Assembly (NCBI GenBank): GCA_017537175.1
Contig: JAFYLH010000011.1
Coordinates: 323-64,322, forward strand
Direction of reading: 5' to 3'
Length of the DNA stretch: 64,000 bases
Origin: Clostridia bacterium
GTDB lineage: Bacteria; Bacillota; Clostridia; Oscillospirales; CAG-272
Part shown: positions 1 through 64,000 of the stretch, piece by piece
Numbering within the stretch: position 1 is the stretch's first letter
Layout: every line of letters starts with the position of its first letter
Position numbers and translations under genes: made by a program
Notes under the pieces: generated by a model
What the model was told of the DNA's origin: nothing
Database searches by the model: none
What the model saw: only the letters and a program-made list of their open reading frames with translations

Positions 1-1
1 T

Positions 2-1558
2 ACAAATGTCAGAGTATCAAGAGCATTCTCTGATGATATGATACTCCAGCGCGACGAAGCCCTCTCTGTATGGGGTTTTGCAGATGCAAACAGCGGTGAT
101 GTTGTAGTTGAGCTTGACGGCAAGAGAGCATCCGCTCCTGTTGATGCCGAGGGTAACTGGAAGGTAACCTTCCCCTATACCTTTGCATACAACACCGAGC
201 CCCAGGATCTTAAGATCACCTCCGCTGACGGCGATATTGTAATTAAGAACGTTCTTATCGGTGATGTATACTACATCATCGGTCAGTCCAATGTTCTTTA
301 CAGCTTGGGCGAACAGATCTTTGACCTTAACCTTGTAGGCAGAGGCGGTGAGCTTCAGTATGACTTTGACGACAACCGCGATATGCGCTTCTTCCGTATA
401 TCGAGCTATGATTATCAGAATATGACAGGTGAGTTTGCACAGGGAACAGAGCTTGTTTACAACGATGTATTCAACGGCAGAACCTGGGAAAAGCCCTCCG
501 CGATCGGCGCGGCGCTTTCTAAGTATCAGCAGCCTGCAAACTCCTGGTACACCTTCCGTGAACAGATGGGTAAGGATGTGTTCTCAGCCCTCGGTTACCT
601 CTTTGCATACAATATGACAAACAAGTCCGAGGTTCCTGTAGGTGTGATCGAGCTTGACGCTACAGGTCTTCCCATAGCCTGCTTTGCTCCCAACGAGCTG
701 GCAGAGAAGTGGGGTCACGAGATCTATGACGAGGCAACAGGTACATATTACTTTGGTTACCAGGGTCTTATCAATCCCACAATGAAGACCAGATTTGTAT
801 ACAACCAGATGATCGCACCCCTCTCCAATTTCTCTATCGCAGGTATCATCTGGTATCAGGGTGAGTCTGACTGGTACAACGCAAAGGAACGCTTTGACAA
901 GGACTACTACAGCTTCCGTGATATGTTCACCGAGCTTATGGAATACTTCCGTGAGGATTTCGGCAACGATGACTTTGATGTTTATATGATGGAGTTCCCC
1001 TCACAGTTCAACGGAACTATGCAGGCATTCCTTGATGTAAGCTGGGTCAAGGGTGAATTAGGTATGGTACCTTCAATGCTTGATAACTGCTATATAGTAT
1101 CCTCCTCCGATCTCTTTAAGGATACCACCTGGTTTAATAATCCTCACCCCTATATCAAGCACCATCAGGCAACACGATTGGCTGAGATAGTAGCCGCAAG
1201 AAAGTTCGGTATGGGAGATCTCAATGACCTCCACGGACCCGTGCTTCGTGAGGTTATCTACGAGGGTACAAGCAAGGCATATATCAAGATGGACTATGTT
1301 GGTGCAGGACTTACCACCACCGATAAAACAGGTCATGTTAAGGGTATAGAGGTTCTTATCAACGTGAACGGAACACTCCAGTGGACCAAGCACGAGGGTA
1401 TGATAATCACAGGCACGGATACCATTACCATCGACACAGGCAGTTTTGAGCTTCTGGCAGTAAGATACAATCAGCATGTATCAAATGTCCAGGGTATTCA
1501 GATCAACCTCTGTAACGCATACGGTATGCCCGCAATTTCATTTACTGATTTTAAATAA
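2..1558 (+). CDS. SASA/DUF303-type carbohydrate O-acetylesterase (sialate O-acetylesterase-like), 5'-truncated by the window edge
   Basis: The frame is open from base 2, with no stop before the ORF-track ATG at 38. The family-typical string FSDDMILQRD spans that ATG, so the true start lies upstream of the window. YYIIGQSN and IIWYQGESD blocks are typical of SASA-type esterases. A hairpin terminator follows. Confidence 0.75.
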   Translation, partial: TNVRVSRAFSDDMILQRDEALSVWGFADANSGDVVVELDGKRASAPVDAEGNWKVTFPYTFAYNTEPQDLKITSADGDIVIKNVLIGDVYYIIGQSNVLYSLGEQIFDLNLVGRGGELQYDFDDNRDMRFFRISSYDYQNMTGEFAQGTELVYNDVFNGRTWEKPSAIGAALSKYQQPANSWYTFREQMGKDVFSALGYLFAYNMTNKSEVPVGVIELDATGLPIACFAPNELAEKWGHEIYDEATGTYYFGYQGLINPTMKTRFVYNQMIAPLSNFSIAGIIWYQGESDWYNAKERFDKDYYSFRDMFTELMEYFREDFGNDDFDVYMMEFPSQFNGTMQAFLDVSWVKGELGMVPSMLDNCYIVSSSDLFKDTTWFNNPHPYIKHHQATRLAEIVAARKFGMGDLNDLHGPVLREVIYEGTSKAYIKMDYVGAGLTTTDKTGHVKGIEVLINVNGTLQWTKHEGMIITGTDTITIDTGSFELLAVRYNQHVSNVQGIQINLCNAYGMPAISFTDFK

Positions 1559-1565
1559 TGCCCCA

Positions 1566-1592
1566 AATGCCCGTACAATGTACGGGCATTTT
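1566..1592 (+). terminator. Rho-independent terminator after the esterase gene
   Basis: aatgcccgta / tacgggcatt 10-bp stem with 5-nt loop, followed by tt; lies 8 nt after the stop codon. Confidence 0.7.
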
Positions 1593-1650
1593 ACTTGACT
1601 AAAGTGAGTAATTGTGGTACAATTTCTTTAATAATTTAAGGAGTTTTCCT

Positions 1651-2475
1651 ATGAACTTAAAAGAACAGATATTAAATACCAATATTACCGATGACCAGGC
1701 GGCGATCTGGTATCTCGGTCAGGAGTCAATGCTTATTAAATGTAAGGGCAAATATATTCTTTTTGATCCTTATCTTTCCGACTATGTAGACAGAGTATGC
1801 TCAAGCGAGGAGATAGTGTGGGCCCGCAGATATCCGGTGCCGATTGATCCCTCGGAGCTTGAATTTGTTGATTATGTATTTTTATCCCACGATCACGAGG
1901 ATCACTGTGACCCCGATACTTTGACGCCCTTTGCAAAAGCAAACAAAAAGGCAAAATATTTTTGCCCTCCCAATGCCAAGGGAACACTTAACCGTTGCGG
2001 TATAGATGATAAGAACATCATTTTCTGTTACGGTGGTAAAGAGGTAACCCTTGATGATATAAAGGTCTTACCTGTACCTGCAGCCCACGAGGAGCTTCAT
2101 TATGATGCTGACGGTAATTTCATGGAGCTTGGCTATACGGTAAGTGTAGGAGACATTTCCTTCTTCCATTCGGGTGATATGTGTCCCTATGACACTATTG
2201 ATGAATATATAACCGACTGTAATGTGGCTATGATAGCCATTAACGGCAGAGATGAGTACAGGCTGGCTCACGGCATAGAAGGAAACTTCGATGCCTCAGA
2301 GGCTCTTGAAATGGCTCATAAGATGCATGCAGATATTCTTATCCCTATGCACTTTGATCTCTATGATGTAAACTCTGTTCCTATGGGCGAGCTTGCAAAT
2401 GTAATGGAAAATGAAAAAGCATTTATCCCCAACCATGTATTTATGCCCGGGGAAAGATATATTTATATGAGGTAA
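1651..2475 (+). CDS. MBL-fold metallo-hydrolase (UlaG-like)
   Basis: LSHDHEDHCD (HxHxDH metallo-beta-lactamase motif). ATG at 1651 is preceded by aaggag at 1638-1643, so the longer ORF-track start at 1612 is unlikely. Confidence 0.8.
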   Translation: MNLKEQILNTNITDDQAAIWYLGQESMLIKCKGKYILFDPYLSDYVDRVCSSEEIVWARRYPVPIDPSELEFVDYVFLSHDHEDHCDPDTLTPFAKANKKAKYFCPPNAKGTLNRCGIDDKNIIFCYGGKEVTLDDIKVLPVPAAHEELHYDADGNFMELGYTVSVGDISFFHSGDMCPYDTIDEYITDCNVAMIAINGRDEYRLAHGIEGNFDASEALEMAHKMHADILIPMHFDLYDVNSVPMGELANVMENEKAFIPNHVFMPGERYIYMR

Positions 2476-2478
2476 ATT

Positions 2479-3627
2479 ATGATAATAAACACACCGCCTA
2501 TGGGCTGGAACTCCTGGAACACCTTTGGTCACGATATAAACGAGGAGCTTATAAAGGAAATAGCAGACATTATGGTAGCAGACGGTTATCTTGATGCAGG
2601 CTATGAATATCTTGTTATTGACGATTGCTGGCAGGCTGATACACGTGACAAAAACGGCAGACTGACCCCCGATAAAAATAAATTTCCCAACGGAATGAAG
2701 GCGGTAGGCGACTACATTCATTCAAAGGGGCTTAAGTTCGGTATCTATTCCTGTGCGGGACAGCTTACCTGTGAGGGCTTTCCGGGAAGCTATGAGCATG
2801 AGTTTGTTGATGCCCGGACCTTCGCAGAATGGGGAGTAGACTTTTTAAAGTATGATTTCTGCTTTAAGCCAAAGGGTGCTGACACCGCCTGTCTATACCG
2901 CCGTATGGGTATGGCTCTTGCAAATTGCGGACGTGATATACTATTTTCTGCCTGCTCTTGGGGTGCAGAGGAGACCCGCAAATGGGCAAAGACCACAGGC
3001 GCGCATATGTGGCGCTCTACAGGCGATATCGTAGATTCTGCGGCATCCATCAAGGATCACGCATATGTAATAGACCGTGACCTTAAGTATATGTCTACTT
3101 CCTCCTATGCTGACTTTGATATGCTGGTTGTAGGTATGCACGGTGACGGAAATGTGGGTGTAGGCGGAGCCACTGACGAAATGTACCGTAGCCACTTTAC
3201 CTTCTGGGCACAGATGAGTTCACCTCTTATGATAGGCTGTGATATCCGTAATGTAAATGAATATACTAAGCAGACCCTGCTTAATAAGGATATTATTGCT
3301 ATCAATAAGGAAAGCTATTGGCAGCCCTATGAGATTGGTCAGATAGGCAGCTGGAATCCTAAGGGTAATCCGGTATACTGTAAGCTTCTTTCGACAGGTG
3401 AGCTTGCCATCGGTATTTATAACTTCTACGAGGACGAGGCAAATCTCTCCACACCCCTTGACCGTATCGGTCTTAATATGTCAACGGGCAAGACCCTTGA
3501 AATGACCGATATATGGACAGGGAAGAAGGAGATAGTACATAACGGAGTGCATAAGGTAAAGATCGAGCCCTGGGGCTGCAGACTCTATCGTTGCCGTATA
3601 GTTGATCTTCAGTATGGCGATATGTAA
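2479..3627 (+). CDS. Alpha-galactosidase, glycoside hydrolase family 27
   Basis: N-terminal PPMGWNSWNTF, VIDDCWQ and LKYDFC blocks characteristic of GH27/melibiase; gagg RBS upstream. Confidence 0.85.
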   Translation: MIINTPPMGWNSWNTFGHDINEELIKEIADIMVADGYLDAGYEYLVIDDCWQADTRDKNGRLTPDKNKFPNGMKAVGDYIHSKGLKFGIYSCAGQLTCEGFPGSYEHEFVDARTFAEWGVDFLKYDFCFKPKGADTACLYRRMGMALANCGRDILFSACSWGAEETRKWAKTTGAHMWRSTGDIVDSAASIKDHAYVIDRDLKYMSTSSYADFDMLVVGMHGDGNVGVGGATDEMYRSHFTFWAQMSSPLMIGCDIRNVNEYTKQTLLNKDIIAINKESYWQPYEIGQIGSWNPKGNPVYCKLLSTGELAIGIYNFYEDEANLSTPLDRIGLNMSTGKTLEMTDIWTGKKEIVHNGVHKVKIEPWGCRLYRCRIVDLQYGDM

Positions 3628-3811
3628 TAACTGCGGCAGACAGCTGCACAAGGACGAGAAGGCAATTTATAAAAGACTTATAAACAGAGCTGCAACCGAG
3701 GATGAGCTATTGTGCAAGCTTTGTCTTGCAAGCAAGCTGGCTGTAACCGAAACTGTGATTGAGGAAAAGATAAAGCATTTCCGTGATATAGGATGTACTT
3801 TGTTTATGTGA
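3614..3811 (+). CDS. Small Cys-containing conserved hypothetical protein (65 aa)
   Basis: MAICNNCGRQL...LLCKLCLA...IGCTLFM. It resembles short CxxC proteins I recall from Clostridia. It overlaps the GH27 stop by 14 nt. The function is unknown and the start is uncertain. Confidence 0.5.
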   Translation: MAICNNCGRQLHKDEKAIYKRLINRAATEDELLCKLCLASKLAVTETVIEEKIKHFRDIGCTLFM

Positions 3812-3832
3812 TAATGATATAAAAAGCGGCAA

Positions 3833-3938
3833 GGTGCCGCGAACCCCTAAAGCTCGACGAGCTCGCTTCGGGGAACCCCGGTGCCGCGAACCCCCAAAGC
3901 TCGACGAGCTCGCTTCGGGGAACCCCGGTGCCGCACCC
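3833..3938. repeat. 47-bp direct tandem repeat, 2.25 copies
   Basis: Units at 3833-3879 and 3880-3926 differ at one position (t/c after gaacccc). A third partial unit ggtgccgc(a)cc lies at 3927-3938. Each unit contains an imperfect hairpin cccc(t/c)aaagc ... gcttcgggg. Confidence 0.9.
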
Positions 3939-3995
3939 AAAAACGCCCGTTAATTCAGTTTTACAAATCACACGAAATAGAGTAATTTCATATAT

Positions 3996-4027
3996 GTTAA
4001 AAAGGAGACAGCAAAAGCTGTCTCCTT
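3996..4027 (-). terminator. Rho-independent terminator of the antiporter gene
   Basis: aaggagacagc / gctgtctcctt 11-bp stem with aaaa loop, followed on the minus strand by tttttaa; overlaps the stop codon. Confidence 0.7.
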
Positions 4028-5006
4028 AAATTATTTGCAGTTGTCTTAATATCAGATATGTAGTATAAAGCAGGTATGTCAAAACCATTATTATACCAAG
4101 CCATCTGTCTACGCGCTTTCTTATAGCTATCGGAATGAAGAAAATCACCGATATAGCAAGCAAAATTCCAATATCATATATGTAGGTTGTGCTTACAGTC
4201 ATAGGGAAGATTGTAGCTGAGGTGCCCAAAATCAACAGAATGTTGAATATGTTAGAACCAACCACATTACCCACAGCAATATCACTTTCGCCTTTTCTTG
4301 CGGCAACAATAGATGTTACAAGCTCAGGCAAGGAAGTACCGAGAGCAACAACGGTAAGTCCTATAAGTGCATCACTCAAGCCTAACTTTTGTGCAATATC
4401 CTTTGCTCCTTCAACGGTCAGATCACCGCCTATAATGATAGCAGCAAGACCAATCACACCAAGTATTACGGTAAGCCAAAAAGGCTTTGCCTTACCGTTT
4501 TCATCAGTATTCTCTGAGCTGTCGCGATTTTTTAAACCTTCCCAGAGAATAAATGCCATAAATCCGGCAAAACAGATAAGAAGTATGATACCGTCGATAC
4601 GGCTGATTTCCATATTTTCTTTACCAAATACTCTATCAAGACAGAAGATGCCCAGAAGTGCAGTTATAAATATTGAAATAGGATAATCGTGTTTGATGAT
4701 ACTTTTCTGTACAACAACGGGTGTTATTGCGGCACTTGTGCCCAGCACCACCAAGGTGTTAAAAATGTTTGATCCAACTACATTACCTACTGCAATATCA
4801 TTCGACTCTTTTAATGCAGCAGTAATGCTGACCGCAAGCTCCGGGGCACTTGTGCCAAAGGCAACTATAGTCAAGCCTATAATAATACTGGGAATATGCA
4901 GTTTTTTTGCAATGCTTGAAGCACCGTCAACAAAGTAGTCAGCGCCCTTTATCAGAAGGACAAAACCAAAAACCAATGATAAAATTGCAATTATAATTTC
5001 TTTCAT
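4026..5006 (-). CDS. Ca2+/Na+ antiporter, CaCA family (YrbG-type)
   Basis: Two alpha-repeat signatures GNVVGSNIFN in a polytopic membrane protein. Start MKEIII at 5006 is preceded by aggtg; the upstream ATG at 5033 lacks an RBS. Confidence 0.85.
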   Translation of the reverse strand: MKEIIIAILSLVFGFVLLIKGADYFVDGASSIAKKLHIPSIIIGLTIVAFGTSAPELAVSITAALKESNDIAVGNVVGSNIFNTLVVLGTSAAITPVVVQKSIIKHDYPISIFITALLGIFCLDRVFGKENMEISRIDGIILLICFAGFMAFILWEGLKNRDSSENTDENGKAKPFWLTVILGVIGLAAIIIGGDLTVEGAKDIAQKLGLSDALIGLTVVALGTSLPELVTSIVAARKGESDIAVGNVVGSNIFNILLILGTSATIFPMTVSTTYIYDIGILLAISVIFFIPIAIRKRVDRWLGIIMVLTYLLYTTYLILRQLQII

Positions 5007-5031
5007 AATACACCTATAATTTTGCAAAATC

Positions 5032-5055
5032 AAAGGGATGCCGGAGCATCCCTTT
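5032..5055 (-). terminator. Terminator after rpsU
   Basis: aaagggatgc / gcatcccttt 10-bp stem with 4-nt loop, followed on the minus strand by gattttgc. Confidence 0.6.
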
Positions 5056-5066
5056 AAATTCAGATC

Positions 5067-5243
5067 TTACTTGTACTTACGCTTTCTTGCAGCTTCAGAC
5101 TTCTTCTTGCGCTTAACGCTGGGCTTTTCGTAATGCTCTCTCTTACGGAGCTCTGCGAGTACACCGCTTCTTGCGCACTGTCTCTTGAATCTACGAAGAG
5201 CGCTGTCTAAAGATTCATTATCCTTAACTTTAACTTCTGCCAT
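5067..5243 (-). CDS. rpsU: 30S ribosomal protein S21
   Basis: [42 protein letters not shown]... is a near-textbook S21 sequence; gaggggaggg RBS upstream. Confidence 0.95.
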
Positions 5244-5293
5244 TTTCAACCCTCCCCTCGCTTGTCCAAAGAGATCTTAAAATTTACCATACA

Positions 5294-5322
5294 ATTATAC
5301 AATAAGTTTCAAATTATGTCAA
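5294..5322 (-). promoter_or_regulatory. Sigma-A type promoter for rpsU
   Basis: Minus strand reads TTGACA - 17 nt - TATAAT (complement of 5317-5322 and 5294-5299). Confidence 0.6.
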
Positions 5323-5365
5323 TAGGTTTATTGAAATAAATTCAAATTTCAAAATGTAAAATACA

Positions 5366-5405
5366 AAATAGAGGAGGATTTTCGTCCGTATGGGACGAAA
5401 ATCTT
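5366..5405 (-). terminator. Rho-independent terminator of leuS
   Basis: 13-bp stem aggattttcgtcc / ggacgaaaatctt (one G-U pair) with 5-nt loop, followed on the minus strand by a T-rich tract (ctctattttgtatttt). Confidence 0.7.
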
Positions 5406-5411
5406 CAACAA

Positions 5412-7835
5412 TTATTTAGCTACAATATTAACCAGCTTGCCGGGAACATATATTTCCTTTACGATGCTCTTGCCGTCAATAAAGGACTTGACATTCTCGT
5501 TTTCCTTAGCCTGTGCTATTATAGCATCCTTTGCGTCATCAACAGCGATCATCATAGTACCTCTAACCTTGCCGTTGACCTGAATTGCGATCTCAACTGT
5601 GTTGTCAACAGTCTTTGCCTCGTCATACTCGGGCCACTTTGCAATAGAGAGAAGTCCTTCACCGCCAAACTCGCTCCAGATCTCCTCTGTAAGGTGAGGA
5701 GCGAAGGGATTGAGCAGGGTAATAAGAGTCTTAAGCTCGTCTACCGAAGCATTGCCGCGGTTGTAGAGATCATTTGTCAGGGACATCATAGCAGCGATAG
5801 CGGTATTGAACTTCATACTGTCGATATCCTCGGTAACCTTCTTTATGGTCTTATGGAAAGCGGATTCAAGATCAGCACCGTAGCCTGTCTTTGTCTCGTC
5901 AACCATATTTCTGAGGTTAGCCACACGGTCAAGGAATCTCTTACAGCCCTTGATGCTTTCTGTAGACCAGGGAGCAGACTTTTCAAAGTCGCCGATAAAC
6001 ATTTCGTAGAGACGGAGTGTATCTGCACCGTATTCGGCAATTACATCGTCGGGATTGATTACATTGCCTCTGGACTTAGACATCTTTTCGCCGTTTGCAC
6101 CAAGTATCATACCGTGTGCGGTTCTCTTGAGGTAAGGCTCCTTGCAGGATAGTACGCCGATATCATAGAGGAACTTTGCCCAGAAACGGGAGTAGAGCAG
6201 GTGAAGTGTTACGTGCTCCATACCACCGTTATACCAGTCAACAGGCATCCAGTAGTCAAGAGCCTCCTTGGCTGCACAAGCCTCGGTATTGTTGGGGTCA
6301 CAGTAACGCATAAAGTACCATGAAGAGCCCGCCCAGTTAGGCATTGTGTCTGTCTCACGCTTAGCGGGTGCGCCGCAATGAGGACAGGTGGTGTTTACCC
6401 AGTCTGTACACTTGGAGAGAGGAGATTCTCCTGTATCTGTAGGCTCGTATGCATCCACATCGGGTAGCATAAGGGGAAGCTGATCCTCGGGCAGGGGAAC
6501 CCAGCCGCACTTTTCACAGTAAACCATGGGAACAGGCTCGCCCCAGTATCTCTGACGAGAGAATACCCAGTCACGGAGCTTGTAGTTTATCTTCTTATGA
6601 CCAAGTCCTTCTGCCTCAAGCCATTCGATTATCTTAACCTTTGCGTCAGCTACCTCAAGACCATCAAGGAAACCGGAGTTTACCATCTTGCCGCTTTCAA
6701 CATCGGTAAATGCTTCGTTCTGTACATCGCCGCCTGCAACTACCTCGATGATGGGAAGCTCAAACTTCTTTGCAAACTCCCAGTCACGGGTATCGTGGGC
6801 AGGAACTGCCATAATAGCACCTGTACCGTAGGTAGCAAGTACATAGTCGGAAATATATATGGGTATCTCCTTGCCGTTAACAGGGTTTATAGCTGTCACA
6901 CCGTCAAGGCGTACACCGGTCTTATCCTTCTGGAGCTCTGTTCTCTCAAAGTCGCTCTTCTTTGCAGCTTCCTTCTGATATTCCTTGATCTCGTCGAGGT
7001 TTGTCAGCTTGTCAGCCCACTTTTCGATAAGAGTGTGCTCGGGAGAAATAACCATATATGTTGCACCAAAAAGGGTGTCGGGACGGGTTGTATATACAAT
7101 GATCTCATCGCCCTCAGAGGACTTGAAATTAACCTCAGCGCCTTCACTTCTGCCGATCCAGTTGATCTCCTGGGTCTTAACTCTTTCGATAAAGTCGAGG
7201 TCAGCCAGGTCATCTATAAGTCTCTGTGCATACTCGGTGATCTTAAGCATCCACTGGCTCTTAACCTTGTGAACTACCTCGCTTCCGCAACGCTCACAAA
7301 CACCGTTGACAACCTCTTCGTTTGCAAGAACTACCTTACAGGAGGTACAGAAGTTAACATTCATTTCCTTCTTGTATGCAAGACCGTGCTTGTAGAGCTG
7401 GAGGAATATCCACTGTGTCCACTTGTAGTATTCGGGAGAGGAGGTGTTGATCTCGCGGGACCAGTCAAAGCTGAGACCCAGAGCCTGAAGCTGGCTCTTG
7501 AAGCGGGCAACATTTTTCTCGGTAACTAATGTAGGATGGATGTGATTTTTGATAGCATAGTTTTCGGTAGGCAGACCAAAGGCATCCCAGCCGATGGGAT
7601 AGAGCACATTGTAGCCCTGCATTCTCTTCTTACGGGAAACAATGTCAAGGGCGGTATAGGGTCTGGGATGACCGATGTGGAGACCCTGTCCGGAGGGATA
7701 GGGGAACTCAACCAGTGCAAAATACTTGGGCTTGGAATAGTCTGTGGTAGCTTCAAATGCCTTTTTGTCAGCCCATTCCTTCTGCCATTTTGAGTCTATT
7801 TTAGAAAACTCATATCTGTTGTCGAACTTACTCAT
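5412..7835 (-). CDS. leuS: Leucine--tRNA ligase
   Basis: 807 aa; HIGH-type motif [15 protein letters not shown] motif, and CxxC zinc clusters typical of bacterial LeuRS. Confidence 0.97.
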
Positions 7836-8226
7836 TTGTCTCTTCTTCCTTTTTTATAAACTGATCAATGTTTACGACCTCAGAGTCGTTCCAAAGTTTT
7901 TCAAGATTGTAAAATTCGCGGCTTTCACGGTTAAAGATGTGAACTATAACAGAGGCATAGTCCATAACTATCCATGCAGCCTCGCTGAAGCCTTCCATAG
8001 AGGTAGGGGGTAAACCTTTTTCGGAGGTCTTCATATCCAGCTCGTCGGCAAGCGCCTTGATCTGGGTGTTTGAGTTACCTGTACAGATTACAAAGTAATC
8101 GGTAATGGTTGTCTGATCCTTAACATGGAGCATTTTGATATTGTGGGCCTTTTTGTTGTAAAGGATATTTACTATTTCCTTTGCAAGCTCAAGGGGCTCG
8201 GTGTGAGATAAAATTTTTTCGTTCAT
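7828..8226 (-). CDS. rsfS: Ribosome silencing factor RsfS (Iojap family)
   Basis: [22 protein letters not shown] and [14 protein letters not shown] blocks. Start MNEKIL at 8226 follows ggag; the 3' end overlaps the leuS start by 8 nt. Confidence 0.9.
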
Positions 8227-8246
8227 TTTCTTCTCCGTAAGTGTAT

Positions 8247-8274
8247 ATTTTAAAATGCAGAGTGCAGAATGCAA
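8247..8274 (-). promoter_or_regulatory. Candidate promoter for rsfS-leuS
   Basis: Minus strand reads TTGCAT - 16 nt - TAAAAT. The -35 element and the spacer are built from the heptamer repeats at 8255-8282. Confidence 0.45.
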
Positions 8275-8282
8275 AATGCAGA
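8255..8282. repeat. Four tandem heptamers (A/G)TGCA(G/A)A
   Basis: atgcaga gtgcaga atgcaaa atgcaga read directly from the plus strand, 30-55 nt upstream of the rsfS start. Confidence 0.8.
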
Positions 8283-8291
8283 ATTATGGTG

Positions 8292-8315
8292 GGAAAGAGT
8301 TCTGCAACTCTTTCC
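8292..8315 (-). terminator. Hairpin downstream of the LCP gene (weak terminator candidate)
   Basis: ggaaagagtt / aactctttcc 10-bp stem with 4-nt loop; no clear U-tract on the minus strand. Confidence 0.4.
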
Positions 8316-8433
8316 TCCATTAAATTTTTATCTTAAAATGTTGTACTTTAATCGGTTTTATATTACATCACCCTCGTGTGATGATTAAAAACTATAGCTT
8401 ACTTCACCCGATTATCGCAGCGGGTCCTACCCG

Positions 8434-9633
8434 CTACCAGGCGCGGTTTATGTCAAGACCGTCCTGCTGGATGTCCTCTGCGCTGTGAGTACCGTCAAAC
8501 TCCTCAGTAGAGTTGTAAACGGCATTAATTGTAGAGTCGTTTAAGATGGTAAAATTGAAGTCTGCATCAAATACATTCTCGGGAATATCCTCGTTGAATA
8601 CATTAAAGCTCTCGTTTGCTACCTTGTACATTGCCGCCCTGTGGATTACCACATATGAGCCGCCGTAGTATGTAACGGGGGTGTTGGGGGCGGTAAACAT
8701 AGTAATGTTTGAGAAATCCATCTGCATTGCTTCCTTAACAAAGTAAGCGGCATCGTTGACCGAAAGGGAGTGCTCAAGATTGCCCATAATAGTTGTGACT
8801 ACCGGTACAACATTTGTAATGGATATCTTATTCTTAAAGGACTCCATAAATGCTGTCATAAACAGCTTCTGTGCGTCCTGACGACCCAAGTCGCCGTTTA
8901 CATAGCTTGAACGGAAGCGGACAAACTGCTCTGCCATATCACCGTCAAGCGTCTGCTGACCCTCATAAAGGTCGATATAAAGAGGGGGATTCTGATATTC
9001 GTCGGTATAATACATACGGTAGGGAACATACATATCAACACCGCCGATGGCATCTACTATTGCACCAAAGCCGTCAAGGTTCATATATGCGTAGTAGTCT
9101 ATGTTGATTGCAAGATTGGAGCTTAAGGTCTGTGCAAGACCCTTCATACCGTCTGCTATCTTTCCGTCTGTATCTGTTTCGGAGGATGAATTATAGAATG
9201 TTCCGAATACGGAATTCAGCTTTCTTGGAGTACCGTCAACTGTGATAAAGGTATCACGGGGCATCTGCATAATGGTCATAGAATCATTTTTTAGATCAAG
9301 ATTAATGATCATCATAACATCGGTGTTCAAAGCAACTGCATCACGGCCAACTACAAGGAAATTGAAGGATTCATCCTCACGACCGCTTGTGGACAGAGAA
9401 TCACCGTTGCTGTCTACAATATTTTCCTGCCAGGGGGCAACCGATTGAACTGTAGGCTTGTTTATAAACAGGCCTGAAATATAATTAATGATACCCGGTA
9501 ATGTTAAACCTGCTGAAAACGCTGTTACGCCGACCAATGTAATGATCGAAAGGGTCAGTATAACAATAAGTGTAATTATAAGGGGCTTTGCGCTGTTATG
9601 CTTTTTGTTTTTAGGAATTCTTGTTTTACTCAT
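8434..9633 (-). CDS. LCP family protein (LytR-CpsA-Psr cell-envelope phosphotransferase)
   Basis: N-terminal TM anchor followed by FNFLVVGRD...DVMMIINLD...MPRDTF blocks typical of the LytR_cpsA_psr domain. Confidence 0.85.
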   Translation of the reverse strand: MSKTRIPKNKKHNSAKPLIITLIVILTLSIITLVGVTAFSAGLTLPGIINYISGLFINKPTVQSVAPWQENIVDSNGDSLSTSGREDESFNFLVVGRDAVALNTDVMMIINLDLKNDSMTIMQMPRDTFITVDGTPRKLNSVFGTFYNSSSETDTDGKIADGMKGLAQTLSSNLAINIDYYAYMNLDGFGAIVDAIGGVDMYVPYRMYYTDEYQNPPLYIDLYEGQQTLDGDMAEQFVRFRSSYVNGDLGRQDAQKLFMTAFMESFKNKISITNVVPVVTTIMGNLEHSLSVNDAAYFVKEAMQMDFSNITMFTAPNTPVTYYGGSYVVIHRAAMYKVANESFNVFNEDIPENVFDADFNFTILNDSTINAVYNSTEEFDGTHSAEDIQQDGLDINRAW

Positions 9634-10241
9634 TTTATAGCCTCGCTGTTCATCAATAAGTAATTTCTTGCTTTGACCGTTTGGATATCAATAGGCTTTC
9701 CTGTTTTCATAAGATGATCAACTGTAGAGTTAATAGATCTTATAACAGTAAGGTCAAGCAATCTGTTCGGATCTGATGATATAACATTGTCATGGAAGAA
9801 ATTTCTCAGCTCTATGCAGGCATCGTGCTTACGGGTAGGCTCTGTCGAATCTGCAATCATAAGTATTTTCTGTAACAATGTCATATTTTCTCTGCCTGTG
9901 GTGTGGGTAGTAATAAGCTCGATTACTTCCTCGGTACAAATATCGGGGAAAAGGGAACGGGCATAAGCACCGCCGGTCAGAGAGTGGAACAAAGCAGGGG
10001 TAGAAATATAAGCTTTGTCAAACTCTATATTATAAACCCGACATAACTCTATATGCTCGTCGGGAGTTTTTTCCTTGGTTATATCGTGGAAGAGGGCAGC
10101 ACGATAAAGTATATCACGGCTATGCCTGTCCAGATCAAAGATATCGGCATAATACATACACTCCTCTGCAACCGCAAGGGTATGTGTATAACGCTTGGTG
10201 CTAAGGTTGTTTTTTAAATATTCTTTAATTTTACTGTACAT
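9630..10241 (-). CDS. yqeK: HD-domain phosphohydrolase YqeK (bis(5'-nucleosyl)-tetraphosphatase-like)
   Basis: RYTHTLAVAEE and LFHDITKE HD motifs; classic position immediately downstream of nadD with overlapping stop/start. Confidence 0.85.
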   Translation of the reverse strand: MYSKIKEYLKNNLSTKRYTHTLAVAEECMYYADIFDLDRHSRDILYRAALFHDITKEKTPDEHIELCRVYNIEFDKAYISTPALFHSLTGGAYARSLFPDICTEEVIELITTHTTGRENMTLLQKILMIADSTEPTRKHDACIELRNFFHDNVISSDPNRLLDLTVIRSINSTVDHLMKTGKPIDIQTVKARNYLLMNSEAIK

Positions 10242-10827
10242 ATAAGTTGTTTTCTTTTATATAGCGGTCAACCGCCGGGGGCAGATATGAGGAGCGGTCC
10301 TTGGCTTTTCTGACAACTGTTGACGAAAGCTCAAGCGGTTCCATTATCATTTCCTTTATTTTGAACCCCAGCTCGGAGCGCAGAAAGGATATCTGCTGCT
10401 CGATCCTTGAATCTAAGCTTGTATCGGTTTCTCTACGTGTATACACAAGGGTGGCAAGGGTGGCTATCTCATCTGCCTTGTACCAGGTGTGCATGCTTAA
10501 AAGCATGTCTGTTCCGCATAGAAAATAGAGCTCGGTGGCGGGAGATGAGAAATGCCTTAAGGTCTCTACAGTATAGCTTTTACCTTCCTTGTTAAGCTCA
10601 TAATCTGACACTTCTATTCGCTCATAGCCCTCAAAGGCAAGCTTGAGCATATTATAACGGTGCAGTGCAGAATCGCCTGCGGGCATTGCCTTGTGAGGAG
10701 AAACGGATGTGGGAATGATAAGAAGTCTGTCAAGCTCAAACTGATCCTTAAATTCGATTGCGGCACGGATATGACCGTTGTGGACAGGGGCATAGGTGCC
10801 ACCGTATATTCCAAGCTTAGTTTTCAT
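10231..10827 (-). CDS. nadD: Nicotinate-nucleotide adenylyltransferase
   Basis: GIYGGTYAPVHNGHI (nucleotidyltransferase HxGH-type motif). Start MKTKLG was chosen because the longer ORF runs into rdgB. Confidence 0.9.
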   Translation of the reverse strand: MKTKLGIYGGTYAPVHNGHIRAAIEFKDQFELDRLLIIPTSVSPHKAMPAGDSALHRYNMLKLAFEGYERIEVSDYELNKEGKSYTVETLRHFSSPATELYFLCGTDMLLSMHTWYKADEIATLATLVYTRRETDTSLDSRIEQQISFLRSELGFKIKEMIMEPLELSSTVVRKAKDRSSYLPPAVDRYIKENNLYVQ

Positions 10828-11431
10828 TGATCGCCTTTTTGAACTCAGCTGCAAAGAGCTTCATTGCATTGGCACGGTGGCTGACCGAGTTCTTTTCTTC
10901 CTGTGTCATTTCGGCAAAGGTCTTGCCTATCTGAGGTACATAGAAGAGGGGATCATAACCAAAGCCGCCGGTTCCTCTGTACTCGGTGAGGATCATACCC
11001 TCGCATTTACCCTCACAGACAATATGCCTTCCGTCAGGGAAAACACAGGCAACGGCAGAAACAAATCTCGAGGTCTTTTCCTCGGGCCTGTAGCCCTCCA
11101 GCTTAGCTAAGAGTTTTTCGTTATTGGCGTGGTCTCCCAGCTCGTCACCTGCATGGTCTACTGCATATCTTGCAGAATAAACACCGGGCTCACCGTCAAG
11201 AACATCAACCATAAGACCTGAATCGTCTGCAATAACAGGAAGATCACATTTAGGAGCTCTGCACTTTATGAGCGCGTTTTCTGCAAATGTAGTACCGTTT
11301 TCTTCGATATCACCTGTAAAACCGATATCGTCAAGAGATAAGACCGTAATATCCTCTCCGCAGAGCTTTGACAGAAGACCCTGCATTTCAACAATTTTAT
11401 GATTGTTTCGGGATGCTAATACTACCTTCAT
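10817..11431 (-). CDS. rdgB: dITP/XTP pyrophosphatase (RdgB/HAM1 family)
   Basis: VLASRNNHK, SARYA and GGFGYDPLFY blocks; start MKVVLAS abuts the ftsY stop. Confidence 0.9.
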   Translation of the reverse strand: MKVVLASRNNHKIVEMQGLLSKLCGEDITVLSLDDIGFTGDIEENGTTFAENALIKCRAPKCDLPVIADDSGLMVDVLDGEPGVYSARYAVDHAGDELGDHANNEKLLAKLEGYRPEEKTSRFVSAVACVFPDGRHIVCEGKCEGMILTEYRGTGGFGYDPLFYVPQIGKTFAEMTQEEKNSVSHRANAMKLFAAEFKKAINEN

Positions 11432-11432
11432 A

Positions 11433-12344
11433 CTATTCCTCAAATAATGCCTGTACAAACTGACTGTTATCGAATTTTTCCATATCGTCCACAGCTTCGC
11501 CTACACCGATAAACTTAACCGGGATGCCAAGCTCGTTCTTTATGGAGAACACGATACCGCCCTTGGCGGTTCCGTCAAGCTTGGTGAGAACAAGTCCTGT
11601 GATGTTGGCAGAGTTCTTAAATTCCTTTGCCTGCTGAACTGCGTTCTGACCTGTGGTAGAGTCAAGAACCAAAAGTGTCTCACGGGCAGAATCGGGAAGC
11701 TCGCGGTCAAGAACACGGGAGATCTTGGCAAGCTCGTCCATAAGGTTCTTTTTGTTGTGGAGTCTGCCTGCGGTGTCGATGATAAGTACATCTGCACCTC
11801 TGCTCTTGGCTGCTGCTGTTGCATCAAATACTACTGCTGCGGGATCAGAGCCCTCTGTGTGCTTGATAAGGTCAACACCTACACGGTCTGCCCATATCTG
11901 GAGCTGATCTATAGCTGCCGCACGGAAGGTGTCGGCTGCGGCAAGAACTACCTTTTTGCCGTCCTTTTTAAGGTTGTTGGCGATCTTTGCGATAGAGGTC
12001 GTCTTACCAACGCCGTTAACACCGATAACAAGTATAACATCAGGCTTGCTTGCGCCGGTATTGAGGGGCGCACCCTCACCGATCATTTCGCACATGATCT
12101 CCTTAAGTGCATTGAGGATCTCATCGCTGTCCTTAAGCTTATCTTCCTTGATCTTGTCTCTGAGATGATCTATTATTGCTTCTGTGGATTCATAGCCGAC
12201 ATCGGCACATATAAGCAGCTCCTCAAGCTCCTCCATAAACTCCTCGTCAACCTTTCTCAGGTTCTTGAAAAGATTGTTAAGGGGCTTGAAAACGGTCTGC
12301 TTTGTCTTAAAAAGTCCTGCTTTAAGCTTATCAAAAAATCCCAT
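11433..12344 (-). CDS. ftsY: Signal recognition particle receptor FtsY
   Basis: SRP GTPase motifs GVNGVGKTT and DTAGRLHNK; its ATG shares one base with the smc stop (TAATG). Confidence 0.95.
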   Translation of the reverse strand: MGFFDKLKAGLFKTKQTVFKPLNNLFKNLRKVDEEFMEELEELLICADVGYESTEAIIDHLRDKIKEDKLKDSDEILNALKEIMCEMIGEGAPLNTGASKPDVILVIGVNGVGKTTSIAKIANNLKKDGKKVVLAAADTFRAAAIDQLQIWADRVGVDLIKHTEGSDPAAVVFDATAAAKSRGADVLIIDTAGRLHNKKNLMDELAKISRVLDRELPDSARETLLVLDSTTGQNAVQQAKEFKNSANITGLVLTKLDGTAKGGIVFSIKNELGIPVKFIGVGEAVDDMEKFDNSQFVQALFEE

Positions 12345-15300
12345 TACAGTTTAACTCCGATCTTTTGTTCTACTTCGCTTACATTTACAGAGAGCACCTT
12401 GGATACACCGCGCTCATACATAGTAACACCGTAAAGTGTATCAGAGGTTTCCATAGTTCCTCGTCTGTGGGTAATAACGATAAATTGTGTTTTGTTTGAA
12501 TACTTCTGGCAGTACTGGGCAAAACGGGTTACATTGACCTCGTCAAGTGCGGCCTCTATCTCGTCAAGCACGCAGAAGGGGGTAGGATTGACCTTAAGTA
12601 TCGCAAAGAACAATGCTATTGATACAAACGCCTGCTCACCACCGGAAAGAAGGGAAAGACTTTTGATTATCTTACCGGGAGGTGCAACATTTATCTCAAT
12701 ACCGCTGGTCAGTACATTTTCGGGATCGCTTAGCTTGAGCTCTGCCGTACCGCCTCCAAACAGCTCACGGAACACATCCTTGAAGTTTTTGTTTATCTGC
12801 TCAAGAACGGTTACAAACTGTGTACGCATTTCGCCCTCAAGCTTGTAGATAACTCCTGCAAGCTCGGATTTTGACTTGGTAAGATCCTCAAACTGTACCT
12901 TTAAGAAATCGTATCTGGTCTTGACCTCTTCGTATTCTTCGATGGCGTTTACATTAACATGACCTAAATGCTTTATCTTGCCTCTGAGCTCGTTCCTTGC
13001 TCTTACCGCATCGGGTCTGGTGGATGCTGTTACGGGCTCATATTCAAGCTCGCAGGCAGCGGAGAAGGAAAGCTCATATTCATCCCATAGGTGAGCAACC
13101 AGCTTGTCCTGCTCGTCCTGTACAGACTCACATTGGGTTTCAAGTCTGGTGTATTCGCGGAACAGGGTCTCTCGCTTGTGGGTAAGATCCTTAGTTTCCT
13201 CACGGAGCTTGGTTTCCTTTGCTTCGTTTGCGAGATTCTGTTCGGATATAGAAGCGATCTCGGTCTGCATTATTGCTATCTGCTCTGCGATCTTTTCGGA
13301 CTCCTGCTTACCGCCCGAGATCTTTTCGGCAATGGCATCAAGCTTTTCCTTTGCGCTTGATATACGGTTGTCCTCGATGTTTCTCTTGGAAATAAGCTCA
13401 TCAAGGGCATCACGGCGGATAGAAATTTCATATTCGCCCTGATCTATATCCTTTTTCTTTTTCTCTATTTCAATACCGCAGAGGTTCATCTTGACGCTGA
13501 TATCACTCTGTTCACGGGTAAGAGCTTCACGGCGTTCTATCATTTCCGCCATTTTATTGTCAAGCTCAGTGATCTGTGCTTCAAGTGCTTGGATGGATTC
13601 CTTACCCTTGACAATAGACAGCTCTGTGTCATTTTGCTCACGGTCTATAGACTCAAGAGATGCTGCAATAGCGGCCTTTCTTGTCTCGTCGCCCGAAAGC
13701 TGAGTCATAAGTATCTTTTGCTGGGTCTCCTCGGCAGAGCAAAGTGAAGAAAACAATGCCTTGCGGGCGGTTATATCGTCATTTGCTCCCTGATTGTCAC
13801 TTATGATCTTTTCCTGAGCTGAAATGTCAGCCTCGGTCTTTTTGAGATCGGTCTCGGCCTTTTTGATCTCCTCGTTTATAGACTCTATCTCGGCAGAACG
13901 GGTAAGGATACCGCTGTCCTGCTTAAGAGAACCGCCTGTAAAGGAACCGCCTGCATTAATCTGCTGACCGTCAAGGGTGACACAGCGCAGCTTATAGCCG
14001 TTTGCCTTTGCGGCAATGTTTGCATTGTCAAGGTTATCAAATACCGCTGTTCTTGCCAGCAGGGAATCGATAACACCGTAGAAACGCTCCTCGGTCTTTA
14101 CAAGCTCGCTTGCAAGTCCAAGATAACCCTTCATACCGTCAAGCTTGCAGCTGTCAGGCAGATATTGGGGCTTAATAGAGGTCAGAGGATAGAATGTGGC
14201 TCTTCCTCGTCTGTTCTCCTTTAAGTAACGGATAGCATCCTTTGCGTCCTTTTCATTTTCGCAAACAAGATTCTGAATTTGTGCACCGAGAGCGGTTTCT
14301 ATGGCAACAGCATATTCACCCTCAACCTCAATTATCTTTGAAAGAGGTCCGATGATGCCGCGCAGACTTCCGTTTTCTGCGGCATTCATAACAGAACGCA
14401 CGCTGTTTGTATAACCCTCAAAGAGGTCCTCCATACGGCGGAGATTTTCTATGCGCTGATTCTTTGCGGAGATATCAAGGGAAAGCTTGTTCTTACGGTG
14501 GGTCAGTCTTTCGATCTCGGCCCTTGCGTGATCGATTATCTCATCGCTTTCGCCCTTTTGTCCCTCTACCTCTTCGATATTCTTACGGTAGGAGGCTATA
14601 GTTTCATCTGCCTGCTTTATTCTTTTAGAAATAAGCTCTATGGATGAGTTGACCTCATCAAGCTCAGCACTAAGCATACTGCGGCGGTCATCTCTTGACT
14701 TGCCTGATGCTTCAAGGGCAGAGAGGCTTATGCGGGCGGCAACCACCTCATCCTTACGCTGATTGATATCCATATCAACATTGTCGATATCATCAAAGAG
14801 CTTTTCAAGAGTAGCTTCATATTCGCCGACCTTTGCCTGCTTTTCTGTATAGTCGGCTACTAAAGCCATAAGCTCGTTTTTCTTTTCTTCGTTTGAAGCA
14901 ACCGAGGAAGCAACAAGAGCTTCTGCGGCTTCTATGTTCTTGGAAATGCGTTCCTTTTCGGCCTCGCTTTGAGCGATAGCGTCATTTAAATGCATTACAT
15001 CGTTTTCAAGCACCTTACCGGAGGACTCAAAGTCAAAGCGGCGCTGATTACTTTCGTTTATAAGCCTGTTAAGCTCCTCATAGCGGAGCTTGTTAGCCTG
15101 TGTTATCTCGTAGAGTCTGTCGCTCTGGGTCTCAAGGGCAGAAAGCGAATCATCCGCAATTTCAAGCTCGTGGCTTATTATCTCAAAATCAGAGCGGAGC
15201 TTTTTGGATTTTTCCTTGATATCGGAAATGTCAAAAATACATACCGCAACATCAAGTGCTTTTTTTGCTTCAAAAAGCTCTATGTATTTTCTCGCCTTTG

Positions 15301-15934
15301 CGGCATCCCTCTCAAGGGGTCCTACACGACCCTCAAGCTCGGAGAGTATGTCGTTTATACGGATAAGGTTATCATCGGTTTCGGCGAGCTTACGCTCAGC
15401 CTCATTCTTTCTTGCACGGTATTTGGCGATACCGGCAGCCTCTTCAAATATGTTTCGTCTTTCGTCGCTCTTCTGGGAGATGATCTCGGCAGCCTTACCC
15501 TGACCGACTATAGAATAACCGCCGCGGCCTATACCTGTATTCATAAAGAGCTCGGTAATATCCTTTAAGCGCACGGGCTTGCGGTTTATCATATATTCGC
15601 TTTCGCCTGTACGGTAATAACGGCGGGTAACCGTCACCTCGTCATAGTCGATTGCCATCTTGTTGTCGGGGTCGGTGTTGTCTATGGTAAGAGAAACCTC
15701 GGCATAGCCCATAGGTCTGCGGTTGTCGGTACCGCCGAATATAACATCCTCCATACGCTTACCTCGTATGCTCTTTGAGGATATCTCACCCAGAACCCAG
15801 CGCATTGCATCGGATATATTTGATTTTCCGCTGCCGTTAGGTCCTACGACCGCAGTAACGCCACGGTCAAAAGAAAGTACTGTCTTGTCAGCAAAGGACT
15901 TAAAGCCCTGAAGCTCAAGTGTTTTTAATCTCAT
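12344..15934 (-). CDS. smc: Chromosome segregation protein SMC
   Basis: 1196 aa; N-terminal FKSFADKT...GPNGSGKSN Walker A, long coiled coils, hinge, and C-terminal LSGGEQAF / VLDEIEAALD. Confidence 0.97.
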   Translation of the reverse strand: MRLKTLELQGFKSFADKTVLSFDRGVTAVVGPNGSGKSNISDAMRWVLGEISSKSIRGKRMEDVIFGGTDNRRPMGYAEVSLTIDNTDPDNKMAIDYDEVTVTRRYYRTGESEYMINRKPVRLKDITELFMNTGIGRGGYSIVGQGKAAEIISQKSDERRNIFEEAAGIAKYRARKNEAERKLAETDDNLIRINDILSELEGRVGPLERDAAKARKYIELFEAKKALDVAVCIFDISDIKEKSKKLRSDFEIISHELEIADDSLSALETQSDRLYEITQANKLRYEELNRLINESNQRRFDFESSGKVLENDVMHLNDAIAQSEAEKERISKNIEAAEALVASSVASNEEKKNELMALVADYTEKQAKVGEYEATLEKLFDDIDNVDMDINQRKDEVVAARISLSALEASGKSRDDRRSMLSAELDEVNSSIELISKRIKQADETIASYRKNIEEVEGQKGESDEIIDHARAEIERLTHRKNKLSLDISAKNQRIENLRRMEDLFEGYTNSVRSVMNAAENGSLRGIIGPLSKIIEVEGEYAVAIETALGAQIQNLVCENEKDAKDAIRYLKENRRGRATFYPLTSIKPQYLPDSCKLDGMKGYLGLASELVKTEERFYGVIDSLLARTAVFDNLDNANIAAKANGYKLRCVTLDGQQINAGGSFTGGSLKQDSGILTRSAEIESINEEIKKAETDLKKTEADISAQEKIISDNQGANDDITARKALFSSLCSAEETQQKILMTQLSGDETRKAAIAASLESIDREQNDTELSIVKGKESIQALEAQITELDNKMAEMIERREALTREQSDISVKMNLCGIEIEKKKKDIDQGEYEISIRRDALDELISKRNIEDNRISSAKEKLDAIAEKISGGKQESEKIAEQIAIMQTEIASISEQNLANEAKETKLREETKDLTHKRETLFREYTRLETQCESVQDEQDKLVAHLWDEYELSFSAACELEYEPVTASTRPDAVRARNELRGKIKHLGHVNVNAIEEYEEVKTRYDFLKVQFEDLTKSKSELAGVIYKLEGEMRTQFVTVLEQINKNFKDVFRELFGGGTAELKLSDPENVLTSGIEINVAPPGKIIKSLSLLSGGEQAFVSIALFFAILKVNPTPFCVLDEIEAALDEVNVTRFAQYCQKYSNKTQFIVITHRRGTMETSDTLYGVTMYERGVSKVLSVNVSEVEQKIGVKL

Positions 15935-15952
15935 GCCGTGACCTCCTTTCGG

Positions 15953-16627
15953 TTAATTGTTGATAATGATTTTATAATTATTGCTTCTAAGCTGTTTAAT
16001 GAGTGAATTTGTATCCCTTACTTCGTCAAAGAACGCGGTTTTGTTGCCCTTCATTTCCTCCCGGTGGTGATAATCCTGACCGCAAAGAGGAACGAGTTGA
16101 TTTTCCTGCGCCCAGATCAGGGAAAGGGAATTGTTGTTTTCGTAAGAGTTGTATACCTCACAACCGTCTAAAAGCGAGGGATCTGTACGGGTGGTTTTTT
16201 CGTTGCGGAAGGGATGAGCCTGCGCAAGGAACAGTCCCTTTTGTTTAGCAAATCGGGAAAACTCCTCCACGGTCATTTCATACATTCGGGGATTATCATA
16301 AAAATCCTTTTCGGTCAGTCCGTATACAAGATAGTCGTTGTAACAGCTGTCAAAGGTTATCTCGGCACCCAGCAGTACGGTGATGCCGATTTGCTCGCCT
16401 TCAGCTCTTGCTTTTCTGTACGCATCAAGGTATATCTCAACTGTTTCGTTAAAGGGTGCACCCATTTCAAAATGCCGCCAGAATATTGACCGCTTATAGT
16501 GATTGGTTATGCAGACAAGATCATATCCGCTTTCTTTAAAATGCCGTACAGCATCTACAGCGTTTACCTCGGCACAGCCGCTTACCTCGCTTGTATGGCA
16601 GTGAAGCTCTGCATATGTGTAGTGCAT
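15953..16627 (-). CDS. PHP-domain metal-dependent phosphoesterase, paralog B
   Basis: ELHCHTSEVSGCA, AQAHPFR and CGQDYH motifs. Start MHYTYAEL at 16627 abuts the stop of paralog A. The 305-aa ORF-track version overlaps paralog A by about 240 nt and is rejected. Confidence 0.7.
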   Translation of the reverse strand: MHYTYAELHCHTSEVSGCAEVNAVDAVRHFKESGYDLVCITNHYKRSIFWRHFEMGAPFNETVEIYLDAYRKARAEGEQIGITVLLGAEITFDSCYNDYLVYGLTEKDFYDNPRMYEMTVEEFSRFAKQKGLFLAQAHPFRNEKTTRTDPSLLDGCEVYNSYENNNSLSLIWAQENQLVPLCGQDYHHREEMKGNKTAFFDEVRDTNSLIKQLRSNNYKIIINN

Positions 16628-16628
16628 T

Positions 16629-17330
16629 CTATTTGCGTGCCGGGTCGGTATATTTACCGGGAATAACAAGCCTGTATTCTTTATTGCGAAGCATCTGTAC
16701 AATATCCTGTATGCTGTCGGCGTCTCTGTCAAAAGCCATACCGCATCCTCTGAGCGCATCCTCCTCGTGGTAATCCGAGCCGCATATGGGGATGAGATCA
16801 GAGCTGAGCCACATTTCCATAGCAAGGTGATTTCTTTGATCGTGTCGGGGGTGAGAATTAAAAACCTCAACTCCGTGGATATGCTCCGGAGGACAGGGCT
16901 TACACCAGGGTCTGAAGGGATGAGCTTGCGCTACAAACAGTCCGTTGCTGTCAGCGAACTCCTTAAAGGTCGCCTCATTCATTGTCCAGGGCTCCTTGAC
17001 CGTATAGAACATCTCCTCGGTCATACCGTAGACAAGATATTCGTTGTCGGCAATGCCTTCGTCAAAATCAAGCTCACAGGCAAGGAATACCTTGACACCA
17101 AGCCTGTCTGCGGCCGCTTTAGCTGTACGGTAGCCTTTCAGCCATTTGTCGGTGGCTTCTTTGTAGCTTAATGTTCCGTCATAGTAATCCTTGTAATAGC
17201 TTCTGTTAAGATGGTCTGTTATCACTACACAGTCATAGCCGTAATTTGAAAATGCCAGAATACCCTCGGCTGCGGGAACCTTGGCACATCTGCTGGTTTC
17301 CTGTGTGTGAAAATGAAGCTCGCAAAACAT
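16629..17330 (-). CDS. PHP-domain metal-dependent phosphoesterase, paralog A
   Basis: ELHFHTQETSRCA, AQAHPFR and CGSDYH motifs; co-linear similarity to paralog B along its whole length. Confidence 0.75.
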   Translation of the reverse strand: MFCELHFHTQETSRCAKVPAAEGILAFSNYGYDCVVITDHLNRSYYKDYYDGTLSYKEATDKWLKGYRTAKAAADRLGVKVFLACELDFDEGIADNEYLVYGMTEEMFYTVKEPWTMNEATFKEFADSNGLFVAQAHPFRPWCKPCPPEHIHGVEVFNSHPRHDQRNHLAMEMWLSSDLIPICGSDYHEEDALRGCGMAFDRDADSIQDIVQMLRNKEYRLVIPGKYTDPARK

Positions 17331-17346
17331 AATAAATACCTTAATA

Positions 17347-18366
17347 TTAATTATAATCTATCGATATATTATACACCATAAGTTCTTCTTTTTCAAGGAT
17401 TTTGAGCTTTTTTACATTGTATTCACTAAGAATTTTCATTTTGTTAGCCTGCTTATGGCCTATTACCTTTGAAATCTCACCCTTGGCGCAATATATTATA
17501 AGCTCCTTGCCGGTTACTTTATCCTTTATTTGATCAAGCAGAGGTATGATCAGATTCATATAATAACGGGATATTACCATTTCCCCCATAGCGGCCTCGT
17601 ATGCACCTGCAACGATTCCGTCAGCTTCGCCAAGTCCGTCGCTTGCTTGCAGACCTATACGGATGACGGGTATACCTTGCTTTGCAAATACAGAAAATAC
17701 ATTTGCAGTTCTTTCAATAAGCTCATCAAGTGTCGGAGGAGCATAGTCGCCCTGTTTAAAGATCTTCTCAAGCTCTGTACCCGAAAATACCATTGTGGGA
17801 TAAATTCTTGCACCGTCCACACCGAGGGAAACAAGATTAAGAGCGGTATTAAGCTCATCCTCAGGGGTGGAACAGGGAAGAGCTGTCATCATTTGACCGA
17901 TAAGCTCAAATCCGCGTTCTTTTATCATTCTACAGGCTTGTTTTGATATATCCGCAGTATGACCTCGCTTGCAGGCAGATAATACCTTGTCAGACATAGA
18001 CTGTATACCAAGCTCTATGCTTTTGACACCGTGAGCGGCAAGTATATCAAGGATCTCGGCATTAATATAATCAGGCCTTGTTGAAAGCCTTACAGATGAT
18101 ATAAGTCCGCGGTCGATATATTCCTTTGCAATACCTAAGAGATACAGCATATCATCTCGGTCAATACCTGTAAAGCTGCCTCCGAAAAAGGCTAACTGTA
18201 CTTCGCACTTATCTCTGTCAACGGTATCAAGAAAGGTGTCAATTTCATTTTTAACACCTGTTTTATTAAAGCACATAGTGCCCGAGATCTTGCGTTGATT
18301 ACAAAAAACGCAGTCATTCGGGCATCCAAGATGTGGTATGAATATTGGTAGATTTATATGTCTCAT
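17347..18366 (-). CDS. Radical SAM protein (ELP3/MiaB-like, no acetyltransferase domain)
   Basis: CPNDCVFCNQ CxxxCxxC cluster near the N-terminus. It sits in the rnc-(radical SAM)-smc context that I recall as common in Clostridia. Confidence 0.8.
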   Translation of the reverse strand: MRHINLPIFIPHLGCPNDCVFCNQRKISGTMCFNKTGVKNEIDTFLDTVDRDKCEVQLAFFGGSFTGIDRDDMLYLLGIAKEYIDRGLISSVRLSTRPDYINAEILDILAAHGVKSIELGIQSMSDKVLSACKRGHTADISKQACRMIKERGFELIGQMMTALPCSTPEDELNTALNLVSLGVDGARIYPTMVFSGTELEKIFKQGDYAPPTLDELIERTANVFSVFAKQGIPVIRIGLQASDGLGEADGIVAGAYEAAMGEMVISRYYMNLIIPLLDQIKDKVTGKELIIYCAKGEISKVIGHKQANKMKILSEYNVKKLKILEKEELMVYNISIDYN

Positions 18367-19073
18367 AAATTTCCGAAAAGGGTGAGTGCTTCCTTTGCAG
18401 CCATCTGCTCGGCTTCGCGCTTGGAGTGTCCTGTACCCTTGCCTATAACATTGCTGTTAAGTCTTGCCTCTACCTCAAAGGTCCGCAGATGCGAGGGGCC
18501 TGATTCACCAACGGTGACATATTGTAGGATCTCCCCCTGCTCCTGCTGAACTATCTGTTGCAGAAGAGTTTTATAGTCCTTTGAAGAGCCTGTCTCAACG
18601 ATCTCCTTGATCTTTACCGAGATCAAGGGAAGCAGGAACTGCTTGACCGTATCGATACCTGCATCGATAAATATTGCCGCAAGCAAAGCCTCAAAGGCAT
18701 CTGCAAGGATAGAGGGACGGCTTCTTCCGCCACCCTTTTCTTCACCGTGACCCAGCATCATATACGAGCCTAATTCGATCTTTGAGGCATACTCACACAG
18801 AGCCTTTTCGCATACAGCAGCGGCTCTTATCTTTGACATTTCACCCTCGGGAAGATCGAGGTAGTTAAAATAGAGAAATTCACTTGCAACAAGCTGTAAT
18901 ACCGAATCACCCAAATACTCAAGGCGCTCATTGTCAAGGGTATCAAGACCTTTGGAGCGCTGTTCGTTTGCGTAGCTTGAGTGAGTAAGAGCGCTTAAAA
19001 GTATGTCCTTACGGCCAAATGTATGACCAAGGGTCACCTCAAGCTCTGGGATTGGATAGGGATAATCATGCAT
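18363..19073 (-). CDS. rnc: Ribonuclease III
   Basis: NERLEYLGDSVL signature plus a C-terminal dsRBD (GSGPSHLRTFEVE...GKGTGHSKREAEQMAA). Start MHDYPY was chosen so that it only just overlaps the plsX stop. Confidence 0.92.
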   Translation of the reverse strand: MHDYPYPIPELEVTLGHTFGRKDILLSALTHSSYANEQRSKGLDTLDNERLEYLGDSVLQLVASEFLYFNYLDLPEGEMSKIRAAAVCEKALCEYASKIELGSYMMLGHGEEKGGGRSRPSILADAFEALLAAIFIDAGIDTVKQFLLPLISVKIKEIVETGSSKDYKTLLQQIVQQEQGEILQYVTVGESGPSHLRTFEVEARLNSNVIGKGTGHSKREAEQMAAKEALTLFGNL

Positions 19074-20082
19074 TGGGGGATTCCTCTTTTTTCTGAACCT
19101 GACGGGCAAGCTCCTTGATGATACCTGTATCAACAAAATCTATGCTCTGTCTGATAGCGTTTTTAATGGCAATTGCATCAGAGCTTCCGTGAGCCTTGAT
19201 AACAGGCTTTGATATGCCAAGCAGAGGTGCACCGCCGTATTCACTTGCATCAAATTCCTTCTTAAAGGTCTTGATATGGGGCTTCATTACAACACCTGCC
19301 GCCTTTGTGGCAGGTGTGCTCATAAACACCTGCTTGACCTTGCCCATAAAGAATTTGGCAAGACCCTCGGTAAGCTTGAGTATCATATTTCCGGTAAAGC
19401 CGTCGCAGACCAGAACATCACACTCGGCAAAGGGAATCTGCTTGCCCTCGATATTGCCGACAAAATTGATCCTGTCACACTGACTAAGGTGAGCATATGT
19501 CTCCTGCAGCAGCTTTGTACCCTTGGTAGACTCTGTACCGTTGTTGGCAAGACCTACACGGGGGGACTCGATACCAAAGAGCTTGTTCATATAGGTGGAG
19601 CCCATTATGGCAAACTGCTCAAGCTGTTCCTTTGTAACCTCGGTATTTGCGCCTGCATCTATAAGGAGCAGCGGCTTTTCTAAGGGAAGAATGGTGGCAA
19701 TTGCAGAACGGGCATAGCCCTTTATACGGCGGACAACAAGGGTAGAGCCAGCGTGGAGAGCTCCTGTGTTACCTGCCGAAACCATAGCATCACCCTCGCC
19801 CGAGGCAAGCATCTTAAGAGCCTTACCCATAGAGGAATCGGCCTTTTCACGAACAACAGAGAGAGCCTGATCCTCCATTGTGATAACAGACTCACAGTGC
19901 TCTATTGTGATCATAGGATCATCTATATCTAGATCCTGCTCGCGGCAGTAATCCTCGATGATATATCTGTTGCCTGTCATGGTAAGCTCCACATCGGGAT
20001 ATTCCGAGTGAGCAAGGAAAACACCCTTTATTATCTCTTCGGGAGCGTTGTCACCGCTCATAACATCAATAATTATCTTCAT
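19066..20082 (-). CDS. plsX: Phosphate acyltransferase PlsX
   Basis: [15 protein letters not shown]-terminus and GFTGN block typical of PlsX. Confidence 0.95.
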
Positions 20083-21418
20083 TTTTGTTTTCTCCTTTAA
20101 GCATGGAGGATATTTCGGTAATCTTTTCTATGGCTCTGTTTGCAAGAGCCTCGTTCTTAGCCGCCTTGCCGCCCTTGACCCGTTTTTCGAGAGGTCTGAC
20201 AATGCCAAAGTTTACATTCATGGGCTGGAAGCGGGTTACATTTTCATCGCTTACATAGTGGGCAAGCGCTCCGGTTGCAGTGATGTCGGGAAAATCGAAC
20301 AGGGGCATACCAAGGCACTGTCTTGCGGCATTTATACCGGCAACAAGACCGGAAGCGGTGCTTTCCACATAACCCTCAACACCTGTCATCTGTCCCGCAA
20401 AATATATCTCGGGATGCTTGCGCAGAGAATAATAGGGGGTAAGCAGCTTGGGTGAATTGATATAAGTATTTCTGTGCATAACACCGTAACGCAAAAATTC
20501 TGCATTTTCAAGACCCGGGATCATACGGAAAACACGCTTCTGCTCACCAAATGTAAGGTGGGTCTGGAAGCCTACGATATTATACATAGTTTTATCAAGG
20601 GTCTCCTGTCTGAGCTGAACCACCGCATAAGACTCGGTACCTTTGCGTTTGTCTATGAGACCGACAGGCTTCATAGGACCGAAACGGAGAGTATCATATC
20701 CGCGCTTAGCCATAACCTCAACAGGCATACAACCCTCAAATACAGTCAGATCACCCTGTTGTTCACGGTCAAACTCCTTTATCGGAGCCTCCTCGGCAGA
20801 TATAAGTGCCTCATAGAAGGCATCATATTCCTCCTTGGTCATAGGACAGTTGATATAGGAGGGTTCACCCTTGTCGTACCTTGAAGCATAAAAGGCCTTG
20901 TCAAAATCTATGGTTGATGCATCCACTATAGGAGCAGCCGCATCAAAGAAATGAAATTCCTTTTCGCAAAGCAGCGTCTTTAAATGCTCGGCAAGAGCAT
21001 CTGATGTAAGAGGTCCTGTGGCTATAACCGTGGGAATATCTGTGTCAATTGAAGAGACCTCTTCATCAATTACCTTTATAAGGGGATGGCTTGTAATCTT
21101 ATCTGTAATATAGGCAGAAAAAGCATCGCGGTCGACCGCAAGAGCCGAGCCTGCAGGTACTGCTGTAGCATCTGCGGCCTCCATAATAAGCGAACCCAGT
21201 AATCTCAACTCTTCCTTGAGAAGTCCTACTGCATTGGTCAATACAGCTGAGCGAAGGGAGTTGGAGCATACAAGCTCAGCGTATCCGTCTGCCTTGTGGG
21301 CAGGGGTCTTTTTGTGAGGCTTCATTTCATAAAGCTCAACTGCGACCCCCATATTTGCGATCTGCCAGGCTGCCTCACAGCCTGCAAGACCCGCACCTAT
21401 AACCTTAATTCTCTTCAT
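20066..21418 (-). CDS. trmFO: Methylenetetrahydrofolate--tRNA-(uracil-5-)-methyltransferase TrmFO
   Basis: [17 protein letters not shown] motif and overall TrmFO/Gid layout (450 aa). Confidence 0.95.
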
Positions 21419-23648
21419 TTGAATTATCTTCTCTCTTATAACCGCAGGACTTGTCGTTGCAGACTATCAAATTTTTACCCTTCTTGCGGAACAGGGGCTT
21501 GCCGCAATCCGGACATCTGTCGCCTGTGGGCATATCCCAGGAGGAGAACTGACACTCGGGATATCTTTCACAGCTGTAGAAAAAGCTGTTGTTGCGTCCG
21601 TTCTTTGTTACTATTTTAGCGCCGCATTCGGGACAGGCAATACCTGTGTCCTTGGTTATACGCTTGGTGTTTTTACATTTGGGATAGTTTTCGCAGGCAT
21701 AGAAGGAGCCGTAACGACCGCTTCTGATAACCATTTCAGAACCGCAAAGCTCACACTTAAAGCCTGCCTTCTTAGCCTCTTCCTTTTCCTTTGCCTCAAC
21801 TACCTTTCCGTCCTTGCCTAAAGCCTTTGTGTTTTTACATTCGGGATAGTTGGGACAGGCAGCGAATTTACCAAATCTGCCGTTCTTGACGATCATTTTT
21901 GAGCCGCAAAGCTCACATACAATATCGGTTTCCTCTGCGGGAACCTCTATCTTTGCCATTTCTGCATTTGCCTTTTCAAGCTCTGTCGCAAAGGGTCCGT
22001 AGAAGTCGGAAAGAACTCCCAAAAGGGTGTTTTCGCCGCTTTCTATAGAGTCAAGTCGGTCCTCGAGGGATGCTGTAAACTTGTAGTCTACAATGTCAGG
22101 GAAGCTTTCCTTCATCAGCTTGGTGGTAACCTCACCCAAAGGAGTGGGCATAAGCACCTTTGCCTGACGCTTTACATAGTTTCTCTGGATGATTGTTGTA
22201 ATAATGGGAGAATAGGTACTGGGTCGGCCGATACCCATTTCCTCAAGGAATTTGATAAGCGAAGCCTCTGTGTATCTTGCGGGAGGCTCGGTGAAATGCT
22301 GCTCGGGCTTTACCTCAAGAGCAGAAAGCATCTGACCCTCTGTAAGCTCGGGAAGTGCATTGGAATCCTTGTCGCTGTCATTTTCCTGATAAATGGTAAG
22401 ATAACCGGGGAATTTGATAACAGATCCGGAGGCGTGGAATTCCTTACCCGATGCTACGATAGTTGCATTTACGGTGTCAAAGGTTGCACTTTCCATCTGA
22501 CTTGCAACAAATCGGCTCCAGATAAGTCTGTAGAGCTTATACTGGTCGGGGGTAAGATATTTACGGATAGAATCGGGGGTCAGGGTGACCTTTGAGGGTC
22601 TGATAGCCTCGTGTGCATCCTGTGCATTACCCTTGGTCTTATAAACTCTGGGGGTGGAGGGATAATAGCTTTCACCGTAGCTGCTGATAACATAGTCCTT
22701 TGCGGCAGCCTGTGCATCTGCGGAAATACGCAGGGAGTCGGTACGCATATAGGTAATAAGACCCTGTACACCGCCGTTCTTTGATCCGATGTTTATACCC
22801 TCATAAAGCTCCTGAGCCACCTTCATTATTCTCTGTATCTGGAATCCCAGCTTTCTTGCGGCTTCCTGCTGCATTGTTGAAGTGATGAAGGGGGGGAGAG
22901 GATTCTTTGTTCTTACAGCCTTCTTGACGGTGTCTACTACAAAGGGCTTACCATCTATTACATCAAGAACAGCGCGGGCATCTGCTTCGTTTTTAAGCTC
23001 CTGCTTTTTGCCGTTTTCGCCGTAGAACTTAGCCTTAAAGCTCTTGTTGTCCTCGGCTTCAAGCAAAGCCTCTATTGTCCAGTATTCTTCGGGGGTAAAG
23101 GCTCTGATCTCTTCCTCCCGTTCTACTATGATACGGGTAGCAACAGACTGTACGCGCCCTGCCGAGAGACCGCTCTTAATAGACTTCCAAAGAATCGGAC
23201 TTATCTTATAGCCTACGATACGGTCAAGGATTCGTCTTGCCTGCTGAGAGTTTACAAGATCCATATCTATATCACGGGGCGATTTGATTGCGGATTTGAT
23301 AGCGGATTTGGTAACCTCGTTAAAGGTTATTCTCTTTGCCTTTGAGGAATCTAACTCAAGGGCATTAGCAAGATGCCAGGATATAGCTTCTCCCTCGCGG
23401 TCAGGGTCGGTTGCGAGGAATACTTTGTTTGCCTTTTTAGCTTCTTTTTTAAGCTCTTTTATGAGGTCGCCCTTACCTCTTATGTTGATGTAACGGGCAT
23501 CAAAATTATTATCTATGTCTACTCCAAGTGTGCTTTTGGGAAGATCTCTTACATGACCCTTGGAGGCTACGACCTTATAGCCTGAGCCAAGATATCCCTT
23601 TATAGTACTTGCCTTGGAGGGTGACTCCACAATTACCAGATTTGACAT
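21405..23648 (-). CDS. topA: DNA topoisomerase I
   Basis: [10 protein letters not shown] Toprim start, YMRTDS active-site Tyr region, and four C-terminal CxxC...CxxC zinc ribbons. Confidence 0.97.
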
Positions 23649-23662
23649 TATTTTTCCTTTCG

Positions 23663-24832
23663 TTATTTCTTTGTGTATGCATTACCGGGATGGGATACAA
23701 CATACCCTGACAGCTCAAGCATGGTTAGGGCAGTTATAATTTCGCTGTAGCTCACACCGGGAAGGGACAGCTGCTCGGCAGAAACGGGAATGTCTGTATC
23801 GAGCATTCCGTAAATTTCTTTTTGCAGACTGTCTGTCAAAGGGATGATCTTATCGGCTTGCTTTTTACCGTAGGAATCCCTGTTAATTTTCTTTGGTGAA
23901 TAATCAAAAATTCTGTCATTTTTGATATCAAGAGGGTACATATCCTTATATTCATCAAGAATATCGGATGCCTTTGTTATCATAGTACTCCCGTCCTTTA
24001 TCAGATCGTTAGTACCTATTGAGCCCTGTTCGCCTATCTTGCCGGGCAAAGCAAAGACCCGTCTGCCTTGCTTAATTGCATACTCGGCGGTTATAAGAGA
24101 ACCGCTTTTGCCATTTGCCTCAAATACTGCAGTCGCCTGACAAAGACCTGATATTATACGGTTCCTTTTGGGGAAGTTTATTGCCTTTGTATCATGGAAC
24201 GGATGATACTCGGTGATAAGCAGGGCTTTTCTTGCTATCTCTCTCATGATATCCCGGTTTTCGGCGGGATATACCTTATCTATCCTGGTTCCCAAAACAG
24301 CAATAGTCCTGCCGCCGGCATCAAGAGCTGCACGGTGACAGACAGTATCTATACCTGTAGCCAGACCCGAAACTATAACCGCACCGCTACGAGCAAGGTC
24401 ATAGGACAGGGAATAGGCGGTATCATGACCGTATTTTGTCATGCTTCTTGTTCCTACTCCGGCAACACAAAGTGAGCTGTCAATATCGTAGAGCTCACCG
24501 ATGTAATAGAGCACGGGCGGCCAATCTGTAAGAGATTTAAGCCTTTGGGGATAGCCGCTGTCGTCATAGGTGAGTATCTTGACTCTTTTGGCATGACACC
24601 ATTCAATGATAGATTCTGCCGTATCAAGAGATTTATCCCTCATACTAAAGAGTTTTTTGGGAGATACATTAGCAGCTTTATATGCCGTATCGTCTGCTTC
24701 ATATATCGCTTTTATATCCCCATCAAAGTGGGTGATCAGTTTGCGTGGAAGGGTTGAAGCAGCGCCTGCAACAAGAGAAAGCCATATCCAATAGATGTTA
24801 TTGTTCATATTTTGCATTTTGATATTTCCCAC
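23663..24832 (-). CDS. dprA: DNA processing protein DprA (Smf)
   Basis: GLATGIDTVCHRAAL...AVLGTRIDKVYPAEN Rossmann-like DprA core. The start is uncertain, with in-frame ATGs at 24832, 24817 and 24808. Confidence 0.88.
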   Translation of the reverse strand: MGNIKMQNMNNNIYWIWLSLVAGAASTLPRKLITHFDGDIKAIYEADDTAYKAANVSPKKLFSMRDKSLDTAESIIEWCHAKRVKILTYDDSGYPQRLKSLTDWPPVLYYIGELYDIDSSLCVAGVGTRSMTKYGHDTAYSLSYDLARSGAVIVSGLATGIDTVCHRAALDAGGRTIAVLGTRIDKVYPAENRDIMREIARKALLITEYHPFHDTKAINFPKRNRIISGLCQATAVFEANGKSGSLITAEYAIKQGRRVFALPGKIGEQGSIGTNDLIKDGSTMITKASDILDEYKDMYPLDIKNDRIFDYSPKKINRDSYGKKQADKIIPLTDSLQKEIYGMLDTDIPVSAEQLSLPGVSYSEIITALTMLELSGYVVSHPGNAYTKK

Positions 24833-25572
24833 ATCAGTACAGATGCCGCGACAGATGCATTAAGCGACTCTGTGTCTCCCTGCATCGGGATAATGACCGA
24901 AGTCTTGCAATGTTCGGTGACCTGCTGTGATATGCCGTGTCCTTCGTTTCCGACGATAAAAACCGTCTTTTGATTGATCTTTGTGTTCGACAGAGAGAGA
25001 CTGTTGTCTGAAAGTGTTGTGGGAAGAACTCTGTAGCCCATATTTGTAAGTGTATCGATAGTTGAGATTATATCCTCACAGATCAGCATATTCTGTCGAA
25101 AAAACGCTCCCATGGTTGAGCGGATGACCTTGGGGTTATATATATCCGCACAGCTATGGAGAATGAGTGTATCTATACCAAACGCTCTGGCGGAACGGAT
25201 ACAGGTGCCTATGTTTCCGGGATCCCTGACTTCGGAAAGGATAAAGCAGCTGCCCTTTATACATGCCGGCTCCGTGGGTATTTTGGCAACCGCAAAGATA
25301 CCGTCAGGTGCCTTGTCCTCGGTGAGCTTTGCATATACACTTTCGGTTACAGTATATATTGAAGCATCTGTTCTGTCAAGAAGATTTTTGACGGTTTCGG
25401 AATAATTTTCCCGTGCAAAAACCTTTACAATGGGTGTACCGCTTGTCAGAGCCTCTTCAAAAAGCTTACGTCCCTCAAAGCAATACAGTCCTGTAAGCTC
25501 ACGGTATTTTCTATCCTTTAATTTAGCTGCTTCGATTATGGTTCTGTTGTTTCTTGAAGTAATATATTCCAT
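24805..25572 (-). CDS. TrmH/SpoU family RNA 2'-O-methyltransferase
   Basis: C-terminal SPOUT blocks VGNEGHGIS and LNASVAASVLMWE. Start MEYITS at 25572 was chosen because the longer ORF would run through the rplT terminator hairpin. Confidence 0.85.
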   Translation of the reverse strand: MEYITSRNNRTIIEAAKLKDRKYRELTGLYCFEGRKLFEEALTSGTPIVKVFARENYSETVKNLLDRTDASIYTVTESVYAKLTEDKAPDGIFAVAKIPTEPACIKGSCFILSEVRDPGNIGTCIRSARAFGIDTLILHSCADIYNPKVIRSTMGAFFRQNMLICEDIISTIDTLTNMGYRVLPTTLSDNSLSLSNTKINQKTVFIVGNEGHGISQQVTEHCKTSVIIPMQGDTESLNASVAASVLMWEISKCKI

Positions 25573-25578
25573 ACCTTT

Positions 25579-25616
25579 AAAACGACGAAATCCCACAGGC
25601 GCGTACGCCTGTGGGA
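25579..25616 (-). terminator. Rho-independent terminator of the infC-rpmI-rplT operon
   Basis: tcccacaggcg / cgcctgtggga 11-bp stem with 4-nt loop, followed on the minus strand by tttcgtcgtttt. Confidence 0.8.
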
Positions 25617-25628
25617 TATTTGTGTTAA

Positions 25629-25982
25629 TTATAATGCAGCCTTAGCCTGCTCAACGAGAGCAGCAAAAGCTTCCTTGTCGGATACTGCAAGCTCAGCAAG
25701 CATCTTTCTGTTGAGGTCGATACCAGCCTTCTTGAGACCGTGCATAAACTGAGAATAGTTGATGCCGTTAACCTTTGCCTGAGCAGAGATACGGGTGATC
25801 CAGAGAGAACGGAAGTCTCTCTTCTTCATCTTTCTGCCTGCAAAAGCGTAGTTACCGCTCTTGAGTACCTGCTGCTTAGCCATCTTGAAGTGCTTGGACT
25901 TAGCACCCCAGTAACCCTTTGCGAGCTTTAAAACTTTATTTCTTCTCTTGCGCGTCATCATAGCGCCTTTAACTCTTGCCAT
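25629..25982 (-). CDS. rplT: 50S ribosomal protein L20
   Basis: [26 protein letters not shown]... is a canonical L20 N-terminus. Confidence 0.97.
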
Positions 25983-26022
25983 TTTATAAATCCTCCGTTA
26001 AACTGAAATTCGATGTTTGTTT

Positions 26023-26220
26023 TTATGCGTAGGGCATAAGCTTCTTGATAGCGGGTGCCATAGACTCGCTGAGGTAGCCAGCCTTTCTGAGGTGCATCTT
26101 ACGCTTAGAAGCCTTGAGACCGAGCTTATGACGACGGTCAGTGTGGTTCATCTTTACCTTACCGGTAGCTGTAAACTTAAATCTTTTGGCAGTAGCCTTA
26201 TGTGTTTTGATCTTTCCCAT
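26023..26220 (-). CDS. rpmI: 50S ribosomal protein L35
   Basis: MGKIKTHKATAKRFKFTATGKV... is a canonical L35. Confidence 0.95.
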   Translation of the reverse strand: MGKIKTHKATAKRFKFTATGKVKMNHTDRRHKLGLKASKRKMHLRKAGYLSESMAPAIKKLMPYA

Positions 26221-26243
26221 GGTGAGAAACTCCTTTCAATTAT

Positions 26244-26795
26244 TTACTGTTTAGTGGTTTTTGTGGTCTGAGGTGCTAAGAACATAGAGAGGAAACGACC
26301 CTCAAGCTTAGGCTGCTTGTCAACTATACAAACATCCTCGCAAGCGGCAGAGAACCGAGCGAGCAATTCCTGACCTATTTCCTGATGTGTCATCTGACGA
26401 CCCTTAAATCTAACAACAACCTTTACCTTGTCACCGCGGGTAAGAAAGCCTCTTGCACGGTTTACTTTGGTGTTAAAGTCGTTTGTATCAATGCGAACGG
26501 AAAGCTGAATTTCCTTGATCTCGACAACCTGCTGCTTTTTCTTGGCATCCTTTTCGCGCTTGTCGCGCTCGTAGCGGTATTTACCGTAATCCATAATACG
26601 GCATACAGGCGGTTCTGCCTGCGCTGCTATAAGTACCAGATCCAGACCGGCTTCATCTGCCATGTCAAGTGCTCTGTTAAAGGATACAAGGCCGAGCTGT
26701 TCGTTGTCGGCACCGATGATACGAACTTCCTTGGAGCCATCGAAATTGATCTTTTCGTTGATGAGAAGCTCCTTTGAGTTATTGTTGTTTTTTAT
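26244..26795 (-). CDS. infC: Translation initiation factor IF-3, probable non-AUG (AUA) start
   Basis: INEKI...VRIIGADNEQLG...GLDLVLIA...PPVCRIMDYGKYRYE is canonical IF-3. The ATG-initiated 229-aa ORF adds an implausible Cys/Phe-rich extension that runs through a terminator hairpin. ATA at 26795 lies 7 nt after GGGGGTG and gives a normal N-terminal length. ATC at 26762 (after AAGGAG) is an alternative start. Confidence 0.85.
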   Translation of the reverse strand: MKNNNNSKELLINEKINFDGSKEVRIIGADNEQLGLVSFNRALDMADEAGLDLVLIAAQAEPPVCRIMDYGKYRYERDKREKDAKKKQQVVEIKEIQLSVRIDTNDFNTKVNRARGFLTRGDKVKVVVRFKGRQMTHQEIGQELLARFSAACEDVCIVDKQPKLEGRFLSMFLAPQTTKTTKQ

Positions 26796-26937
26796 AGGAA
26801 AGCACCCCCAGATAAAATAAAAAAATGTGCGAAAGCAAACTTTCCGCACAAACAGTATCCTCCCACAGGGAAGAAGTGTTATTGACCCACGCTTTGTTTC
26901 GGTTACGGGGTGAGAACGGAAGTTCTGCTTCATTTAC
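26796..26937 (-). promoter_or_regulatory. infC operon leader; L20-leader-like transcription attenuation region (inferred)
   Basis: An untranslated region of about 140 nt lies between a consensus-like promoter and infC and ends in an intrinsic terminator. In Bacillus the equivalent leader is bound by L20 to cause termination. I could not verify the L20-binding fold by eye. Confidence 0.45.
26811..26850 (-). terminator. Attenuator terminator inside the infC leader
   Basis: Minus strand: tgtgcggaaag / ctttcgcaca stem (10 bp with a 1-nt bulge) and tttg loop, followed by tttttttattttatc. It lies only about 15-55 nt upstream of the proposed infC start. Confidence 0.65.
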
Positions 26938-26943
26938 CGGTAA

Positions 26944-26972
26944 AGTATACCACACCCTATCCTACTTGTCAA
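26944..26972 (-). promoter_or_regulatory. Promoter of the infC-rpmI-rplT operon
   Basis: Minus strand reads TTGACA - 17 nt - TATACT with TGg immediately upstream of the -10 (extended -10). Confidence 0.6.
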
Positions 26973-27009
26973 GGGGTTTTATAAATTTTCAAAAAAAATA
27001 TTTTTCCCC

Positions 27010-27038
27010 TTGAAAACAGGGAAAGAATAATATATAAT
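27010..27038 (+). promoter_or_regulatory. Promoter of the plus-strand operon starting at 27075
   Basis: TTGAAA - 17 nt - TATAAT; divergent from the infC promoter. Confidence 0.65.
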
Positions 27039-27074
27039 GAAAGTTAATCTAAAGATTAAACGAGGTATTTTGCA

Positions 27075-27821
27075 ATGGAATACGGATTGCAGCTGTACAG
27101 TGTCAGAGATTTTAATGAGGACTTTGATTACTGCTTTTCAAGACTTAACGAGTTCAAATATAAATTTGTCGAATTTGCAAGCACTGCGGGTAAAACCGCA
27201 GATGAGCTCAAGGCTCTGCTTGAAAAATGGGATATGACAGTTATCGGTGCCCATGTAAGCGCAGATGATATTGTAGCCGATTTTGACGGCGTTGTCAAGT
27301 TCCACAAGGCACTTGGCAATACAAACATAGTTATTCCCGCCTATCATATCCGTCACAATGAGGGTCTTTACAGGCTTGTTGAGATCATAAACGAGTACCA
27401 GCCTAAGTTTGAGGCCGAGGGTATGAAGCTTCATTACCATAACCACGAGGATGAGTTCAAGCCCAACAAGGATGGCACCGTACCCTTTGAGGTATTAAAG
27501 AATGAAACCAATGTCCTTTTTGAGGTCGACACCTTCTGGGTGTTCTATGCAGGACTTGACCCCGTAGCCTTTGTTAAGGAAAATATAGACCGTATAGAGC
27601 TGCTTCACATCAAGGACGGTCTTACCGATCGCAGAGAGGGTAGACCCTTAGGCGAGGGTAAGGCACCTGTCAAGGACTGTGTAAATATGGCTCTTGAGCT
27701 TGATCTCCCCATCATCGTTGAAAGCGAGGGTCTTGTTCCCAACGGTATTATGGAAGCAAAGAAGTGCTACAAGTTCTTACGCAAGATGGACGAGGAAAAG
27801 TCGGAGGCACAGAATGGCTAA
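27075..27821 (+). CDS. Sugar phosphate isomerase/epimerase (xylose isomerase-like TIM barrel)
   Basis: MEYGLQLYSVRD start and HYHNHEDEF and HIKD metal-ligand blocks typical of the AP_endonuc_2 / IolE-like fold. Confidence 0.8.
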   Translation: MEYGLQLYSVRDFNEDFDYCFSRLNEFKYKFVEFASTAGKTADELKALLEKWDMTVIGAHVSADDIVADFDGVVKFHKALGNTNIVIPAYHIRHNEGLYRLVEIINEYQPKFEAEGMKLHYHNHEDEFKPNKDGTVPFEVLKNETNVLFEVDTFWVFYAGLDPVAFVKENIDRIELLHIKDGLTDRREGRPLGEGKAPVKDCVNMALELDLPIIVESEGLVPNGIMEAKKCYKFLRKMDEEKSEAQNG

Positions 27822-28392
27822 GCAGAGCTGGAAGGGCTCGGCTCAGCTTTCTCCCGTACCCTGTGTACTTGTATCAAGCGGTACGGTAGAAAAGCCCAAT
27901 GTGTTTACGGTAGGCTGGACCGGTATAATCAATTCACAGCCCCCGAGGCTTTATGTATCCATCCGCCCTGAGAGATATTCCTATGAGCTTATAAAGGAAA
28001 GCCGTGAGCTTGTGGTGAATCTGCCAACCGCTGCTATGACCCGCTCTGTTGACCTCTGCGGTGTCCGTAGCGGAAGGGATATGGATAAGTTCCAACATTG
28101 CGGTTTTACTCCGTTTAAGGGCACGGAGGTGGATACTCCACTAATAGAGGAATGCCCCATAGCCCTTGAATGTAAGGTCTTTGATATAATCCCTCTCGGT
28201 ACCCACGATATGTTCTTGTGTGATATTGTGGCTGTCGATGTTGAGGAGAGCCTTCTTGATGAAAAAGGTAAGCTCCGTATGGAAAAGTGCAATCTTATTG
28301 CGTATTCCCACGGTGACTATATGGCAATTGGCAAAAAATTGGGTAGCTTTGGCTATTCTGTAAGAAAAAAGAGAAATGTAAGGAAAAAGTAA
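27814..28392 (+). CDS. Flavin reductase-like (flavoredoxin) domain protein
   Basis: PVPCVLVSSG...NVFTVGWTG...PPRLYVSIRPERYSYELI pattern of the FMN-binding split barrel. ATG at 27814 overlaps the upstream stop. Confidence 0.8.
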   Translation: MAKQSWKGSAQLSPVPCVLVSSGTVEKPNVFTVGWTGIINSQPPRLYVSIRPERYSYELIKESRELVVNLPTAAMTRSVDLCGVRSGRDMDKFQHCGFTPFKGTEVDTPLIEECPIALECKVFDIIPLGTHDMFLCDIVAVDVEESLLDEKGKLRMEKCNLIAYSHGDYMAIGKKLGSFGYSVRKKRNVRKK

Positions 28393-30005
28393 TGGAAACT
28401 AAAAAAGATTGGTATAAAGACGCGGTTGTTTATCAGATATATCCCAAGAGCTTTTGCGACTCTAACGGTGACGGTATCGGCGATTTCCGCGGTATTATTA
28501 GTAAGCTTGACTATTTAAAGGAGCTGGGTGTAAACACCGTATGGATCTCGCCCTGCTATCCTACACCCGACAAGGATAACGGATACGATATATCCGACTT
28601 TGACAATGTTGACCCCAAGTTTGGTACAATGGAGGACTTTGAGGAGATGCTTGACGAGATGCATAAGAGAGGTATCCGCCTTCTTATGGACCTTGTTGTA
28701 AACCACACCTCTGACGAGCACGAGTGGTTCAAGAGCGCAATTCAGGGTAAGGATGCACCCTACCGTGATTACTATATCTGGAAGGACCCCGTAAACGGCG
28801 GACCTCCAAATAAATGGGGCGGCGATGCCATAGGCGGCTCTGCCTGGATATATGATGAAAAGAGTGGTCAGTACTATCTCCATGTAGGCTTCCACTATCA
28901 GCCCGACCTTGATTGGGAAAACCCCAAGGTTCGTGACGAGATAGCAAATATGATCAACCGTTGGTTCGACCGTGGTGTTGACGGCTTCCGCTGTGATGTT
29001 ATCAATATGATATCCAAGGACTTTGAAGCAGAGCATCCGGGTGACGGACCCAGACTCCATGAGTTCTTACACGAGCTCCACGAAAGATGCTTTGGTCCTC
29101 ACAATGCATTTACCGTAGGCGAGGTTTGGGATCTTCCGCCCGAGGCTTCCCTTATGCTTACAGCACCCGAGCGCGAGGAGCTTACTCTTGCATTCCAGTT
29201 TGAGCATATGAGAGAGGGAAGAGAAAAGGGTCTGCGCTTCTATCCCGCAGAGTTTGATCCCCATAAGTTCGTTGCAACCATGGCAAAGTGGCAGGCAGGT
29301 CTTAACGGTAAGGGTTGGAACGCTCTTTGTATAGAGAACCACGACCAGCCCAGATCTATAGACCGTTTCGGCTCTAAGAAATACAGACGTGAGTCTGCTA
29401 AGCTTCTTGCAACCCTTACATACTGTATGCAGGGAACACCCTTCATTTACGAAGGACAGGAGCTCGGTAATATCAACCCCGTATTCCATACCCTTGATGA
29501 GAGTATTGATATTGAGTCTCAGAACAACCAGGATATTCTTATAAAGAAGTTTGGTGTTGAGGAGACCCTCAGAAGATTCTCCCTTGACAGCCGTGACTGC
29601 GGAAGAGTTCCCATGGCTTGGGATGACTCCGAGAATGGCGGCTTTACCACAGGTAAGCCCTGGATCAAGCTCAACGACTTCTATAAAGAGGTCAATGCCA
29701 AGAACGAGCTTGAGGCAGAGGATGGTGTATACGGCTATTTCAGCCGACTCTTTAAGATGCGTGCGAGCAACAAGACTCTTATGAGGGGTGACTTTGAGCT
29801 TGTAAAGAACGAGGGCGGCGCAGTTGTATACCGCAGATTCCTTAAGGGCGAAAAGGATGTTTATGTTGTGCTTAACTATTCAGACAAGCGCATCAGTATT
29901 GACAACCCCGTAAAGGGCGGTAAGTTCCTTATAACAAGCCATGACAGGAAGAGGGTTACCGATACATTCCGTATGAGACCCTGGGAATCTATCGTTATCG
30001 AATAA
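28392..30005 (+). CDS. GH13 alpha-glucosidase (oligo-1,6-glucosidase / glucan 1,6-alpha-glucosidase type)
   Basis: AVVYQIYPKSF, DLVVNHTSDEH, VDGFRCDVI, GEVW and ENHDQPR conserved regions of GH13 subfamily 31-like enzymes. Confidence 0.9.
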   Translation: METKKDWYKDAVVYQIYPKSFCDSNGDGIGDFRGIISKLDYLKELGVNTVWISPCYPTPDKDNGYDISDFDNVDPKFGTMEDFEEMLDEMHKRGIRLLMDLVVNHTSDEHEWFKSAIQGKDAPYRDYYIWKDPVNGGPPNKWGGDAIGGSAWIYDEKSGQYYLHVGFHYQPDLDWENPKVRDEIANMINRWFDRGVDGFRCDVINMISKDFEAEHPGDGPRLHEFLHELHERCFGPHNAFTVGEVWDLPPEASLMLTAPEREELTLAFQFEHMREGREKGLRFYPAEFDPHKFVATMAKWQAGLNGKGWNALCIENHDQPRSIDRFGSKKYRRESAKLLATLTYCMQGTPFIYEGQELGNINPVFHTLDESIDIESQNNQDILIKKFGVEETLRRFSLDSRDCGRVPMAWDDSENGGFTTGKPWIKLNDFYKEVNAKNELEAEDGVYGYFSRLFKMRASNKTLMRGDFELVKNEGGAVVYRRFLKGEKDVYVVLNYSDKRISIDNPVKGGKFLITSHDRKRVTDTFRMRPWESIVIE

Positions 30006-30161
30006 GTATATAAAATAATTGACAAAGGAGTGAAAAAAGTGGACACGGGCAGTAGTAGCCATAATAAACCCGGTGGGCGAGTGTTAATATATGTCGGTGT
30101 TCATTTTGAGCACCTGAATTGACATTCACCTCCTATACAAATTATAAAGGAGGAATTAATT

Positions 30162-31526
30162 ATGTACGAAAAGGCTCTGGAGCTTCTTCGCGAGAAGAAG
30201 TATCCTCAGTTACGTGAGCTTCTTGCGACAATGGAAGCTCAGGATATAGCACTGCTTCTTGAGGAAGCAGATATGGATGTTGTTCCCAGAATCTACCGTA
30301 TTTTGCCAAAGGAGCTTGCATCAGAGGTTTTTGCCGAGATGGATCCGGATATGCAGGAGCTGCTTATCAAGGTGTTCAGCGACAGCGAGCTCGGTGAGGT
30401 TCTTGAGGAAATGTTTCTCGACGATACCGTAGATATGATCGAGGAGATGCCTGCTTCCCTTGTTAAGCGAATTCTCCGTGTAGCATCATCAGAAAAGCGC
30501 AGGCAGATAAACGAGCTCTTAAGCTATCCCGAGGATTCGGCAGGTAGCATTATGACTGTAGAGTTTGTAGATCTCAAGCAGGATATGACGGTCAAGCAGG
30601 CTTTTTCGCATCTTAGAAAGACCGCACCTGACAAAGAGACTATTTATACCTGTTATGTAACAGATTCCAGAAGAAGAATAATTGGTATAGTATCGGTAAA
30701 GGATCTTTTACTCAATAAATATGAAACAACGATCGGGGAGATAATGGATCCCGATGTTATCTATGTTCATACCCATGACGATAAGGAAGAGGTTGCAAAG
30801 ACCATTGACAAATACGACTTCCTTGCAATTCCCGTTGTTGATAATGAGGACAGACTTGTGGGTATCGTCACCATTGACGACGCGATCGATGTACTGACCG
30901 AGGAGATAGAAGAGGACATCGCCATCATGGCTGCGGTAACACCCAGCGACGAGGATTATTTCAAGACCTCGGTGTGGGGACATTCAAAAAACCGTATTCT
31001 ATGGCTTGTTATTCTGCTTTTATCCTCGACCTTTACGGCAATGATAATCACAAGCTACGAAAAGGCTATGAGTGCTCTTCTTGTATCCTTCATTCCTATG
31101 ATAATGGGTACAGGCGGTAACTCGGGCTCACAGTCCTCTGCAATGATAGTTCGCGGTCTTGCTACCGATGAAATCAAGCTTAAGGATTTCTTCAAGGTGT
31201 TCTTCAAGGAGCTTCGTATAGGTCTGTTTGTCGGTATTGTATTGGCAGTAGTAAATGCACTGCGTACCTGGATCATGTATGAGCTTATGTACCGTAACGA
31301 TCCTGCTTATGCAGGCTATAATATATGGACAGTCTCTCTTGTTGTGGGTCTTACAATCATCGGTGTTGTCGTGCTTGCAAAGATATTAGGTGCTGTTCTG
31401 CCTATGCTTGCAAAGATTCTTAAATTAGACCCTGCAATTATGGCATCCCCTCTTATTACAACCATCGTCGATGCCTGTGCAGTGCTTCTTTACTTTAATA
31501 TTGCACTTCTGTTTTTGCCAATATGA
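30162..31526 (+). CDS. mgtE: Magnesium transporter MgtE
   Basis: MgtE N-domain, tandem CBS pair, and TM domain with GTGGNSGSQSSA; aggagg RBS 8 nt upstream. Confidence 0.95.
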   Translation: MYEKALELLREKKYPQLRELLATMEAQDIALLLEEADMDVVPRIYRILPKELASEVFAEMDPDMQELLIKVFSDSELGEVLEEMFLDDTVDMIEEMPASLVKRILRVASSEKRRQINELLSYPEDSAGSIMTVEFVDLKQDMTVKQAFSHLRKTAPDKETIYTCYVTDSRRRIIGIVSVKDLLLNKYETTIGEIMDPDVIYVHTHDDKEEVAKTIDKYDFLAIPVVDNEDRLVGIVTIDDAIDVLTEEIEEDIAIMAAVTPSDEDYFKTSVWGHSKNRILWLVILLLSSTFTAMIITSYEKAMSALLVSFIPMIMGTGGNSGSQSSAMIVRGLATDEIKLKDFFKVFFKELRIGLFVGIVLAVVNALRTWIMYELMYRNDPAYAGYNIWTVSLVVGLTIIGVVVLAKILGAVLPMLAKILKLDPAIMASPLITTIVDACAVLLYFNIALLFLPI

Positions 31527-31537
31527 TAAAAGAAATT

Positions 31538-31573
31538 AAGAGTATTTTCGGTTTTTCGGAAATACTCTTTTGT
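31538..31573 (+). terminator. Rho-independent terminator of mgtE
   Basis: aagagtattt / aaatactctt 10-bp stem with 12-nt loop, followed by ttgtatt. Confidence 0.7.
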
Positions 31574-31625
31574 ATTATTGCAAACAATATTTGCAAAATT
31601 TAAAATTATGTGCTATAATAAAAAT

Positions 31626-32261
31626 ATGATTAAGAAAATTTTGATCGCCCTGCCTTTGGCATTGGCTATGCTTATACTCAGTATAGCTATGGGGCTTGGA
31701 ATCATTCATCTGACAAATTTCATATATTACATCGACATTGAGGTGCTTGATATTCCCGCAAATTCAGGCTTTTCAAGGGATACAATACTTGAAAACTATC
31801 ATGCGATGATGGAATATCTTTCTCCCTTTAGCGGAGGTGAATTTCATCTTCCGTCTATGGCATATTCCGAGTCGGGAGCATTTCACTTTGAGGAATGTAA
31901 GGTGATTTTTAACCGGCTCTACCTGTGGGGTGCGGTATCCTTTGTTTTTGTAAGCCTTATGGCTGTATTCTACAGGGATAAATTTACCTATAGGCTTGCA
32001 GGTATACTTACATTGGTTTTGCCTACTGTTACCGGTATAGGCATTGCTGTTGATTTTGAGCGTGCCTTTGTAATATTCCATAAGCTCTTGTTTGACAATA
32101 TGGACTGGATCTTTGACCCCAGATATGATGAGGTTATATTGATCCTGCCCTCTGAATTCTTTATGCATTGCGGTATCTTTATCGCCCTGTGTGTGGTAGC
32201 GGGTGCTGTGCTTTTGATGCTTTTTGGAGGCTTTAAGTCGGTAAGGAGAAAAAATGACTGA
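31626..32261 (+). CDS. Integral membrane protein (TIGR01906-like, from memory)
   Basis: Four or five predicted TM segments plus a FDNMDWIFDPRYDEVILILPSEFF block that I associate with the TIGR01906 family. Start MIKKIL was chosen over the upstream ATG. Confidence 0.5.
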   Translation: MIKKILIALPLALAMLILSIAMGLGIIHLTNFIYYIDIEVLDIPANSGFSRDTILENYHAMMEYLSPFSGGEFHLPSMAYSESGAFHFEECKVIFNRLYLWGAVSFVFVSLMAVFYRDKFTYRLAGILTLVLPTVTGIGIAVDFERAFVIFHKLLFDNMDWIFDPRYDEVILILPSEFFMHCGIFIALCVVAGAVLLMLFGGFKSVRRKND

Positions 32262-34128
32262 ACATAGTAGATTAAACAAAATTAAGTCGGTCTCGGATCT
32301 CAAGGCAATGAGAGAAGAAGAAATGCCGATGCTTGCCCGTGAAATACGCAGCTTTTTATGGGAAAATGTAAATAAGACCGGCGGACATCTGGCTTCAAAC
32401 CTTGGTGTTGTAGAGATGACCCTTGCTATTCACCGACTTTTTGATACACCTAAGGATCATATTATATTTGATGTAGGACATCAGAGCTATGTTCATAAGC
32501 TGTTGACGGGTAGAAATAATTTTGATGAGCTTCGTATCCCGGGAGGTCTTTCCGGCTTTACCAAGCGCTCGGAGAGTGAGCATGATTGCTTTGGAGCGGG
32601 TCATTCCAGCACCTCGCTGTCTGCGGCTCTCGGCTTTGCCGAAAGCGATGCAAGACAGGGAAGCGACGCATATACCGTTGTTGTGCTTGGTGACGGTGCA
32701 TTTACCGGCGGTATGATACACGAGGCTATAAATAACTGCCGTGAGGATCTGCGTCTTATCATCATCCTCAATGAAAACGAGATGTCCATATCCCGTAATA
32801 AAGGTGGCTTTGCAACACATCTTTCAAAAATGCGTAACTCTAAGCGTTACTTTAAGGTAAAGAACGCGACCCACGGTGTTCTTGATAAGATACCGCTTGT
32901 TGGTAAGGGTGCGGCAAATCTGATACGCGATACCAAGCAGGCACTTAAAAACGCAATATATAAGAGCAACTATTTTGAACACCTTGGACTTTATTATATG
33001 GGTCCCGTGGACGGAAACGATTATTCTGCTGTATCCGATGTGATCTCGGTTGCAAAGAGTCTTGAGCGTTCTACTGTTATTCATATGGTAACTAAAAAGG
33101 GAAAGGGCTTCAAGGAGTCGGAGGAGATGCCTCAGCATTATCATATGGTTCCCAAAGGCGGTCTTAAGCCCGAGGTCGAAGGCTTTTCGGCTAATCTTGG
33201 CAGGATTCTTTCAGAAAAGGCAGAGGTGTGTGATGATATCTGCGGAATCACTGCCGCTATGCCTCACGGAACAGGTATGGAGGTGCTCAAGTATAATCAT
33301 CGTGACCGTTTTTACGATGTAGGCATTGCCGAGGAGCACGCGGCTACCTTTGCGGCTGGGCTTGCAGCTAATGGTATGCGCCCTTTCTTTGCCTGCTATT
33401 CCAGCTTTTTACAGAGAGCATATGACAACATAATTCACGATGTTGCTCTGCAGAGCCTGCCTGTTACCCTCTGTATAGACCGTACAGGCTTAAATGAAGG
33501 TGACGGAGCTACCCATCACGGTATATTTGATGTATCCTTCTTGTCGGGGGTACCGGGGCTTGAAATATATACACCGGTTACATACGAGTCTCTTGGAAGA
33601 GCTATAGATCTTGCCTACGAAAGGGCATTACCCTGTGCTATACGCTATCCCAAGGGCGGTGAAAATGCAGATATAAAAGACAACTTCTATTCAAATGGAC
33701 ACGCATTTGCTCCATATATCCGTTCTGACTTTGACAAAAACGAGGATATATCCTGTGTTATTATAACATACGGCGGCATTGCCTCGGAGACTCTCAGGGC
33801 AGAGAAGCTGTTTGCTGAAAAAGGTATAAAATGCGGAACCCTGCTCCTTGAAAAGCTTAAGCCATACGGTGATATTGCGGCTGCCTTGGCGGATACTCTG
33901 CCAGATACTTGTGACACGGTTGTTTTCCTTGAGGAGGGTATTCGTAACGGCGGAGCAGCTCTGTGTCTCTATGATAAGCTCAGAGCATATCCGGTGTTTG
34001 ATAAAAAGAGGTATATTGTTCATGCCATAGATGATGATTTTGTCCTTGGGGAAAAGGGAAGAACCCTGAGACAAAGCGCAAAGCTTACCGCAGAGGATAT
34101 AATCCACAGCTACTTCGATAAAAAATAG
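32254..34128 (+). CDS. dxs: 1-deoxy-D-xylulose-5-phosphate synthase
   Basis: GGHLASNLGVVEMTLAIH...FDVGHQSYVHKLLTGR and GDGAFTGGM ThDP motif; 624 aa. Confidence 0.97.
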   Translation: MTEHSRLNKIKSVSDLKAMREEEMPMLAREIRSFLWENVNKTGGHLASNLGVVEMTLAIHRLFDTPKDHIIFDVGHQSYVHKLLTGRNNFDELRIPGGLSGFTKRSESEHDCFGAGHSSTSLSAALGFAESDARQGSDAYTVVVLGDGAFTGGMIHEAINNCREDLRLIIILNENEMSISRNKGGFATHLSKMRNSKRYFKVKNATHGVLDKIPLVGKGAANLIRDTKQALKNAIYKSNYFEHLGLYYMGPVDGNDYSAVSDVISVAKSLERSTVIHMVTKKGKGFKESEEMPQHYHMVPKGGLKPEVEGFSANLGRILSEKAEVCDDICGITAAMPHGTGMEVLKYNHRDRFYDVGIAEEHAATFAAGLAANGMRPFFACYSSFLQRAYDNIIHDVALQSLPVTLCIDRTGLNEGDGATHHGIFDVSFLSGVPGLEIYTPVTYESLGRAIDLAYERALPCAIRYPKGGENADIKDNFYSNGHAFAPYIRSDFDKNEDISCVIITYGGIASETLRAEKLFAEKGIKCGTLLLEKLKPYGDIAAALADTLPDTCDTVVFLEEGIRNGGAALCLYDKLRAYPVFDKKRYIVHAIDDDFVLGEKGRTLRQSAKLTAEDIIHSYFDKK

Positions 34129-34148
34129 TAAAAAATTAGGATTTCCCA

Positions 34149-34177
34149 TTGCAAAAAGTATAACTATATTATATAAT
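34149..34177 (+). promoter_or_regulatory. Promoter of the aminotransferase gene/cluster
   Basis: TTGCAA - 17 nt - TATAAT, 47 nt upstream of the ATG at 34224. Confidence 0.65.
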
Positions 34178-34223
34178 AGTTGTGTTTAGTATAAAAATTA
34201 TTGTTTGAAAGGAAATATATATC

Positions 34224-35495
34224 ATGGCAGAAAAAGAAATTGTAATGAACGGCGCAGGTATTGAGGAGATCGGTTTTCCCATGTGGCCTCAGTTCGCACC
34301 CGAAACTCTCACCGACATCCAGGAGCCTATCGTTAACGGTAAGGTAAACTACTGGACAGGTAAGAAGGGTCTTGAGTTTGAGGAGCAGTTCAGAGAATGG
34401 GCAGGTGCTACTATGGCTATCTCCTGTACCAACGGTACTGCTGCACTTCATATCGGTATCTCCGCTCTGGGTATCGGCCCCGGCGATGAGGTTATCGTTC
34501 CTTCCTATTCATTTATCGCTTCCTCCTTTGCAGTAGTTCAGGCAGGTGCTATCCCTGTGTTCGCTGATGTAACAGAGGATCATACCATAGATCCCGCTTC
34601 CATCGAGAAGCTCATTACCAAGAGAACAAAGGGTATTGTTGTTGTTCACCTTTACGGTGTTGTTGCAGATATGGATCCCATCCTTGAGATCGCAAAGAAG
34701 CATAATCTCTATGTAATCGAGGATGTTGCTCAGTGTATCGGCGGTGAGTTCAAGGGTAAAAAGGCAGGTACCATCGGTGATGTTGGTTGCTTCTCCTTCT
34801 GTCAGTCCAAGCATTTCACAACAGGCGGTGAGGGCGGTATGGTTCTTACCATGAACGAGGATATCGGTTGGGAATGCCGTTCCTTCCGTGACCATGGCTA
34901 TGATGTTCGTCAGAGAATGAATATGCTTGCTCTCGAGGAAAAGCTCCCCTATATTCACAGAAGAGTTGGCTTTAACTACCGTATGACTGAGATCCAGTCT
35001 ATCATCGGTATCAACGAGATGAAGCGTTTTGACTCCTGGAATCTTGCAAGAAGATTTGAGTATGCTGCTATGTACGACAAGGCATTTGACGGTCTCAAGG
35101 GTGTTAAGAAGCTTCCTTATAACGATGCTGACAGAAAGAACTCCTACTGGTGGTATCCTATGGTTCTTGACCTTGATGCGCTTGACTGTGATGCTCCCGC
35201 TATCATCAAGGAGCTTGGCGCTATGAAGATCCCCTGCTACGGTATTCAGTGGCCTGAGGCTTATCTTGAAAAGGCTTACAGCGAAAACATCGGATTCGGT
35301 TCTGTAAACTTCCCCTTCAATTCCACAGAGTACACCGATGCGGCAAGCGTTAACTACAAGGCAGCAAGCTGTCCTGTAGCTCACGATCTGCGTTCCAAGA
35401 CCGTATGTCTCTTCCTGCATCCCTCCTGGGAGCCTATCCACATTGAGAAGTGTATCGAGGGCTTTAAGGCAGCGCTCGCAAAGCATTATAAGTAA
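34224..35495 (+). CDS. DegT/DnrJ/EryC1/StrS family PLP-dependent aminotransferase
   Basis: CTNGTAALHI, and FSFCQSKHFTTGGEGGM with the Schiff-base Lys, as in sugar/inositol aminotransferases. Confidence 0.9.
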   Translation: MAEKEIVMNGAGIEEIGFPMWPQFAPETLTDIQEPIVNGKVNYWTGKKGLEFEEQFREWAGATMAISCTNGTAALHIGISALGIGPGDEVIVPSYSFIASSFAVVQAGAIPVFADVTEDHTIDPASIEKLITKRTKGIVVVHLYGVVADMDPILEIAKKHNLYVIEDVAQCIGGEFKGKKAGTIGDVGCFSFCQSKHFTTGGEGGMVLTMNEDIGWECRSFRDHGYDVRQRMNMLALEEKLPYIHRRVGFNYRMTEIQSIIGINEMKRFDSWNLARRFEYAAMYDKAFDGLKGVKKLPYNDADRKNSYWWYPMVLDLDALDCDAPAIIKELGAMKIPCYGIQWPEAYLEKAYSENIGFGSVNFPFNSTEYTDAASVNYKAASCPVAHDLRSKTVCLFLHPSWEPIHIEKCIEGFKAALAKHYK

Positions 35496-35505
35496 TAAAA
35501 ATATC

Positions 35506-35552
35506 AACAAGGACAAGGAAAAATTGAATATTTTTCCTTGCCCTTGTTTTAT
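35506..35552 (+). terminator. Strong hairpin between the aminotransferase and oxidoreductase genes (terminator or attenuator)
   Basis: Stem of about 19 bp, aacaaggacaaggaaaaat / atttttccttgcccttgtt (one mismatch), with 5-nt loop, followed by tttt. Confidence 0.7.
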
Positions 35553-35573
35553 GTAAATGAGGTATTAATTATG

Positions 35574-36617
35574 AGAAAGATCAAATGGGGTGTAATTGGT
35601 GCAGGCGGTATTGCTGACAGACGTACTCTTCCCGGTATGATGCTGGCTGACAATGCAGAGCTTGTGGCAGTTATGGAAATAAATATGGAGCTGGCAGAAA
35701 AGCTCCGTGAAAAGTATAATGCAAAGGTTGCATATGACAGCTATGAGGCTCTTCTTGCAAATGAGGAGATCGAGGCTGTTTATATTGCTTCTCCCGTTGT
35801 ATGTCACAAGGAGCAGGCTATAGCAGCTGCAAAGGCCGGTAAGCATATCCTTCTTGAAAAGCCTGCGGCTATGACTATTGAGGACGGTGAGGATATCCTT
35901 GCGGCTGCAAAGGAAGCAGGTGCTCTTATTGCCTCCGGCTTTATGATGAGATACCACGGCTACCATCAGAAGGTAAAGGAAATGATCGCTAACGGTGATA
36001 TCGGTAACATCGTTTCTGCCCGCGGTCAGCTTACCTGCTGGTATCCCGAAATTGAGGGCGCATGGAGACAGGATAAGTCCAAGTCCGGCGGCGGTGCACT
36101 TATGGATATGGGTGTTCACTGTATCGACCTTATCGAATACATAACAGGTGCAAAGACTGTTGAGACCTGCGGCTTCAATTCTACCCGTACCTTCTCCTAC
36201 AATGTTGACGACTCCTCTAACATCCTTATCAGACTTGATAACGGTGCAGTTGCTTATGTTGACAGTCACTTCAATATTCCCGACGAAGCGGCATTCTGCC
36301 GTCTTGAGTTCTACGGCACAAAGGGCTCTATCCTCTGTGAGGGTACTGTTTCCCAGATCGAAGCAGGTGAGGTAAAGGCTGTTATATCCGGTGCTGACGA
36401 GGGCTACAATGCGGCTCAGAACAGAACCACCGACGGTGCATTCAAGGTGGAGGCTGAGCTTGGTAATATGTACACAAAGGAGATCGAGTCTTTCGGTAAC
36501 TCTATCATCAACGGTACAGCTCTTACTGTTCCGCTGGAGGATGCTATCCATGTACAGAAGGTTGCTATGGCGGCATATACTTCAACAGAAACAAAGAGCT
36601 TTGTTTCTGTTGAGTAA
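35574..36617 (+). CDS. Gfo/Idh/MocA family NAD(P)-dependent oxidoreductase
   Basis: IKWGVIGAGGIADRR Rossmann start and EKP block. Start MRKIKWG was chosen over the upstream ORF-track start. Confidence 0.9.
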   Translation, partial: RKIKWGVIGAGGIADRRTLPGMMLADNAELVAVMEINMELAEKLREKYNAKVAYDSYEALLANEEIEAVYIASPVVCHKEQAIAAAKAGKHILLEKPAAMTIEDGEDILAAAKEAGALIASGFMMRYHGYHQKVKEMIANGDIGNIVSARGQLTCWYPEIEGAWRQDKSKSGGGALMDMGVHCIDLIEYITGAKTVETCGFNSTRTFSYNVDDSSNILIRLDNGAVAYVDSHFNIPDEAAFCRLEFYGTKGSILCEGTVSQIEAGEVKAVISGADEGYNAAQNRTTDGAFKVEAELGNMYTKEIESFGNSIINGTALTVPLEDAIHVQKVAMAAYTSTETKSFVSVE

Positions 36618-36645
36618 TTAGGAGTTAGGAATTAGGAATGAGGAA
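36618..36645 (+). repeat. Four tandem heptamers TTAGGAA-like (tandem Shine-Dalgarno-like units)
   Basis: ttaggag ttaggaa ttaggaa tgaggaa, directly followed by ttATG of the GH20-like gene. Confidence 0.8.
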
Positions 36646-36647
36646 TT

Positions 36648-38756
36648 ATGGATGATTTCCGTACAAAAGTACGGAAATCTCCATTGTATTGTATTATGAG
36701 ATTAGTTAAGGATTATTTGATGCCCTGTCCCAAAAAGCTTGAACAGAAGGATGGGGAAGTAAAGATTGACGGTATTAAGGTTACGGGCTATACATCCGAT
36801 TCTGTTGTGTATAAGACAGCAATCGAATATTTGAATGTATTCGGCGAGGGAGAGTTCGAGGTTGAGCTTGTAAAGGATACCGTATGCGAGGGCAAGGCTG
36901 AGAGCTATACCCTCTCTGTAAATGAAAATAAGGCTGTTATTACAGCCAATGACGATGCGGGTATATTCTACGGTGTTGTAACCTTAAAGGCTATCTATGC
37001 CGATAATACTTTGCCTGTAGTCGAAATAGAGGACTGGCCGGATTTCTATGACAGAGGCCTGCTTCTTGAAAACCGCTACGGCTCTGACTTTATGACCTTA
37101 AAGGATTATAAGAAGGCAATAGACTACCTTGCTTCAATGAAGTATAATCAGCTCACAATAGGTGTTTACGGCTGCTGGTGTGTTCAGTATGATATGAGAC
37201 TTTCAGAGTTTCTTTATCTGCCCCTTGAGTGTCACCCCGAGCTTAAAACTCCCCGTGATATTAGATATTGGTCACCTAAGAAGGATAAGCTTATAGTAAA
37301 AGAGGATGTTCTTCCCACAATGTTCGTGGAGGACTATTTTAATGACCTAATAAAATATGCACAGTCAAGAAACATCACTATTAAGCCACTTTTCAACAGC
37401 TTTGGCCATAATACTCTTATTCCCAGACTTCATCCCGAGCTTTCCGCAAGGGATGAAAACGGCAATCCCACAAAGCACGGCTTCTGTGTTTCTGATGAGG
37501 CTGTTTTTGAATATATGTTTAAGATCTATGATGAGATCATAGACAAATATATGGCTCCTAACGGACTTGATGCTATTGAGATAGGTCTTGACGAGGTCTA
37601 TGCCTGGTACGGTGAGGATCTTGATGATATCTTCGGTAAATTTGAGCCCTACTGTAAGTGCGAAAAATGCCGTAATATGGACCGTACTCAGCTTATGATG
37701 AAGTTCATCATCCGTGTATGCAAGTATCTTAAATCAAAGGGTATGAAGCATATCTATATCTATCACGATATGCTCTTTGAGATCTTTGATATAGTAAACG
37801 AGGATCTTGTAAAGCAGTTAAAGGACGAGGATATCTATGATGTTGTAGTTCTTGACTGGTGGTCTTACACTAAGGAAGAGGATGTATTCCAGCGCAGAGA
37901 GATAAACGGCTTGTTCCGTTCTATCGGTAAGCCCTTTACAGGCTACTATCACTGGGTGATTCCCATGGAATACAACAATAATATCTATGCTCACGCAAAG
38001 CTGGCCAAGAAGCACGGCTTTGAGGGAATAGAGTCCTATTCCTCCTTTGAGTATTGCTTTGACAGACCCTTTATGTATCAGGCTGAGCTTTGCTGGAATG
38101 TTGATACCGTTGAGGATTACGATGCATTCTTATCCCGCTATGCGGCTAAGCGCTTCCCTGAAAATCCCGACAAGGCAAAAAAATATCTTGATATAATGGC
38201 TTCGCTTACAGTAAACGATACCGAGGTAAATCTTATGAACAGCCTTGAGTATTATTGGTTTACATATGTTACACCCGATGAGGAGTACCCCCGTAACTTT
38301 CCCGGCGGAGCATATAAGAAGATCTTTGCCGAAAAGGACAAGTATATGTCCTACTTTGACTCGGTTATAGAGAGAACAAAGAAGGTACTTAAGTTCTTCT
38401 ATAACTACGACAGCGATTTTGGCCGTGTATGGTATGCTATAGCAAAGCATTATTATACCTATGCCACCGAGTATAAGACTATGGTGGAGTTATCCGACGG
38501 CTACAACGGCGGTACACTTGACCGTGATACCGTTATAGAAAAGTTAGAGCTTCTCATTAAGCTCCACGAGGACTTTATGGCAACGGTCGAAGATACCCGT
38601 ATAAAGGCAAACTCTTATGTATATCTTCGTAACCATTCGATAATGCGTCAGGCTTTCATAGACATCAGAGATCATTTTGTAAACTGTGATTCTCCCAAGC
38701 TTGACCTAACAGATCTTCGCTACTGCTTAAGCGAAGGATTCAATAATTTGAGATAA
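36648..38756 (+). CDS. Glycoside hydrolase family 20-like protein (beta-N-acetylhexosaminidase-like)
   Basis: N-terminal ESYTLSVNENKAVITANDDAGIFYGVVTLKAI and IEDWPDFYDRGLLLE resemble the GH20b and catalytic-barrel entry. FNSFGHN and EIGLDEV provide a D-E pair. The family assignment is from memory only. Confidence 0.6.
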   Translation: MDDFRTKVRKSPLYCIMRLVKDYLMPCPKKLEQKDGEVKIDGIKVTGYTSDSVVYKTAIEYLNVFGEGEFEVELVKDTVCEGKAESYTLSVNENKAVITANDDAGIFYGVVTLKAIYADNTLPVVEIEDWPDFYDRGLLLENRYGSDFMTLKDYKKAIDYLASMKYNQLTIGVYGCWCVQYDMRLSEFLYLPLECHPELKTPRDIRYWSPKKDKLIVKEDVLPTMFVEDYFNDLIKYAQSRNITIKPLFNSFGHNTLIPRLHPELSARDENGNPTKHGFCVSDEAVFEYMFKIYDEIIDKYMAPNGLDAIEIGLDEVYAWYGEDLDDIFGKFEPYCKCEKCRNMDRTQLMMKFIIRVCKYLKSKGMKHIYIYHDMLFEIFDIVNEDLVKQLKDEDIYDVVVLDWWSYTKEEDVFQRREINGLFRSIGKPFTGYYHWVIPMEYNNNIYAHAKLAKKHGFEGIESYSSFEYCFDRPFMYQAELCWNVDTVEDYDAFLSRYAAKRFPENPDKAKKYLDIMASLTVNDTEVNLMNSLEYYWFTYVTPDEEYPRNFPGGAYKKIFAEKDKYMSYFDSVIERTKKVLKFFYNYDSDFGRVWYAIAKHYYTYATEYKTMVELSDGYNGGTLDRDTVIEKLELLIKLHEDFMATVEDTRIKANSYVYLRNHSIMRQAFIDIRDHFVNCDSPKLDLTDLRYCLSEGFNNLR

Positions 38757-38767
38757 GGAGAATTTAT

Positions 38768-40099
38768 ATGCTTTGCGGTGCTTATGAAGTACAAATAACA
38801 CCCCCTATGGGTACAACTCTTCCCGGATATTTTATGTTCAGATATGCTGACGATGTTCTTGATGAGCTGTATGCAAAGGCGGTTATCTTTGATAACGGAG
38901 AGGTAGTCACAGGCTTTGTTGCCCTTGATATTCTCCATGTTAATGCGTTGATGGTCAAGCTTGTGCGTGACCGCTTTGAAGAGCTCACAGGCGTGAAGGG
39001 AACCAATCTTATGGTTACAGCAACTCACACCCACACAGGCCAGCCTATGGAGCATAACGATGAGTTCAGTATAGTTGATGACGAGCAGATCAGGATAACC
39101 TGTCACAGAGCTGCAGACTGTGCCTATGTTGCGTACAAGCACAGAAAAGAGTGCCATATCGGCTACGGCAGAGGCGAGGAGCACGAGCTTGCCTTCAACC
39201 GCCGCTTTTGGCAGACAGACGGACAGGCTCACACCTGGCCGGGTATCTGTAATCCTGCAAATGTAAAGGAAGCAGGTCCTGTTGACCCCGAATTCAATGT
39301 TATAAGAATAGACGATGTTGACTGTAACACAATTGCAGTTATAACCTGCTTTGCAAACCACCTTGATATGATAGGCGGAACAGCATTTTCGGCTGATTAT
39401 CCCGGTGAGCTTTCCCGTTGTATAAAGAAGGAGCTTGGCGAGGGTGTTGTATCAATGTTCTTAAACGGCTTCTGCGGTGATATTACACATATCGATTACC
39501 GCGGTGGTCATAACTTTGGTAAGAACGGACATATTAAGTGCGGACGCATTCTTGCCGCCGATGTTTTGGGTGTTTATAAAAACATACTCTGTGAGGATGT
39601 TAAAAAATTGGCTGTAGCATCAAAGGTAAAGGTCATAGACCGCCGTCAGCCTACCGACGAACAGTATGAGTGGGGCAAGGCTTACCTTGCGGGAGATATA
39701 AAGAAGCTTGAGGTCCAGGAGGAGGACGGCTTTGAAAAGCCCTCCACGGGTGATAACGAGCTTATGGAACGCTCCTATGCCAAGTGTATGGTCAATCTCC
39801 GTGAGAATCCCATTCTTAACGAGAATGTGGAGCTTCAGGTCATCCGTGTAGGCGATATTATCTTCAACGGTGCTCCCGGTGAGATGTTTGCCGAGCTTAA
39901 CTTTGATATCAAGAACGCATCCGAATTTGATAAGAATGTCAATGTTGAGCTTGCCAACGGCTGTTACGGATATATCGCACCCAGGCATGCATTTGCCGAG
40001 GGCGGCTATGAGGTTACCCTTGACCGTTATGTAAATATGTCTGAGGACACAGGACATATAATGGTCGATACCTTGCTTGAATTACAGAAAGAGATTTGA
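38768..40099 (+). CDS. Neutral/alkaline ceramidase N-terminal-domain-like hydrolase
   Basis: The start GAYEVQITPPMGTTLPGYF...AKAVIFDNGE resembles the ceramidase_alk N-domain of uncharacterised clostridial proteins; aaggag RBS upstream. Confidence 0.45.
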   Translation: MLCGAYEVQITPPMGTTLPGYFMFRYADDVLDELYAKAVIFDNGEVVTGFVALDILHVNALMVKLVRDRFEELTGVKGTNLMVTATHTHTGQPMEHNDEFSIVDDEQIRITCHRAADCAYVAYKHRKECHIGYGRGEEHELAFNRRFWQTDGQAHTWPGICNPANVKEAGPVDPEFNVIRIDDVDCNTIAVITCFANHLDMIGGTAFSADYPGELSRCIKKELGEGVVSMFLNGFCGDITHIDYRGGHNFGKNGHIKCGRILAADVLGVYKNILCEDVKKLAVASKVKVIDRRQPTDEQYEWGKAYLAGDIKKLEVQEEDGFEKPSTGDNELMERSYAKCMVNLRENPILNENVELQVIRVGDIIFNGAPGEMFAELNFDIKNASEFDKNVNVELANGCYGYIAPRHAFAEGGYEVTLDRYVNMSEDTGHIMVDTLLELQKEI

Positions 40100-40100
40100 T

Positions 40101-40128
40101 ATGAAGCAGTCCGAAAGGACTGCTTCAT
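40101..40128 (+). terminator. Hairpin after the ceramidase-like gene (no U-tract)
   Basis: atgaagcagtcc / ggactgcttcat 12-bp stem with gaaa loop; followed by tgaggtg, which is the RBS of the next gene. Confidence 0.45.
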
Positions 40129-40139
40129 TGAGGTGATAT

Positions 40140-41453
40140 ATGAACAAAGGCAGAAAGATAGCCCTTTTACCTATAGGTGTATTTTTGGTGCTCTATTTAG
40201 GGCTTGGAATAGTATTTGAATATATTTTGAAGATAGAGATGGGGTTCTATAACATCCCCATAGTTGTTGCGTTTCTTTGCGCACTTTTGGTTGCCTGTGT
40301 ACAGAACAAGTATTTGTCCTTTGATCGTAAGCTGGTGATAATGGGACAGGGTGTTGGTGATAAAGATATTATTACAATGATCCTTATATTCCTTACAGCA
40401 GGAATATTTGTAGGTGTTGTGGGAAGAGAATCAGCCGAAAGCGTTGCTTATTTTATGCTGTCCGTCATACCTCCGAGATATGCGGTTGCTGTTTTGTTCG
40501 TGGTAGCTTGCTTTGTTTCTTTGGCTATGGGTACCTCTGTTGGTACTATTACTCTTATAACTCCCATAGCCGTTGCACTCTCAAATGCTTCAGGGTTCGA
40601 TCTTGCTCTTTGTGTTGCAACCGTTGTCGGTGGTTCAATGTTTGGAGACAACCTCTCCTTTATTTCTGATACAACAATTGCCGCCTGTAACGGTCAGGGA
40701 TGCAGGATGAAGGACAAGTTCAAGGCTAATTTCTTCATAGCACTCCCGGCAGCTGTTATTTCGGTGGTTATTATTCTTGTTATGTCCTTTAATACAGAGA
40801 TAGCAGGTGAGATATCAAAGGACTATAACCTTATACAGATAATTCCTTATCTTCTTGTTCTTATAGGTGGTATAATAGGTATCAATGTATTTATCGTTCT
40901 TATGATCGGTATAGCTTCGGGCTCTGTTATTATGCTTATAACAGGCGGTGTTGCGGCAACCGATCTTCTTGGAAATATGGGTTCGGGTGCTGCAGGGATG
41001 TTTGAGACTATAATTGTAACCATACTTGTGTCCGCTATCTGCGCTCTTATCAGGGAGTTTGGCGGCTTCGATGCACTTCTTTTTGCAATCAAAAAGGTTT
41101 TCAAGGGTAAAAAAGGCGGACAGATAGGAATGGGTCTTTTAGTTGGTATGCTTGATATTGCTACGGCTAACAACACCGTGGCTATAGTTATGGCCAACCC
41201 GATTGCAAAGGACATTGCTGAGGATTACGATATTTCACCTAAAAAGTCAGCATCTATACTTGATACATTCTCATGTGTTTTTCAAGCGATAATTCCTTAC
41301 GGTGCGCAGATGCTTGTTGCTATATCCGCTGTAACCGAGCTCGGCGGTAAGATATCCGCATTTGATATTATGCCGTTACTGTTTTATCCTTATTTACTGC
41401 TTATCAGCTCACTGATATTTATATTTTTAATTCCCTCAAAGGAGAAAAACTGA
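40140..41453 (+). CDS. Na+/H+ antiporter NhaC family protein
   Basis: About 11-12 TM segments and a GDNLSFISDTTIAA block typical of the NhaC family. Confidence 0.8.
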   Translation: MNKGRKIALLPIGVFLVLYLGLGIVFEYILKIEMGFYNIPIVVAFLCALLVACVQNKYLSFDRKLVIMGQGVGDKDIITMILIFLTAGIFVGVVGRESAESVAYFMLSVIPPRYAVAVLFVVACFVSLAMGTSVGTITLITPIAVALSNASGFDLALCVATVVGGSMFGDNLSFISDTTIAACNGQGCRMKDKFKANFFIALPAAVISVVIILVMSFNTEIAGEISKDYNLIQIIPYLLVLIGGIIGINVFIVLMIGIASGSVIMLITGGVAATDLLGNMGSGAAGMFETIIVTILVSAICALIREFGGFDALLFAIKKVFKGKKGGQIGMGLLVGMLDIATANNTVAIVMANPIAKDIAEDYDISPKKSASILDTFSCVFQAIIPYGAQMLVAISAVTELGGKISAFDIMPLLFYPYLLLISSLIFIFLIPSKEKN

Positions 41454-42082
41454 TGTATACCAAGCATTTTTATGAGTCCGAGCATTATCAGAGCTTCGGA
41501 TATATTCGCTATTTGCCAAAGAATTTCGACAAAAACAAAAAATATCCCCTTGTTTTCTTCCTCCATGGTGCAGGTGAAAGAGGAGATGACCTTGATGTTT
41601 TAGCAAAGCACGGATATATGAAATATCATACTGAGGATGGAAGGGAATATCCATTTATATTTATTTCTCCGCAGTGTCCAAAGGGAAAGTACTGGGGCAA
41701 CTATGTGGAGTCGCTACATAAGTTCCTTGACTATATTTGCGATACTCTGCCTGTTGATAAGGTCTATCTTACCGGCATCAGTATGGGCGGAACGGGTACA
41801 TATCTTATGGCACAGGCAGAGCCCTCCCGCTTTGCGGCGATAGCACCTATATGCGGAAGCGGCATACCTTGGTATACTGAGGTTCTAAAGGATCTTCCTT
41901 GCCGCGTTTATCACGGTGCAAGGGATACCTCTGTTGATCCCCATGACAGCCTCTCTATGGTTGCATCCATCAACCGTGCAGGCGGTAAGGCCGAGCTTAC
42001 TATTTATCCGGGAGTCTACCATAACTGCTGGGATATCGTTTATTCATCAAACGAACTCATAGAATGGTTTTTAAAGCATTAA
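41453..42082 (+). CDS. Alpha/beta hydrolase (carboxylesterase / PHB-depolymerase-like esterase)
   Basis: PLVFFLHGAGERG, nucleophile elbow GISMGG, and later D and H (HGARDTSVD, YHNCW). The start overlaps the nhaC stop. Confidence 0.75.
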   Translation: MYTKHFYESEHYQSFGYIRYLPKNFDKNKKYPLVFFLHGAGERGDDLDVLAKHGYMKYHTEDGREYPFIFISPQCPKGKYWGNYVESLHKFLDYICDTLPVDKVYLTGISMGGTGTYLMAQAEPSRFAAIAPICGSGIPWYTEVLKDLPCRVYHGARDTSVDPHDSLSMVASINRAGGKAELTIYPGVYHNCWDIVYSSNELIEWFLKH

Positions 42083-42153
42083 CAATTTATTATTGAATAG
42101 TTATTATTACTTGTGTACAATATTAATGTATATAATTTATACGGAGGAATTTT

Positions 42154-43236
42154 ATGGCAAGTATTCTTATCAGCCCTTCCAAATACGTACAGGGCGCAGG
42201 TGAAATTAATAAATTAGGTGAATATGTTTCTAAGCTCGGCAAGAGCGCTCTTGCTCTTATAAGCGAGTCAGGTTACAAGAGAACCGGTAAAGAGATCGAG
42301 GATAGCTTTGACAATACAAGCATTGCCTTTGACTTTTTTAACGGTGAATGCTCGATGAATGAAATAGAGAGACTTAAGAAGGTCGTTGCAGAAAAGGGTA
42401 GCGATGTTATAATCGGTATCGGCGGCGGTAAGATACTTGATACCGCTAAGGCTGTGGCTTACTACTGTGAGCTTCCCGTGGTTATCGTTCCTACAATCGC
42501 TTCAACCGATGCTCCCTGCAGTGCGCTTTCTGTTATCTACACAGATGACGGTGTGTTTGAAAAATATCTTTTCTTACCCGCTAACCCCAACCTCGTTCTT
42601 ATGGATACCAATGTTATCGCAAAGTCACCCGCAAGACTTACCGTATCCGGTATGGGTGACGCCCTTGCTACCTATTTTGAAGCAAGAGCAACCGCGGCTT
42701 CAGGCTCCGGCACCTGTGCAGGCGGTACTGTTACAAATGCTGCTATGGCTTTGGCAAAGCTCTGCTATGAGACTCTTATCGACAACGGTATAGATGCCAA
42801 GCTTGCTCTTGAAAGAAATGTCTGCACTCCTGCTGTAAACAATGTTATTGAGGCAAATACCCTTCTTTCGGGTATAGGCTTTGAGAGTGGCGGTCTTGCA
42901 GGAGCCCACGCAATTCACAACGGCTTTACCGTACTGCCCGAATGTCATCATATGTACCACGGTGAAAAGGTTGCCTTTGGTACTATCACTCAGCTTGTTA
43001 TGGAAAACGCCCCTGAGCTTGAAGAGGTTATTCTGTTCTGTATCGAAGCAGGCTTGCCTGTTACTCTTGGTGAGCTTGGTATAGAGGATGTTACCGAGGA
43101 GAAGATCAGAGCAGTCGCAGAGGCTGCATCTGTTGAGGGTGAGACTATACACAATATGCCCTTTAAGGTTACCGCTGACAGCGTTTATGCCGCAATTATG
43201 GCTGCGGATGCCTTGGGTCATTATTATCTTGACTGA
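42154..43236 (+). CDS. gldA: Glycerol dehydrogenase (iron-containing ADH family)
   Basis: SPSKYVQGAGEI, GIGGGKILDTAKAVA, and His ligands in AGAHAIHNG...HGEKVAFG. Confidence 0.9.
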   Translation: MASILISPSKYVQGAGEINKLGEYVSKLGKSALALISESGYKRTGKEIEDSFDNTSIAFDFFNGECSMNEIERLKKVVAEKGSDVIIGIGGGKILDTAKAVAYYCELPVVIVPTIASTDAPCSALSVIYTDDGVFEKYLFLPANPNLVLMDTNVIAKSPARLTVSGMGDALATYFEARATAASGSGTCAGGTVTNAAMALAKLCYETLIDNGIDAKLALERNVCTPAVNNVIEANTLLSGIGFESGGLAGAHAIHNGFTVLPECHHMYHGEKVAFGTITQLVMENAPELEEVILFCIEAGLPVTLGELGIEDVTEEKIRAVAEAASVEGETIHNMPFKVTADSVYAAIMAADALGHYYLD

Positions 43237-43243
43237 TTTTCTT

Positions 43244-43281
43244 ATATCCCTCAATTCTGTTGAGGGATATTTTGTCTTTTT
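43244..43281 (+). terminator. Rho-independent terminator of gldA
   Basis: atatccctcaa / ttgagggatat 11-bp stem with 5-nt loop, followed by tttgtcttttt. Confidence 0.8.
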
Positions 43282-43318
43282 GTTGATTGGGTGATATCAT
43301 TATTTGTTGGAGGTAGCT

Positions 43319-43771
43319 ATGCCTGAAATTGAATTAACCAATATGGTTATGGTTTATGACAGGGACACAGGTAAGATCCTTGTTCAGGAGCGTATTAAGT
43401 ATTGGAAGGGTGTTACCTTTCCCGGTGGACATGTAGAGCCGGGTGAAAGCTTTGTTGATTCGGCTATCAGAGAGATAAAAGAGGAAACAGGGCTCGATAT
43501 TGCTGAGCTTGAATCCTGCGGTGTTATACATTGGTGCAATAAGGATACCTCGGACAGATACATAGTTTTCTGCTACAGAACATCGGTCTATTCGGGCGAA
43601 CTTATCAGCTCTACCGAGGAGGGAAGAGTTTTTTGGACTACTCCTGAGGAGGTAGCCAAAATGCCTCAGGCAGAGAATTTTGACAAATATATGCCTATAT
43701 TTCTTGATCCCGTAAACGAGGCCTTTGGCCCCTGGCGGGATGGTGAGGATATGGATATCTTTTACAAATAG
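43319..43771 (+). CDS. NUDIX hydrolase
   Basis: Nudix box GGHVEPGESFVDSAIREIKEETGL. The ATG at 43319 has ggagg 6 nt upstream, so the ORF-track TTG at 43304 is less likely. Confidence 0.85.
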   Translation: MPEIELTNMVMVYDRDTGKILVQERIKYWKGVTFPGGHVEPGESFVDSAIREIKEETGLDIAELESCGVIHWCNKDTSDRYIVFCYRTSVYSGELISSTEEGRVFWTTPEEVAKMPQAENFDKYMPIFLDPVNEAFGPWRDGEDMDIFYK

Positions 43772-43782
43772 GGGGAGCTGCG

Positions 43783-44364
43783 ATGCCTTGCGCTATGATG
43801 CACCTTGTGTGTGCAAGATTATATGATAAAGATGCCGATATTGCTTTTTACATAGGCAACGAGGCTCCCGACTGTATGGATATCCGTGAAATAAAGGACA
43901 AAAGCCATTTCAGAATATATGCAGATGACAGGGAAGAAAAATTGACCGAGTTTGCCCGTACACTTGATCTCAGCGATCCTTATGAGCTTGGTGTGCTTTT
44001 GCATCTGTATGTGGATATGCTGTGGGACAGAGGGCCTATGGCAATGCACAAACTTAATTATAAGGGTGAAGACTGGTTTCACGATTACCGTCATCAGATA
44101 AGACTTATAGGTACACATATTTACAAAAATGCGGATTGGTCAAAGAAGCTTTGGCAAAAAATGAGTGAAGCACCTGAGGAGAAATATGCTTCACTTTCGC
44201 TGTTTCCGTCCGAAAAGATAAAGAGCTATATCTGCTTTAACCGCGACAGAGACCGTTCGGGTGAGACAACATCATCTCCCGACTTTCCGCCCGAGCTTGT
44301 GGACAGCTTTTGCGTTGAGGCTGTCGAGAGCTTTAAAAGCTATTTAAGCCGTATTTCGGTTTGA
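43783..44364 (+). CDS. Hypothetical protein (193 aa)
   Basis: ORF with a ggggga RBS and codon style like its neighbours; I recognised no motif with confidence. Confidence 0.4.
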   Translation: MPCAMMHLVCARLYDKDADIAFYIGNEAPDCMDIREIKDKSHFRIYADDREEKLTEFARTLDLSDPYELGVLLHLYVDMLWDRGPMAMHKLNYKGEDWFHDYRHQIRLIGTHIYKNADWSKKLWQKMSEAPEEKYASLSLFPSEKIKSYICFNRDRDRSGETTSSPDFPPELVDSFCVEAVESFKSYLSRISV

Positions 44365-44411
44365 GTATACATATATTATTTCAGATTTTAACTTAAAGAA
44401 AGGTGATAAAA

Positions 44412-47399
44412 ATGCTTGAGTTAAAAGGTATCGTAAAAAACTATACATCCGGCGATGAAACCGTTATGGCTCTTCGCGGGATCGATCTGCAGTTCAGACG
44501 CAACGATTTTGTATCTATTCTCGGACCGTCAGGCTGTGGCAAGACAACATTGCTCAATATCATCGGCGGTCTTGACCAATATACAAGAGGTGACCTTATA
44601 ATTGACGGTGTATCCACCAAGAACTATAAGGACAGAAATTGGGACTGCTACCGTAATCATAAGATAGGATTTGTGTTCCAGAGCTATAACCTCATCCCCC
44701 ATCAGAGTGTTCTTTCCAATGTTGAGCTGGCATTGACCTTGTCCGGTGTTTCAAAGGCAGAACGCAGAAAAAGGGCAAAGGAAGCCCTCTGTAAGGTTGG
44801 TCTGGGAGACCAGTTGAAAAAGCGCCCCAATCAGATGTCGGGCGGACAGATGCAGAGAGTTGCAATTGCAAGGGCATTGGTAAACGATCCCGATATTATC
44901 CTTGCCGATGAGCCTACAGGTGCTCTTGATACCGAGACCAGTAAGCAGGTTATGGAGATCTTAAAGGAAATATCCAAGGACCGTCTTATCATTATGGTTA
45001 CCCATAACCCCGATATTGCAGAGGAATATTCAACCCGAATTATCCGTATGCTTGACGGTTGTATCACATCTGATACCAATCCCCTGAGCGATGAGGAAAA
45101 GGCTGCTTTTGTTACAAACCAAAAGCCTAAGAAGGAAAAGATGCCCTCTATGTCCTTAGTTACATCCTTTAAGCTTTCCCTCAAAAACCTGTTTACAAAG
45201 AAGGGAAGAACCATACTTACCTCCTTTGCCGGCTCTATAGGTATCATAGGCATTGCGCTTATTCTGTCTGTGTCACAGGGTACTACGGCGTATATCAATT
45301 CTATACAGGAGGAGACCCTTTCCTCTTATCCCCTTACCCTTGAGGCTTCTACTATGGAGCTGGGCACTATTATGGAGACATTTATGAATGTATCCGCAGA
45401 GTCCTCTGCTCACGATAAGGATAAGGTATACAAAAAAGAGGCGGTTGTTGACATAGTAAATGCTATGAACGCTCTTGAAGAGACCGAAAATGACCTTTTC
45501 AGCTTTAATGAGTATCTTCTTTCAGAGCTTGAGGATGAGGACAGTAAGCTCAATGAGGCTGTTAACGGAGTTCAGTATTCCTATGACCTTGATATGCTCA
45601 TATATACCGAAAATGTTGAGGGTGAAATAATCCACACCGATACAGAGGATTTTATGGCAAAGATCATGAGCGAGTATATCGGTATGGATGTAAATGCTAT
45701 GGAATCTATGATGGGTAACAGCAGTCTTGCATCTATGAGTACTATGAGCTCTTCAAACATCTGGCAGGAGCTTCTGCCCGGCAAGGACGGCTCTGCTGTC
45801 AATGATCTGCTGTTTAACCAGTATGACCTTGTATATGGCGACTGGCCTAATGATTACGATGAAATAGTTATAGTTCTTGACAGAAACAACGAGCTTGACG
45901 ATGTATCTCTCTATGCTCTCGGTCTTATACCACAGGAGCGTATGGATAAGATGATAGATGCCACAATGAAGGGCGAGCATATCGAAAATCTCTCTCAGAG
46001 CTGGAGCTATGAAGAGATATGTGAACGGGAGTACAAGACTATTCTCAATTCATCCTGTTATACCTATGATGAGACAACGGGCACCTATAACGATCTTCGC
46101 GATACCGATGCGGGGCTCCGCTACCTTTATAACAGCGCTGACAGTACACTTTCTCTTAAGGTTACCGGTATAATCCGCCCCAATGAAGAGTGCTCTTCGC
46201 CTATGCTTAAGGGCAGTATCGGATATACACACGCACTTACCGAGTTTGTAATAGAACAGGCAAAGGATGCCGATGTTATAAATGCTCAGTTAGATTCACC
46301 CGATACAGATATACTTACAGGTCTGCCCTTTAAGCCCGAAAACGGTGAAATGACCGATGCTGAAAAGAAGACCGAATTCCTTGCTTATCTCGATACCTTA
46401 GGTGATGCAGAAAAGGCGCAGACTTATATTGCAATAAAGTCTATTCCCGAGCCTGAATTTGTACAGGAGCAGATAAACGGTATTCTTTCCTCCATGACCC
46501 GTGAGGACATTGAAGCACAGCTTATAGAGGGCATGTCCTCTCAGGTGAGTGTTTCTCAAAAGGAAATTACAGATTATCTTGCTTCTATGACCGACGAGGA
46601 ACTCAACAAGACATTTGCGATGATCATGGAGGAGCAGATCAAGCTTCAGTATGCACAGGGTGTGGTTGCTCAGATGGCATCAGTTCCCGCCGAGCAGCTG
46701 CTTATGGCTCTTACCGCAGAGCTTGAGACCTATACCGATGAGCAGTTTGGCAGATATTATGATGAGATAATCACCTTCTCCGAGACTACCTATGAGGATA
46801 ATCTTGTTAAGATGGGTTATCTTGATCTTGATAGACCCTCTGCCATCAATATTTATGCTTCTTCCTTTGAAAATAAGGATATAATAACCGATGCTATAGA
46901 AGCCTATAACAATACTGTTGATGAGGCTTATCGGATCAAATATACCGACTATATAGGAATTCTGATGAGCTCAATCACACTGATCATCGATGCCATAACC
47001 TATGTTCTTATTGCCTTTGTTGCTATTTCACTTATAGTTTCTTCCATTATGATAGGTGTAATTACACTCATATCGGTACAGGAGAGAACAAAGGAGATCG
47101 GTATTCTCAGAGCTATTGGTGCTTCAAAGCGTAATGTTGCAAGAATGTTCAATGCCGAAACGATGATAGTAGGCTTTATATCAGGTGTCTTTGGTGTTGT
47201 GATAACAGCACTTCTCTGCATACCTATAAACGCAATTCTCTTTGCGCTGACCGATATTGCAAATCTTAAGGCTCAGCTGCCCTTGGCTGCGGCAATAATC
47301 CTTGTGGTGATAAGCGTTGCGCTTACCCTTATCTCGGGTATCATCCCCTCAAGAAGTGCTGCAAAGAAGGATCCTGTGGTTGCGTTGAGAACCGAATAA
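44412..47399 (+). CDS. Fused ABC ATPase + FtsX-type permease (MacB-like) with a very large extracytoplasmic domain
   Basis: GPSGCGKTT, MSGGQMQRVAIARAL and ILADEPTGALD lie in aa 1-225. TM1 is near aa 275-295, followed by a domain of about 570 aa. The C-terminal FtsX-type 3-TM bundle is marked by QERTKEIGILRAIGASK. Confidence 0.85.
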   Translation: MLELKGIVKNYTSGDETVMALRGIDLQFRRNDFVSILGPSGCGKTTLLNIIGGLDQYTRGDLIIDGVSTKNYKDRNWDCYRNHKIGFVFQSYNLIPHQSVLSNVELALTLSGVSKAERRKRAKEALCKVGLGDQLKKRPNQMSGGQMQRVAIARALVNDPDIILADEPTGALDTETSKQVMEILKEISKDRLIIMVTHNPDIAEEYSTRIIRMLDGCITSDTNPLSDEEKAAFVTNQKPKKEKMPSMSLVTSFKLSLKNLFTKKGRTILTSFAGSIGIIGIALILSVSQGTTAYINSIQEETLSSYPLTLEASTMELGTIMETFMNVSAESSAHDKDKVYKKEAVVDIVNAMNALEETENDLFSFNEYLLSELEDEDSKLNEAVNGVQYSYDLDMLIYTENVEGEIIHTDTEDFMAKIMSEYIGMDVNAMESMMGNSSLASMSTMSSSNIWQELLPGKDGSAVNDLLFNQYDLVYGDWPNDYDEIVIVLDRNNELDDVSLYALGLIPQERMDKMIDATMKGEHIENLSQSWSYEEICEREYKTILNSSCYTYDETTGTYNDLRDTDAGLRYLYNSADSTLSLKVTGIIRPNEECSSPMLKGSIGYTHALTEFVIEQAKDADVINAQLDSPDTDILTGLPFKPENGEMTDAEKKTEFLAYLDTLGDAEKAQTYIAIKSIPEPEFVQEQINGILSSMTREDIEAQLIEGMSSQVSVSQKEITDYLASMTDEELNKTFAMIMEEQIKLQYAQGVVAQMASVPAEQLLMALTAELETYTDEQFGRYYDEIITFSETTYEDNLVKMGYLDLDRPSAINIYASSFENKDIITDAIEAYNNTVDEAYRIKYTDYIGILMSSITLIIDAITYVLIAFVAISLIVSSIMIGVITLISVQERTKEIGILRAIGASKRNVARMFNAETMIVGFISGVFGVVITALLCIPINAILFALTDIANLKAQLPLAAAIILVVISVALTLISGIIPSRSAAKKDPVVALRTE

Positions 47400-47409
47400 T
47401 ATTAAATAT

Positions 47410-47430
47410 GAGGATGCATTTTGCATCCTC
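47410..47430. terminator. Bidirectional hairpin between convergent genes
   Basis: gaggatgc / gcatcctc stem with A/T loop, between the MacB-like stop and the TlpA-like stop (overlaps the latter). Confidence 0.55.
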
Positions 47431-48004
47431 ATTTCAGTATATCTTCAATCATTGTGATGAGCTTGTCTTTATTTAGCATACCTGCCTGGCAGTAGTATAT
47501 GTTACCCTTTGCATCCACAATTCCTGTAGTAGGAAATGCGCTTACATTATACGCATATGTTGCCGACAGGTTGGTGTCGTAGTATACAGGGAATGTGTAG
47601 CCCTTCTCATCGATATAAGACTTTGCCTCGGGGATGGTATCGTTGCCACCACCGTTGACATCTATTATCATAAATGTTACTCTGTCACCGTATTCCTTAT
47701 ATACCTCCTCAAAGTCCGGCATTTCTTCAAGGCAGTAGGGACACCAGGTGGTCCAGTAATTGAATACAACAGGCTTGCCATCGCCCAGCTTGTCGGAAAG
47801 TGAAACCGCGTTGCCCGAATAGTCATAGACCGTAAAATCCGGATATGCGGTATCTGATGTATCCTCAATGCTGTCTGTAACAGCAGGATTATCCTGAACA
47901 CTTTGGGTATTATTATTACCGGCCGTAATTTCATCAAGCATACTGCATGCACTTAAGCTCAATATGAGGGTAAGGGATAAGATCATTAAGATGATTCTTT
48001 TCAT
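47429..48004 (-). CDS. TlpA/ResA-like thiol-disulfide oxidoreductase lipoprotein
   Basis: Lipobox LSLSAC after a signal peptide; thioredoxin-fold WTTWCPYC active site. Confidence 0.85.
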   Translation of the reverse strand: MKRIILMILSLTLILSLSACSMLDEITAGNNNTQSVQDNPAVTDSIEDTSDTAYPDFTVYDYSGNAVSLSDKLGDGKPVVFNYWTTWCPYCLEEMPDFEEVYKEYGDRVTFMIIDVNGGGNDTIPEAKSYIDEKGYTFPVYYDTNLSATYAYNVSAFPTTGIVDAKGNIYYCQAGMLNKDKLITMIEDILK

Positions 48005-48008
48005 ATAT

Positions 48009-48737
48009 TCACATCCTTATTGATATTTCACCGCTGTCAAGAGCGGTGATGATGTTGTTTTGATCCTTGACTGTAAGTCTGAATTCGTTGTCTATATCAA
48101 GAGCATAGGCAGGGTAACTACCGTTGGCGTGTACAACCTTAATGTTCTTGCCAATGACAATGCTTCTTTGCTTATATGACGGCAGATGAGGCTTTGATAA
48201 AAGGTTGCCGTAATAGACCTCAAAATGCTTTATGATGCTCTCGGCTAAAGCGTTGCGGACATTTATATCTTTGGGAGAACCGTAGATACTTCCCGCTATA
48301 TCCTTGATATCAGGAGGAAATCCGCCCTCTGGAGTATATATGTTTACACCGATACCCAGTATTGCATAATCAAGCCTGCCGCCCTCGGTAAAGCCTGCTT
48401 CTGTCAGTATTCCGCAAACCTTTTTGTTACCGATAAATATATCGTTTACCCATTTGATGCCTGTTTTGATATTGGCTGTTTCTTCTATAGCCTCAGATAC
48501 GGCAACCGCCGCCGCCGTGGTGATATACAGACATTTTTGCACTTCAATATCCGGGCGCAGGATAATACTCATATACAGACCGCTTGAATCGGGGGAGCAA
48601 AAGCTTCTTCCCATACGGCCGTAGCCGCCCGTTTGCTTATCGGCAATTATAACGGTAAACTCGGGTGCACCGTCCTTTGCCAATACCTTTGCATATTTGT
48701 TTGTAGAGTCAAGCTCTTTAAAATACATTATATCCAT
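48009..48737 (-). CDS. birA: Biotin--[acetyl-CoA-carboxylase] ligase (group I, no HTH domain)
   Basis: LDSTNKYA, QTGGYGRMGRSF and KWVNDI blocks. Start M at 48737 (or 48728) was chosen; there is no N-terminal DNA-binding domain. Confidence 0.85.
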   Translation of the reverse strand: MDIMYFKELDSTNKYAKVLAKDGAPEFTVIIADKQTGGYGRMGRSFCSPDSSGLYMSIILRPDIEVQKCLYITTAAAVAVSEAIEETANIKTGIKWVNDIFIGNKKVCGILTEAGFTEGGRLDYAILGIGVNIYTPEGGFPPDIKDIAGSIYGSPKDINVRNALAESIIKHFEVYYGNLLSKPHLPSYKQRSIVIGKNIKVVHANGSYPAYALDIDNEFRLTVKDQNNIITALDSGEISIRM

Positions 48738-48786
48738 ACTATTATTATAACACATACCTGTCTTTACAGTCAATGCAAATTAACTC

Positions 48787-48815
48787 TTGTAATGATTAAA
48801 ATAATATGATATAAT
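48787..48815 (+). promoter_or_regulatory. Promoter of the thioesterase - YgjP - ABC operon
   Basis: TTGTAA - 17 nt - TATAAT with TGa extended -10. The ORF-track start at 48814 lies inside the -10 element. Confidence 0.6.
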
Positions 48816-48843
48816 GTTAATAATACAATTTTTGGAGGATATT

Positions 48844-49224
48844 ATGTTAGAGCTTGGACTTAAAAATACAAAAGAAGTTATCTGTGATGAAAATAATACT
48901 GCAGCCGCTGTAGGTAGTGGTAGTCTTAGGGTGTTTTCCACGCCGGCTCTTTTGACCTTAATGGAGCTTTGTGCCGCAGAGTGTGTTCTGCCTTATCTTG
49001 AGGATGGTCAGTCAACCGTTGGTACAAAGGTTGAGCTTAAGCATATTGCCGCAACTCCCGTAGGAATGACTGTTAAGTGTGAGTGTGAGCTTACAGAGAT
49101 CGATCGCAGAAGATTGGTATTTGATATCAAGGCATATGACCAAAGAGAGCTTGTAGGTGAGTGTAAGCACGAGAGATTTATCGTCAACAATGATAAGTTC
49201 CTTGATAAGTGTTATTCTAAATAA
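48844..49224 (+). CDS. Hotdog-fold thioesterase family protein
   Basis: VGSGSLRVFSTPALLTLME and HIAATPVG pattern of the fluoroacetyl-CoA-thioesterase-like family. ATG at 48844 follows ggagg. Confidence 0.7.
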   Translation: MLELGLKNTKEVICDENNTAAAVGSGSLRVFSTPALLTLMELCAAECVLPYLEDGQSTVGTKVELKHIAATPVGMTVKCECELTEIDRRRLVFDIKAYDQRELVGECKHERFIVNNDKFLDKCYSK

Positions 49225-49739
49225 TGTCCTATAGACTGATCCGTTCTAAAAGAAAGAGTATTTCAATTGAGATATCACCCGAGCTTGAGGTCATTGTCAG
49301 AGCACCTTTGTATATGAAGCAAAGGGATATCGACAAATTTGTTTATGACCACAGAGAGTGGATCATAAAGCACACAGAGCTCAGAAAGCAGAGATTGGCA
49401 AACAGACCCAAAGAGCCTACATTACAAGAGATAGCCGACCTTAAACTCATGGCAAAGGAAATATTGCCACTTAAGGTCGATTATTTTTCGGATATAATGG
49501 GTGTAGATGTTAAATCTGTAAAGATAACATCTGCAAAGAAGAGGTTGGGCAGCTGTTCTGCTGATAACGGTATTTGCTTTTCCTACAGGGTAATGATGTA
49601 TGATAATGACATAATCGATTATGTGGTCATACATGAGCTCGCTCACATAATTGAGCATAACCATTCTAAAAGATTTTACGATACTGTCAGAAAATACTGT
49701 CCCGATTATAAGGACAGGGAAAGGAGGATAAAGTGGTAA
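49224..49739 (+). CDS. YgjP-like metallopeptidase (DUF45 / M48-WLM-like)
   Basis: HELAHIIEHNHSKRFY HExxH motif at the position typical of DUF45 proteins. Confidence 0.8.
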   Translation: MSYRLIRSKRKSISIEISPELEVIVRAPLYMKQRDIDKFVYDHREWIIKHTELRKQRLANRPKEPTLQEIADLKLMAKEILPLKVDYFSDIMGVDVKSVKITSAKKRLGSCSADNGICFSYRVMMYDNDIIDYVVIHELAHIIEHNHSKRFYDTVRKYCPDYKDRERRIKW

Positions 49740-52021
49740 GCTTTGATAAGATCCCGTCATATATTACCGAGGTTTTTACCGATAAAGGAATAGATAACAT
49801 ATACCTTATGGCATATTGCGATATGGATAATGAGCACATATACTGTGATACCTACATTGCTCTTACCAAGGATATGCTCTATGTGACAAGCGGAACGGTT
49901 ATCCTTGAGCCAAAGGATAAGGGCAAGGGACTTGATTCCTTCTGGAAGGAAAAATCATTTGCAGGCTACAGTATAGATAGCATAGAGTCCCTGAAAGTAG
50001 AGGAACTTCTCTCCAGCGCAAGACTTACCGCTAAAACCTCAGACGGAGAGTATATCTTCCTTTCTGCAATGACTAATTTTTGTAAGGGAAACTGCAATCT
50101 CTTTGTAAAATACTTTGGCAAGATCAAAAAAGGTGATATTGTTTCGCCAGATTTTGAGATAGACAGTGAGGATGACCCCAAGAATAATTGTTGTCCAAAA
50201 TGCGGAATGCGTTATCCCGACAAAAACCGCAAGGTTTGTCCCAAATGTATGGAAAAGGGAAAGCTCTTTTCAAGATTTGGCGTATTTCTTTTAAAATACA
50301 AGATGGAAATGCTTATTCTGTTGATTTCGCTTGTGTTTCTTACAGGTACAAGTATTCTTATTCCGTACTTTTCCAACGGCTTTTTCTATGATAAGATCCT
50401 TGACGAAAGCGGCAGTCTTTACGGTCAGATACTGTTAGCTTTGGGCATTATTATTGCTACGAAGCTCTTGTCTGTGTTTGCAGATATGATCAACGGTTAT
50501 ATATCCACAAAGATAGCAACAAAGGTGGTATACGATTTAAAAAATACCATATTCGGTGCTATAGAACGCTTGTCTCTGAGCTTCTTTAACGGAAGACAGA
50601 CCGGCGGTCTTATGACACAGGTGAACGATGACTCCAACACTATCTACGGCTTTTTCTGTGACGGAATTCCGTATTTTCTTATAAATATAGTTCAGGTAGT
50701 GGTCCTCTGTGTTATTCTGTTTATAATGAACCCTCTGTTGGCGTTGCTTTCATTGAGCACTATTCCCGTGTTTTATTTTGTACTTCGCCGTACATATTCA
50801 GTATCCCGTAAGCTTCATACCCATCATTATTCGGGGGTAAGACGCATGAATTCTCAGCTTTCGGATGTGCTTGGCGGTATCCGCGTAGTTAAGGCGTTTG
50901 CCAAGGAAAACGAGGAGAGCCAACGATTCCACAAGAGTAACAGGATCGCCGCCGCAAGTAACCGTAAGCTTGCTCTTTTCAATAACTATGTATATCCGTA
51001 CATCGGAGTGATTCTTTATTTCGGTAATGTGATTGCCCTGGGCGTGGGCGGATATATGGTAATGAGCGACCGTTTTGCCTTTACATACGGTGATCTTATT
51101 ACCTTTACTGCATATATCAATATGATATACAGCCCTATGTATTTCTTCTCTCATATGATAGACTGGACGGCAAGTACATCAAATTCACTTCAAAGACTCT
51201 TTGAGATTTACGATACCGAGCCTGATATCACAGAGAAGGCGGATGCGGTGACTCTTGAAAATATCGAGGGTAGAGTTGAATTCCGTTCGGTGGATTTTGG
51301 ATATTCAAAGACCAAAAAAGTCATAGACAATGTAAGCTTTGAGATTGAAGCACAGCATATTCTCGGTATTGTCGGACATACGGGCGCAGGAAAAAGCACT
51401 ATTGCCAATCTTATTATGCGCCTTTATGATACCGATGAGGGAGGCGTTTATATTGACGGTGTCAATGTTAAGGAGCTCAGCTTTAAATCTCTTTATGAAA
51501 ATATTGCCATAGTTTCTCAGGAAACATACCTGTTTATTGGCTCTATACTTGATAATATCAGATACGCCAGACCCGATGCCTCATATGAGGAGGTCATCTA
51601 TGCCGCAAAATGCGCCGGTGCGCATGATTTTATCATCAAGCTTCCCGACGGATACAATACTATGATAGGCTTTGGCCACAAGGATCTTTCCGGTGGAGAA
51701 AGACAGCGTGTTTCTATTGCAAGAGCTATATTGCGCGATCCAAAGATACTCATTCTTGACGAGGCAACCGCCGCAATGGACACCAAGACCGAAAAGATGA
51801 TCCAGACTGCGCTTTCTTCTCTTACCAAGGGTAAGACCACCATTATGATAGCTCACCGTCTTTCCACTCTTCGCGATGCCCATAAGCTTATAGTAATAGA
51901 AAACGGCAGGGTCGCAGAGCAAGGAACTCACAAGGAGCTTCTTGATATTGAGGACGGAGTATACAATAAGCTTTATACCCTGCAGCTTGATGCATTGAAG
52001 AATGCAGGAATAACGGAGTAA
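49733..52021 (+). CDS. ABC exporter half-transporter (TMD+NBD) with an N-terminal extension of about 185 aa (PH-like region + zinc ribbon)
   Basis: GTG start 6 nt after aaggagg (49721-49727), overlapping the ygjP stop. CCPKCG...CPKC (nt 50189-50248) lies just before TM1, followed by six TM helices. NBD motifs are GHTGAGKST, LSGGERQR and ILILDEAT. Confidence 0.85.
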   Translation: MVSFDKIPSYITEVFTDKGIDNIYLMAYCDMDNEHIYCDTYIALTKDMLYVTSGTVILEPKDKGKGLDSFWKEKSFAGYSIDSIESLKVEELLSSARLTAKTSDGEYIFLSAMTNFCKGNCNLFVKYFGKIKKGDIVSPDFEIDSEDDPKNNCCPKCGMRYPDKNRKVCPKCMEKGKLFSRFGVFLLKYKMEMLILLISLVFLTGTSILIPYFSNGFFYDKILDESGSLYGQILLALGIIIATKLLSVFADMINGYISTKIATKVVYDLKNTIFGAIERLSLSFFNGRQTGGLMTQVNDDSNTIYGFFCDGIPYFLINIVQVVVLCVILFIMNPLLALLSLSTIPVFYFVLRRTYSVSRKLHTHHYSGVRRMNSQLSDVLGGIRVVKAFAKENEESQRFHKSNRIAAASNRKLALFNNYVYPYIGVILYFGNVIALGVGGYMVMSDRFAFTYGDLITFTAYINMIYSPMYFFSHMIDWTASTSNSLQRLFEIYDTEPDITEKADAVTLENIEGRVEFRSVDFGYSKTKKVIDNVSFEIEAQHILGIVGHTGAGKSTIANLIMRLYDTDEGGVYIDGVNVKELSFKSLYENIAIVSQETYLFIGSILDNIRYARPDASYEEVIYAAKCAGAHDFIIKLPDGYNTMIGFGHKDLSGGERQRVSIARAILRDPKILILDEATAAMDTKTEKMIQTALSSLTKGKTTIMIAHRLSTLRDAHKLIVIENGRVAEQGTHKELLDIEDGVYNKLYTLQLDALKNAGITE

Positions 52022-52024
52022 AAT

Positions 52025-52540
52025 ATGTCAAATGAAATTGTAAAGGAAGGCGCGGCAAATATAGTCCGCCTTGATAAGAATAATTCATCCTTTGGTATGA
52101 AGAACGGCTTTCTTTGTGCAAAGAAGGATGATGAAGGCTATGACAGAGTGTTTCTTCACAGAACATTCCCCTTTGATAAGCCTTGGGAATATATTTCTGT
52201 TATAGATCCTGATAATAATGAGATCGGTATTATATACAGTATCTCGGATTATGATGCCAAAACAGAGGAGCTGCTTCGTACAGAGCTCTGCCGTAAATAC
52301 TATGAGCCCCGTGTAAAAAGCATTGTTTCTCTTAAGGAAAGATACGGCTTTTCTTACTGGGTGATAATCACAGAAGAAGGCAGACGGGTTTCTCTTACAA
52401 TGCAGGATACCTTCAGAAACATCATCCGTATCGGTGATGACAAAGCCGTACTGCTTGATGTTGACGGTAACCGCTTTGTGATTGAGTCTATATCAGGCCT
52501 TGATAAAAAAAGCCACAGAAAGATCGAACTGTATATTTGA
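52025..52540 (+). CDS. DUF1854-like protein (171 aa)
   Basis: FLHRTFPFDKPWEYISVID...NEIGII...ELCRKYYEPRVKSI...DVDGNRFVIESISGLDKKS matches my recollection of the DUF1854 family, which is typically encoded next to ABC exporters. This was not verified by search. Confidence 0.55.
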   Translation: MSNEIVKEGAANIVRLDKNNSSFGMKNGFLCAKKDDEGYDRVFLHRTFPFDKPWEYISVIDPDNNEIGIIYSISDYDAKTEELLRTELCRKYYEPRVKSIVSLKERYGFSYWVIITEEGRRVSLTMQDTFRNIIRIGDDKAVLLDVDGNRFVIESISGLDKKSHRKIELYI

Positions 52541-52548
52541 GTTGTAAT

Positions 52549-54693
52549 ATGTCAAATAAAGAATTATTATGTAAGTTTCCCTTTGAGCTTCATCCCCTTA
52601 TACCCGACAGACGTTGTGACGGTTCTGTAGAGTTCAGTTCCGATTCCCTTGATGTCATAATTGATGGAGAGGTCTATATGTCTGTTGATACAGACGATAT
52701 ATCCGAGTTTATGATCGATAACGGTGTGGGATGCATATTTGTATCCTACAGGGCAAAGGATGGAAGCGTTCATCTTGTGTGCAGAAGCGATGTGAAGTAT
52801 TCAAAGGGTATTTCAAAGCAGGTGCGACGCCTTAATCACTATCTTGAGGATGCTGTGATGCCGCCCTTTTATGATAAGGGTGACAAATGTCCCAAGTGCG
52901 GCAGGCCCTACAGACCCGGATCTCATATATGTCTGCATTGCCAGGATAAGAAAAAGCTGCTGTTCAGAACCTTTAAGCTCTTTTCAAGATATAAGCTGTA
53001 TATGTTTATCGCCATAATACTCTTTTTTGCGGTAAGCGGACTATGTCTTGTTATACCTTATCTCAACAGAATAGCTGTCGATAACTATATCAAGAGTGAG
53101 GATCCTGTAAATATCGGTGGTTATGCACTTGTGATCCTGTCAATACTTGCCCTTGAAATTTTCATCAGGAGTATATCAAATATAAGATACCATGTTCTGA
53201 TCGCGGCAAGCAATAAGATGATCGTAGGGCTTAGAAACGAGCTTTTTGATAAGATAGAAAAGCTGTCCCTTGGTAATATTTCAAAGCGAAACACAGGCGA
53301 TCTTATGCGCCGTGTAGGATGGGATACCCATATATTGCAGAACTTTATCATTAACTATCTACCTAATATACTGGAGCAGATAGTTGTGTTTATTGCAGTA
53401 GCGATCTATATGCTCGTATATGATCCCATGCTGTTTGTAATGGTAGTTCTGCCCACCCCCTTTGTTGTTATATCCTTCAGACTGTTCTGGAAATCCATGA
53501 GAAATCTCTTCCATAAAAGATGGCTTGCGGCTTCTAAAACAAACTCAATATTACACGATATCTTTTCGGGTATAAGGGTTGTAAAATCCTTTGGTATGGA
53601 GCATAAGGAGTCAAAGCGCTTTGAGGAGGGAACTGCTGAAGAAAAGCGTATGCAGGAGATAACCGATATCCGCTGGAGCTTTATCATGCCTGTGCTCAGG
53701 TTTTTTATCGGCTTTGGAGAATTTGTGATCCTCTATTATGTAGGAAACCGTATCATCGGAAATACTATGAGTCTTGGCGAAATGGCTCAGTTCTCTTCGT
53801 ATACCGCAATGATATACGGTCCACTGCGTATGATAGCCCAAATCCCCAGAAGATGGATGGAGTTTTCCACCTCCTCTGCAAAGGTCTTTGAGATCTTGGA
53901 CGAGGAAGTTGATGTATCGGATAAGGACAAGGCTGTAGATATCGATATTAAAGGCAGGATAGATATAGACAATGTTTCCTTTGGCTATGACAGCGGTACA
54001 GAGGTGCTTCATAAGATCAATATACATATTGAGCCGGGTGAGTTTATCGGTTTGGTTGGTGCTTCAGGTGTAGGTAAATCGACACTTATCAACCTGATAA
54101 TGCGTATGTATGATGTTGAGAACGGCTCTATTACCGTCGACGGAGTTGATATTCGTGATATATCCCAAGAGTCACTTCGTTCTCAGATAGGCGTGGTTCT
54201 GCAGGAGACCTTCCTGTTTTCGGGTACGGTATATCAGAACATTGCCTATGCTAAGCCGGATGCCACTCGTGATGAGGTCATTGCTGTCTCAAAATTAGCA
54301 GGCTGTCACGACTTTATATGCCGTATGCCGGACGGATATAACACAAGGGTTGGCGAAAGAGGCTCTACACTTTCGGGTGGAGAGAGACAACGCGTTGCTA
54401 TTGCAAGAGCGTTGCTTCACGACCCTAAGATACTTATCCTCGATGAGGCGACTGCCTCTCTTGATACCGAGACCGAAAAGCAGATACAGGATGCTTTAGC
54501 CAAGCTTTCGGCACAGCGGACAACTATCGCCATAGCTCACCGATTGTCCACTCTTCGTAATGCCACAAGGCTTGTTGTGCTCGATAAGGGCAGGGTAGCA
54601 GAGGTAGGCAACCACGATGAGCTGATGGCTAAAGAGGGTATATATTACGGTCTTGTTATGGCACAGCGCGAAATGTCAAATATGGATAACTAA
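52549..54693 (+). CDS. ABC exporter half-transporter (TMD+NBD) with an N-terminal extension of about 145 aa (PH-like region + zinc ribbon)
   Basis: CPKCG...CLHC (nt 52888-52941) lies just before TM1. NBD motifs are GASGVGKST, LSGGERQR and ILILDEAT. The start is ATG 52549 or TTG 52537 (overlapping the upstream stop), with no clear RBS, so translational coupling is likely. Confidence 0.85.
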   Translation: MSNKELLCKFPFELHPLIPDRRCDGSVEFSSDSLDVIIDGEVYMSVDTDDISEFMIDNGVGCIFVSYRAKDGSVHLVCRSDVKYSKGISKQVRRLNHYLEDAVMPPFYDKGDKCPKCGRPYRPGSHICLHCQDKKKLLFRTFKLFSRYKLYMFIAIILFFAVSGLCLVIPYLNRIAVDNYIKSEDPVNIGGYALVILSILALEIFIRSISNIRYHVLIAASNKMIVGLRNELFDKIEKLSLGNISKRNTGDLMRRVGWDTHILQNFIINYLPNILEQIVVFIAVAIYMLVYDPMLFVMVVLPTPFVVISFRLFWKSMRNLFHKRWLAASKTNSILHDIFSGIRVVKSFGMEHKESKRFEEGTAEEKRMQEITDIRWSFIMPVLRFFIGFGEFVILYYVGNRIIGNTMSLGEMAQFSSYTAMIYGPLRMIAQIPRRWMEFSTSSAKVFEILDEEVDVSDKDKAVDIDIKGRIDIDNVSFGYDSGTEVLHKINIHIEPGEFIGLVGASGVGKSTLINLIMRMYDVENGSITVDGVDIRDISQESLRSQIGVVLQETFLFSGTVYQNIAYAKPDATRDEVIAVSKLAGCHDFICRMPDGYNTRVGERGSTLSGGERQRVAIARALLHDPKILILDEATASLDTETEKQIQDALAKLSAQRTTIAIAHRLSTLRNATRLVVLDKGRVAEVGNHDELMAKEGIYYGLVMAQREMSNMDN

Positions 54694-54725
54694 GAGAATG
54701 GCTGTAATTTTACAGCCATTCTCTT
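54692..54725. terminator. Perfect 15-bp bidirectional hairpin between convergent genes
   Basis: aagagaatggctgta / tacagccattctctt with 4-nt loop. It begins inside the ABC stop codon (54691-54693), and its right arm encodes the last codons of the minus-strand gene. Confidence 0.8.
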
Positions 54726-55144
54726 ATATCTATTGCTAATTTTTCTTCCAGGTTGATCAGCCGCTTGGTTATATCCTTTGATACCTCGTCGGCAGCCTTG
54801 TACTGATTGAGATATCTGTTAAGTGACTTTACCCCCATGTTGCAGCCGTCTGTCATCAGGTCTGCAACTGTTGAATCCTTGTCCTTGAGGTCAAGCATAA
54901 TATTTGTTTTCATCCAGGACATACCCTTTGCAATGGGGTTGGGGTCTTTGCCGTCATCCTCGTATTTTTTCAGTAAACTGTCGATCTCGCGATCCAGCTT
55001 TTCGTGCTCGCTTCTGCAATCGGCAAGCAGCTTGCGGAACCTTTCGTCCTTTATGTGATCAATGACCTCTGTGATGGAATCAACACCCATTTTTACTCCT
55101 GCATCGCATTCACGAAGCAACTTTATCGTATCTTTTTCAATCAT
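54710..55144 (-). CDS. Hypothetical helical protein (144 aa, probable four-helix bundle)
   Basis: Amphipathic helical repeats (ECDAGVKMGVDSI..., DGCNMGVKSLNRYL...) suggest a duplicated two-helix unit; no confident family assignment. Confidence 0.5.
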   Translation of the reverse strand: MIEKDTIKLLRECDAGVKMGVDSITEVIDHIKDERFRKLLADCRSEHEKLDREIDSLLKKYEDDGKDPNPIAKGMSWMKTNIMLDLKDKDSTVADLMTDGCNMGVKSLNRYLNQYKAADEVSKDITKRLINLEEKLAIDIREWL

Positions 55145-55176
55145 AAAAATACCCCCTTTTTATAAAGGGAGTATTG

Positions 55177-56526
55177 TCATATTTGTCTCTTTTTATTCCT
55201 GTATACAAAAAAGAATGCTATCATCTGTATCAAAAAGGTAACAAGCCAGGATACAGTATAAGAGAAGTACAGACATCTTGGTGTATGGAACTGCTCGATT
55301 TGGAATATCGTATATATCCATGTTATTCTTATACCGCAAACACCTAAGACTGATATTATCATAGGCACAAGAGATGCGCCCATTCCTCGCAGAGCTCCTG
55401 TTGATACATCCATTAATCCGCATATGAAGTAGGGAAGACATATCATACTCATACGGATAATGCCGTAGGTGATGGCTTCCTTTGAATCTGTAATATATAT
55501 CGAAAGAAGCTGAGGCGAAAGCGCATATGCCGTTCCTCCAAAGACGATTCCCGTTACAGATACAAGTATGAGGCAGTAGAGCAGTATTTTTGAAACTCTT
55601 TTGAATTTCTTTGCTCCTGCGTTCTGACCTATATAATTTACTGCTGTCTGGTGAAAGGCGTTAAGGGTTACATAAACAAAACCTTCTATATTTCCCGCCG
55701 CGGCATTTCCTGACATTACAACATCGCCAAAGGAATTGACAGATGACTGAATTATAACATTGGAGATAGAGAACAGCGAGCCCTGTATTCCCGCAGGCAG
55801 ACCAATACGCAGTATCTTTATGAGCTGTGCCTTGTATATCCTCATTTTTTTAAGCTCAAGACGGCAGGCATCCTTACGGCGCATAAGAGCAATGACTACA
55901 AGGATAGCAGATATGCCCTGGGATATGGTTGTTGCAAGAGCAACTCCTTCTACATTCATATTACATGCAGTTACAAAGATTACATTCAAAATAACATTGA
56001 TAATGCCGCTGGCTGTCAGGTATATAAGGGGAGATTTGGTATCTCCGGCCGCACGGAGTATGGATGCGCTGAAGTTATATACCATATTAAAGGTTATGCC
56101 TGCAAAATATATCTTCATATACAGAGCTGATAAGGGCAGAACATTATCAGGTGTGTTCATTAAAGAAAGCAAAGGCTCGGCAAGAAGAACACCGACAACA
56201 GTCAGTATTATACCGCTGATAATTGATGCCGGAATGGCTGTGTGTACTGTCTTATGTACCTCTGCATCCTTTTTTGCGCCTATTGCGTGGGCAACACTTA
56301 CACCTGCGCCTACTGACAAACCGATGAATAGGTTTACTATAAGCATCGTGATAGATCCCGTTGCGCCGACAGCGGCTACACTCAGGCTTCCGCGAAAACG
56401 CCCCACTATAACAAGGTCAGCCGCGTTAAAGAGAAGCTGCAATATGCTTGTAAGGATTATTGGAATCGTATAAAGAATTAAATTGTTAAACAGAGGTCCC
56501 TCTGTCATACTCTTGGTTTTAGTCAT
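55177..56526 (-). CDS. MATE family efflux transporter
   Basis: 12-TM protein starting ...MTEGPLFNNLILYTIPIILTSILQLLFNAADLVIVGRF, the typical MATE N-terminus. Start MTKTKS was chosen, though 56568 is also possible. Confidence 0.85.
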   Translation of the reverse strand: MTKTKSMTEGPLFNNLILYTIPIILTSILQLLFNAADLVIVGRFRGSLSVAAVGATGSITMLIVNLFIGLSVGAGVSVAHAIGAKKDAEVHKTVHTAIPASIISGIILTVVGVLLAEPLLSLMNTPDNVLPLSALYMKIYFAGITFNMVYNFSASILRAAGDTKSPLIYLTASGIINVILNVIFVTACNMNVEGVALATTISQGISAILVVIALMRRKDACRLELKKMRIYKAQLIKILRIGLPAGIQGSLFSISNVIIQSSVNSFGDVVMSGNAAAGNIEGFVYVTLNAFHQTAVNYIGQNAGAKKFKRVSKILLYCLILVSVTGIVFGGTAYALSPQLLSIYITDSKEAITYGIIRMSMICLPYFICGLMDVSTGALRGMGASLVPMIISVLGVCGIRITWIYTIFQIEQFHTPRCLYFSYTVSWLVTFLIQMIAFFFVYRNKKRQI

Positions 56527-56744
56527 TTTTATGTACCGAATGCTATTGAAGTGTTTGTATATTTTCAAAGTATATTATATCACTACAGATTAATATTGGC
56601 AAGCATAAAGTTATGAAAAAGTAACGCGGTATATTTACAAATTATACATAATCTATTGCAAAATTAAGGATTATATGTTACCATTATAAGAGAATAGTAT
56701 GCAAACTGCTTATTACTATAATTGAGGAGGTCGTATACCGGTTA

Positions 56745-58337
56745 ATGTGTGACCGGGTCTTTTACGGAATGTACGATATGGAAGACAAAATTACTGATGC
56801 TTTGGAAGAGTCTGACGAGATTGTTGCCGAAGAAGTCGTTTCGGTGATTGAAGAACAAGATGCTGATAATGTTAAACAGTCAGCAGAGTATAAAGAATTT
56901 GAGCAGAAGCTTGCCGATGTCGGTGAGGATTACGACGCTTTGGTAGATTTCTATAATAATATTGATACTCAGCTTGAGCCCGAGCTTTATGAGTGCTGCA
57001 AGGAAGTGGCTAAAACTAAGCTTTGCGAGGTTCAGAGATCTTGTTTGGATGCTGTTATTTCTGATGCAGCCGCTATGGCCTGTCAGGAGATCCGAACCGC
57101 GATAGCTGAGGCGGACAGATACGGCTTTGATGAAAAGATCCTTGCGGACGCAAAGCTTAAGCTTGATAAATTACTGGATATATCTGAGCACAAGGTCCTT
57201 TCTGATTTCTGTTCCAAAATTGATACAATCGGTATACCTGAGATCTTTGAATTCAGGGCTATGCTCGAGAGTGAAGGCTTCAAGCACGAAAATGTATCGC
57301 GTTATACAAGTAAGATAAATGACAGATATTGGACTATTATTTATAAGGAATCCTGCGCTAAGTGTAAACAGAGTGTAGTGCATGAGCTTGTACGGGATGA
57401 AGTCGCGGCGAATGATCTTATCTCCTGCTTTGAAAAATGCGGTGTATCCCCCTACAAGGTTGCCGCTTATACAACCAGAGTTAAAAATGTATTTGAATTA
57501 CGCAAGGAATATGACAATGTAAGGACTCCCATTGTAAATGAGATCCGTGAAAAATCCTTGCAGTTTGTGGGCGGTATCATTGAAAAGGACATTAGCTCCA
57601 GCTCTGTAAGCTGTATTGAACCGGATATCTTTATATGCGATGATGCTGCAATAAGACAGCATTTGGTATCTGATCCGTTCAACTCTCTTTACATTGACGA
57701 AGAAATACCGCTGTTATATATGTACAGATACGGTTACGATGATAACTCGACGCCTGTTTTCAGTATAACAAATGAGGCGATGTATTTCCCTTGTGAGGAT
57801 GAAGAACAGCCTTATATCAGAATACCCTTTGAAAATATCGGTGATATCAGGGCGGCGGTAACCACAGGTGAGGTGTATATTTGCTATGATGATGCATCTG
57901 TGATTATACAAACCGAGCTTCCTTATAAGGTTAGAGTACTCCTTGGTACAGCTATTCGCAAAATAGCTGACTATCTCATAGATTCAAAGAGAAAGAACCA
58001 AACATTGCTTGATTCCCTGAGATATGAATATGACCGTAATCTTGCGCTGCTGTTTAAGAAGTATCCTATACCCAACGATGACATCTATTCCTTTGAAAAG
58101 CCTCAAAGTTTGATCGACCTGCAGACTGCTCTGGAAAGCTCCGAACCCTGGGTATGTAAGTGTGGTAAGGTAAACAAGGGTAATTTCTGCAGTCAGTGCG
58201 GTACTAACAAAGATGAGGGTATAATTGAATGGACATGCGACTGCGGAACTGTTAACAGAGCTAATTTCTGTACATCTTGCGGTGGGCCCAGACCTCAGAA
58301 TGACGAAAATGAAGAAACTGTCGATATAATTGAATAA
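56745..58337 (+). CDS. Hypothetical 530-aa protein: acidic N-terminus, helical middle, PH-like region, two C-terminal zinc ribbons
   Basis: WVCKCGKVNKGNFCSQCG and WTCDCGTVNRANFCTSCG lie at nt 58149-58286. The start is uncertain (ATG 56745 lies 14 nt after gaggagg; ATGs at 56769 and 56778 are also in frame). A terminator follows. Confidence 0.6.
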   Translation: MCDRVFYGMYDMEDKITDALEESDEIVAEEVVSVIEEQDADNVKQSAEYKEFEQKLADVGEDYDALVDFYNNIDTQLEPELYECCKEVAKTKLCEVQRSCLDAVISDAAAMACQEIRTAIAEADRYGFDEKILADAKLKLDKLLDISEHKVLSDFCSKIDTIGIPEIFEFRAMLESEGFKHENVSRYTSKINDRYWTIIYKESCAKCKQSVVHELVRDEVAANDLISCFEKCGVSPYKVAAYTTRVKNVFELRKEYDNVRTPIVNEIREKSLQFVGGIIEKDISSSSVSCIEPDIFICDDAAIRQHLVSDPFNSLYIDEEIPLLYMYRYGYDDNSTPVFSITNEAMYFPCEDEEQPYIRIPFENIGDIRAAVTTGEVYICYDDASVIIQTELPYKVRVLLGTAIRKIADYLIDSKRKNQTLLDSLRYEYDRNLALLFKKYPIPNDDIYSFEKPQSLIDLQTALESSEPWVCKCGKVNKGNFCSQCGTNKDEGIIEWTCDCGTVNRANFCTSCGGPRPQNDENEETVDIIE

Positions 58338-58362
58338 TGTTCAAATAAAACTAATATACCAG

Positions 58363-58401
58363 CACACAGCGTTGCAATATCGGCATACGCTGTGTGTTTT
58401 T
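58363..58401 (+). terminator. Rho-independent terminator of the 530-aa gene
   Basis: cacacagcg / cgctgtgtg 9-bp stem with 16-nt loop, followed by ttttt. Confidence 0.75.
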
Positions 58402-58410
58402 ATTTAGGGT

Positions 58411-58650
58411 ATGTATATACCGCTTGATGTTACTCTTGATGTACCTATAGAGCTTGGTAATGAGTTCCAGGATGCAATGGGTTATGTAGACTGGCGCTTT
58501 AAGGTAGAAGAGCTTACTGTAGAATCTTCCGATCCAAAGCCTCCTCAAACCGGTGATAATATGATTATTTTTATTATCATTATGGCGATAAGTGCTGTTA
58601 CATTTACCATAATTTCAATACCTCTTTTGAAAAAGAAAAAGGCGGAATAA
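58411..58650 (+). pseudogene. Remnant: C-terminal cell-wall sorting signal (LPXTG-type) of a surface protein
   Basis: The 79-aa ORF begins right after an in-frame TAG (58405-58407), with no signal peptide, RBS or promoter. It ends with PPQTGD (58540-58557), a hydrophobic helix and KKKKAE, which is the classic sortase sorting signal. It is bracketed by two terminators. Confidence 0.5.
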
Positions 58651-58653
58651 TAT

Positions 58654-58694
58654 AAAGCCACACAATCCTCCTATGCGAAGGTTGTGTGGCTTTT
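58654..58694 (+). terminator. Rho-independent terminator
   Basis: aaagccacacaa / ttgtgtggcttt 12-bp stem with 16-nt loop, followed by tta. Confidence 0.7.
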
Positions 58695-58764
58695 ATATAT
58701 TATACATATAAGTATATTTATATCGTATTATCATTGAATATGTATAAATGATTGATAATTTATG

Positions 58765-58793
58765 TTGATTTTGCGAACGAAGGGTGATATAAT
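58765..58793 (+). promoter_or_regulatory. Promoter of the Na/Pi cotransporter (and possibly the TIR-MORN gene)
   Basis: TTGATT - 17 nt - TATAAT with TGa extended -10. Confidence 0.6.
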
Positions 58794-58846
58794 GGTTGTA
58801 TGATTTTCGACTCTTTATGATGATATAAATTTTAAGGTTTAGTGTT

Positions 58847-60613
58847 ATGACAATTTTATTAAACATAATTGAATTATTAGGCGGCTTGGGGTTCTTCCTT
58901 TTTGGTATGACACTTTTAGGTGACGGTTTAAAGCGCGTTGCCGGCGGTAAGATGGAAACTATCCTTGGCAAGCTCACATCCAATACCTTTAAAGGCGTAC
59001 TTCTCGGTGCATTTGTTACTGCTGTTATTCAGTCATCATCTGCAACAACCATTATGGTTGTGGGCTTTGTTAACTCCGGTATTATGCAGCTTGTTAATGC
59101 TATCGGAATTATTATGGGTGCCAATATAGGAACAACAGCTACAGGATGGTTGCTGGTGCTGGCCGGCGGAAAGGGCGATGGCTGGCTTTCTTCTGCTACT
59201 ATATTTGCCATAGTTGCTTTTATTGGTATAATACTCTACTTCTTTTGTAAAAAACAAACTCTTAAAAATCTTGGTATGATCCTTCTGGCACTTTCCGTTC
59301 TTATGAGCGGAATGGAAGCAATGAAGGATGCAATGACCTCGGATGAGTTAACAGAAATGTTCAAAAGCTTTATATCTGCGGTAAGCAATCCATTCCTTGC
59401 AATATTTGTTGGCATTCTTGTTACTTCCATTATACAGAGCTGTTCGGCATCAATAGGAATATTACAGGCACTTGCAATTACCGGTATTATAGGCTATGAT
59501 GTTGCGATTCCGATGGTTGTGGGTATGTGTATAGGTGCTTGCATGCCGGTTCTTCTTTCTGCCATAGGCGCAAATGTTAATGGAAAGCGGGCGGCTATTG
59601 TATATCTCTATTTCAATTTGTCCGGTGCTGTGATTTTATTGAGCGGATTTTATCTCATAGATGCTTTTGTTCATTTTGATATTATGCAACAAACTGCTAC
59701 AAGCATGGGTATTGCAATAGTAAATACTGTATTTAAGATTGCAGCTACCGTGCTTTTGGCTCCAATGGCTAAGCTTATAGAGAAGCTTGCTGTTATTACC
59801 ATAAGAGATAATAACAGCGAAGACGATGAATTTGAAGAAAATCTCCTTGATGATCGTTTCTTGAATTATCCGCCCCTTGCTCTCGAGCAAAGCGGAAAAA
59901 CTATGGATCAGATGACCAATGCGGCATTTAAAAATTTCAAAAAAGCGTCCTCTCTGTTATCAGATTTTGATCAGACAAAGTATGATAAGATCATGTCCCG
60001 TGAGTTGCGGGTCGATTCATTCGAGGATTCTCTCGGTTCATATCTAGTCAGATTGAATAAGGCAGCGCTTTCTGAAAAGGAAACACATACAGCCGCCAAG
60101 TATTTGTCCTGTATAACAAATGTTGAGCGTATTTCCGACCATGCAGTAAATCTTGCAGATCTTGCGAAAGAGCTTAACGATAAGAATATTAATTTCTCTT
60201 TTCAGGCAAAAAAGGAGCTTGACATGTGTGTTGAGGCTATATCCGAGATCCTTGATATGACAATCAAGGCTGCCCATGATAATGATGTGGAAACAGCTAA
60301 AAAGGTAGAGCCTCTGGAGGATGTTATAGATATTCTCATTAAAAATGCCAAGACACAGCATATTCAACGAGTGCAGGAAGGTAACTGTACTCTGGAGCTT
60401 GGCTTTGTGTTTAACGAATGTCTGATCAACTTTGAGCGTGTGGCAGACCATTGCTCCAATATAGCGGTATCTGTATTAGAGCTTGCCGATTCTCATGTGC
60501 ACGCACATAGCTATCTACGCGATGTTAAGCTGGATAGCCACGAGAGTTACCATAAGCTCTTTGCTGAGTATGCCGATAAATTTGATATAGTGTTGTCGGA
60601 AATATTAAATTAA
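58847..60613 (+). CDS. Na/Pi cotransporter family protein with C-terminal PhoU-like domain
   Basis: Duplicated QSSSATT / QSCSASIG type NaPi-II repeats (VIQSSSATTIMVVGF, IIQSCSASIGILQAL), followed by PhoU-like helices (ERISDHAVN, ERVADHCSN). Confidence 0.9.
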   Translation: MTILLNIIELLGGLGFFLFGMTLLGDGLKRVAGGKMETILGKLTSNTFKGVLLGAFVTAVIQSSSATTIMVVGFVNSGIMQLVNAIGIIMGANIGTTATGWLLVLAGGKGDGWLSSATIFAIVAFIGIILYFFCKKQTLKNLGMILLALSVLMSGMEAMKDAMTSDELTEMFKSFISAVSNPFLAIFVGILVTSIIQSCSASIGILQALAITGIIGYDVAIPMVVGMCIGACMPVLLSAIGANVNGKRAAIVYLYFNLSGAVILLSGFYLIDAFVHFDIMQQTATSMGIAIVNTVFKIAATVLLAPMAKLIEKLAVITIRDNNSEDDEFEENLLDDRFLNYPPLALEQSGKTMDQMTNAAFKNFKKASSLLSDFDQTKYDKIMSRELRVDSFEDSLGSYLVRLNKAALSEKETHTAAKYLSCITNVERISDHAVNLADLAKELNDKNINFSFQAKKELDMCVEAISEILDMTIKAAHDNDVETAKKVEPLEDVIDILIKNAKTQHIQRVQEGNCTLELGFVFNECLINFERVADHCSNIAVSVLELADSHVHAHSYLRDVKLDSHESYHKLFAEYADKFDIVLSEILN

Positions 60614-60681
60614 GATCAAGTAAGTTTTTTAAAATAGACAAAGTTTAGGATACAATATAGATTATATACAGGAGATAAACA

Positions 60682-62787
60682 ATGGCTATTCTTAGATGTA
60701 AGTCGTGTGGCGGTCCGCTGGATGTAAAAGAAGGGGATAAGATTGTGGAATGTTCATATTGCAATCTGCAGCAAACTATTCCGACGATTGACGATGACTT
60801 TAAATTCCAAATGTTCAATCAGGCTAATGATCTTAGGCGTCAGTTTGATTTTGACGGTGCTAAAGCATTTTTACAGGCAATTATTTCAAGGCATCCGGAG
60901 GAATCGGAAGCTTATTGGCATATCTGTCTGTGCAAATATGGTATTATGTATGTCGAGGATCAACAGACATATACACAGATACCTACCTTTTACAGAATGA
61001 TACCTCAGAGCATATTGTCTGACGAAGATTATCTTAAAGCATGCAAATATGCCGGTGTCGCTTCCTGGAAATATGAGGATGAAGCGAAAAAAATTGAGAA
61101 ATTACAAAAAAAGATTTTTGATTTGTCAAACAGCGAAGATCCGTATGATATATTTATTTGTTATAAAAAGACTGATATAGATACAGGCTTACAAACCGAG
61201 GATAGCAAAATTGCGGCTCAGATCTACATGAAGCTCATAGAAAACGGTTACCGGGTATTTTGGGCAGAGCGTTCTCTTCCTGCCGGTTGTGAGTACGAAC
61301 CGTACATTTATGCGGCACTGTCTACAGCAAAAATTATGTTGGTGTTAGGTAGTGATAAGCGTTATTTTGAAGCTCCTTGGGTTAAAAATGAGTGGATTCG
61401 TTTCCTCGATATGATGAGCAGAGATTCAGGCAAATCCATTATGACCTGTTATAAGAATATTACTGCGGATGACATTCCATCTAATTTAAAGAACCTGCAG
61501 GCCTTGGATATGACCAACATGCTCTTTTCAAGTGATTTGTTGGAGCGAATTCAAAAGAAGATTCCCAAGAAGAAAGAAATGCCGTCTGACGATTTGCTGA
61601 ATGCATTTAAAATCTTCCAGGCAAACAATCCAAACGAATCTATCCAAAATAAAGAAATAGCCTTCAATGACGGTGTGTATTCGGGTGAAGCAATTGCAGG
61701 AAAACCCCATGGATACGGTATATATCATTATTCGAATGGCGTTAGATACGAAGGAAATTGGAGTGTTGGTAAAAGGCATGGACAGGGAACAGCGTTCTTT
61801 AATAACGGCGATACCTGGACTGGTGAATGGAAGGATAACATCCCATATAACGGTAGTGGAGCTTATCATTTTATAAAGGACAATACAACAAAATGTTTTG
61901 GTGGTGTCTTAAAAAACGGTAGACTTTACGGTGAAGGAAAGTCTTATGTTAATGGGCAGGTTTTATATGAAGGATATTTTGAAAACGGAATTTTGAACGG
62001 TCAGGGTACTGCTTATACAAACGGAGTATCCTGTACAGGTGAGTTCCGTCAAGGCAGGCCTTGGAACGCCAAAGGAACATTTTCATTGAATCTAAAAAGA
62101 CCGGCTATATTTAATGGTGAATGGGTCAACGGCCTTCCGCACGGTTTTGGTATAATTCAGTTTAATGATAAAAATGACAGTGTTGAAGGTTATTTCAACA
62201 ATGGTTTGAATGGAGATGTATTTTGGTATTTTTCAGACGGACGGCATTATGAAGGAGAGATCAGTAATTGTGCGTTATCCGGACAAGGAAAAATGTTTTC
62301 AAAAAATGATACTTTGATATACGAAGGAAGCTATGCTAACGGCAATGCTAACGGTTACGGTACTTATTATGTAAACTCTTCCGAAAGATATGAAGGTGAA
62401 TTTCTCAACGGCAAATACAACGGACAGGGTACATATTTTTATCCTCAAGGCACATGGACAGGTGTATGGAAGGACGGCCAGCGCTGGACGGGACAAGGTA
62501 TGATATTTTTCTATGATGATAACGGTAAACAAACAGGCAAGTTTTTTAATGGACATATGCTGAACGGTGTTGCTTCGGGCAAAGGTATTTTAAGGCAAGC
62601 AGACGGAACACGCTTCGACGGTGAATTTTTCAATGACCGTTATTATAATGGTACAGTATATAATGCAAAGAACCAGGTTACAGATACATATGTTAAAGGC
62701 GAGAGTCAACAATTAAAAGCACACAAACGCAATCAGGCTATCGCAGGTACGGCATTTGACATTCTTAAGGGGCTTTCCCGTTTCTGA
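60682..62787 (+). CDS. Zinc-ribbon / TIR-domain / MORN-repeat protein (701 aa)
   Basis: CKSCG...CSYC at aa 6-27. YDIFICYKKTD ... APWVKNEW (aa ~154-285) is a TIR-like block. About 14 YxGxWxxGxxxGxG MORN units span aa ~331-680. caggag RBS lies 7 nt upstream. Confidence 0.85.
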   Translation: MAILRCKSCGGPLDVKEGDKIVECSYCNLQQTIPTIDDDFKFQMFNQANDLRRQFDFDGAKAFLQAIISRHPEESEAYWHICLCKYGIMYVEDQQTYTQIPTFYRMIPQSILSDEDYLKACKYAGVASWKYEDEAKKIEKLQKKIFDLSNSEDPYDIFICYKKTDIDTGLQTEDSKIAAQIYMKLIENGYRVFWAERSLPAGCEYEPYIYAALSTAKIMLVLGSDKRYFEAPWVKNEWIRFLDMMSRDSGKSIMTCYKNITADDIPSNLKNLQALDMTNMLFSSDLLERIQKKIPKKKEMPSDDLLNAFKIFQANNPNESIQNKEIAFNDGVYSGEAIAGKPHGYGIYHYSNGVRYEGNWSVGKRHGQGTAFFNNGDTWTGEWKDNIPYNGSGAYHFIKDNTTKCFGGVLKNGRLYGEGKSYVNGQVLYEGYFENGILNGQGTAYTNGVSCTGEFRQGRPWNAKGTFSLNLKRPAIFNGEWVNGLPHGFGIIQFNDKNDSVEGYFNNGLNGDVFWYFSDGRHYEGEISNCALSGQGKMFSKNDTLIYEGSYANGNANGYGTYYVNSSERYEGEFLNGKYNGQGTYFYPQGTWTGVWKDGQRWTGQGMIFFYDDNGKQTGKFFNGHMLNGVASGKGILRQADGTRFDGEFFNDRYYNGTVYNAKNQVTDTYVKGESQQLKAHKRNQAIAGTAFDILKGLSRF

Positions 62788-62910
62788 TATAAGAGCTGCA
62801 TTATTTCTTTTGCGATTCTTTAGGTTGGACAACTTCAGCTAAAGTCACGCTCACCTCTTGGATGTCGGGAGAATCGTAAGAAATTCCGAAATGTCCTATA
62901 TGACTAATAT

Positions 62911-62948
62911 AAACCACACAGTTGACCGTATGGTGGATTGTGTGGTTT
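62911..62948. terminator. Hairpin terminator 124 nt downstream of the TIR-MORN gene
   Basis: aaaccacaca / tgtgtggttt 10-bp stem with 18-nt loop, followed by ttatttat. Confidence 0.65.
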
Positions 62949-62993
62949 TATTTATAAGCTCTATCGCCTCGCATTACTCGTTGCATCGTCGGC

Positions 62994-63020
62994 GGAAAAC
63001 AGTTCACCGGACTGTTTTCC
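62994..63020. other. Stem-loop in non-coding tract
   Basis: ggaaaacagt / actgttttcc 10-bp stem with 7-nt loop. A second small hairpin, gcaaag cgag ctttgc, lies at 63025-63040. Confidence 0.7.
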
Positions 63021-63084
63021 TTCTGCAAAGCGAGCTTTGCTCCCTCCTTGTTCGATCCCCCTCGCTGCGGATTTATTGATATAC

Positions 63085-63112
63085 AAAAAAGCACCCTTAT
63101 GGGTGCTTTTTT
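63085..63112. terminator. Bidirectional Rho-independent terminator
   Basis: aaaaaagcaccc ttat gggtgctttttt: A-tract, 6-bp GC-rich stem and T-tract, symmetrical on both strands. Confidence 0.85.
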
Positions 63113-63118
63113 GTATAT

Positions 63119-63148
63119 GGTGGAGGCGATGCGTAGATAGCCTCCACC
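63119..63148. other. Stem-loop whose arms read like tRNA acceptor/CCA ends
   Basis: ggtggaggc / gcctccacc 9-bp stem with 12-nt loop. With flanking bases it reads tggtggaggc ... gcctccacca. Confidence 0.6.
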
Positions 63149-63283
63149 AACACAAGTATAAAATGACTATCTTGGCTATCCCGGACTATATGTACGAAAC
63201 GGCGAGGATCGTCATACGTCATTTTAAAAGAAAATAACGGACTTTTTCCTATTCATATTTTATGCTTATATTGTGCATGTATT

Positions 63284-63538
63284 TTATTGTATTGAAACTG
63301 TATGGTGGACAGCCCGCGTGCCCTTTGTTTTTCGATACATCTTTGATGAAGCTCTGCCAAGAGCAACAGACACAGAATGTGTTAAGGTATCGGTAGAGAA
63401 GTAGTCACTATATACTTGAGGGTTCTTACCCGGGATAGTTTTGTTTATGGTATCTATAATGATTTCCTTGTAGTTAAGAAGGTTAATATCTTTGTACTTT
63501 GAATTTGCTAAGCGGCATTTTCTTATACGGTTACTCAT
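63284..63538 (-). CDS. Hypothetical small protein (84 aa)
   Basis: Strong RBS (aaggag, 5 nt before the ATG at 63538), with terminators downstream at 63148-63085; no recognisable motif. Confidence 0.5.
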   Translation of the reverse strand: MSNRIRKCRLANSKYKDINLLNYKEIIIDTINKTIPGKNPQVYSDYFSTDTLTHSVSVALGRASSKMYRKTKGTRAVHHTVSIQ

Positions 63539-63650
63539 AGTTGCTCCTTTCGTTGTTATTAGGGGATATATTATGTCTATTATTTATTTGTTAGTTATTT
63601 TATTGAGTTAACCGTAATATTAGGTTGTTAGTAGATTTTTTGTATATAAA

Positions 63651-63689
63651 AAGGAAACAAGCTGCAGCCTCGCTGCCGCTTGTTTCCTT
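63651..63689. terminator. Orphan 18-bp hairpin in AT-rich spacer
   Basis: aaggaaacaagctgcagc / gctgccgcttgtttcctt (one mismatch) with 3-nt loop, flanked by A-run and T-rich sequence; not downstream of any annotated gene. Confidence 0.55.
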
Positions 63690-63906
63690 ACTGTTATTTA
63701 TTTGTTCGTTTGTAACCGAGAATATAATCTATATTTAATCGAAACAATGGCGGCAGGGAGATTCTCTCTGCCTTCATTATTATATTGCTAAATTGTATAA
63801 GTTTTAAGAAATCATCAAAAACCGTAGAAATTTGAAGGAATTCATGATATAATATAATTTACGAAATTTTACTCATACAGAAATGGATCGGAAAGAAGGT
63901 GGTGTA

Positions 63907-64000
63907 ATGATACGAATTGCCTTATGCGATGATGAGCAAAACATACTCGATGAAGTTTCACAATACATAAATAAGTACGCCGAAAAGAAAAATAACCAAG
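63907..64000 (+). CDS. Response regulator receiver domain (LytTR-type regulator likely), 3'-truncated by the window edge
   Basis: MIRIALCDDEQNILDEV is the typical start of LytR/AlgR-family regulators; gaaggtgg RBS upstream. Confidence 0.7.
   Translation, partial: MIRIALCDDEQNILDEVSQYINKYAEKKNNQ

Follow-up and report, generated by a model that had tools for sequence, protein, structure and literature searches.

A conserved cassette of two N-terminally extended ABC half-transporters and a DUF1854 protein in gut Clostridia

The closest described relatives of the system considered here are catalogued as a pair of NCBIfam equivalog models, of which NF052233 (766 positions, cut-off 880 bits) represents a 'cyanophycin metabolism-associated' ABC transporter and NF052234 (cut-off 150 bits) a cyanophycin metabolism-associated DUF1854 protein. 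In two beta-proteobacteria DUF1854 shows cofitness with the ABC transporter next to it and with cphA/cphA', and fusions between ABC transporters and DUF1854 have been noted by Pfam curators (both from Price et al., bioRxiv 10.1101/072470). A cytoplasmic domain placed right before the first transmembrane helix (TM1) is familiar from exporters of the PCAT and HlyB types, in which a C39 or C39-like domain of about 125–150 residues docks the polypeptide cargo. PH-domain proteins have also been linked to export, with DdE and DdF being required for the ABC-dependent export of the leaderless bacteriocin EntDD14 (PMC8657885). The locus described below lies in a stretch of 64,000 nucleotides of DNA from a Clostridia bacterium, called the window.

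Organisation of the locus and the exporter core

The cassette consists of two genes for ABC half-transporters, ABC-1 and ABC-2, with a gene for a DUF1854 protein between them, and it is preceded in the window by genes for an FlK-like and a YgjP-like protein (Table 1). The promoter-like site, recognised by consensus match only, has a TG before its -10 box and lies just upstream of the FlK-like gene, whose ATG start is preceded by a GGAGG at 48834–48838. The TAA stop of this gene overlaps the ATG of ygjP by 1 nt, ygjP overlaps ABC-1 by 7 nt, ABC-1 and DUF1854 are 3 nt apart, and between DUF1854 and ABC-2 there is either a 4-nt overlap, with the TTG start, or an 8-nt gap, with the ATG start. Translation of the genes is coupled, and the unit is bounded by the promoter-like site and by a strong hairpin between ABC-2 and the convergent next gene (54710–55144, minus strand). 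The YgjP-like protein surpasses the at least 26 bits asked of a PF01863 match and has the HExxH motif in its translation. A sequence-only reading of the window had described the locus as a four-gene unit led by YgjP; all its coordinates and features were confirmed and the genes are indeed tightly coupled, but the unit starts at the FlK-like gene and YgjP falls outside the conserved core. A MatE efflux gene adjoins the cassette here and at several other loci. Comparison with the anti-phage defence models of PADLOC gave generic ABC-ATPase similarity only (mad3, mad8), with no match for DUF1854, YgjP or FlK.

Table 1. Coordinates of the features of the locus within the window
Feature	Position	Strand	Basis
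Promoter-like site	48787..48815	+	TTGTAA, 17-nt spacer, TG-extended TATAAT; consensus match 10/12
FlK-like thioesterase (hotdog fold), 126 aa; opens the unit	48844..49224	+	PF22636, E = 2.8e-38
YgjP-like zincin, 171 aa	49224..49739	+	PF01863, E = 1.9e-42, 146 bits; HELAH
ABC-1 half-transporter, 762 aa (ext-1, ribbon, elbow, 6-TM TMD, NBD)	49733..52021	+	PF00664, PF00005
Ext-1, PH-like domain, residues ~1–135	49733..50137	+	AlphaFold2 and Foldseek
Ribbon-1, CPKC-x11-CPKC (Cys154, 157, 169, 172)	50192..50248	+	Motif; orthologue conservation
DUF1854 protein, 171 aa, putative soluble partner	52025..52540	+	PF08909, 102.4 bits
ABC-2 half-transporter, 714 aa (ext-2, ribbon, elbow, TMD, NBD)	52549..54693	+	PF00664, PF00005
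Ext-2, shorter paralogue of PH-like ext-1	52591..52860	+	hhalign
Ribbon-2, CPKC-x10-CLHC	52888..52941	+	Motif; orthologue conservation
Terminator-like hairpin	54691..54726	+	16-pair stem (6 GC), loop of 4; straight after ABC-2 stop

Assignment to the type IV, ABCB-like exporters was based on a full ABC_membrane domain of six TM helices and, after it, an NBD carrying Walker A, Q-loop, signature, Walker B-Glu and H-loop, a build that both halves have. PF00664 is matched over its full length (positions 1–274 of 274) in ABC-1 (residues 193–469) and in ABC-2, and each protein also has a PF00005 match (residues 532–680 of ABC-1). Both NBDs contain Walker A, LSGGE, Walker B-Glu and the H-loop His, with canonical motifs in 112/112 ABC-1 and 105/111 ABC-2 orthologues; retention of the ribbon and ATPase motifs is above 94% across the 223 orthologues. 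The closest solved relatives of the core are Sav1866, TM287/288, TmrAB, MsbA and ABCB1/4/11, which, together with the full-length PF00664 match, identifies it as an exporter fold. The evidence thus supports the earlier view of ABC-1 and ABC-2 as canonical TMD-NBD half-transporters. They share 37% identity from the ribbon onward. A degenerate ATP site of the TM287/288 type would show in one half as a departure from the canonical Walker B or H-loop and in the other as a matching change of the signature, but Walker B-Glu, H-loop His and LSGGE are present in both halves of essentially all orthologues.

The extensions, the ribbons and the DUF1854 protein

The solved structures align to only part of each protein, with Sav1866, TmrAB and TM288 matching ABC-1 from residue ~177–194 on and the solved relatives matching ABC-2 from residue ~126–141 on. 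None of the solved ABC exporters covers the extension by sequence. The sequence-only reading had itself raised mis-called starts and disorder as doubts about these regions. Over-long ORF calls might have turned untranslated leaders into extensions, and the longest ABC-2 ORF does begin at a TTG (52537, 718 aa) that is not preceded by a clear Shine-Dalgarno sequence. The N-termini of ABC-2 orthologues, however, line up with the ATG at 52549, which is the more likely start and shortens the protein by merely 4 residues. A strong Shine-Dalgarno sequence, AGGAGG, lies 5 nt ahead of the GTG start of ABC-1, and because of this and of its conservation in orthologues the ABC-1 extension is taken as coding. 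About 160 loci retain both extensions as protein sequence, the gene callers of public assemblies give the same protein lengths, and ext-1 folds with high predicted confidence. Conservation and fold prediction refute the untranslated-leader explanation, which retains a negligible probability.

A PH-like fold is defined by a seven-stranded antiparallel beta-sandwich with a closing C-terminal alpha-helix, and this is what AlphaFold2 predicts for ext-1, with a helix at residues 9–17, seven strands at 25–113 and a helix at 115–133. The mean pLDDT of the 202-residue model is 86.1, with 84–95 per 10-residue block over residues 11–140. All top Foldseek matches in the PDB are PH domains (GRK2, TBC1D23, BRAG2, SIN1, NF1, Rtt106), with a best E of 5.5e-4 and target-normalised TM-scores of 0.50–0.64 for isolated PH domains. 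No PH-like Pfam family is among the matches listed. The model and its structural matches support a PH-like fold for ext-1. For ext-2 the assignment derives solely from profile homology to ext-1 (hhalign probability 79%, E = 1.6e-5, 89 columns, ext-1 30–136 against ext-2 15–104), which supports the two being homologues and ext-2, hence, being PH-like as well; ext-1 has an additional 18-residue hairpin. The PH-like character that had been suspected upstream of the ribbons is therefore borne out in these two different ways.

Each extension leads into a four-cysteine ribbon, and TM1 begins about 18–20 residues after it; between ribbon-1 and TM1 lies a basic amphipathic elbow segment. The ribbons, which sit directly in front of the elbow helix and TM1, in line with the placement before TM1 originally described, are kept in 110/112 ABC-1 and 106/111 ABC-2 orthologues. 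Zinc ribbons of the rubredoxin-like four-cysteine kind are characterised by two CxxC knuckles some 10–11 residues apart that are conserved in homologues, and both ribbons have this pattern. Weak Pfam matches of the zinc-ribbon type were obtained in 13–14 of 18 homologues, ribbon-2 of the window has weak matches to Zn_Ribbon_1, DZR and zf-ChsH2, and a weak match to HypA also occurs. The ribbon region is modelled with moderate confidence (pLDDT 63–70). The ribbons are presumably zinc-binding.

Measured against the window proteins, orthologues have a mean identity of 0.51 in ext-1 and 0.42 in ext-2, which makes the PH-like domains the fastest-evolving parts of the proteins, and of 0.78 in ribbon-1 and the elbow, close to the NBD value. 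The fast evolution of the PH-like domains would fit adaptation to cargo and equally a looser regulatory role.

The DUF1854 protein, already named as DUF1854-like in the sequence-only reading, scores well above the PF08909 gathering threshold (26.8 bits, to be reached across the entire domain), its residues 39–168 covering profile positions 1–128 of 130. AlphaFold2 (pLDDT 87.8) predicts two beta-rich halves with a helix at the end of each. Foldseek found no significant neighbour in the PDB (best E = 0.054), and the weak, non-significant matches include small ligand-binding beta-domains such as Mop/ModE. The protein has many invariant residues, its family falls into 1,583 clusters at 50% identity, and no homology was detected between DUF1854 and the extensions.

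Conservation of the cassette and its wider family

A DUF1854 relative occurs in at least 307 species-level genomes, and the best 80 of the 307, which were inspected, are all from uncultured gut Clostridia. Amongst loci in which DUF1854 is flanked by at least 2.45 kb on either side, the core order of ext-1-bearing ABC, DUF1854 and ext-2-bearing ABC recurs in 70/70 of the close and 23/24 of the distant ones, an arrangement far beyond chance. The three-gene module is real and strictly co-inherited across hundreds of species, which answers the concern that homologues might usually lack the extensions and the intervening gene. YgjP accompanies the cassette at 6 of the 70 full-flank close loci and at none of the distant set; it lies directly upstream of ABC-1 in L001–3, L009–12, L019, L020 and L023 and at no other locus. 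Like the FlK-like gene, which is near the cassette in the closest clade only, it is a clade-specific companion outside the core. Every other gene family is limited to at most 18 of 89 neighbourhoods, and these contain no conserved candidate cargo gene or polymer synthetase beside the cassette. For the 73 distant loci the check was confined to the cassette proteins, YgjP and FlK, and L159 was inspected gene by gene.

The habit of DUF1854 to sit beside ABC pairs, as stated in the sequence-only reading, holds for these Clostridia, whereas single-ABC and fused forms exist outside them. Four natural fusions (P0220, P0221, P0268 and P0280) have the order N-domain, ribbon, TMD, NBD, linker and DUF1854, which places DUF1854 on the NBD, and hence cytoplasmic, side; they are counted here as support for a physical association of ABC and DUF1854. 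The ext-1 HMM matches two of the fusions (7e-18 and 9e-13), and NF052233 covers the N-domain of P0280 (from profile position 19) and of the L159 ABC protein (from position 36). The fusions and the NF052233/NF052234 models show the extension to be an ancestral trait of the DUF1854-linked ABC exporters as a whole. The Clostridial pair may have arisen by duplication of one PH-ribbon-ABC gene, which would persist in single form, beside DUF1854 or fused to it, in other lineages. A ribbon at the membrane interface had been thought new amongst characterised exporters; this stands for the solved structures, but NF052233 spans a homologous N-terminal domain and ribbon.

The pair could be a generic multidrug or lipid exporter in which the extensions and DUF1854 lack a specific role and are mere accessories to structure or assembly, as the similarity of the core is greatest to MsbA, Sav1866 and ABCB-type exporters and the neighbouring MatE gene might also indicate. 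The strict co-inheritance, the natural fusions, the conservation of ribbon-1 and the elbow almost as strong as that of the NBD and the invariant DUF1854 residues argue instead for a dedicated, specific function and leave the generic explanation very unlikely.

A somewhat better, though still improbable, case can be made for an orthologue of the catalogued system that exports cyanophycin or a related Asp/Arg polymer made by a CphA encoded elsewhere in the genome. NF052233 is the top NCBIfam match for each half, more than 100 bits ahead of the MsbA-like models, NF052234 is the sole meaningful NCBIfam match of DUF1854, the domain architecture is in common and the cofitness with cphA/cphA' points the same way. 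The scores, however, are 486 bits for ABC-1 and 537 for ABC-2 against 880, with alignments that start at profile positions 132 and 120, respectively, at the ribbon, and 66.4 bits for DUF1854 against 150; the cut-off is likewise missed by all of 10 distant DUF1854 representatives. Nor was a genomic association with cyanophycin synthetase genes seen in the regions covered, as cphA was not found among the large ORFs of the window, no cphA-like family recurs in the neighbourhoods of the 89 loci and none is present in L159. Furthermore, there is a duplicated pair here as against a single ABC protein in the beta-proteobacteria, and no process for the export of cyanophycin is known according to Sharon et al. 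2023 (PMC9974463). The window system is a duplicated, putatively heterodimeric variant of the catalogued kind that is not cphA-linked.

A candidate cargo-loading platform and its known counterparts

On balance, the evidence slightly favours a heterodimeric exporter in which the PH-like heads and DUF1854 act as a platform for cargo recognition and loading. ABC-1 and ABC-2 would form a heterodimer of the Sav1866/ABCB fold with both ATP sites predicted to be catalytically competent, and a soluble DUF1854 subunit would act with it on the cytoplasmic side. Each ribbon may tie its PH-like domain to the elbow helix and so hold it at the membrane surface, next to the point at which the transport cavity opens to the cytoplasm. 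There the two heads and DUF1854 could load a bulky, cytoplasmically made substrate, for instance a peptide or amino-acid polymer. Such a platform would be analogous to the C39 and C39-like domains that dock cargo beside the TMD in bacteriocin and haemolysin exporters, and also to DdE/DdF in EntDD14 export. The earlier interpretation, which offered gating or substrate delivery as the role of the extra parts, is largely supported in its architecture and consistent with the data in its functional proposal.

Gating represents the most substantial alternative, less probable but credible. In place of handling cargo, the PH-like heads together with DUF1854 would respond to a ligand in the cytoplasm or a lipid of the membrane and control ATP hydrolysis, in the manner of the trans-inhibiting domains of the importers MalK, MetN and ModC or of PH domains specific for lipid head groups. 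Sensing of membranes and ligands is a classic role of PH-like domains, the ribbon puts them at the membrane surface, the fusions tether DUF1854 to the C-terminus of the NBD, the usual site of ABC regulatory domains, and both the Mop/ModE matches and the lack of a cargo gene in the 89 neighbourhoods would fit. Those matches are not significant, though, and no known ligand-binding motif was identified. Moreover, the pre-TM1 domains of exporters characterised so far (C39, CLD) are, to our knowledge, all cargo-docking, and the cofitness of DUF1854 with polymer synthetases suggests transport itself, although regulation would also give cofitness.

A broader proposition, that the PH-like/zinc-ribbon/DUF1854 module marks a distinct and very widespread class of ABC exporter secreting a cytoplasmically synthesised macromolecule, is put forward only as a speculative possibility. 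If it holds, gut Clostridia would export a novel polymer or peptide by a form of cargo loading unseen in characterised ABC transporters.

The heterodimeric exporters TM287/288, TmrAB, BmrCD and EfrCD resemble the window system in having adjacent paralogous TMD-NBD genes and a type IV fold, but have one degenerate ATP site and neither an N-terminal domain nor an intervening gene. PCAT and HlyB-type exporters share the half-transporter fold and likewise place a cytoplasmic domain before TM1, and HlyB and bacteriocin-type models are among the NCBIfam matches to the core. Their N-domain is papain-like (C39) rather than PH-like, no Peptidase_C39 match was found by Pfam in ABC-1 or ABC-2, and no cargo gene, membrane-fusion protein or outer-membrane partner lies near the window cassette; the likeness is one of domain position only, with the ribbon to the elbow and the putative soluble DUF1854 subunit setting the window system apart from them. 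DdE/DdF of the enterocin DD14 locus are alike by description, as PH domains working with an ABC transporter, but theirs are in separate proteins with neither ribbon nor DUF1854. The NF052233/NF052234 system has the same N-terminal domain of about 120–150 residues, four-cysteine ribbon, TMD-NBD and adjacent DUF1854, and differs in its single ABC gene, its beta-proteobacterial hosts and its link to cphA, in contrast to the two diverged paralogues that flank DUF1854 in gut Clostridia, in the window and censused neighbourhoods free of cphA. Finally, the ABC-DUF1854 fusions contain every element of the cassette, from the PH-like N-domain and CPxCG…CPxC ribbon through TMD and NBD to DUF1854, but in one chain that is presumably homodimeric with two DUF1854 domains per transporter, whereas the window system distributes them over three separate genes, with two different halves and one DUF1854 gene.

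Organisation of the transporter unit

The sequence-only reading had described four tightly coupled genes, encoding a YgjP-like metallopeptidase, two half-transporters (ABC-1 and ABC-2) and, between the latter, a DUF1854-like protein, and all four are recovered by ORF listing and family scans, including a match to PF08909 for DUF1854 (see table). The junctions were also read correctly. The overlap of ygjP with ABC-1 is 7 nt, the spacing from ABC-1 to DUF1854 is 3 nt, and DUF1854 and ABC-2 either overlap by 4 nt, if the TTG is the start codon, or are separated by 8 nt, if it is the ATG; the N-termini of orthologues favour the ATG. An AGGAGG lies 5 nt upstream of the ABC-1 start. The Walker A, LSGGE, Walker B glutamate and H-loop histidine motifs are canonical in both ABC proteins, as had been claimed.

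The view that YgjP leads the unit stands only in part. The gene is present and overlapping, but a FlK-like thioesterase gene precedes it and ends in a stop codon that shares 1 nt with the ygjP ATG, giving a five-gene unit; moreover, YgjP is found in this position only within the window's own clade. The ORF that runs from ATG 48814 to 49224 is likely to be an over-call of the FlK-like gene.

Features of the transporter unit and neighbouring genes in the window
Feature	Position (nt)	Strand	Remarks
MacB-like protein, 998 aa	44403-47399	+	fused ABC ATPase and FtsX permease
Promoter-like site	48787-48815	+	upstream of FlK-like gene; -10 box contains ATG 48814
FlK-like hotdog thioesterase	48844 (ATG, likely start) to 49224	+	PF22636, E = 2.8e-38; GGAGG at 48834-48838
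YgjP-like zincin	49224-49739	+	PF01863, E = 1.9e-42; HELAH motif
ABC-1, 762 aa	49733-52021	+	full-length PF00664 and PF00005 NBD; GTG start
Ribbon-1 (ABC-1)	50192-50248	+	CPKC-x11-CPKC
DUF1854 protein	52025-52540	+	PF08909, 102 bits against a cut-off of 26.8
ABC-2	52537 (TTG) or 52549 (ATG) to 54693	+	full-length PF00664 and PF00005 NBD
Ribbon-2 (ABC-2)	52888-52941	+	CPKC-x10-CLHC
16-bp hairpin	54691-54726		after ABC-2 stop, before convergent gene
MatE efflux gene	55177-56568	-	adjoins the cassette, convergent
530-aa protein	56745-58337	+	two C-terminal CxxC…CxxC ribbons (WVCKCGKVNKGNFCSQCG and WTCDCGTVNRANFCTSCG)
701-aa protein	60682-62787	+	TIR_2 domain, MORN repeats; N-terminal CxxC…CxxC at residue 7

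Several neighbouring genes deserve a brief mention. The closest relatives (L010-L012) have a MacB-like homologue of ~991 aa in the corresponding place upstream, so that this gene is syntenic with the cassette (ABC-1, DUF1854, ABC-2) in that clade. The MatE gene is found directly upstream of the cassette in several relatives (including L004, L006 and L007) and recurs in 10 of 89 loci, a recurrence that probably reflects synteny. The TIR_2/MORN protein may have a defence or NADase-type role. The double-ribbon 530-aa protein has no Pfam or NCBIfam family, and screening the window's proteins, this one included, with HMMs for the two extensions and DUF1854 revealed no further copy.

PH-like domains and the cysteine ribbon

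ABC-1 and ABC-2 share 37% identity from the ribbon onward (residue 150 and 114, respectively). Upstream of this point BLAST detects no similarity, and BLASTP of the two N-terminal extensions, ext-1 and ext-2, returns the ribbon alone. In sequence searches Sav1866, TmrAB, TM287/288, MsbA and ABCB1/4/11 align only from residue ~177 of ABC-1 and ~126-141 of ABC-2, so that the extension lies outside anything solved among relatives recognisable by sequence. Within that set of structures, the proposal that the arrangement departs from characterised exporters holds.

A PDB sequence search with ext-1 returned nothing significant, and the Pfam matches listed for the region include no PH-like family, with only the ribbon giving weak zinc-ribbon-type matches. 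An AlphaFold2 model of ABC-1 residues 1-202, built from 17 homologues, has a mean pLDDT of 86 and consists of a short helix, seven beta-strands (residues 25-113) and a long helix (115-133), followed by the less confident ribbon region (pLDDT 63-70) and then the elbow and TM1 helices. When this model was compared with the PDB using Foldseek, the top ranks were all PH domains (GRK2, TBC1D23, BRAG2, SIN1, neurofibromin and Rtt106), with a modest best E-value of 5.5e-4 and target-normalised TM-scores of 0.50-0.64 for isolated PH domains. Residues 30-136 of ext-1 align by hhalign with residues 15-104 of ext-2 over 89 columns (E = 1.6e-5, probability 79%), a result that required deep profiles of ~40-80 orthologues, shallow ones giving no significant match. 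On the strength of this profile match ext-2 would represent a shorter, paralogous version of the PH-like domain, ext-1 having an extra 18-residue hairpin. The PH-like character proposed for both extensions is thus upheld, for ext-1 by the model and for ext-2 through homology to ext-1. Word-indexed searches with the extensions alone recover just 17 and 1 relatives, counts that understate their spread and make recovery by gene context necessary.

The ribbon was correctly placed immediately before TM1, and its four cysteines are retained in 110 of 112 ABC-1 and 106 of 111 ABC-2 orthologues; from its sequence the ribbon is expected to bind zinc. TM1 of ABC-1, its first long hydrophobic stretch, begins 18-20 residues past the ribbon, and the basic, amphipathic segment in between occupies the position of the elbow helix. 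Across 38 loci, mean identity to the window proteins is 82-84% for the NBDs and 78% for ribbon-1 plus elbow, and falls to 51% for ext-1 and 42% for ext-2. The PH-like domains are therefore the fastest-evolving parts, attached to a mount that, in ABC-1, is nearly as conserved as the NBDs.

Conservation of the cassette and its relation to cyanophycin

The contexts of six DUF1854 homologues all show the same order of an ABC protein of ~760 aa, DUF1854 and an ABC protein of ~715-740 aa. Relatives of DUF1854 were confirmed in at least 307 species-representative genomes. The best 80 all belong to uncultured Clostridia of ruminant and other animal guts and carry the labels Oscillospiraceae, Acutalibacteraceae or Eubacteriales. 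In an HMM census, 70 non-redundant loci had 2.45 kb or more of sequence to either side of DUF1854, and every one of them showed the three genes, extensions included, adjacent on one strand; YgjP and FlK were upstream in only six, all from the window's own clade. When neighbouring ORFs were clustered, no further family exceeded 18 of 89 loci and no cphA family recurred; the commonest neighbours resemble RadA and SpoIVA, by eye rather than by Pfam scan, which suggests synteny and not function. A ~147-aa ORF, MarR-like on the same visual basis, directly precedes ABC-1, in the same orientation, in seven loci (for example, L031 5194-5676) and could be a dedicated regulator in its clade.

A second scan covered a distant DUF1854 subgroup (alignment A4, many of whose contig names belong to the Ga0123355/Ga0123353 sample series); this subgroup was used for the metagenomes, the sequences of the diverse alignment A3 lying too far apart for patterns to be extracted, and a metagenome scan with the family member P0258 found nothing. 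The cassette is adjacent in 21 of the 24 distant loci that have flanks of the above length, so homologous transporters do carry both the extensions and the intervening gene. In two (L100 and L124) the otherwise tight cassette tolerates an insertion of ~2.8-3.5 kb between DUF1854 and ABC-2, which in L100 (9553-12311) holds three extra ORFs of 139, 169 and 528 aa. In the remaining locus, L159 (6621-9375), DUF1854 accompanies one ribbon-bearing ABC protein (758 aa) and a second ABC is missing; this arrangement probably represents the ancestral state before duplication. Nearby genes encode Dxr, RseP, a TPR protein and a peptidase A4, and no cphA was found among them.

DUF1854 itself is an obligate partner of the ABC exporter and is sometimes fused to it. 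An exhaustive HMMER search (E <= 1e-3) gave 1,583 clusters at 50% identity, and tblastn against a plasmid collection gave no match. Among 48 homologues 35 positions are invariant, and motifs of the type FP, KE.YG.SYW and D.DGNR persist family-wide. Variants of 230-260 aa also occur (P0146, P0148, P0161, P0169; L155 8677-9408; L157 8707-9402), and the profile matches of the four P-numbered proteins are split in two, which suggests that the domain contains an insertion. The AlphaFold model (pLDDT 87.8) has two beta-rich halves with a helix at the end of each; Foldseek found no significant neighbour in the PDB (best E = 0.054), nor did a PDB sequence search. A tandem PH-like fold is not claimed, its sole basis being the secondary-structure pattern, and a derivation of the extensions from DUF1854, or of DUF1854 from ext-like domains in tandem, was rejected since hhalign gave no signal with shallow or deep profiles.

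Four natural fusions of 935-1013 aa have the order N-domain, CPxCG…CPxC, TMD, NBD, linker, DUF1854, and two match the ext-1 HMM (7e-18 and 9e-13). Both ABC halves have their best NCBIfam match in NF052233, a 766-position model for a cyanophycin metabolism-associated ABC transporter, where they score 486 and 537 bits and the cut-off is 880. Their alignment to it starts only at the ribbon (profile positions 120-132); that of the fusion P0280 starts at position 19 and that of the L159 ABC at 36. Because two fusions match ext-1, and P0280 and the L159 ABC reach into the N-domain of NF052233, the PH-like domain and ribbon would go back to the ancestor of all DUF1854-linked ABC exporters, those of the cyanophycin-associated branch among them.

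Price et al. (bioRxiv 10.1101/072470) reported for Acidovorax and Cupriavidus that DUF1854 is cofit with cphA/cphA' and with an ABC transporter next to it, proposed export of an amino-acid polymer and noted rare ABC-DUF1854 fusions; theirs is the only mention of DUF1854 or PF08909 in the literature searched. The sole meaningful NCBIfam match of the window's DUF1854 is likewise the cyanophycin-associated NF052234. It scores 66 bits, where the cut-off is 150; none of ten distant DUF1854 representatives reaches that cut-off, and the window system therefore looks like a related but separate branch. With the ABC scores also below cut-off and no cphA linkage found, export of cyanophycin by this branch is unlikely.

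Proposed cargo loading and known systems

DUF1854-linked ABC exporters are abundant, yet have neither a solved structure nor a known substrate, cphA cofitness being the one published functional clue. The kind is not categorically new, since Pfam and NCBIfam already list extended ABC exporters with DUF1854 and that one fitness study had drawn attention to them. What appears undescribed in the literature searched, where no ABC exporter with an N-terminal PH or zinc-ribbon domain was found, is the domain anatomy, a PH-like domain joined through a four-cysteine ribbon to the elbow helix, its presence clade-wide, and the duplicated, cphA-independent and predicted heterodimeric version, ubiquitous in uncultured gut Clostridia as a stand-alone operon. 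The module is less a surprise than a concrete structural, functional and biochemical target, and it raises the question of what these dominant but uncultured bacteria export. No export process is known for cyanophycin (Sharon et al. 2023, PMC9974463); should the cargo be a polymer, the module would for the first time provide a dedicated route of that kind.

The exporter-fold pair has two competent ATP sites, the conserved ribbons mount two PH-like heads (one modelled, one assigned by homology) beside the elbow helices, and DUF1854 is co-inherited, and sometimes fused, on the NBD side. ABC-1, ABC-2 and DUF1854 may form one complex, in which the heads and DUF1854 would recruit or load a bulky cytoplasmic cargo. 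The FlK-like thioesterase and YgjP-like zincin could provide clade-specific processing outside this conserved machine. An anti-phage defence-system reading was rejected.

The main rival is that the heads and DUF1854 regulate or gate the transporter. Cargo loading is preferred over pure regulation, firstly because fast-evolving domains on a conserved ribbon and elbow fit a recognition surface that varies while its mount stays fixed. Secondly, cytoplasmic domains directly before TM1 in characterised exporters, such as C39 in PCATs and the C39-like domain in HlyB, dock cargo. Finally, PH-domain proteins are needed for the ABC export of a leaderless bacteriocin (PMC8657885), which similarly argues for a loading role.

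What the first reader, a model, noticed from the sequence alone, without database searches (positions are those of the whole stretch)
56745..58337. 530-aa protein of unknown function with a PH-like region and twin C-terminal zinc ribbons, possibly sharing a module with the nearby ABC N-termini
Seen in sequence: the N-terminus is acidic (EESDEIVAEEVVSVIEEQDADN) and the middle section is helical. The region nt ~57700-57990 reads ...IPLLYMYRYGYDDNSTPVFSITNEAMYFPCEDEEQPYIRIPFENIGDIRAAVTTGEVYICYDDASVIIQ...LLGTAIRKIADYLID. By eye its pattern (x-I-T-N-x-x-M-Y-F strand, then I-P-F-x-N-I-x-x-I) resembles bacterial PH/GRAM-like domains, and also the ...YIALTKDMLYV...YSIDSIESLKV... stretch of ABC-1. Two near-identical ribbons, W-x-C-x-CG-x-V-N-x-x-N-FC-x-x-CG, lie at nt 58149-58286. 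The gene has its own terminator and sits between a divergent MATE gene and a surface-protein remnant. Its codon style (more GAA/AAA) is intermediate between the core genes and the TIR gene. Inference: this may be a soluble paralogue of the PH-like + Zn-ribbon module found on the transporter 4-7 kb upstream, perhaps an adaptor or regulator. The link is speculative.
Basis: inference. Interest (0 to 1): 0.5.

Follow-up and report, generated by a model that had tools for sequence, protein, structure and literature searches.

The report
Short PH-like, twin zinc-ribbon protein
This is a real gene for a soluble protein of untested function (helical region, PH-like domain, two small zinc-binding ribbons) that is a short stand-alone relative of rare giant Clostridia proteins, not a detectable relative of the nearby ABC transporter.

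Summary

A confident AlphaFold model (pLDDT 80) gives:
- helices to residue 284;
- a seven- to eight-strand sandwich capped by a long helix at 294-439, whose best PDB matches are nearly all PH/PTB/FERM-F3 domains, though with weak E-values;
- two Cys4 knuckles.

The proposed paralogy is not supported:
- Profile-profile probability is 0.7-1.6%, against 94% for a positive control.
- The ribbon types differ.
- None of eight loci encoding true relatives carries ABC or DUF1854 genes.

The true relatives are rare giant Clostridia proteins of 1,150-1,470 aa, built as Sel1 repeats (detected in most), repeated helical units, one or two PH-like domains and twin ribbons. The target aligns collinearly with their C-terminal part (E 5.6e-53). 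Several giants sit in a conserved cluster with a WYL regulator, an AAA+ ATPase, small membrane proteins and a ribbon-plus-membrane protein. None of these partners was found in the window.

Function is inferred only: a cytoplasmic adaptor docked through its PH-like domain and ribbons. Interest is modest.

The parts
56724..56730 (+). Shine-Dalgarno-like GAGGAGG, 14 nt upstream of ATG 56745
   Evidence: Read directly from the sequence. There is no comparable site before Met12, the start used in the public annotation.
56745..58337 (+). Complete ORF, 530 aa, soluble (no hydrophobic segment or signal peptide seen by eye)
   Evidence: Homologues found at E 5.6e-53. AF2 model has mean pLDDT 80.
56745..56876 (+). 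Acidic, low-confidence N-terminal tail (aa 1-44)
   Evidence: pLDDT 42-56 over aa 1-40. Sequence EESDEIVAEEVVSVIEEQDADN.
56877..57596 (+). All-helical region (aa 45-284): one copy of the ~150-aa helical unit that is repeated in the giant relatives, plus a helical stalk
   Evidence: AF2 helices at pLDDT about 90. This stretch hits two or more separate places in P0004, P0007, P0009, P0022 and P0024. No Pfam or PDB sequence match.
57624..58061 (+). PH-like domain (aa 294-439): strands 294-297, 322-328, 339-342, 345-349, 357-361, 365-370, 376-381 and 384-389, capped by helix 394-439
   Evidence: DSSP on the AF2 model. Foldseek hits include ARAP3 PH (TMt 0.54, prob 1.0), ASAP1 PH, CCM2 PTB, talin and moesin F3, and bacterial DUF1696 PH 3dcx. 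Homologous to the giants' second PH-like module at hhalign 94.4%.
58023..58082 (+). Family motif YEYDRNLALLFKKYPIPNDD (aa 427-446) at the end of the capping helix
   Evidence: Aligned with Y..K...CF..TPIPND in the giants; P443 is invariant.
58149..58202 (+). Zinc ribbon 1, WVCKCGKVNKGNFCSQCG (Cys 471, 473, 482, 485)
   Evidence: W, C and G invariant in 31 sequences. 147 of the 150 best hits carry the module.
58230..58283 (+). Zinc ribbon 2, WTCDCGTVNRANFCTSCG (Cys 498, 500, 509, 512)
58361..58400 (+). Intrinsic terminator of the gene
   Evidence: dG -24.7 kcal/mol, z -4.96. Sequence shown.

Best explanation
The gene encodes a soluble cytoplasmic protein that is a short, stand-alone relative of the C-terminal part of a rare family of giant proteins (1,150-1,470 aa) from gut and rumen Clostridia.

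Giant architecture: N-terminal Sel1 repeats (detected in most), several copies of a ~150-aa helical unit, one or two PH-like domains, a conserved ...PIPND motif, and twin Cys4 zinc ribbons at the very C-terminus. The target keeps one helical unit, the helical stalk, one PH-like domain, the motif, a ~25-residue linker and the twin ribbons. The architecture and family assignment are shown by the evidence below.

Mechanism (inferred): it acts as an adaptor or scaffold. The PH-like domain binds a ligand or peptide. The twin ribbons, a widely reused terminal module, dock it to a partner, possibly a ribbon-bearing membrane protein. [quoted passage not shown]

Four of the giants examined lie in a conserved cluster: WYL regulator, AAA+ ATPase, 110-aa membrane protein, a 180-290-aa protein, a Sel1 protein, the giant, and a ribbon-plus-membrane protein. 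This looks like a regulated, membrane-proximal stress or conflict system. The target would be a minimal docking half of such a protein, working alone or in trans.
For: - Family: phmmer gives E 5.6e-53 to P0002 residues 811-1208, plus P0003, P0004, P0005, P0014 and P0030.
- Collinear alignment across the helical region, PH-like domain, motif and ribbons.
- End-to-end alignment of aa 9-517 with aa 611-1149 of the L001 giant. That giant also has a single C-terminal PH-like module and a short linker.
- Sel1 repeats at giant N-termini.
- AF2 pLDDT 80 from only 8 sequences; PH-superfold matches.
- The PH-like module is duplicated within the family: hhalign 94.4%, E 8.8e-8.
- Ribbon module: present in 147 of the top 150 hits, at least two units in 101, C-terminal in 77. 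It is fused to SPFH/Band_7_1, FHA, DUF4428 and DUF6273 proteins.
- Cluster partners are conserved at 45-80% identity across L001, L083, L085 and L086, and partly in L087. The regulator is WYL-type and the ATPase scores 2.9e-37 against IetA.
Against: - No experiment bears on function.
- Identity to the giants is only 21-29%.
- No cluster partner (WYL, AAA, 110-aa, 289-aa, Sel1 or ribbon-membrane protein) was found in the 64-kb window by tblastn. The target also lacks Sel1 repeats, so a shared role is not assured.
- No ligand of the PH-like domain or partner of the ribbons can be named.
- Foldseek E-values are weak (0.06-0.5). The fold call rests on the consistency of the hits and on topology.
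- The AAA ATPase matches generic AAA families almost as well as IetA and falls far below NCBIfam's cut-off (129 against 510 bits), so the defence reading of the cluster is only a lead.
- Only one genome carries this exact gene, so selection cannot be measured.
Confidence: 0.5

Rival explanations
1. One reading: the protein is a soluble paralogue of the PH-like plus zinc-ribbon module at the N-termini of the two ABC exporters 2-7 kb upstream, and acts as an adaptor or regulator of that ABC/DUF1854 system.
For: - Both regions model as PH-like domains followed by Cys4 ribbons.
- The genes are close on the same strand.
- In one other genome (L052) an ABC/DUF1854/ABC cluster is followed, after one opposite-strand gene, by a twin-ribbon protein.
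Against: - hhalign probability is 0.7-1.6% (P 0.03-0.08), against 94.4% for the within-family control. BLASTP finds nothing.
- The ribbon motifs differ in type and number.
- Two opposite-strand genes (DUF2383, MATE) lie between the ABC operon and the target, so it is a separate transcription unit with its own terminator.
- 0 of 8 loci with body-level homologues contain DUF1854 or the ABC N-terminal domain.
- The L052 protein shares only the ribbons with the target and its flanking gene is not the MATE. One locus in 80 is about the chance expectation.
- The PH superfold is very common in bacteria, so a shared fold class alone is weak evidence.
Confidence: 0.07
2. The ORF is a surviving fragment of a once-giant gene whose N-terminal half and partner genes were lost. 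It has no function or is on its way to decay.
For: - It corresponds only to the C-terminal ~45% of the giants.
- No cluster partner was found in the window.
- It sits next to another gene remnant, the sortase-signal fragment at 58406-58650.
- It lies in the lower-GC end of the window.
- It is known from a single genome.
Against: - A 530-codon uninterrupted ORF with a Shine-Dalgarno site and a strong terminator.
- All eight zinc ligands and the family-invariant residues are intact.
- The AF2 model is confident.
- At only 21-29% identity to any giant it has diverged for a long time without acquiring a stop codon.
- It starts near a helical-unit boundary rather than inside a domain.
Confidence: 0.15
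3. The twin ribbons bind nucleic acid, as RanBP2-type fingers bind single-stranded RNA and many zinc ribbons bind DNA or RNA. The protein would then be a nucleic-acid-directed regulator, not a membrane or protein adaptor.
For: The motif W-x-C-x-C-x3-N-x4-C-x2-C resembles the RanBP2 finger pattern (the pattern itself is recalled from memory). There are weak profile hits to the RBM10 RanBP2 finger (E 0.088) and to ribosomal and RNA-polymerase ribbons.
Against: - All these hits are non-significant, and no zf-RanBP Pfam hit appears.
- The spacings differ from the RanBP2 consensus.
- The best PDB hits are the ribbon of the archaeal FHA regulator ArnA (E 0.02-0.03).
- The protein is strongly acidic at both ends.
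- The module's usual fusion partners (SPFH, FHA, membrane proteins) point to protein or membrane contexts.
Confidence: 0.08

Closest known systems
Unnamed family of giant Clostridia proteins (Sel1 repeats, helical repeats, PH-like domains, twin zinc ribbons), e.g. P0002-P0005, P0014, P0030 and L001:6440-9892
   Same: Collinear homology over the helical unit, stalk, PH-like domain...PIPND motif and twin C-terminal ribbons (E down to 5.6e-53).
   Different: The target has only the C-terminal ~45%. It lacks Sel1 repeats and extra helical units, and (unlike most giants, but like L001) it lacks the second PH-like module. No conserved neighbour (WYL, AAA+, 110-aa membrane protein, Sel1 protein, ribbon-membrane protein) was found in the window. 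The family itself has no Pfam model, name or known function.
PH-like superfold: eukaryotic PH, PTB and FERM-F3 domains; bacterial PH domains such as DUF1696 (PDB 3dcx) and Pfam bPH_1-6
   Same: A beta sandwich of seven to eight strands capped by a C-terminal helix. Foldseek probability 0.9-1.0 and TM about 0.5 to small PH domains.
   Different: No sequence membership in any Pfam PH, bPH or GRAM family. Of 16 family PH segments scanned, the only PH-family match was one bPH_4 hit at E 0.024. The capping helix is unusually long (46 residues) and runs into a family-specific motif.
Bacterial zinc-ribbon modules Pfam DZR (PF12773) and Zn_Ribbon_1 (PF13240); the ribbon of Sulfolobus ArnA (PDB 5a8i); RanBP2-type fingers
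   Same: Two CxC...CxxC knuckle pairs with the FCxxCG signature. Sub-threshold DZR hits in 23 of 31 ribbon segments and Zn_Ribbon_1 hits in 16 of 31; ArnA ribbon E 0.02-0.03.
   Different: The target scores 11-12 bits against cut-offs of 25-27. The W-x-C-x-CG..N spacing is tighter than RanBP2. It is a distinct, very uniform tandem unit ending in K/R-P.
SamI/YdjI-type soluble SPFH proteins with a C-terminal zinc finger (B. subtilis pspA-samGHI)
   Same: A soluble protein with a flexible linker and C-terminal zinc ribbons. SPFH/Band_7_1 proteins carry the same twin-ribbon module as the target (P0006, P0031, P0038). SamI is recruited to the membrane by partner proteins (bioRxiv 10.64898/2026.02.06.704340).
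   Different: The target has no SPFH domain and no pspA- or samGH-like neighbours. Which part of SamI mediates its recruitment is not stated in the passages read, so this is an analogy only.
N-terminal extensions of the DUF1854-associated (cyanophycin-metabolism-type) ABC exporters in the same window
   Same: Predicted PH-like domain followed by a Cys4 ribbon.
   Different: No significant sequence or profile similarity. ABC-1 has a single CPxC...CPxC ribbon leading directly into a predicted helix at the start of the transmembrane region. No co-occurrence with the target's relatives.

Membership tests
Giant Sel1/helical/PH-like/twin-ribbon family (unnamed) | Significant collinear sequence homology across the helical unit, PH-like domain, PIPND motif and twin ribbons | tested here: met
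   E 5.6e-53 to 1.7e-15 for body matches. Collinear alignment A1. aa 9-517 aligned to L001 giant 611-1149, E 3e-32.
Giant Sel1/helical/PH-like/twin-ribbon family (unnamed) | N-terminal Sel1 repeats and multiple helical units (total length over 1,100 aa) | tested here: not met
   No Sel1 hit in the target; 530 aa with a single helical unit. Not every giant scores for Sel1 either: P0002 and P0030 have no hit.
Giant Sel1/helical/PH-like/twin-ribbon family (unnamed) | Conserved gene cluster with WYL regulator, AAA+ ATPase, 110-aa membrane protein, Sel1 protein and ribbon-membrane protein | tested here: not met
   tblastn of all partners against the window found nothing. The rest of the genome was not available.
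PH-like superfold | Seven-strand antiparallel sandwich closed by a C-terminal helix | tested here: met
   AF2 DSSP, with pLDDT mostly 80-90 (one block at 68) over 300-440. The PDB top 50 are mostly PH, PTB and FERM-F3 domains. This rests on a prediction, not a solved structure.
Pfam bacterial PH / GRAM families (bPH_1-6, GRAM) | HMM score above the gathering threshold | tested here: not met
   No hit for the target region. One of 16 family segments hits bPH_4 at E 0.024.
Pfam DZR / Zn_Ribbon_1 | Two pairs of Cys knuckles per ribbon (four zinc ligands) | tested here: met
   CxC...CxxC occurs twice; invariant in 31 aligned homologues.
Pfam DZR / Zn_Ribbon_1 | HMM score above the gathering threshold | tested here: not met
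   Target scores 11.3 bits (DZR, cut-off 27.3) and 11.9 bits (Zn_Ribbon_1, cut-off 25). Homologues hit only below threshold.
RanBP2-type zinc finger | W-x-C-x(2,4)-C-x3-N-x6-C-x2-C spacing and an HMM match | tested here: not met
   The spacing here is W-x-C-x1-C-x3-N-x4-C-x2-C. zf-RanBP does not appear in either Pfam scan of the ribbon region (the second lists 25 of its 33 families). RBM10 finger E 0.088 only. The consensus pattern is from my own knowledge.
   BLASTP E>0.1. hhalign probability 0.7-1.6%, against a positive control of 94.4%.
   Both AF2 models hit PH domains. A direct superposition of the two models could not be made.
   0 of 8 loci with body-level homologues. 1 of 80 ribbon-only loci (L052), and that one is an unrelated protein. 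Most contigs are short (4-10 kb), so only close linkage was tested.
SamI/YdjI-like SPFH-ribbon proteins | SPFH/Band_7_1 domain | tested here: not met
   No Band_7 hit in the target.

The most novel reading that the evidence does not exclude
The giants and their conserved neighbours (WYL regulator, AAA+ ATPase, small membrane proteins, Sel1 protein, ribbon-membrane protein) form an undescribed membrane-associated stress or anti-phage system of gut Clostridia. In it, PH-like domains sense a signal and the twin ribbons dock the sensor. The 530-aa protein would be a free-standing sensor/docking module that works in trans, or competes as a decoy, with such a system elsewhere in the genome.
Probability: 0.12. 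Interest if true: 0.6.

Novelty: new variant of a known kind. Interest (0 to 1): 0.3.

Why it matters
- It gives an annotated 'hypothetical protein' a concrete domain map: helical unit, PH-like domain and twin Cys4 ribbons.
- It links the protein to a previously unnamed family of giant Clostridia proteins, which have no Pfam model beyond their Sel1 repeats and ribbons. That family lies in a conserved, WYL-regulated gene cluster.
- It corrects a tempting local inference. Two PH-like plus ribbon arrangements within 7 kb are not detectably related.
- The practical gains are modest: a sequence-novel PH-like family; a sharply defined tandem ribbon unit (W-x-C-x-CG-x2-N-x4-C-x2-CG-x-K/R-P) found on hundreds of Firmicutes proteins, including SPFH and FHA proteins; and a candidate gene cluster worth testing for membrane-stress or defence roles.
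- Nothing here bears on a long-standing open question.

Tried and rejected
1. The word-index homologue search found only the protein itself, with the single sequence and with the family alignment A1. The second search was in effect wasted. The exhaustive HMMER search was what revealed the family.
2. Pfam, NCBIfam, PADLOC and PDB sequence searches of the target and its parts gave nothing significant.
3. The genome-collection scan with A1 failed for lack of a conserved stretch. With A2 it returned mainly ribbon-only loci; only L001 encoded a family member.
4. Synteny through the divergent MATE gene, which is seen both here and in L001, was rejected. The two MATE proteins are only 25% identical.
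5. L052 was considered as a syntenic ABC/DUF1854/ABC-plus-ribbon locus and rejected. Its ribbon protein shares only the ribbons with the target, and the intervening gene is unrelated to the MATE.
6. A link between the ABC N-terminus and DUF1854 was tested and found absent (hhalign 0.3%).
7. The viral structure library gave no informative match.
8. The faint TerB hit in the helical region of one giant (E 9e-4, below cut-off) was not pursued and is not claimed.
9. No internal repeat was found in the target by self-BLAST.
10. The public record of the exact protein could not be located as a contig, so the rest of the genome could not be examined.
Full report
**Observation**

The ORF 56745..58337 (+) encodes 530 aa.
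- the acidic stretch at aa 21-42;
- the IPLLYMY...KIADYLID stretch at aa 322-413;
- two near-identical ribbons, WVCKCGKVNKGNFCSQCG (aa 469-486) and WTCDCGTVNRANFCTSCG (aa 496-513).

A GAGGAGG site lies 14 nt before ATG 56745. The public annotation of the same protein ('MAG: hypothetical protein IKT46_03615 [Clostridia bacterium]') starts at Met12.

The gene ends in a strong intrinsic terminator at 58361-58400 (dG -24.7 kcal/mol, z -4.96). Upstream is a divergent MATE-type gene. Downstream is a start-less C-terminal fragment ending in PPQTGD, a hydrophobic stretch and KKKKAE, which is a sortase-signal remnant.

Composition (GC 0.414, GC3 0.414) matches the neighbouring genes. Only the GAA preference (0.62) leans towards the TIR gene.

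**What the protein looks like**

No Pfam, NCBIfam, PADLOC or PDB sequence match reaches significance.

With an 8-sequence family alignment, AlphaFold2 gave a confident model (mean pLDDT 80, pTM 0.54):
- a low-confidence acidic tail (aa 1-44);
- an all-helical region (aa 45-284, pLDDT about 90);
- strands at 294-297, 322-328, 339-342, 345-349, 357-361, 365-370, 376-381 and 384-389;
- a 46-residue helix (394-439);
- a disordered linker (447-465);
- two small ribbon knuckles (pLDDT about 80).

Foldseek against the PDB gave no hit below E 1e-3. Even so, the top 50 are mostly PH-superfold domains: moesin, talin and merlin FERM-F3, ARAP3 PH (TM 0.54, probability 1.0), ASAP1 PH, CCM2 and X11 PTB, DENND3 PH-like, and the bacterial DUF1696 PH domain 3dcx.

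At the sequence level the domain belongs to no Pfam PH, bPH or GRAM family.

**True relatives**

The word-index search saw only the protein itself. The exhaustive HMMER search found 637 proteins at E<=1e-3.

Most share only the ribbons. Six representatives match the body: P0002 (1,472 aa, residues 811-1208, E 5.6e-53), P0003, P0004, P0005, P0014 and P0030. Others (P0007, P0009, P0013, P0019, P0022, P0024) match the helical unit and the ribbons.

The alignment is collinear from the helical unit through the PH-like domain, a conserved Y..K...CF..TPIPND motif (YEYDRNLALLFKKYPIPNDD in the target) and the twin ribbons.

Most of these giants carry N-terminal Sel1 repeats. The helical unit occurs two or more times in several of them. 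Most giants have a ~200-residue insertion between the motif and the ribbons. It holds a second PH-like module (E.PL.LED.TIFGSAKEGFVLTD..IY) that the target lacks.

The two PH-like modules are homologous (hhalign 94.4%, E 8.8e-8, 113 columns). The giant in L001 (Acutalibacteraceae, 1,150 aa) also lacks the second module. It aligns with the target end to end (aa 9-517 against 611-1149, E 3e-32).

The target is thus a short, stand-alone version of the C-terminal ~45% of this family, at 21-29% identity.

**Context of the relatives**

Eight loci carrying family members were read: L001 and L081-L088. Four giants (five loci: L001, L083/L084, L085, L086) share this gene order, as far as each contig reaches:
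1. WYL regulator
2. AAA+ ATPase
3. 110-aa protein with an N-terminal membrane helix
4. a 180-290-aa protein
5. Sel1 protein
6. the giant
7. a ribbon-plus-membrane protein (MKFCENCGTQLADDATFCEECG...)

Partners are 45-80% identical between loci. L087 keeps the WYL regulator, and L081 has ribbon proteins on both sides.

The ATPase scores 2.9e-37 against PADLOC IetA and 1.6e-37 against NCBIfam IteA. That is far below the curated cut-off, and it is not much better than the score against generic AAA families. A defence reading is therefore a lead, not a finding.

None of these partners was found in the 64-kb window.

**The ribbons**

- 147 of the 150 best hits carry the unit. 101 have at least two units. 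In 77 it is at the C-terminus.
- The consensus is W-x-C-x-C-G-x2-N-x-G-K-F-C-x2-C-G-K-x-K/R-P, with W, all Cys and four Gly invariant.
- It is fused to SPFH/Band_7_1, FHA, DUF4428 and DUF6273 proteins.
- Pfam DZR and Zn_Ribbon_1 are hit only below threshold.
- The nearest solved sequences are the ribbon of the archaeal FHA regulator ArnA (E 0.02-0.03) and, more weakly, a RanBP2-type finger.

[quoted passage not shown] It is brought to the membrane by SamG/SamH (bioRxiv 10.64898/2026.02.06.704340). This is the nearest studied analogue of a soluble body, linker and terminal ribbon, and it is the basis of my docking hypothesis. That hypothesis is inference.

ABC-1 residues 1-190 were modelled with 19 sequences (pLDDT 84.8). 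The model shows seven strands (25-113), a capping helix (115-133), a low-confidence Cys4 ribbon and a C-terminal helix (170-188) that I read as the first membrane helix. Its PDB matches are GRK2, TBC1D23, BRAG2, neurofibromin and Rtt106 PH domains (E 1e-3 to 1e-2, probability about 1.0). So both proteins have a PH-like domain followed by a ribbon.

That is where the resemblance ends:
- BLASTP finds nothing.
- hhalign gives 1.6%, 1.4% and 0.7% probability, against the 94% control.
- The ABC ribbon is a single CPxCG...CPxC, not a WxCxCG tandem.
- The target is a separate transcription unit beyond two opposite-strand genes.
- None of the eight family loci has DUF1854 or the ABC N-terminal domain.

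Among the 80 ribbon-selected loci, only L052 has an ABC/DUF1854/ABC cluster near a ribbon gene. That gene's product looks SPFH-like by eye and shares only the ribbons with the target, and the gene between is not the MATE. One locus in 80 is about what chance predicts.

**Mechanism and rivals**

My preferred account has confidence about 0.5 as a whole. The architecture and family assignment are far more secure than the mechanism. In this account, a cytoplasmic adaptor uses its PH-like domain to bind a ligand or peptide, and uses the twin ribbons to dock to a partner, possibly a ribbon-bearing membrane protein.

Rivals:
- a decaying remnant of a giant gene (0.15): argued against by the intact ORF, intact zinc ligands, expression signals and long divergence without disruption;
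- the ABC-module paralogue (0.07);
- a nucleic-acid-binding role for the ribbons (0.08).

**Novelty and verdict**

Every fold type here is known. The PH-like sequence family, the helical unit, the giant architecture and its gene cluster have no Pfam or PADLOC model beyond the Sel1 repeats and zinc ribbons, and two literature searches found no description of them. The target is a minimal variant of that architecture. It is a useful annotation and a corrected inference, not a surprise: interest 0.3.

Noticed in passing
L083:9-9357 (also L001:1931-10369, L085, L086, L087): Conserved gene cluster around the giant relatives: WYL regulator, AAA+ ATPase (IetA-like at 2.9e-37 but below curated cut-offs), 110-aa membrane protein, a 180-290-aa protein, Sel1 protein, the giant, and a ribbon-plus-membrane protein. 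Partners are 45-80% identical between loci. No PADLOC system matches it as a whole.
   Followed up: partly
window 49733-50302 (ABC-1 N-terminus) and 52537-52986 (ABC-2 N-terminus): The N-terminal extension of the DUF1854-associated ABC exporter is predicted with high confidence to be a cytoplasmic PH-like domain followed by a Cys4 ribbon, just before a C-terminal helix read as the first membrane helix. Pfam gives no significant hit for the PH-like part. ABC-2 aligns to it at 25% identity but was not modelled. It shows no profile similarity to DUF1854 itself.
   Followed up: partly
window 58406-58650, terminator-like hairpin about 58655-58697: Start-less C-terminal fragment of a surface protein ending in PPQTGD, a hydrophobic helix and KKKKAE (a sortase sorting signal), followed by its own GC-rich hairpin and T-run. 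It is a gene remnant directly after the target's terminator.
   Followed up: partly
window 60682-62787: 701-aa protein with an N-terminal CxxC...CxxC ribbon, a TIR domain (TIR_2 2e-12) and MORN repeats (1.7e-23). It has weak PADLOC hits to PDC-S66 (2.4e-6) and ThsB (2.8e-3), and the most deviant codon usage of the genes checked in the window.
   Followed up: no
L052:1085-9299: A Clostridiaceae MAG has ABC / DUF1854 / ABC, then one opposite-strand gene, then a 443-aa protein whose N-terminal part looks SPFH (YdjI/SamI)-like by eye (not Pfam-scanned), with a low-complexity linker and three ribbons. It superficially mirrors the window's layout, but the ribbon proteins are unrelated outside the ribbons.
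   Followed up: yes
window 56745 vs 56778: The public annotation starts the protein at Met12 (519 aa). The only Shine-Dalgarno-like site (GAGGAGG, 56724-56730) serves ATG 56745, though with a long 14-nt spacer. No convincing sigma-70-type promoter for the + strand was found in the 176-bp intergenic region.
   Followed up: partly
window 56001-64000: GC falls to 0.38-0.40 in the last 8 kb, against 0.45-0.48 in much of the first 30 kb. This stretch holds the target, a gene remnant, a Na/Pi cotransporter-PhoU fusion and the TIR-MORN gene, so it may be a variable region.
   Followed up: no
P0006, P0010, P0018, P0031, P0038, P0081 (hits): The same tandem ribbon unit (W-x-C-x-CG..N..G-K-F-C-x2-CG-K-x-K/R-P) occurs up to four to six times in a row and is appended to SPFH/Band_7_1, FHA, DUF4428 and DUF6273 proteins. 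Several Acutalibacteraceae MAGs carry three or more such genes. Existing Pfam models detect the unit only below threshold.
   Followed up: partly

Follow-up and report, generated by a model that had tools for sequence, protein, structure and literature searches.

A zinc-ribbon, TIR and MORN-repeat protein of a Clostridia bacterium with a catalytic-type TIR motif, encoded apart from the SPFH and membrane partners of its relatives

The window analysed here is a stretch of 64,000 nucleotides of a Clostridia bacterium contig. A complete ORF on its + strand (60682..62787) starts with ATG and encodes a protein of 701 aa that, according to Pfam and AF2 models, consists of a zinc ribbon (ZnR), a helical domain, a TIR domain, a linker, a MORN array and a C-terminal helix. 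A Shine-Dalgarno sequence, AGGAG, can be read directly 7 nt 5' of the ATG (60670..60674, +), in agreement with the good RBS noted for this 701-aa ORF in a preliminary description of the window. The gene lies 68 nt downstream of a Na/Pi transporter gene. The gap contains a promoter-like site, TTTAAA-17-TACAAT (60628..60656, +), found by consensus scan only; no terminator was found in it, and co-transcription with the transporter gene is therefore likewise possible.

Residues 4-32 (60691..60777, +) form a four-Cys zinc ribbon, recognised by CxxC motifs at residues 6-9 and 24-27 (C6, C9, C24, C27) and by strands in the AF2 model. A TPR-like helical domain follows, in which a beta-hairpin and a long connecting helix are also modelled (aa 38-151; 60793..61134, +; AF2, pLDDT 91, pTM 0.82); it is ~50% identical across the family described below and is modelled as a single rigid unit with the TIR domain (aa 155-293; 61144..61560, +). 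The TIR domain is matched by Pfam TIR_2 over aa 157-280 (E=2e-12, 48.1 bits vs a cut-off of 28) and by Pfam TIR (24.6 bits vs a cut-off of 21.3). The AF2 model of aa 1-320 has a pLDDT of 91, and with Foldseek 43 PDB matches were obtained at E<=1e-3, of which every one listed is a TIR-domain structure; the top matches were the SARM1 TIR, the SPARTA TIR-APAZ and AbTir (7uxu, TM 0.81, rmsd 2.6), and BtTir was also matched. As judged from these models, the TIR fold is real and flavodoxin-like.

The four Cys residues of the ribbon are invariant in 69 homologous sequences, as are W233, N236, E237 and W238. E237 (gag, 61390..61392, +) is the putative catalytic Glu of the motif W233-V-K-N-E237-W. Run against the PDB, a profile built from the entire alignment (A1) was swamped by MORN matches and uninformative for the TIR Glu, and it was replaced by a TIR-only alignment. 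E237 aligns with the Glu of AtTIR SSWCLDEL, BtTir WTEYEL and L6/L7 SKWCLMEL, and W233-x3-E237 corresponds to the conserved Glu of the alpha-C helix with an aromatic residue at -4, a pairing that is invariant family-wide. Three elements that had been proposed from the letters alone are thereby borne out: a CxxC...CxxC ribbon at residues 6-27, a TIR domain at aa ~154-285, and a Glu in W..E context at 61390-61392, which is in register with the catalytic Glu of both plant and bacterial TIR NADases. The motif appears to be of the catalytic type, and NAD+ cleavage by the protein is predicted.

TIR domains studied in isolation often show no activity unless they oligomerise. The sole family member with experimental data is E. 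eligens EUBELI_RS07950 (UniProt C4Z355), which is 38% identical to the window protein over aa 1-282 (282 aa). Its isolated TIR domain was assayed as two constructs and the product is given as 'None' (PMC9092222 Table S2). This inactivity is weak negative evidence because only 12 of the 44 community TIR domains in the same study were active, the other 32 being inactive (PMC9092222).

A flexible, poorly conserved linker without a TM segment (aa 294-322; 61561..61647, +; AF2 pLDDT 43-51) leads from the TIR domain to a MORN array of ~15 beta-hairpin repeats (aa 324-671; 61651..62694, +). Pfam MORN scores 81.5 bits vs a cut-off of 22.5, the full-length AF2 model has 30 strands, or ~15 hairpins, over aa 324-671 with a pLDDT of ~95, and the MORN1 structures 6t6q and 6t4d are matched by profile at 4e-11; the ~14 units previously counted at aa ~331-680 were thus essentially right. 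The protein ends in a basic amphipathic helix (aa 676-700; 62707..62781, +; AF2) with the terminal residues ...AIAGTAFDILKGLSRF. This 'TALDILKGLSxL'-type helix is conserved within the MORN subfamily (muH 0.4-0.6) and is a candidate membrane-targeting or dimerisation helix. The arrangement of the domains in the full-length model is not confident (pTM 0.47). No hydrophobic or TM segment is present in the sequence or the AF2 model, and we infer that membrane binding would occur via the MORN array and the C-terminal helix. MORN repeats in eukaryotes mediate membrane apposition or dimerisation, and the window array resembles those of MORN1, junctophilins and the radial-spoke protein RSPH1 in repeat sequence and in forming a beta-hairpin rod; it differs from them in being fused to a bacterial TIR enzyme module and in ending in a family-specific amphipathic helix.

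The ZnR, helical and TIR domains make up a constant module in the first 300 aa, followed by variable C-termini. The family with this layout numbers at least 3,656 clusters when grouped at 50% identity (E<=1e-30), the module being always at residues 1-300. The clusters come from gut and rumen Clostridia, and GTDB species genomes contribute no fewer than 580 loci, from Oscillospiraceae, Acutalibacteraceae, Ruminococcus, Lachnospiraceae and Erysipelotrichaceae. The signature of this ZnR-helical-TIR-X module is a four-Cys ribbon, an EAYW...LCKYGI helical motif and a DIFICYK...WVKNEW TIR. The window protein fits it: over aa 1-300 it shares ~50% identity with hundreds of proteins and keeps the invariant columns. 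Family TIR proteins are large (420-2,400 aa), and the C-terminal types among paralogues are RCC1, TPR, DUF6273, LRR and MORN, the last being a minority (4/107). No carriage of the family was found in INPHARED or PLSDB and only two loci in IMG/VR; this near-absence from phages and plasmids fits a host function. Our literature search found no description of the ZnR-TIR family and nothing relevant on TIR with SPFH or flotillin or on TIR with TM2. It likewise found nothing on a bacterial TIR+MORN architecture, which agrees with the earlier statement that this is not a characterised defence architecture.

About half of the sampled paralogues appear to be membrane-anchored. TM segments are present in 53 of 107 paralogues, and in 26 of these 107 the chain runs on for 40 or more residues beyond a single TM; in 10/10 paralogues checked with Pfam, RCC1, DUF6273 or Flg_new domains come after the TM. 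K+R counts around the TM are 6.3 before and 1.5 after, which fits the positive-inside rule. Judged from these features, the repeat domains of the TM paralogues are extracellular and the TIR domain cytoplasmic, and about half of the sampled family members look like Toll-type bacterial transmembrane receptors. The window protein itself does not have the Toll-like receptor architecture of ectodomain, single TM and cytoplasmic TIR, the TM segment being found in its paralogues. A role of the MORN array as sensor or envelope tether, as suggested earlier, is in keeping with such a membrane-associated family.

Bacterial TIR proteins with host-directed roles are known, and the organism lives in gut or rumen, with family members also present in children's gut metagenomes. 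The protein could in principle be an effector of the TcpB/TcpC/TirS type with which a gut commensal interferes with animal TLR signalling or NAD metabolism. We consider this extremely improbable, as no signal peptide or secretion-system genes nearby were seen, the N-terminal zinc ribbon and an operon with cytoplasmic and membrane partners point to an intracellular role, and the TIR lies on the cytoplasmic side in the TM paralogues.

The genomic setting of the relatives suggests which partners such proteins work with. SPFH is encoded in 50 of 80 family genome loci and SPFH together with a 4-TM protein (4TM) in 46 of the 80, on the same strand as the TIR gene(s) in every locus with matches and with a median gap of 28.5 nt. 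The family operon has three to four genes, namely the TIR gene(s), SPFH, 4-TM and often ZnR-TM2, and 29/80 loci carry tandem arrays of 2-4 TIR paralogues. The order TIR-MORN, SPFH, 4TM is found in 7/7 other MORN members examined and is followed by ZnR-TM2 in four of the seven. Among loci flanked by 4 kb or more on each side, SPFH is found in 19/30, and 11/30 (~37%) are orphan copies. The SPFH partner belongs to Pfam Band_7_1 and has, like YdjI, a low-complexity segment and zinc ribbon(s) at the C-terminus; the 4-TM partner carries an invariant cytoplasmic S-D-P motif. None of the SPFH, 4-TM and ZnR-TM2 partners matched a PADLOC model, and PADLOC, NCBIfam and PHROGs applied to the protein and its partners gave no meaningful family beyond TIR, MORN and Band_7_1.

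These partners recall the PspA-YdjGHI (SamGHI) system of B. subtilis, in which the membrane proteins YdjG/H bring YdjI/SamI to the membrane (PMC8581546; PMC11237479). The likeness lies in a Band_7_1 SPFH with a YdjI-type tail beside membrane protein(s) and in the zinc-ribbon proteins of the operon. The family differs in having neither PspA nor a TPM-domain YdjH, the 4-TM partner being without a Pfam match, and in having TIR proteins in the client place; none of the family partner genes is present in the window. The 4-TM partner had also been considered as YdjH itself, which has a TPM domain, and was set aside on the same missing Pfam match (PMC11237479).

The YdjI-like SPFH partner is of a type associated with membrane-stress signalling, not immunity (PMC8581546; bioRxiv 10.64898/2026.02.06.704340), and this bears on whether the TIR domain needs to be an enzyme at all. 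It may instead be a non-catalytic scaffold or adaptor that assembles with TM TIR paralogues on the SPFH platform, in the manner of MyD88/TIRAP, within an envelope-stress or surface-signal pathway. The inactivity in vitro of the isolated E. eligens TIR domain, the many paralogues per genome or operon and the mostly housekeeping neighbours would all suit such a role. Set against this are the family-wide invariance of the Glu and of the W at -4, which is typical of catalytic TIRs and unneeded for scaffolding, and the frequent inactivity of isolated TIRs that lack oligomerisation, 32 of the 44 in that study having been inactive. We therefore regard a scaffold as quite unlikely.

At the window locus the partner genes are missing. 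Among eight MORN members examined, the window copy is the one without SPFH and 4TM, and neither gene is present in the window or in the 10-kb flanks in the source contig. A non-coding stretch of 496 nt that is rich in hairpins lies 3' of the TIR-MORN gene, in the position held by SPFH, 4TM and TM2 genes in relatives. It contains a cluster of four hairpins (62911..63149), one of which, at 63079-63118, is a perfect bidirectional terminator-like stem of 18 bp. A tblastn search found no remnants of SPFH, 4TM or TM2 genes in the window, and the 496-nt spacer has no match in any of the loci compared (blastn), no copies elsewhere in the window (blastn-short) and no phage match. The hairpin-dense 'scar' described earlier as adjoining the gene is thus real as a set of four stems, but with terminator-like hairpins, no partner-gene remnant and no spacer match it cannot be shown to be a scar. 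Searches of Rfam with positions 60000-64000 gave only sub-threshold, terminator-driven matches (RNAI, leader peptides), and the hairpins were not assigned to a known RNA.

Whether the gene has recently moved was judged from its composition. The atypical codon usage noted earlier is borne out in part: GC3 is 0.36 vs a window mean of 0.46 (z = -2.0), the preferences for AAA, GAA, TTR and CCG have z values of 1.9 to 2.9, and the codon-usage distance is the largest among window genes of more than 400 aa. The bias is not peculiar to the gene, however, being common to the adjoining Na/Pi transporter gene. An empty-site comparison for insertion was uninformative because the closest orthologues of the transporter (72-76% identity) share zero synteny with the window locus. 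Since, in addition, dS vs the closest relative (P0002) is saturated, the evidence for horizontal transfer is weak, and so is the case for the acquisition that had been proposed on codon usage.

The same comparison speaks to the condition of the gene. Against P0002, dN is 0.20 in the MORN array, ~3.3-fold above the 0.06 of the N-terminal module. An identical 701-aa protein was read on 8 contigs, among them copies from four different samples. From the sequence comparison, the gene is intact and evolving by purifying selection. This matters for the reading in which the gene is a functionless leftover, a decaying paralogue left behind when its operon partners were deleted or rearranged. That one of eight MORN members, the window gene, is partnerless, that the hairpin-rich stretch occupies the expected partner position and that AT-rich codon usage is compatible with low expression are what a leftover would predict. 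Yet the 701-aa ORF keeps all family-invariant residues and a good RBS, dN is far below the saturated dS, the sequence is identical in several independent samples, and orphan copies recur in the well-flanked loci. Decay is, in our view, improbable to a high degree.

The evidence for a defence role was examined at the level of the protein, the neighbours and the family. The ThsB1 model matches the TIR-MORN protein via the TIR region at noise level (E=0.0028, 14.8 bits), as does the ThcB4 model (26 bits vs a cut-off of 220), and PADLOC PDC-S66 matches the TIR region only (aa 133-273; 25 bits, E=2.4e-6). The 10 kb to each side of the gene are free of SIR2, Macro, STING, SAVED, Argonaute and cyclase genes: there is no ThsA-type effector (SIR2/SLOG, Macro-TM or other described type) in this range, and Pfam finds no APAZ with pAgo, SAVED, STING or cyclase in the protein or its neighbours. 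The earlier view that the locus has no Thoeris, CBASS, Pycsar or SPARTA layout is upheld. A raw survey without a baseline of 142 ORFs flanking family loci gave mostly housekeeping genes with scattered defence genes. Evidence for a defence association of the family is weak, as is that for a defence-island setting of the window gene.

These observations allow the proposal of an orphan single-gene system, made in the preliminary description, to be weighed. As a description of the window locus it is true, whereas the 7/7 other MORN members and 50/80 loci are operonic with partners. As a mechanism it holds that the protein is a self-contained abortive-infection effector whose MORN array senses a phage or envelope cue and whose TIR depletes NAD+ without a partner. 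The lack of a partner gene within 10 kb, the ~37% of well-flanked family loci that are also partner-less, the intact catalytic motif and a layout of regulatory domain plus TIR that resembles SARM1 speak for it. The operonic state of every other MORN-subfamily gene examined, from which the ancestral state would be multi-gene, speaks against it, and the window locus is not a defence island and has no PADLOC single-gene match above noise. We judge such an effector to be unlikely.

The reading that we prefer, and which we hold to be about evenly poised between right and wrong, is that the protein belongs to a Thoeris-like membrane system as a TIR sensor that sits peripherally on the membrane, cleaves NAD when triggered and has become detached from its partners. 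The protein would be cytoplasmic and probably peripherally membrane-bound, with the MORN array and C-terminal helix taking the place of the TM anchor in the MORN variant and the variable C-termini of the family serving as input modules, either sensors or tethers. An envelope trigger, perhaps phage attack or membrane damage, would cause the TIR domains to self-associate, and E237 would then cleave NAD+, leading to NAD+ depletion or to a product that signals to the constant SPFH/4-TM module. Several variable TIR sensors would feed one constant effector, as in the logic of Thoeris. With no SPFH or 4TM within 10 kb, this system-level model may not apply to the window copy, which, being detached from partner genes, would work either alone or with partners whose genes lie in another part of the genome.

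Comparison with characterised TIR systems shows where this preferred model is anchored and where it departs from them. Thoeris (ThsB sensors with ThsA-type effectors, types I-XI) shares with the family a TIR protein with the catalytic Glu and, at the family loci, one to several divergent tandem TIR genes beside a constant non-TIR partner; many effectors of newly described Thoeris types are TM proteins (bioRxiv 10.64898/2025.12.03.692087). In contrast to Thoeris, the family has no SLOG, SIR2, Macro or other described effector, its partners are the SPFH scaffold, 4-TM and ZnR-TM2 proteins that no PADLOC model matched, its TIR proteins have a ZnR/helical prefix and repeat or ectodomain suffixes, and the window copy is without any partner. 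The multidomain, autoinhibited TIR NADases SARM1 and TIR-1 provide the best structural match for the TIR domain, have a helical regulatory region N-terminal to the TIR and are alike in that oligomerisation is expected for catalysis; the window protein differs in being bacterial, in lacking ARM or SAM homology, in domain order and in its zinc ribbon, MORN array and family SPFH operon. AbTir, BtTir and TcpB share the TIR_2 fold and the W-x3-E motif, but are shorter than 300 aa with an N-terminal coiled coil and are constitutively active in vitro, whereas the assayed ZnR-TIR relative is inactive.

A broader proposal, possible although we regard it as doubtful, is that bacteria have, in the ZnR-TIR-X family, a counterpart of Toll-like receptor signalling. 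It would consist of arrays of type-II TM receptors whose diversified extracellular RCC1, DUF6273, LRR or Flg_new domains sense phages or surface ligands, with catalytic TIRs on a YdjI-like SPFH platform and the 4-TM and TM2 proteins as output; the TIR-MORN proteins would be TM-less peripheral-membrane members acting as cytosolic sensors or adaptors. The family departs from animal Toll-like receptors in having the TIR N-terminal (an inverted order with type II topology), other ectodomains and a catalytic Glu that is kept, and the window protein has neither TM nor ectodomain.

TIR enzymes are central to animal, plant and bacterial immunity. To our knowledge, the characterised bacterial TIR systems are cytosolic and most work has been done outside gut Clostridia. 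The family to which the window gene points comprises thousands of protein clusters from dominant gut and rumen Clostridia, and it pairs an invariant catalytic-type TIR module with diversified, often extracellular repeats and a flotillin-like SPFH scaffold. Should the family be active, it would connect sensing at the membrane or surface of commensals with signalling through NAD-derived molecules. Receptor-like TIR proteins would then have an example among prokaryotes, SPFH proteins of the YdjI type would have a client, and the NAD-derived metabolites found in gut communities would have one more possible source. The window copy is a natural experiment in this respect, because in it a sensor gene is detached from the partner genes. 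The assayed E. eligens protein EUBELI_RS07950 has the same N-terminal ZnR/helical/TIR module as the window protein; its C-terminus is of the TPR type, not MORN.

The TIR-MORN gene (60682..62787, + strand) encodes 701 aa from an ATG preceded at 7 nt by AGGAG, and its product has CxxC pairs at residues 6-9 and 24-27, a TIR_2 match at aa 157-280 (Pfam, E=2e-12, above threshold), MORN repeats (81.5 bits, above threshold) and a weak TPR-like signal between the zinc ribbon and the TIR domain. AlphaFold2 modeling of aa 1-320 with 69 homologues as input gave a confident model (pLDDT 91, pTM 0.82) in which the TIR domain is predicted to pack into one compact unit with the ribbon, a helical domain that includes a beta-hairpin, and a long connecting helix. 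Among the matches listed when this model was compared with the PDB using Foldseek, all are TIR-domain structures, including SARM1, SPARTA TIR-APAZ, AbTir (TM 0.81, rmsd 2.6), BtTir, L7, PdTIR and MAL. E237 (codon gag, 61390-61392, + strand) aligns in register with the Glu of AtTIR SSWCLDEL, BtTir WTEYEL and L6/L7 SKWCLMEL, the catalytic Glu of TIR NADases, and W233, four residues before it, gives the W-x3-E pattern also seen in AbTir and BtTir. We conclude that the TIR domain is intact and, judged from its sequence, of the catalytic type. The full-length model (pLDDT 88, pTM 0.47) adds a disordered linker (aa 300-322), a MORN array of 30 beta-strands in ~15 hairpins (aa 324-671, pLDDT ~95) and a C-terminal helix (aa 676-700); the low pTM indicates that the N- and C-terminal halves are not fixed in orientation relative to each other. 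The Pfam, modeling and alignment results thus bear out almost point by point what the preliminary description had read here: the ORF and its ribosome-binding site, the ribbon, a TIR domain with E237 in a catalytic context, and about 14 MORN units. We hold this anatomy, and membership in the family of proteins sharing the N-terminal ribbon-TIR module, with high confidence.

A whole-protein search recovered ~45 full-length ZnR-TIR-MORN proteins and >1,000 proteins whose similarity is limited to aa 1-300 (~50% identity) and which diverge beyond. An exhaustive phmmer search of 1.84 billion cluster representatives with aa 1-300 as query found 3,656 clusters at E<=1e-30, and in nearly all of the best 150 matches the module occupies residues 1-300 of proteins of 421-2,415 aa. 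Conservation is complete or almost complete at the four Cys and in the EAYW...LCKYGI motif, DIFICYK and WVKNEW. In GTDB species genomes the confirmed loci number at least 580 and belong to Oscillospiraceae, Acutalibacteraceae, Ruminococcus, Lachnospiraceae, Erysipelotrichaceae and allied lineages of the gut and rumen. Neither INPHARED phages nor PLSDB plasmids carry the family, and IMG/VR has it in 2 contigs only.

The C-termini are diverse. Pfam analysis of 107 complete paralogues from the fetched GTDB loci assigned RCC1_2 to 28, TPR to at least 23, DUF6273 to 19, MORN to 4, BspA-type LRR to 3, and Flg_new, ankyrin and WG-beta to 1 each; P0035, a close relative, has a TM2 domain where others have the MORN array. 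A strong hydrophobic segment follows the TIR/TPR part in 53 of the 107 (6 tail-anchored, 26 with one TM followed by a long C-terminal region, 21 multi-pass). In all 10 single-TM proteins checked (from loci L014, L019, L021, L033, L036, L039, L071, L080, L081 and L087), RCC1, DUF6273 or Flg_new domains lie C-terminal to the TM, and K+R is 6.3 before the TM vs 1.5 after it (n=32), obeying the positive-inside rule; the 26 single-TM paralogues are therefore type-II membrane proteins, with the ZnR-TIR module predicted to be cytoplasmic and, in the 10 checked, the repeat domain extracytoplasmic. Their layout is like that of Toll-like receptors, but with the domain order inverted. No TM segment occurs in the MORN variant, the window protein included, and a basic, amphipathic C-terminal helix is kept across the MORN subfamily. 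The family thus combines a constant N-terminal module with diversified C-termini, and about half of the sampled paralogues are membrane-anchored.

Two partner genes lie 13-135 nt downstream of the TIR-MORN gene in three MORN-type relatives (P0002, P0020 and P0032). The first encodes 616-670 aa, with zinc ribbons at the N terminus, then a Band_7_1 SPFH domain, coiled coil and Gly-rich segment, and at the C terminus four WxCxCG..GKFCxECG ribbons; the second (4TM) encodes ~235 aa, with a cytoplasmic tail besides its four TM helices, and has no match in Pfam, NCBIfam or PADLOC. The order TIR-MORN, SPFH, 4TM recurs in all of P0007, P0009, P0019 and P0014, and a small ZnR-TM2 gene follows 4TM in 4 of the 7 MORN members examined. 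HMMs of both partners run on 80 GTDB loci found SPFH in 50 and both in 46, always co-directional with the TIR gene(s) where matches occur (median gap 28.5 nt), in the order TIR-SPFH-4TM or SPFH-4TM-TIR, with 2-4 tandem TIR paralogues in 29 loci; where at least 4 kb was available on both sides, 19 of 30 loci had partners and 11 had none. The TIR genes show tight operonic linkage with those for the SPFH scaffold and the 4-TM protein. Across 48 4TM sequences (L005 12014-12730, L007 12089-12790, L009 12011-12745 and 45 further loci), S182-D183-P184 of the tail is 93-100% conserved (D183 and P184 invariant, S182 93%), and R230, N231 and K238 are nearly invariant within a C-terminal R-N..C-K..K pattern; this conserved tail could be a ligand-binding or interaction site.

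The window gene, alone among the eight MORN members examined, lacks these partners. Upstream lie two ABC exporters with a DUF1854 gene, a MATE transporter and, adjacent, a Na/Pi-cotransporter/PhoU gene; downstream on the source contig, a convergent 84-aa ORF without a family match (63284-63538) precedes an Agr-like pair of LytTR response regulator and HATPase_c_5 histidine kinase (from 63908-64000 on to 13226-15220 of L001, the source-contig locus), followed further on by a nucleoside phosphorylase and an ABC importer. The exporters are a fused pair around the DUF1854 gene (49733-54693), the second starting at a TTG that overlaps the DUF1854 stop codon, and form an ordinary heterodimeric exporter operon. 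As the preliminary description had stated, no Thoeris, CBASS, Pycsar or SPARTA partner occurs among these neighbors. The locus does not constitute a defence island. A 530-aa ORF (56745-58337, +), which matches nothing in Pfam, PADLOC, NCBIfam or PHROG, lies two genes before the TIR-MORN gene; after it comes a 79-aa ORF with a single TM (58411-58650, +). The ~60 residues that end the 530-aa ORF are two WxCxCG..FCxxCG zinc ribbons, matching in type the ones at the C terminus of the SPFH partners (40-50% identity); they are the only echo of partner genes within the window, and a functional link to the TIR-MORN gene is possible.

Where relatives have partner genes, the window has a 496-nt spacer after the stop codon, with four hairpins within 240 nt (62911-63149), among them a perfect 18-bp stem, T/A-flanked and bidirectional terminator-like (63079-63118), directly abutted by a 13-bp stem (63118-63149). 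The spacer gave only sub-threshold terminator-type Rfam matches, has no second copy in the window and matches neither related loci nor phages. The hairpins of the proposed "hairpin-dense scar" are real, but the window holds no detectable remnant of partner genes. A gene stranded by partner loss and now in decay is improbable: relative to P0002, the nearest relative (76% aa identity), dN is 0.20 in the MORN array vs 0.06 in the N-terminal module (~3.3x faster; dS saturated), and the gene is under purifying selection, with the array its faster-evolving part. A fully autonomous abortive-infection effector fits the single-gene layout proposed earlier, which holds for the window copy, although not for the other 7 of 7 MORN members or the 50 of 80 loci with SPFH; we regard it as unlikely. 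The reading we prefer, at about even confidence, is that the gene encodes an intact TIR enzyme of sensor type that has become separated from its customary partners.

Horizontal acquisition, also proposed, is weakly supported. GC (0.39; mean of other window genes 0.44; z -1.7), GC3 (0.36 vs 0.46; z -2.0) and raised AAA, GAA, TTA/TTG and CCG preference (z 1.9 to 2.9) set the gene apart, and its codon-usage distance is the 4th largest of 48 and the largest among genes >400 aa, so the visible difference is real; but the adjoining Na/Pi gene has the same bias (GC3 0.37, CCG 0.43), several further window genes are as AT-rich, and the genes originally used for contrast lie at the opposite end of the range and are probably highly expressed. 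Saturated synonymous sites vs P0002 mean that no recent transfer is visible, and an empty-site test at the adjacent transporter failed because its orthologues (72-76% identical) share no synteny. Family members in different genomes occupy unrelated contexts, as accessory genes do, and evidence for transfer of the window gene is weak. The cassette of its closest relative (L005) is flanked at 685-7898 and 13437-15296 by genes for a tyrosine integrase, serine recombinase, TnpV, CI-like repressor and HD/dGTPase-like 619-aa protein, which suggests that in that genome the cassette is carried by an integrative element.

Full-text literature searches turned up nothing linking TIR with MORN, SPFH/flotillin or TM2 in bacteria, in keeping with the earlier statement that TIR+MORN is not a characterised defence architecture, and the text of a recent systematic survey with 29 putative Thoeris types mentions no SPFH, Band-7, zinc ribbons or MORN. 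PADLOC matches of the window protein are weak and fall only within the TIR region (PDC-S66 25 bits, ThsB1 15 bits), and the NCBIfam Thoeris ThcB4 model gives 26 bits (cut-off 220). With a single constant set of partners next to several variable TIR genes, the operons mirror Thoeris in layout. The SPFH partner shares its Pfam family and a low-complexity-plus-zinc-finger tail with B. subtilis YdjI/SamI, a soluble SPFH protein recruited to the membrane by YdjG and YdjH that organises PspA foci (PMC8581546; bioRxiv 10.64898/2026.02.06.704340; PMC11237479), but PspA and TPM-type YdjH are missing from the TIR-family operons. Among 142 ORFs flanking cassettes in the fetched loci, defence-type matches (SngC, BrxHI, a dGTPase, PD-T4-6 and PycTM; pAgo with SIR2, 2; Schlafen/AlbA_2, 2; DUF2971, 3; DUF4760, 2) are scattered, a count with no random-gene baseline, and most flanking ORFs are housekeeping genes not syntenic between loci. 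We propose an anti-phage role for the window gene only tentatively.

The variable C-termini would serve as input modules, with the MORN array and terminal helix standing in for a TM anchor, either by attaching the protein peripherally to the membrane or by dimerising it. An envelope trigger would promote TIR self-association and E237-dependent NAD+ cleavage, and the product would deplete NAD+ or signal to the constant SPFH/4-TM(/TM2) module; the window protein would act with partners encoded elsewhere, or alone. NAD cleavage by the window protein is somewhat more probable than not. A non-catalytic scaffold or adaptor in envelope signaling, which we regard as unlikely and slightly less probable than the autonomous effector, would suit the result for the one family member assayed so far, E. 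eligens EUBELI_RS07950 (C4Z355; 38% identity to the window protein over aa 1-282), whose isolated TIR domain yielded no NAD product from two E. coli-expressed constructs (PMC9092222 Table S2), in a study in which only 12 of 44 community TIR domains were active (PMC9092222). Family members also occur in the children's gut metagenomes analysed in PMC9092222; an effector directed at the host is very improbable. The preliminary observation is confirmed and its interpretation borne out in part: this is a TIR protein, but one from a large and undescribed family that centres on the membrane, has a distinctive operon and includes receptor-like paralogues. The orphan window copy is of less value in itself than the family it exposed.

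At L095, a PP2C phosphatase, a Ser/Thr kinase and a 254-aa TIR_2-FHA protein (2001-5997) lie directly upstream of a TIR-MORN/SPFH/4TM/ZnR-TM2 operon, which hints at phospho-regulation in some genomes. MBL-fold genes matching Pfam Anti-Pycsar_Apyc1 (L096 4395-5213, - strand; L097 11514-12242, - strand) adjoin 2 of the 7 MORN-type cassettes, and may be ordinary MBL hydrolases or enzymes degrading a nucleotide signal.
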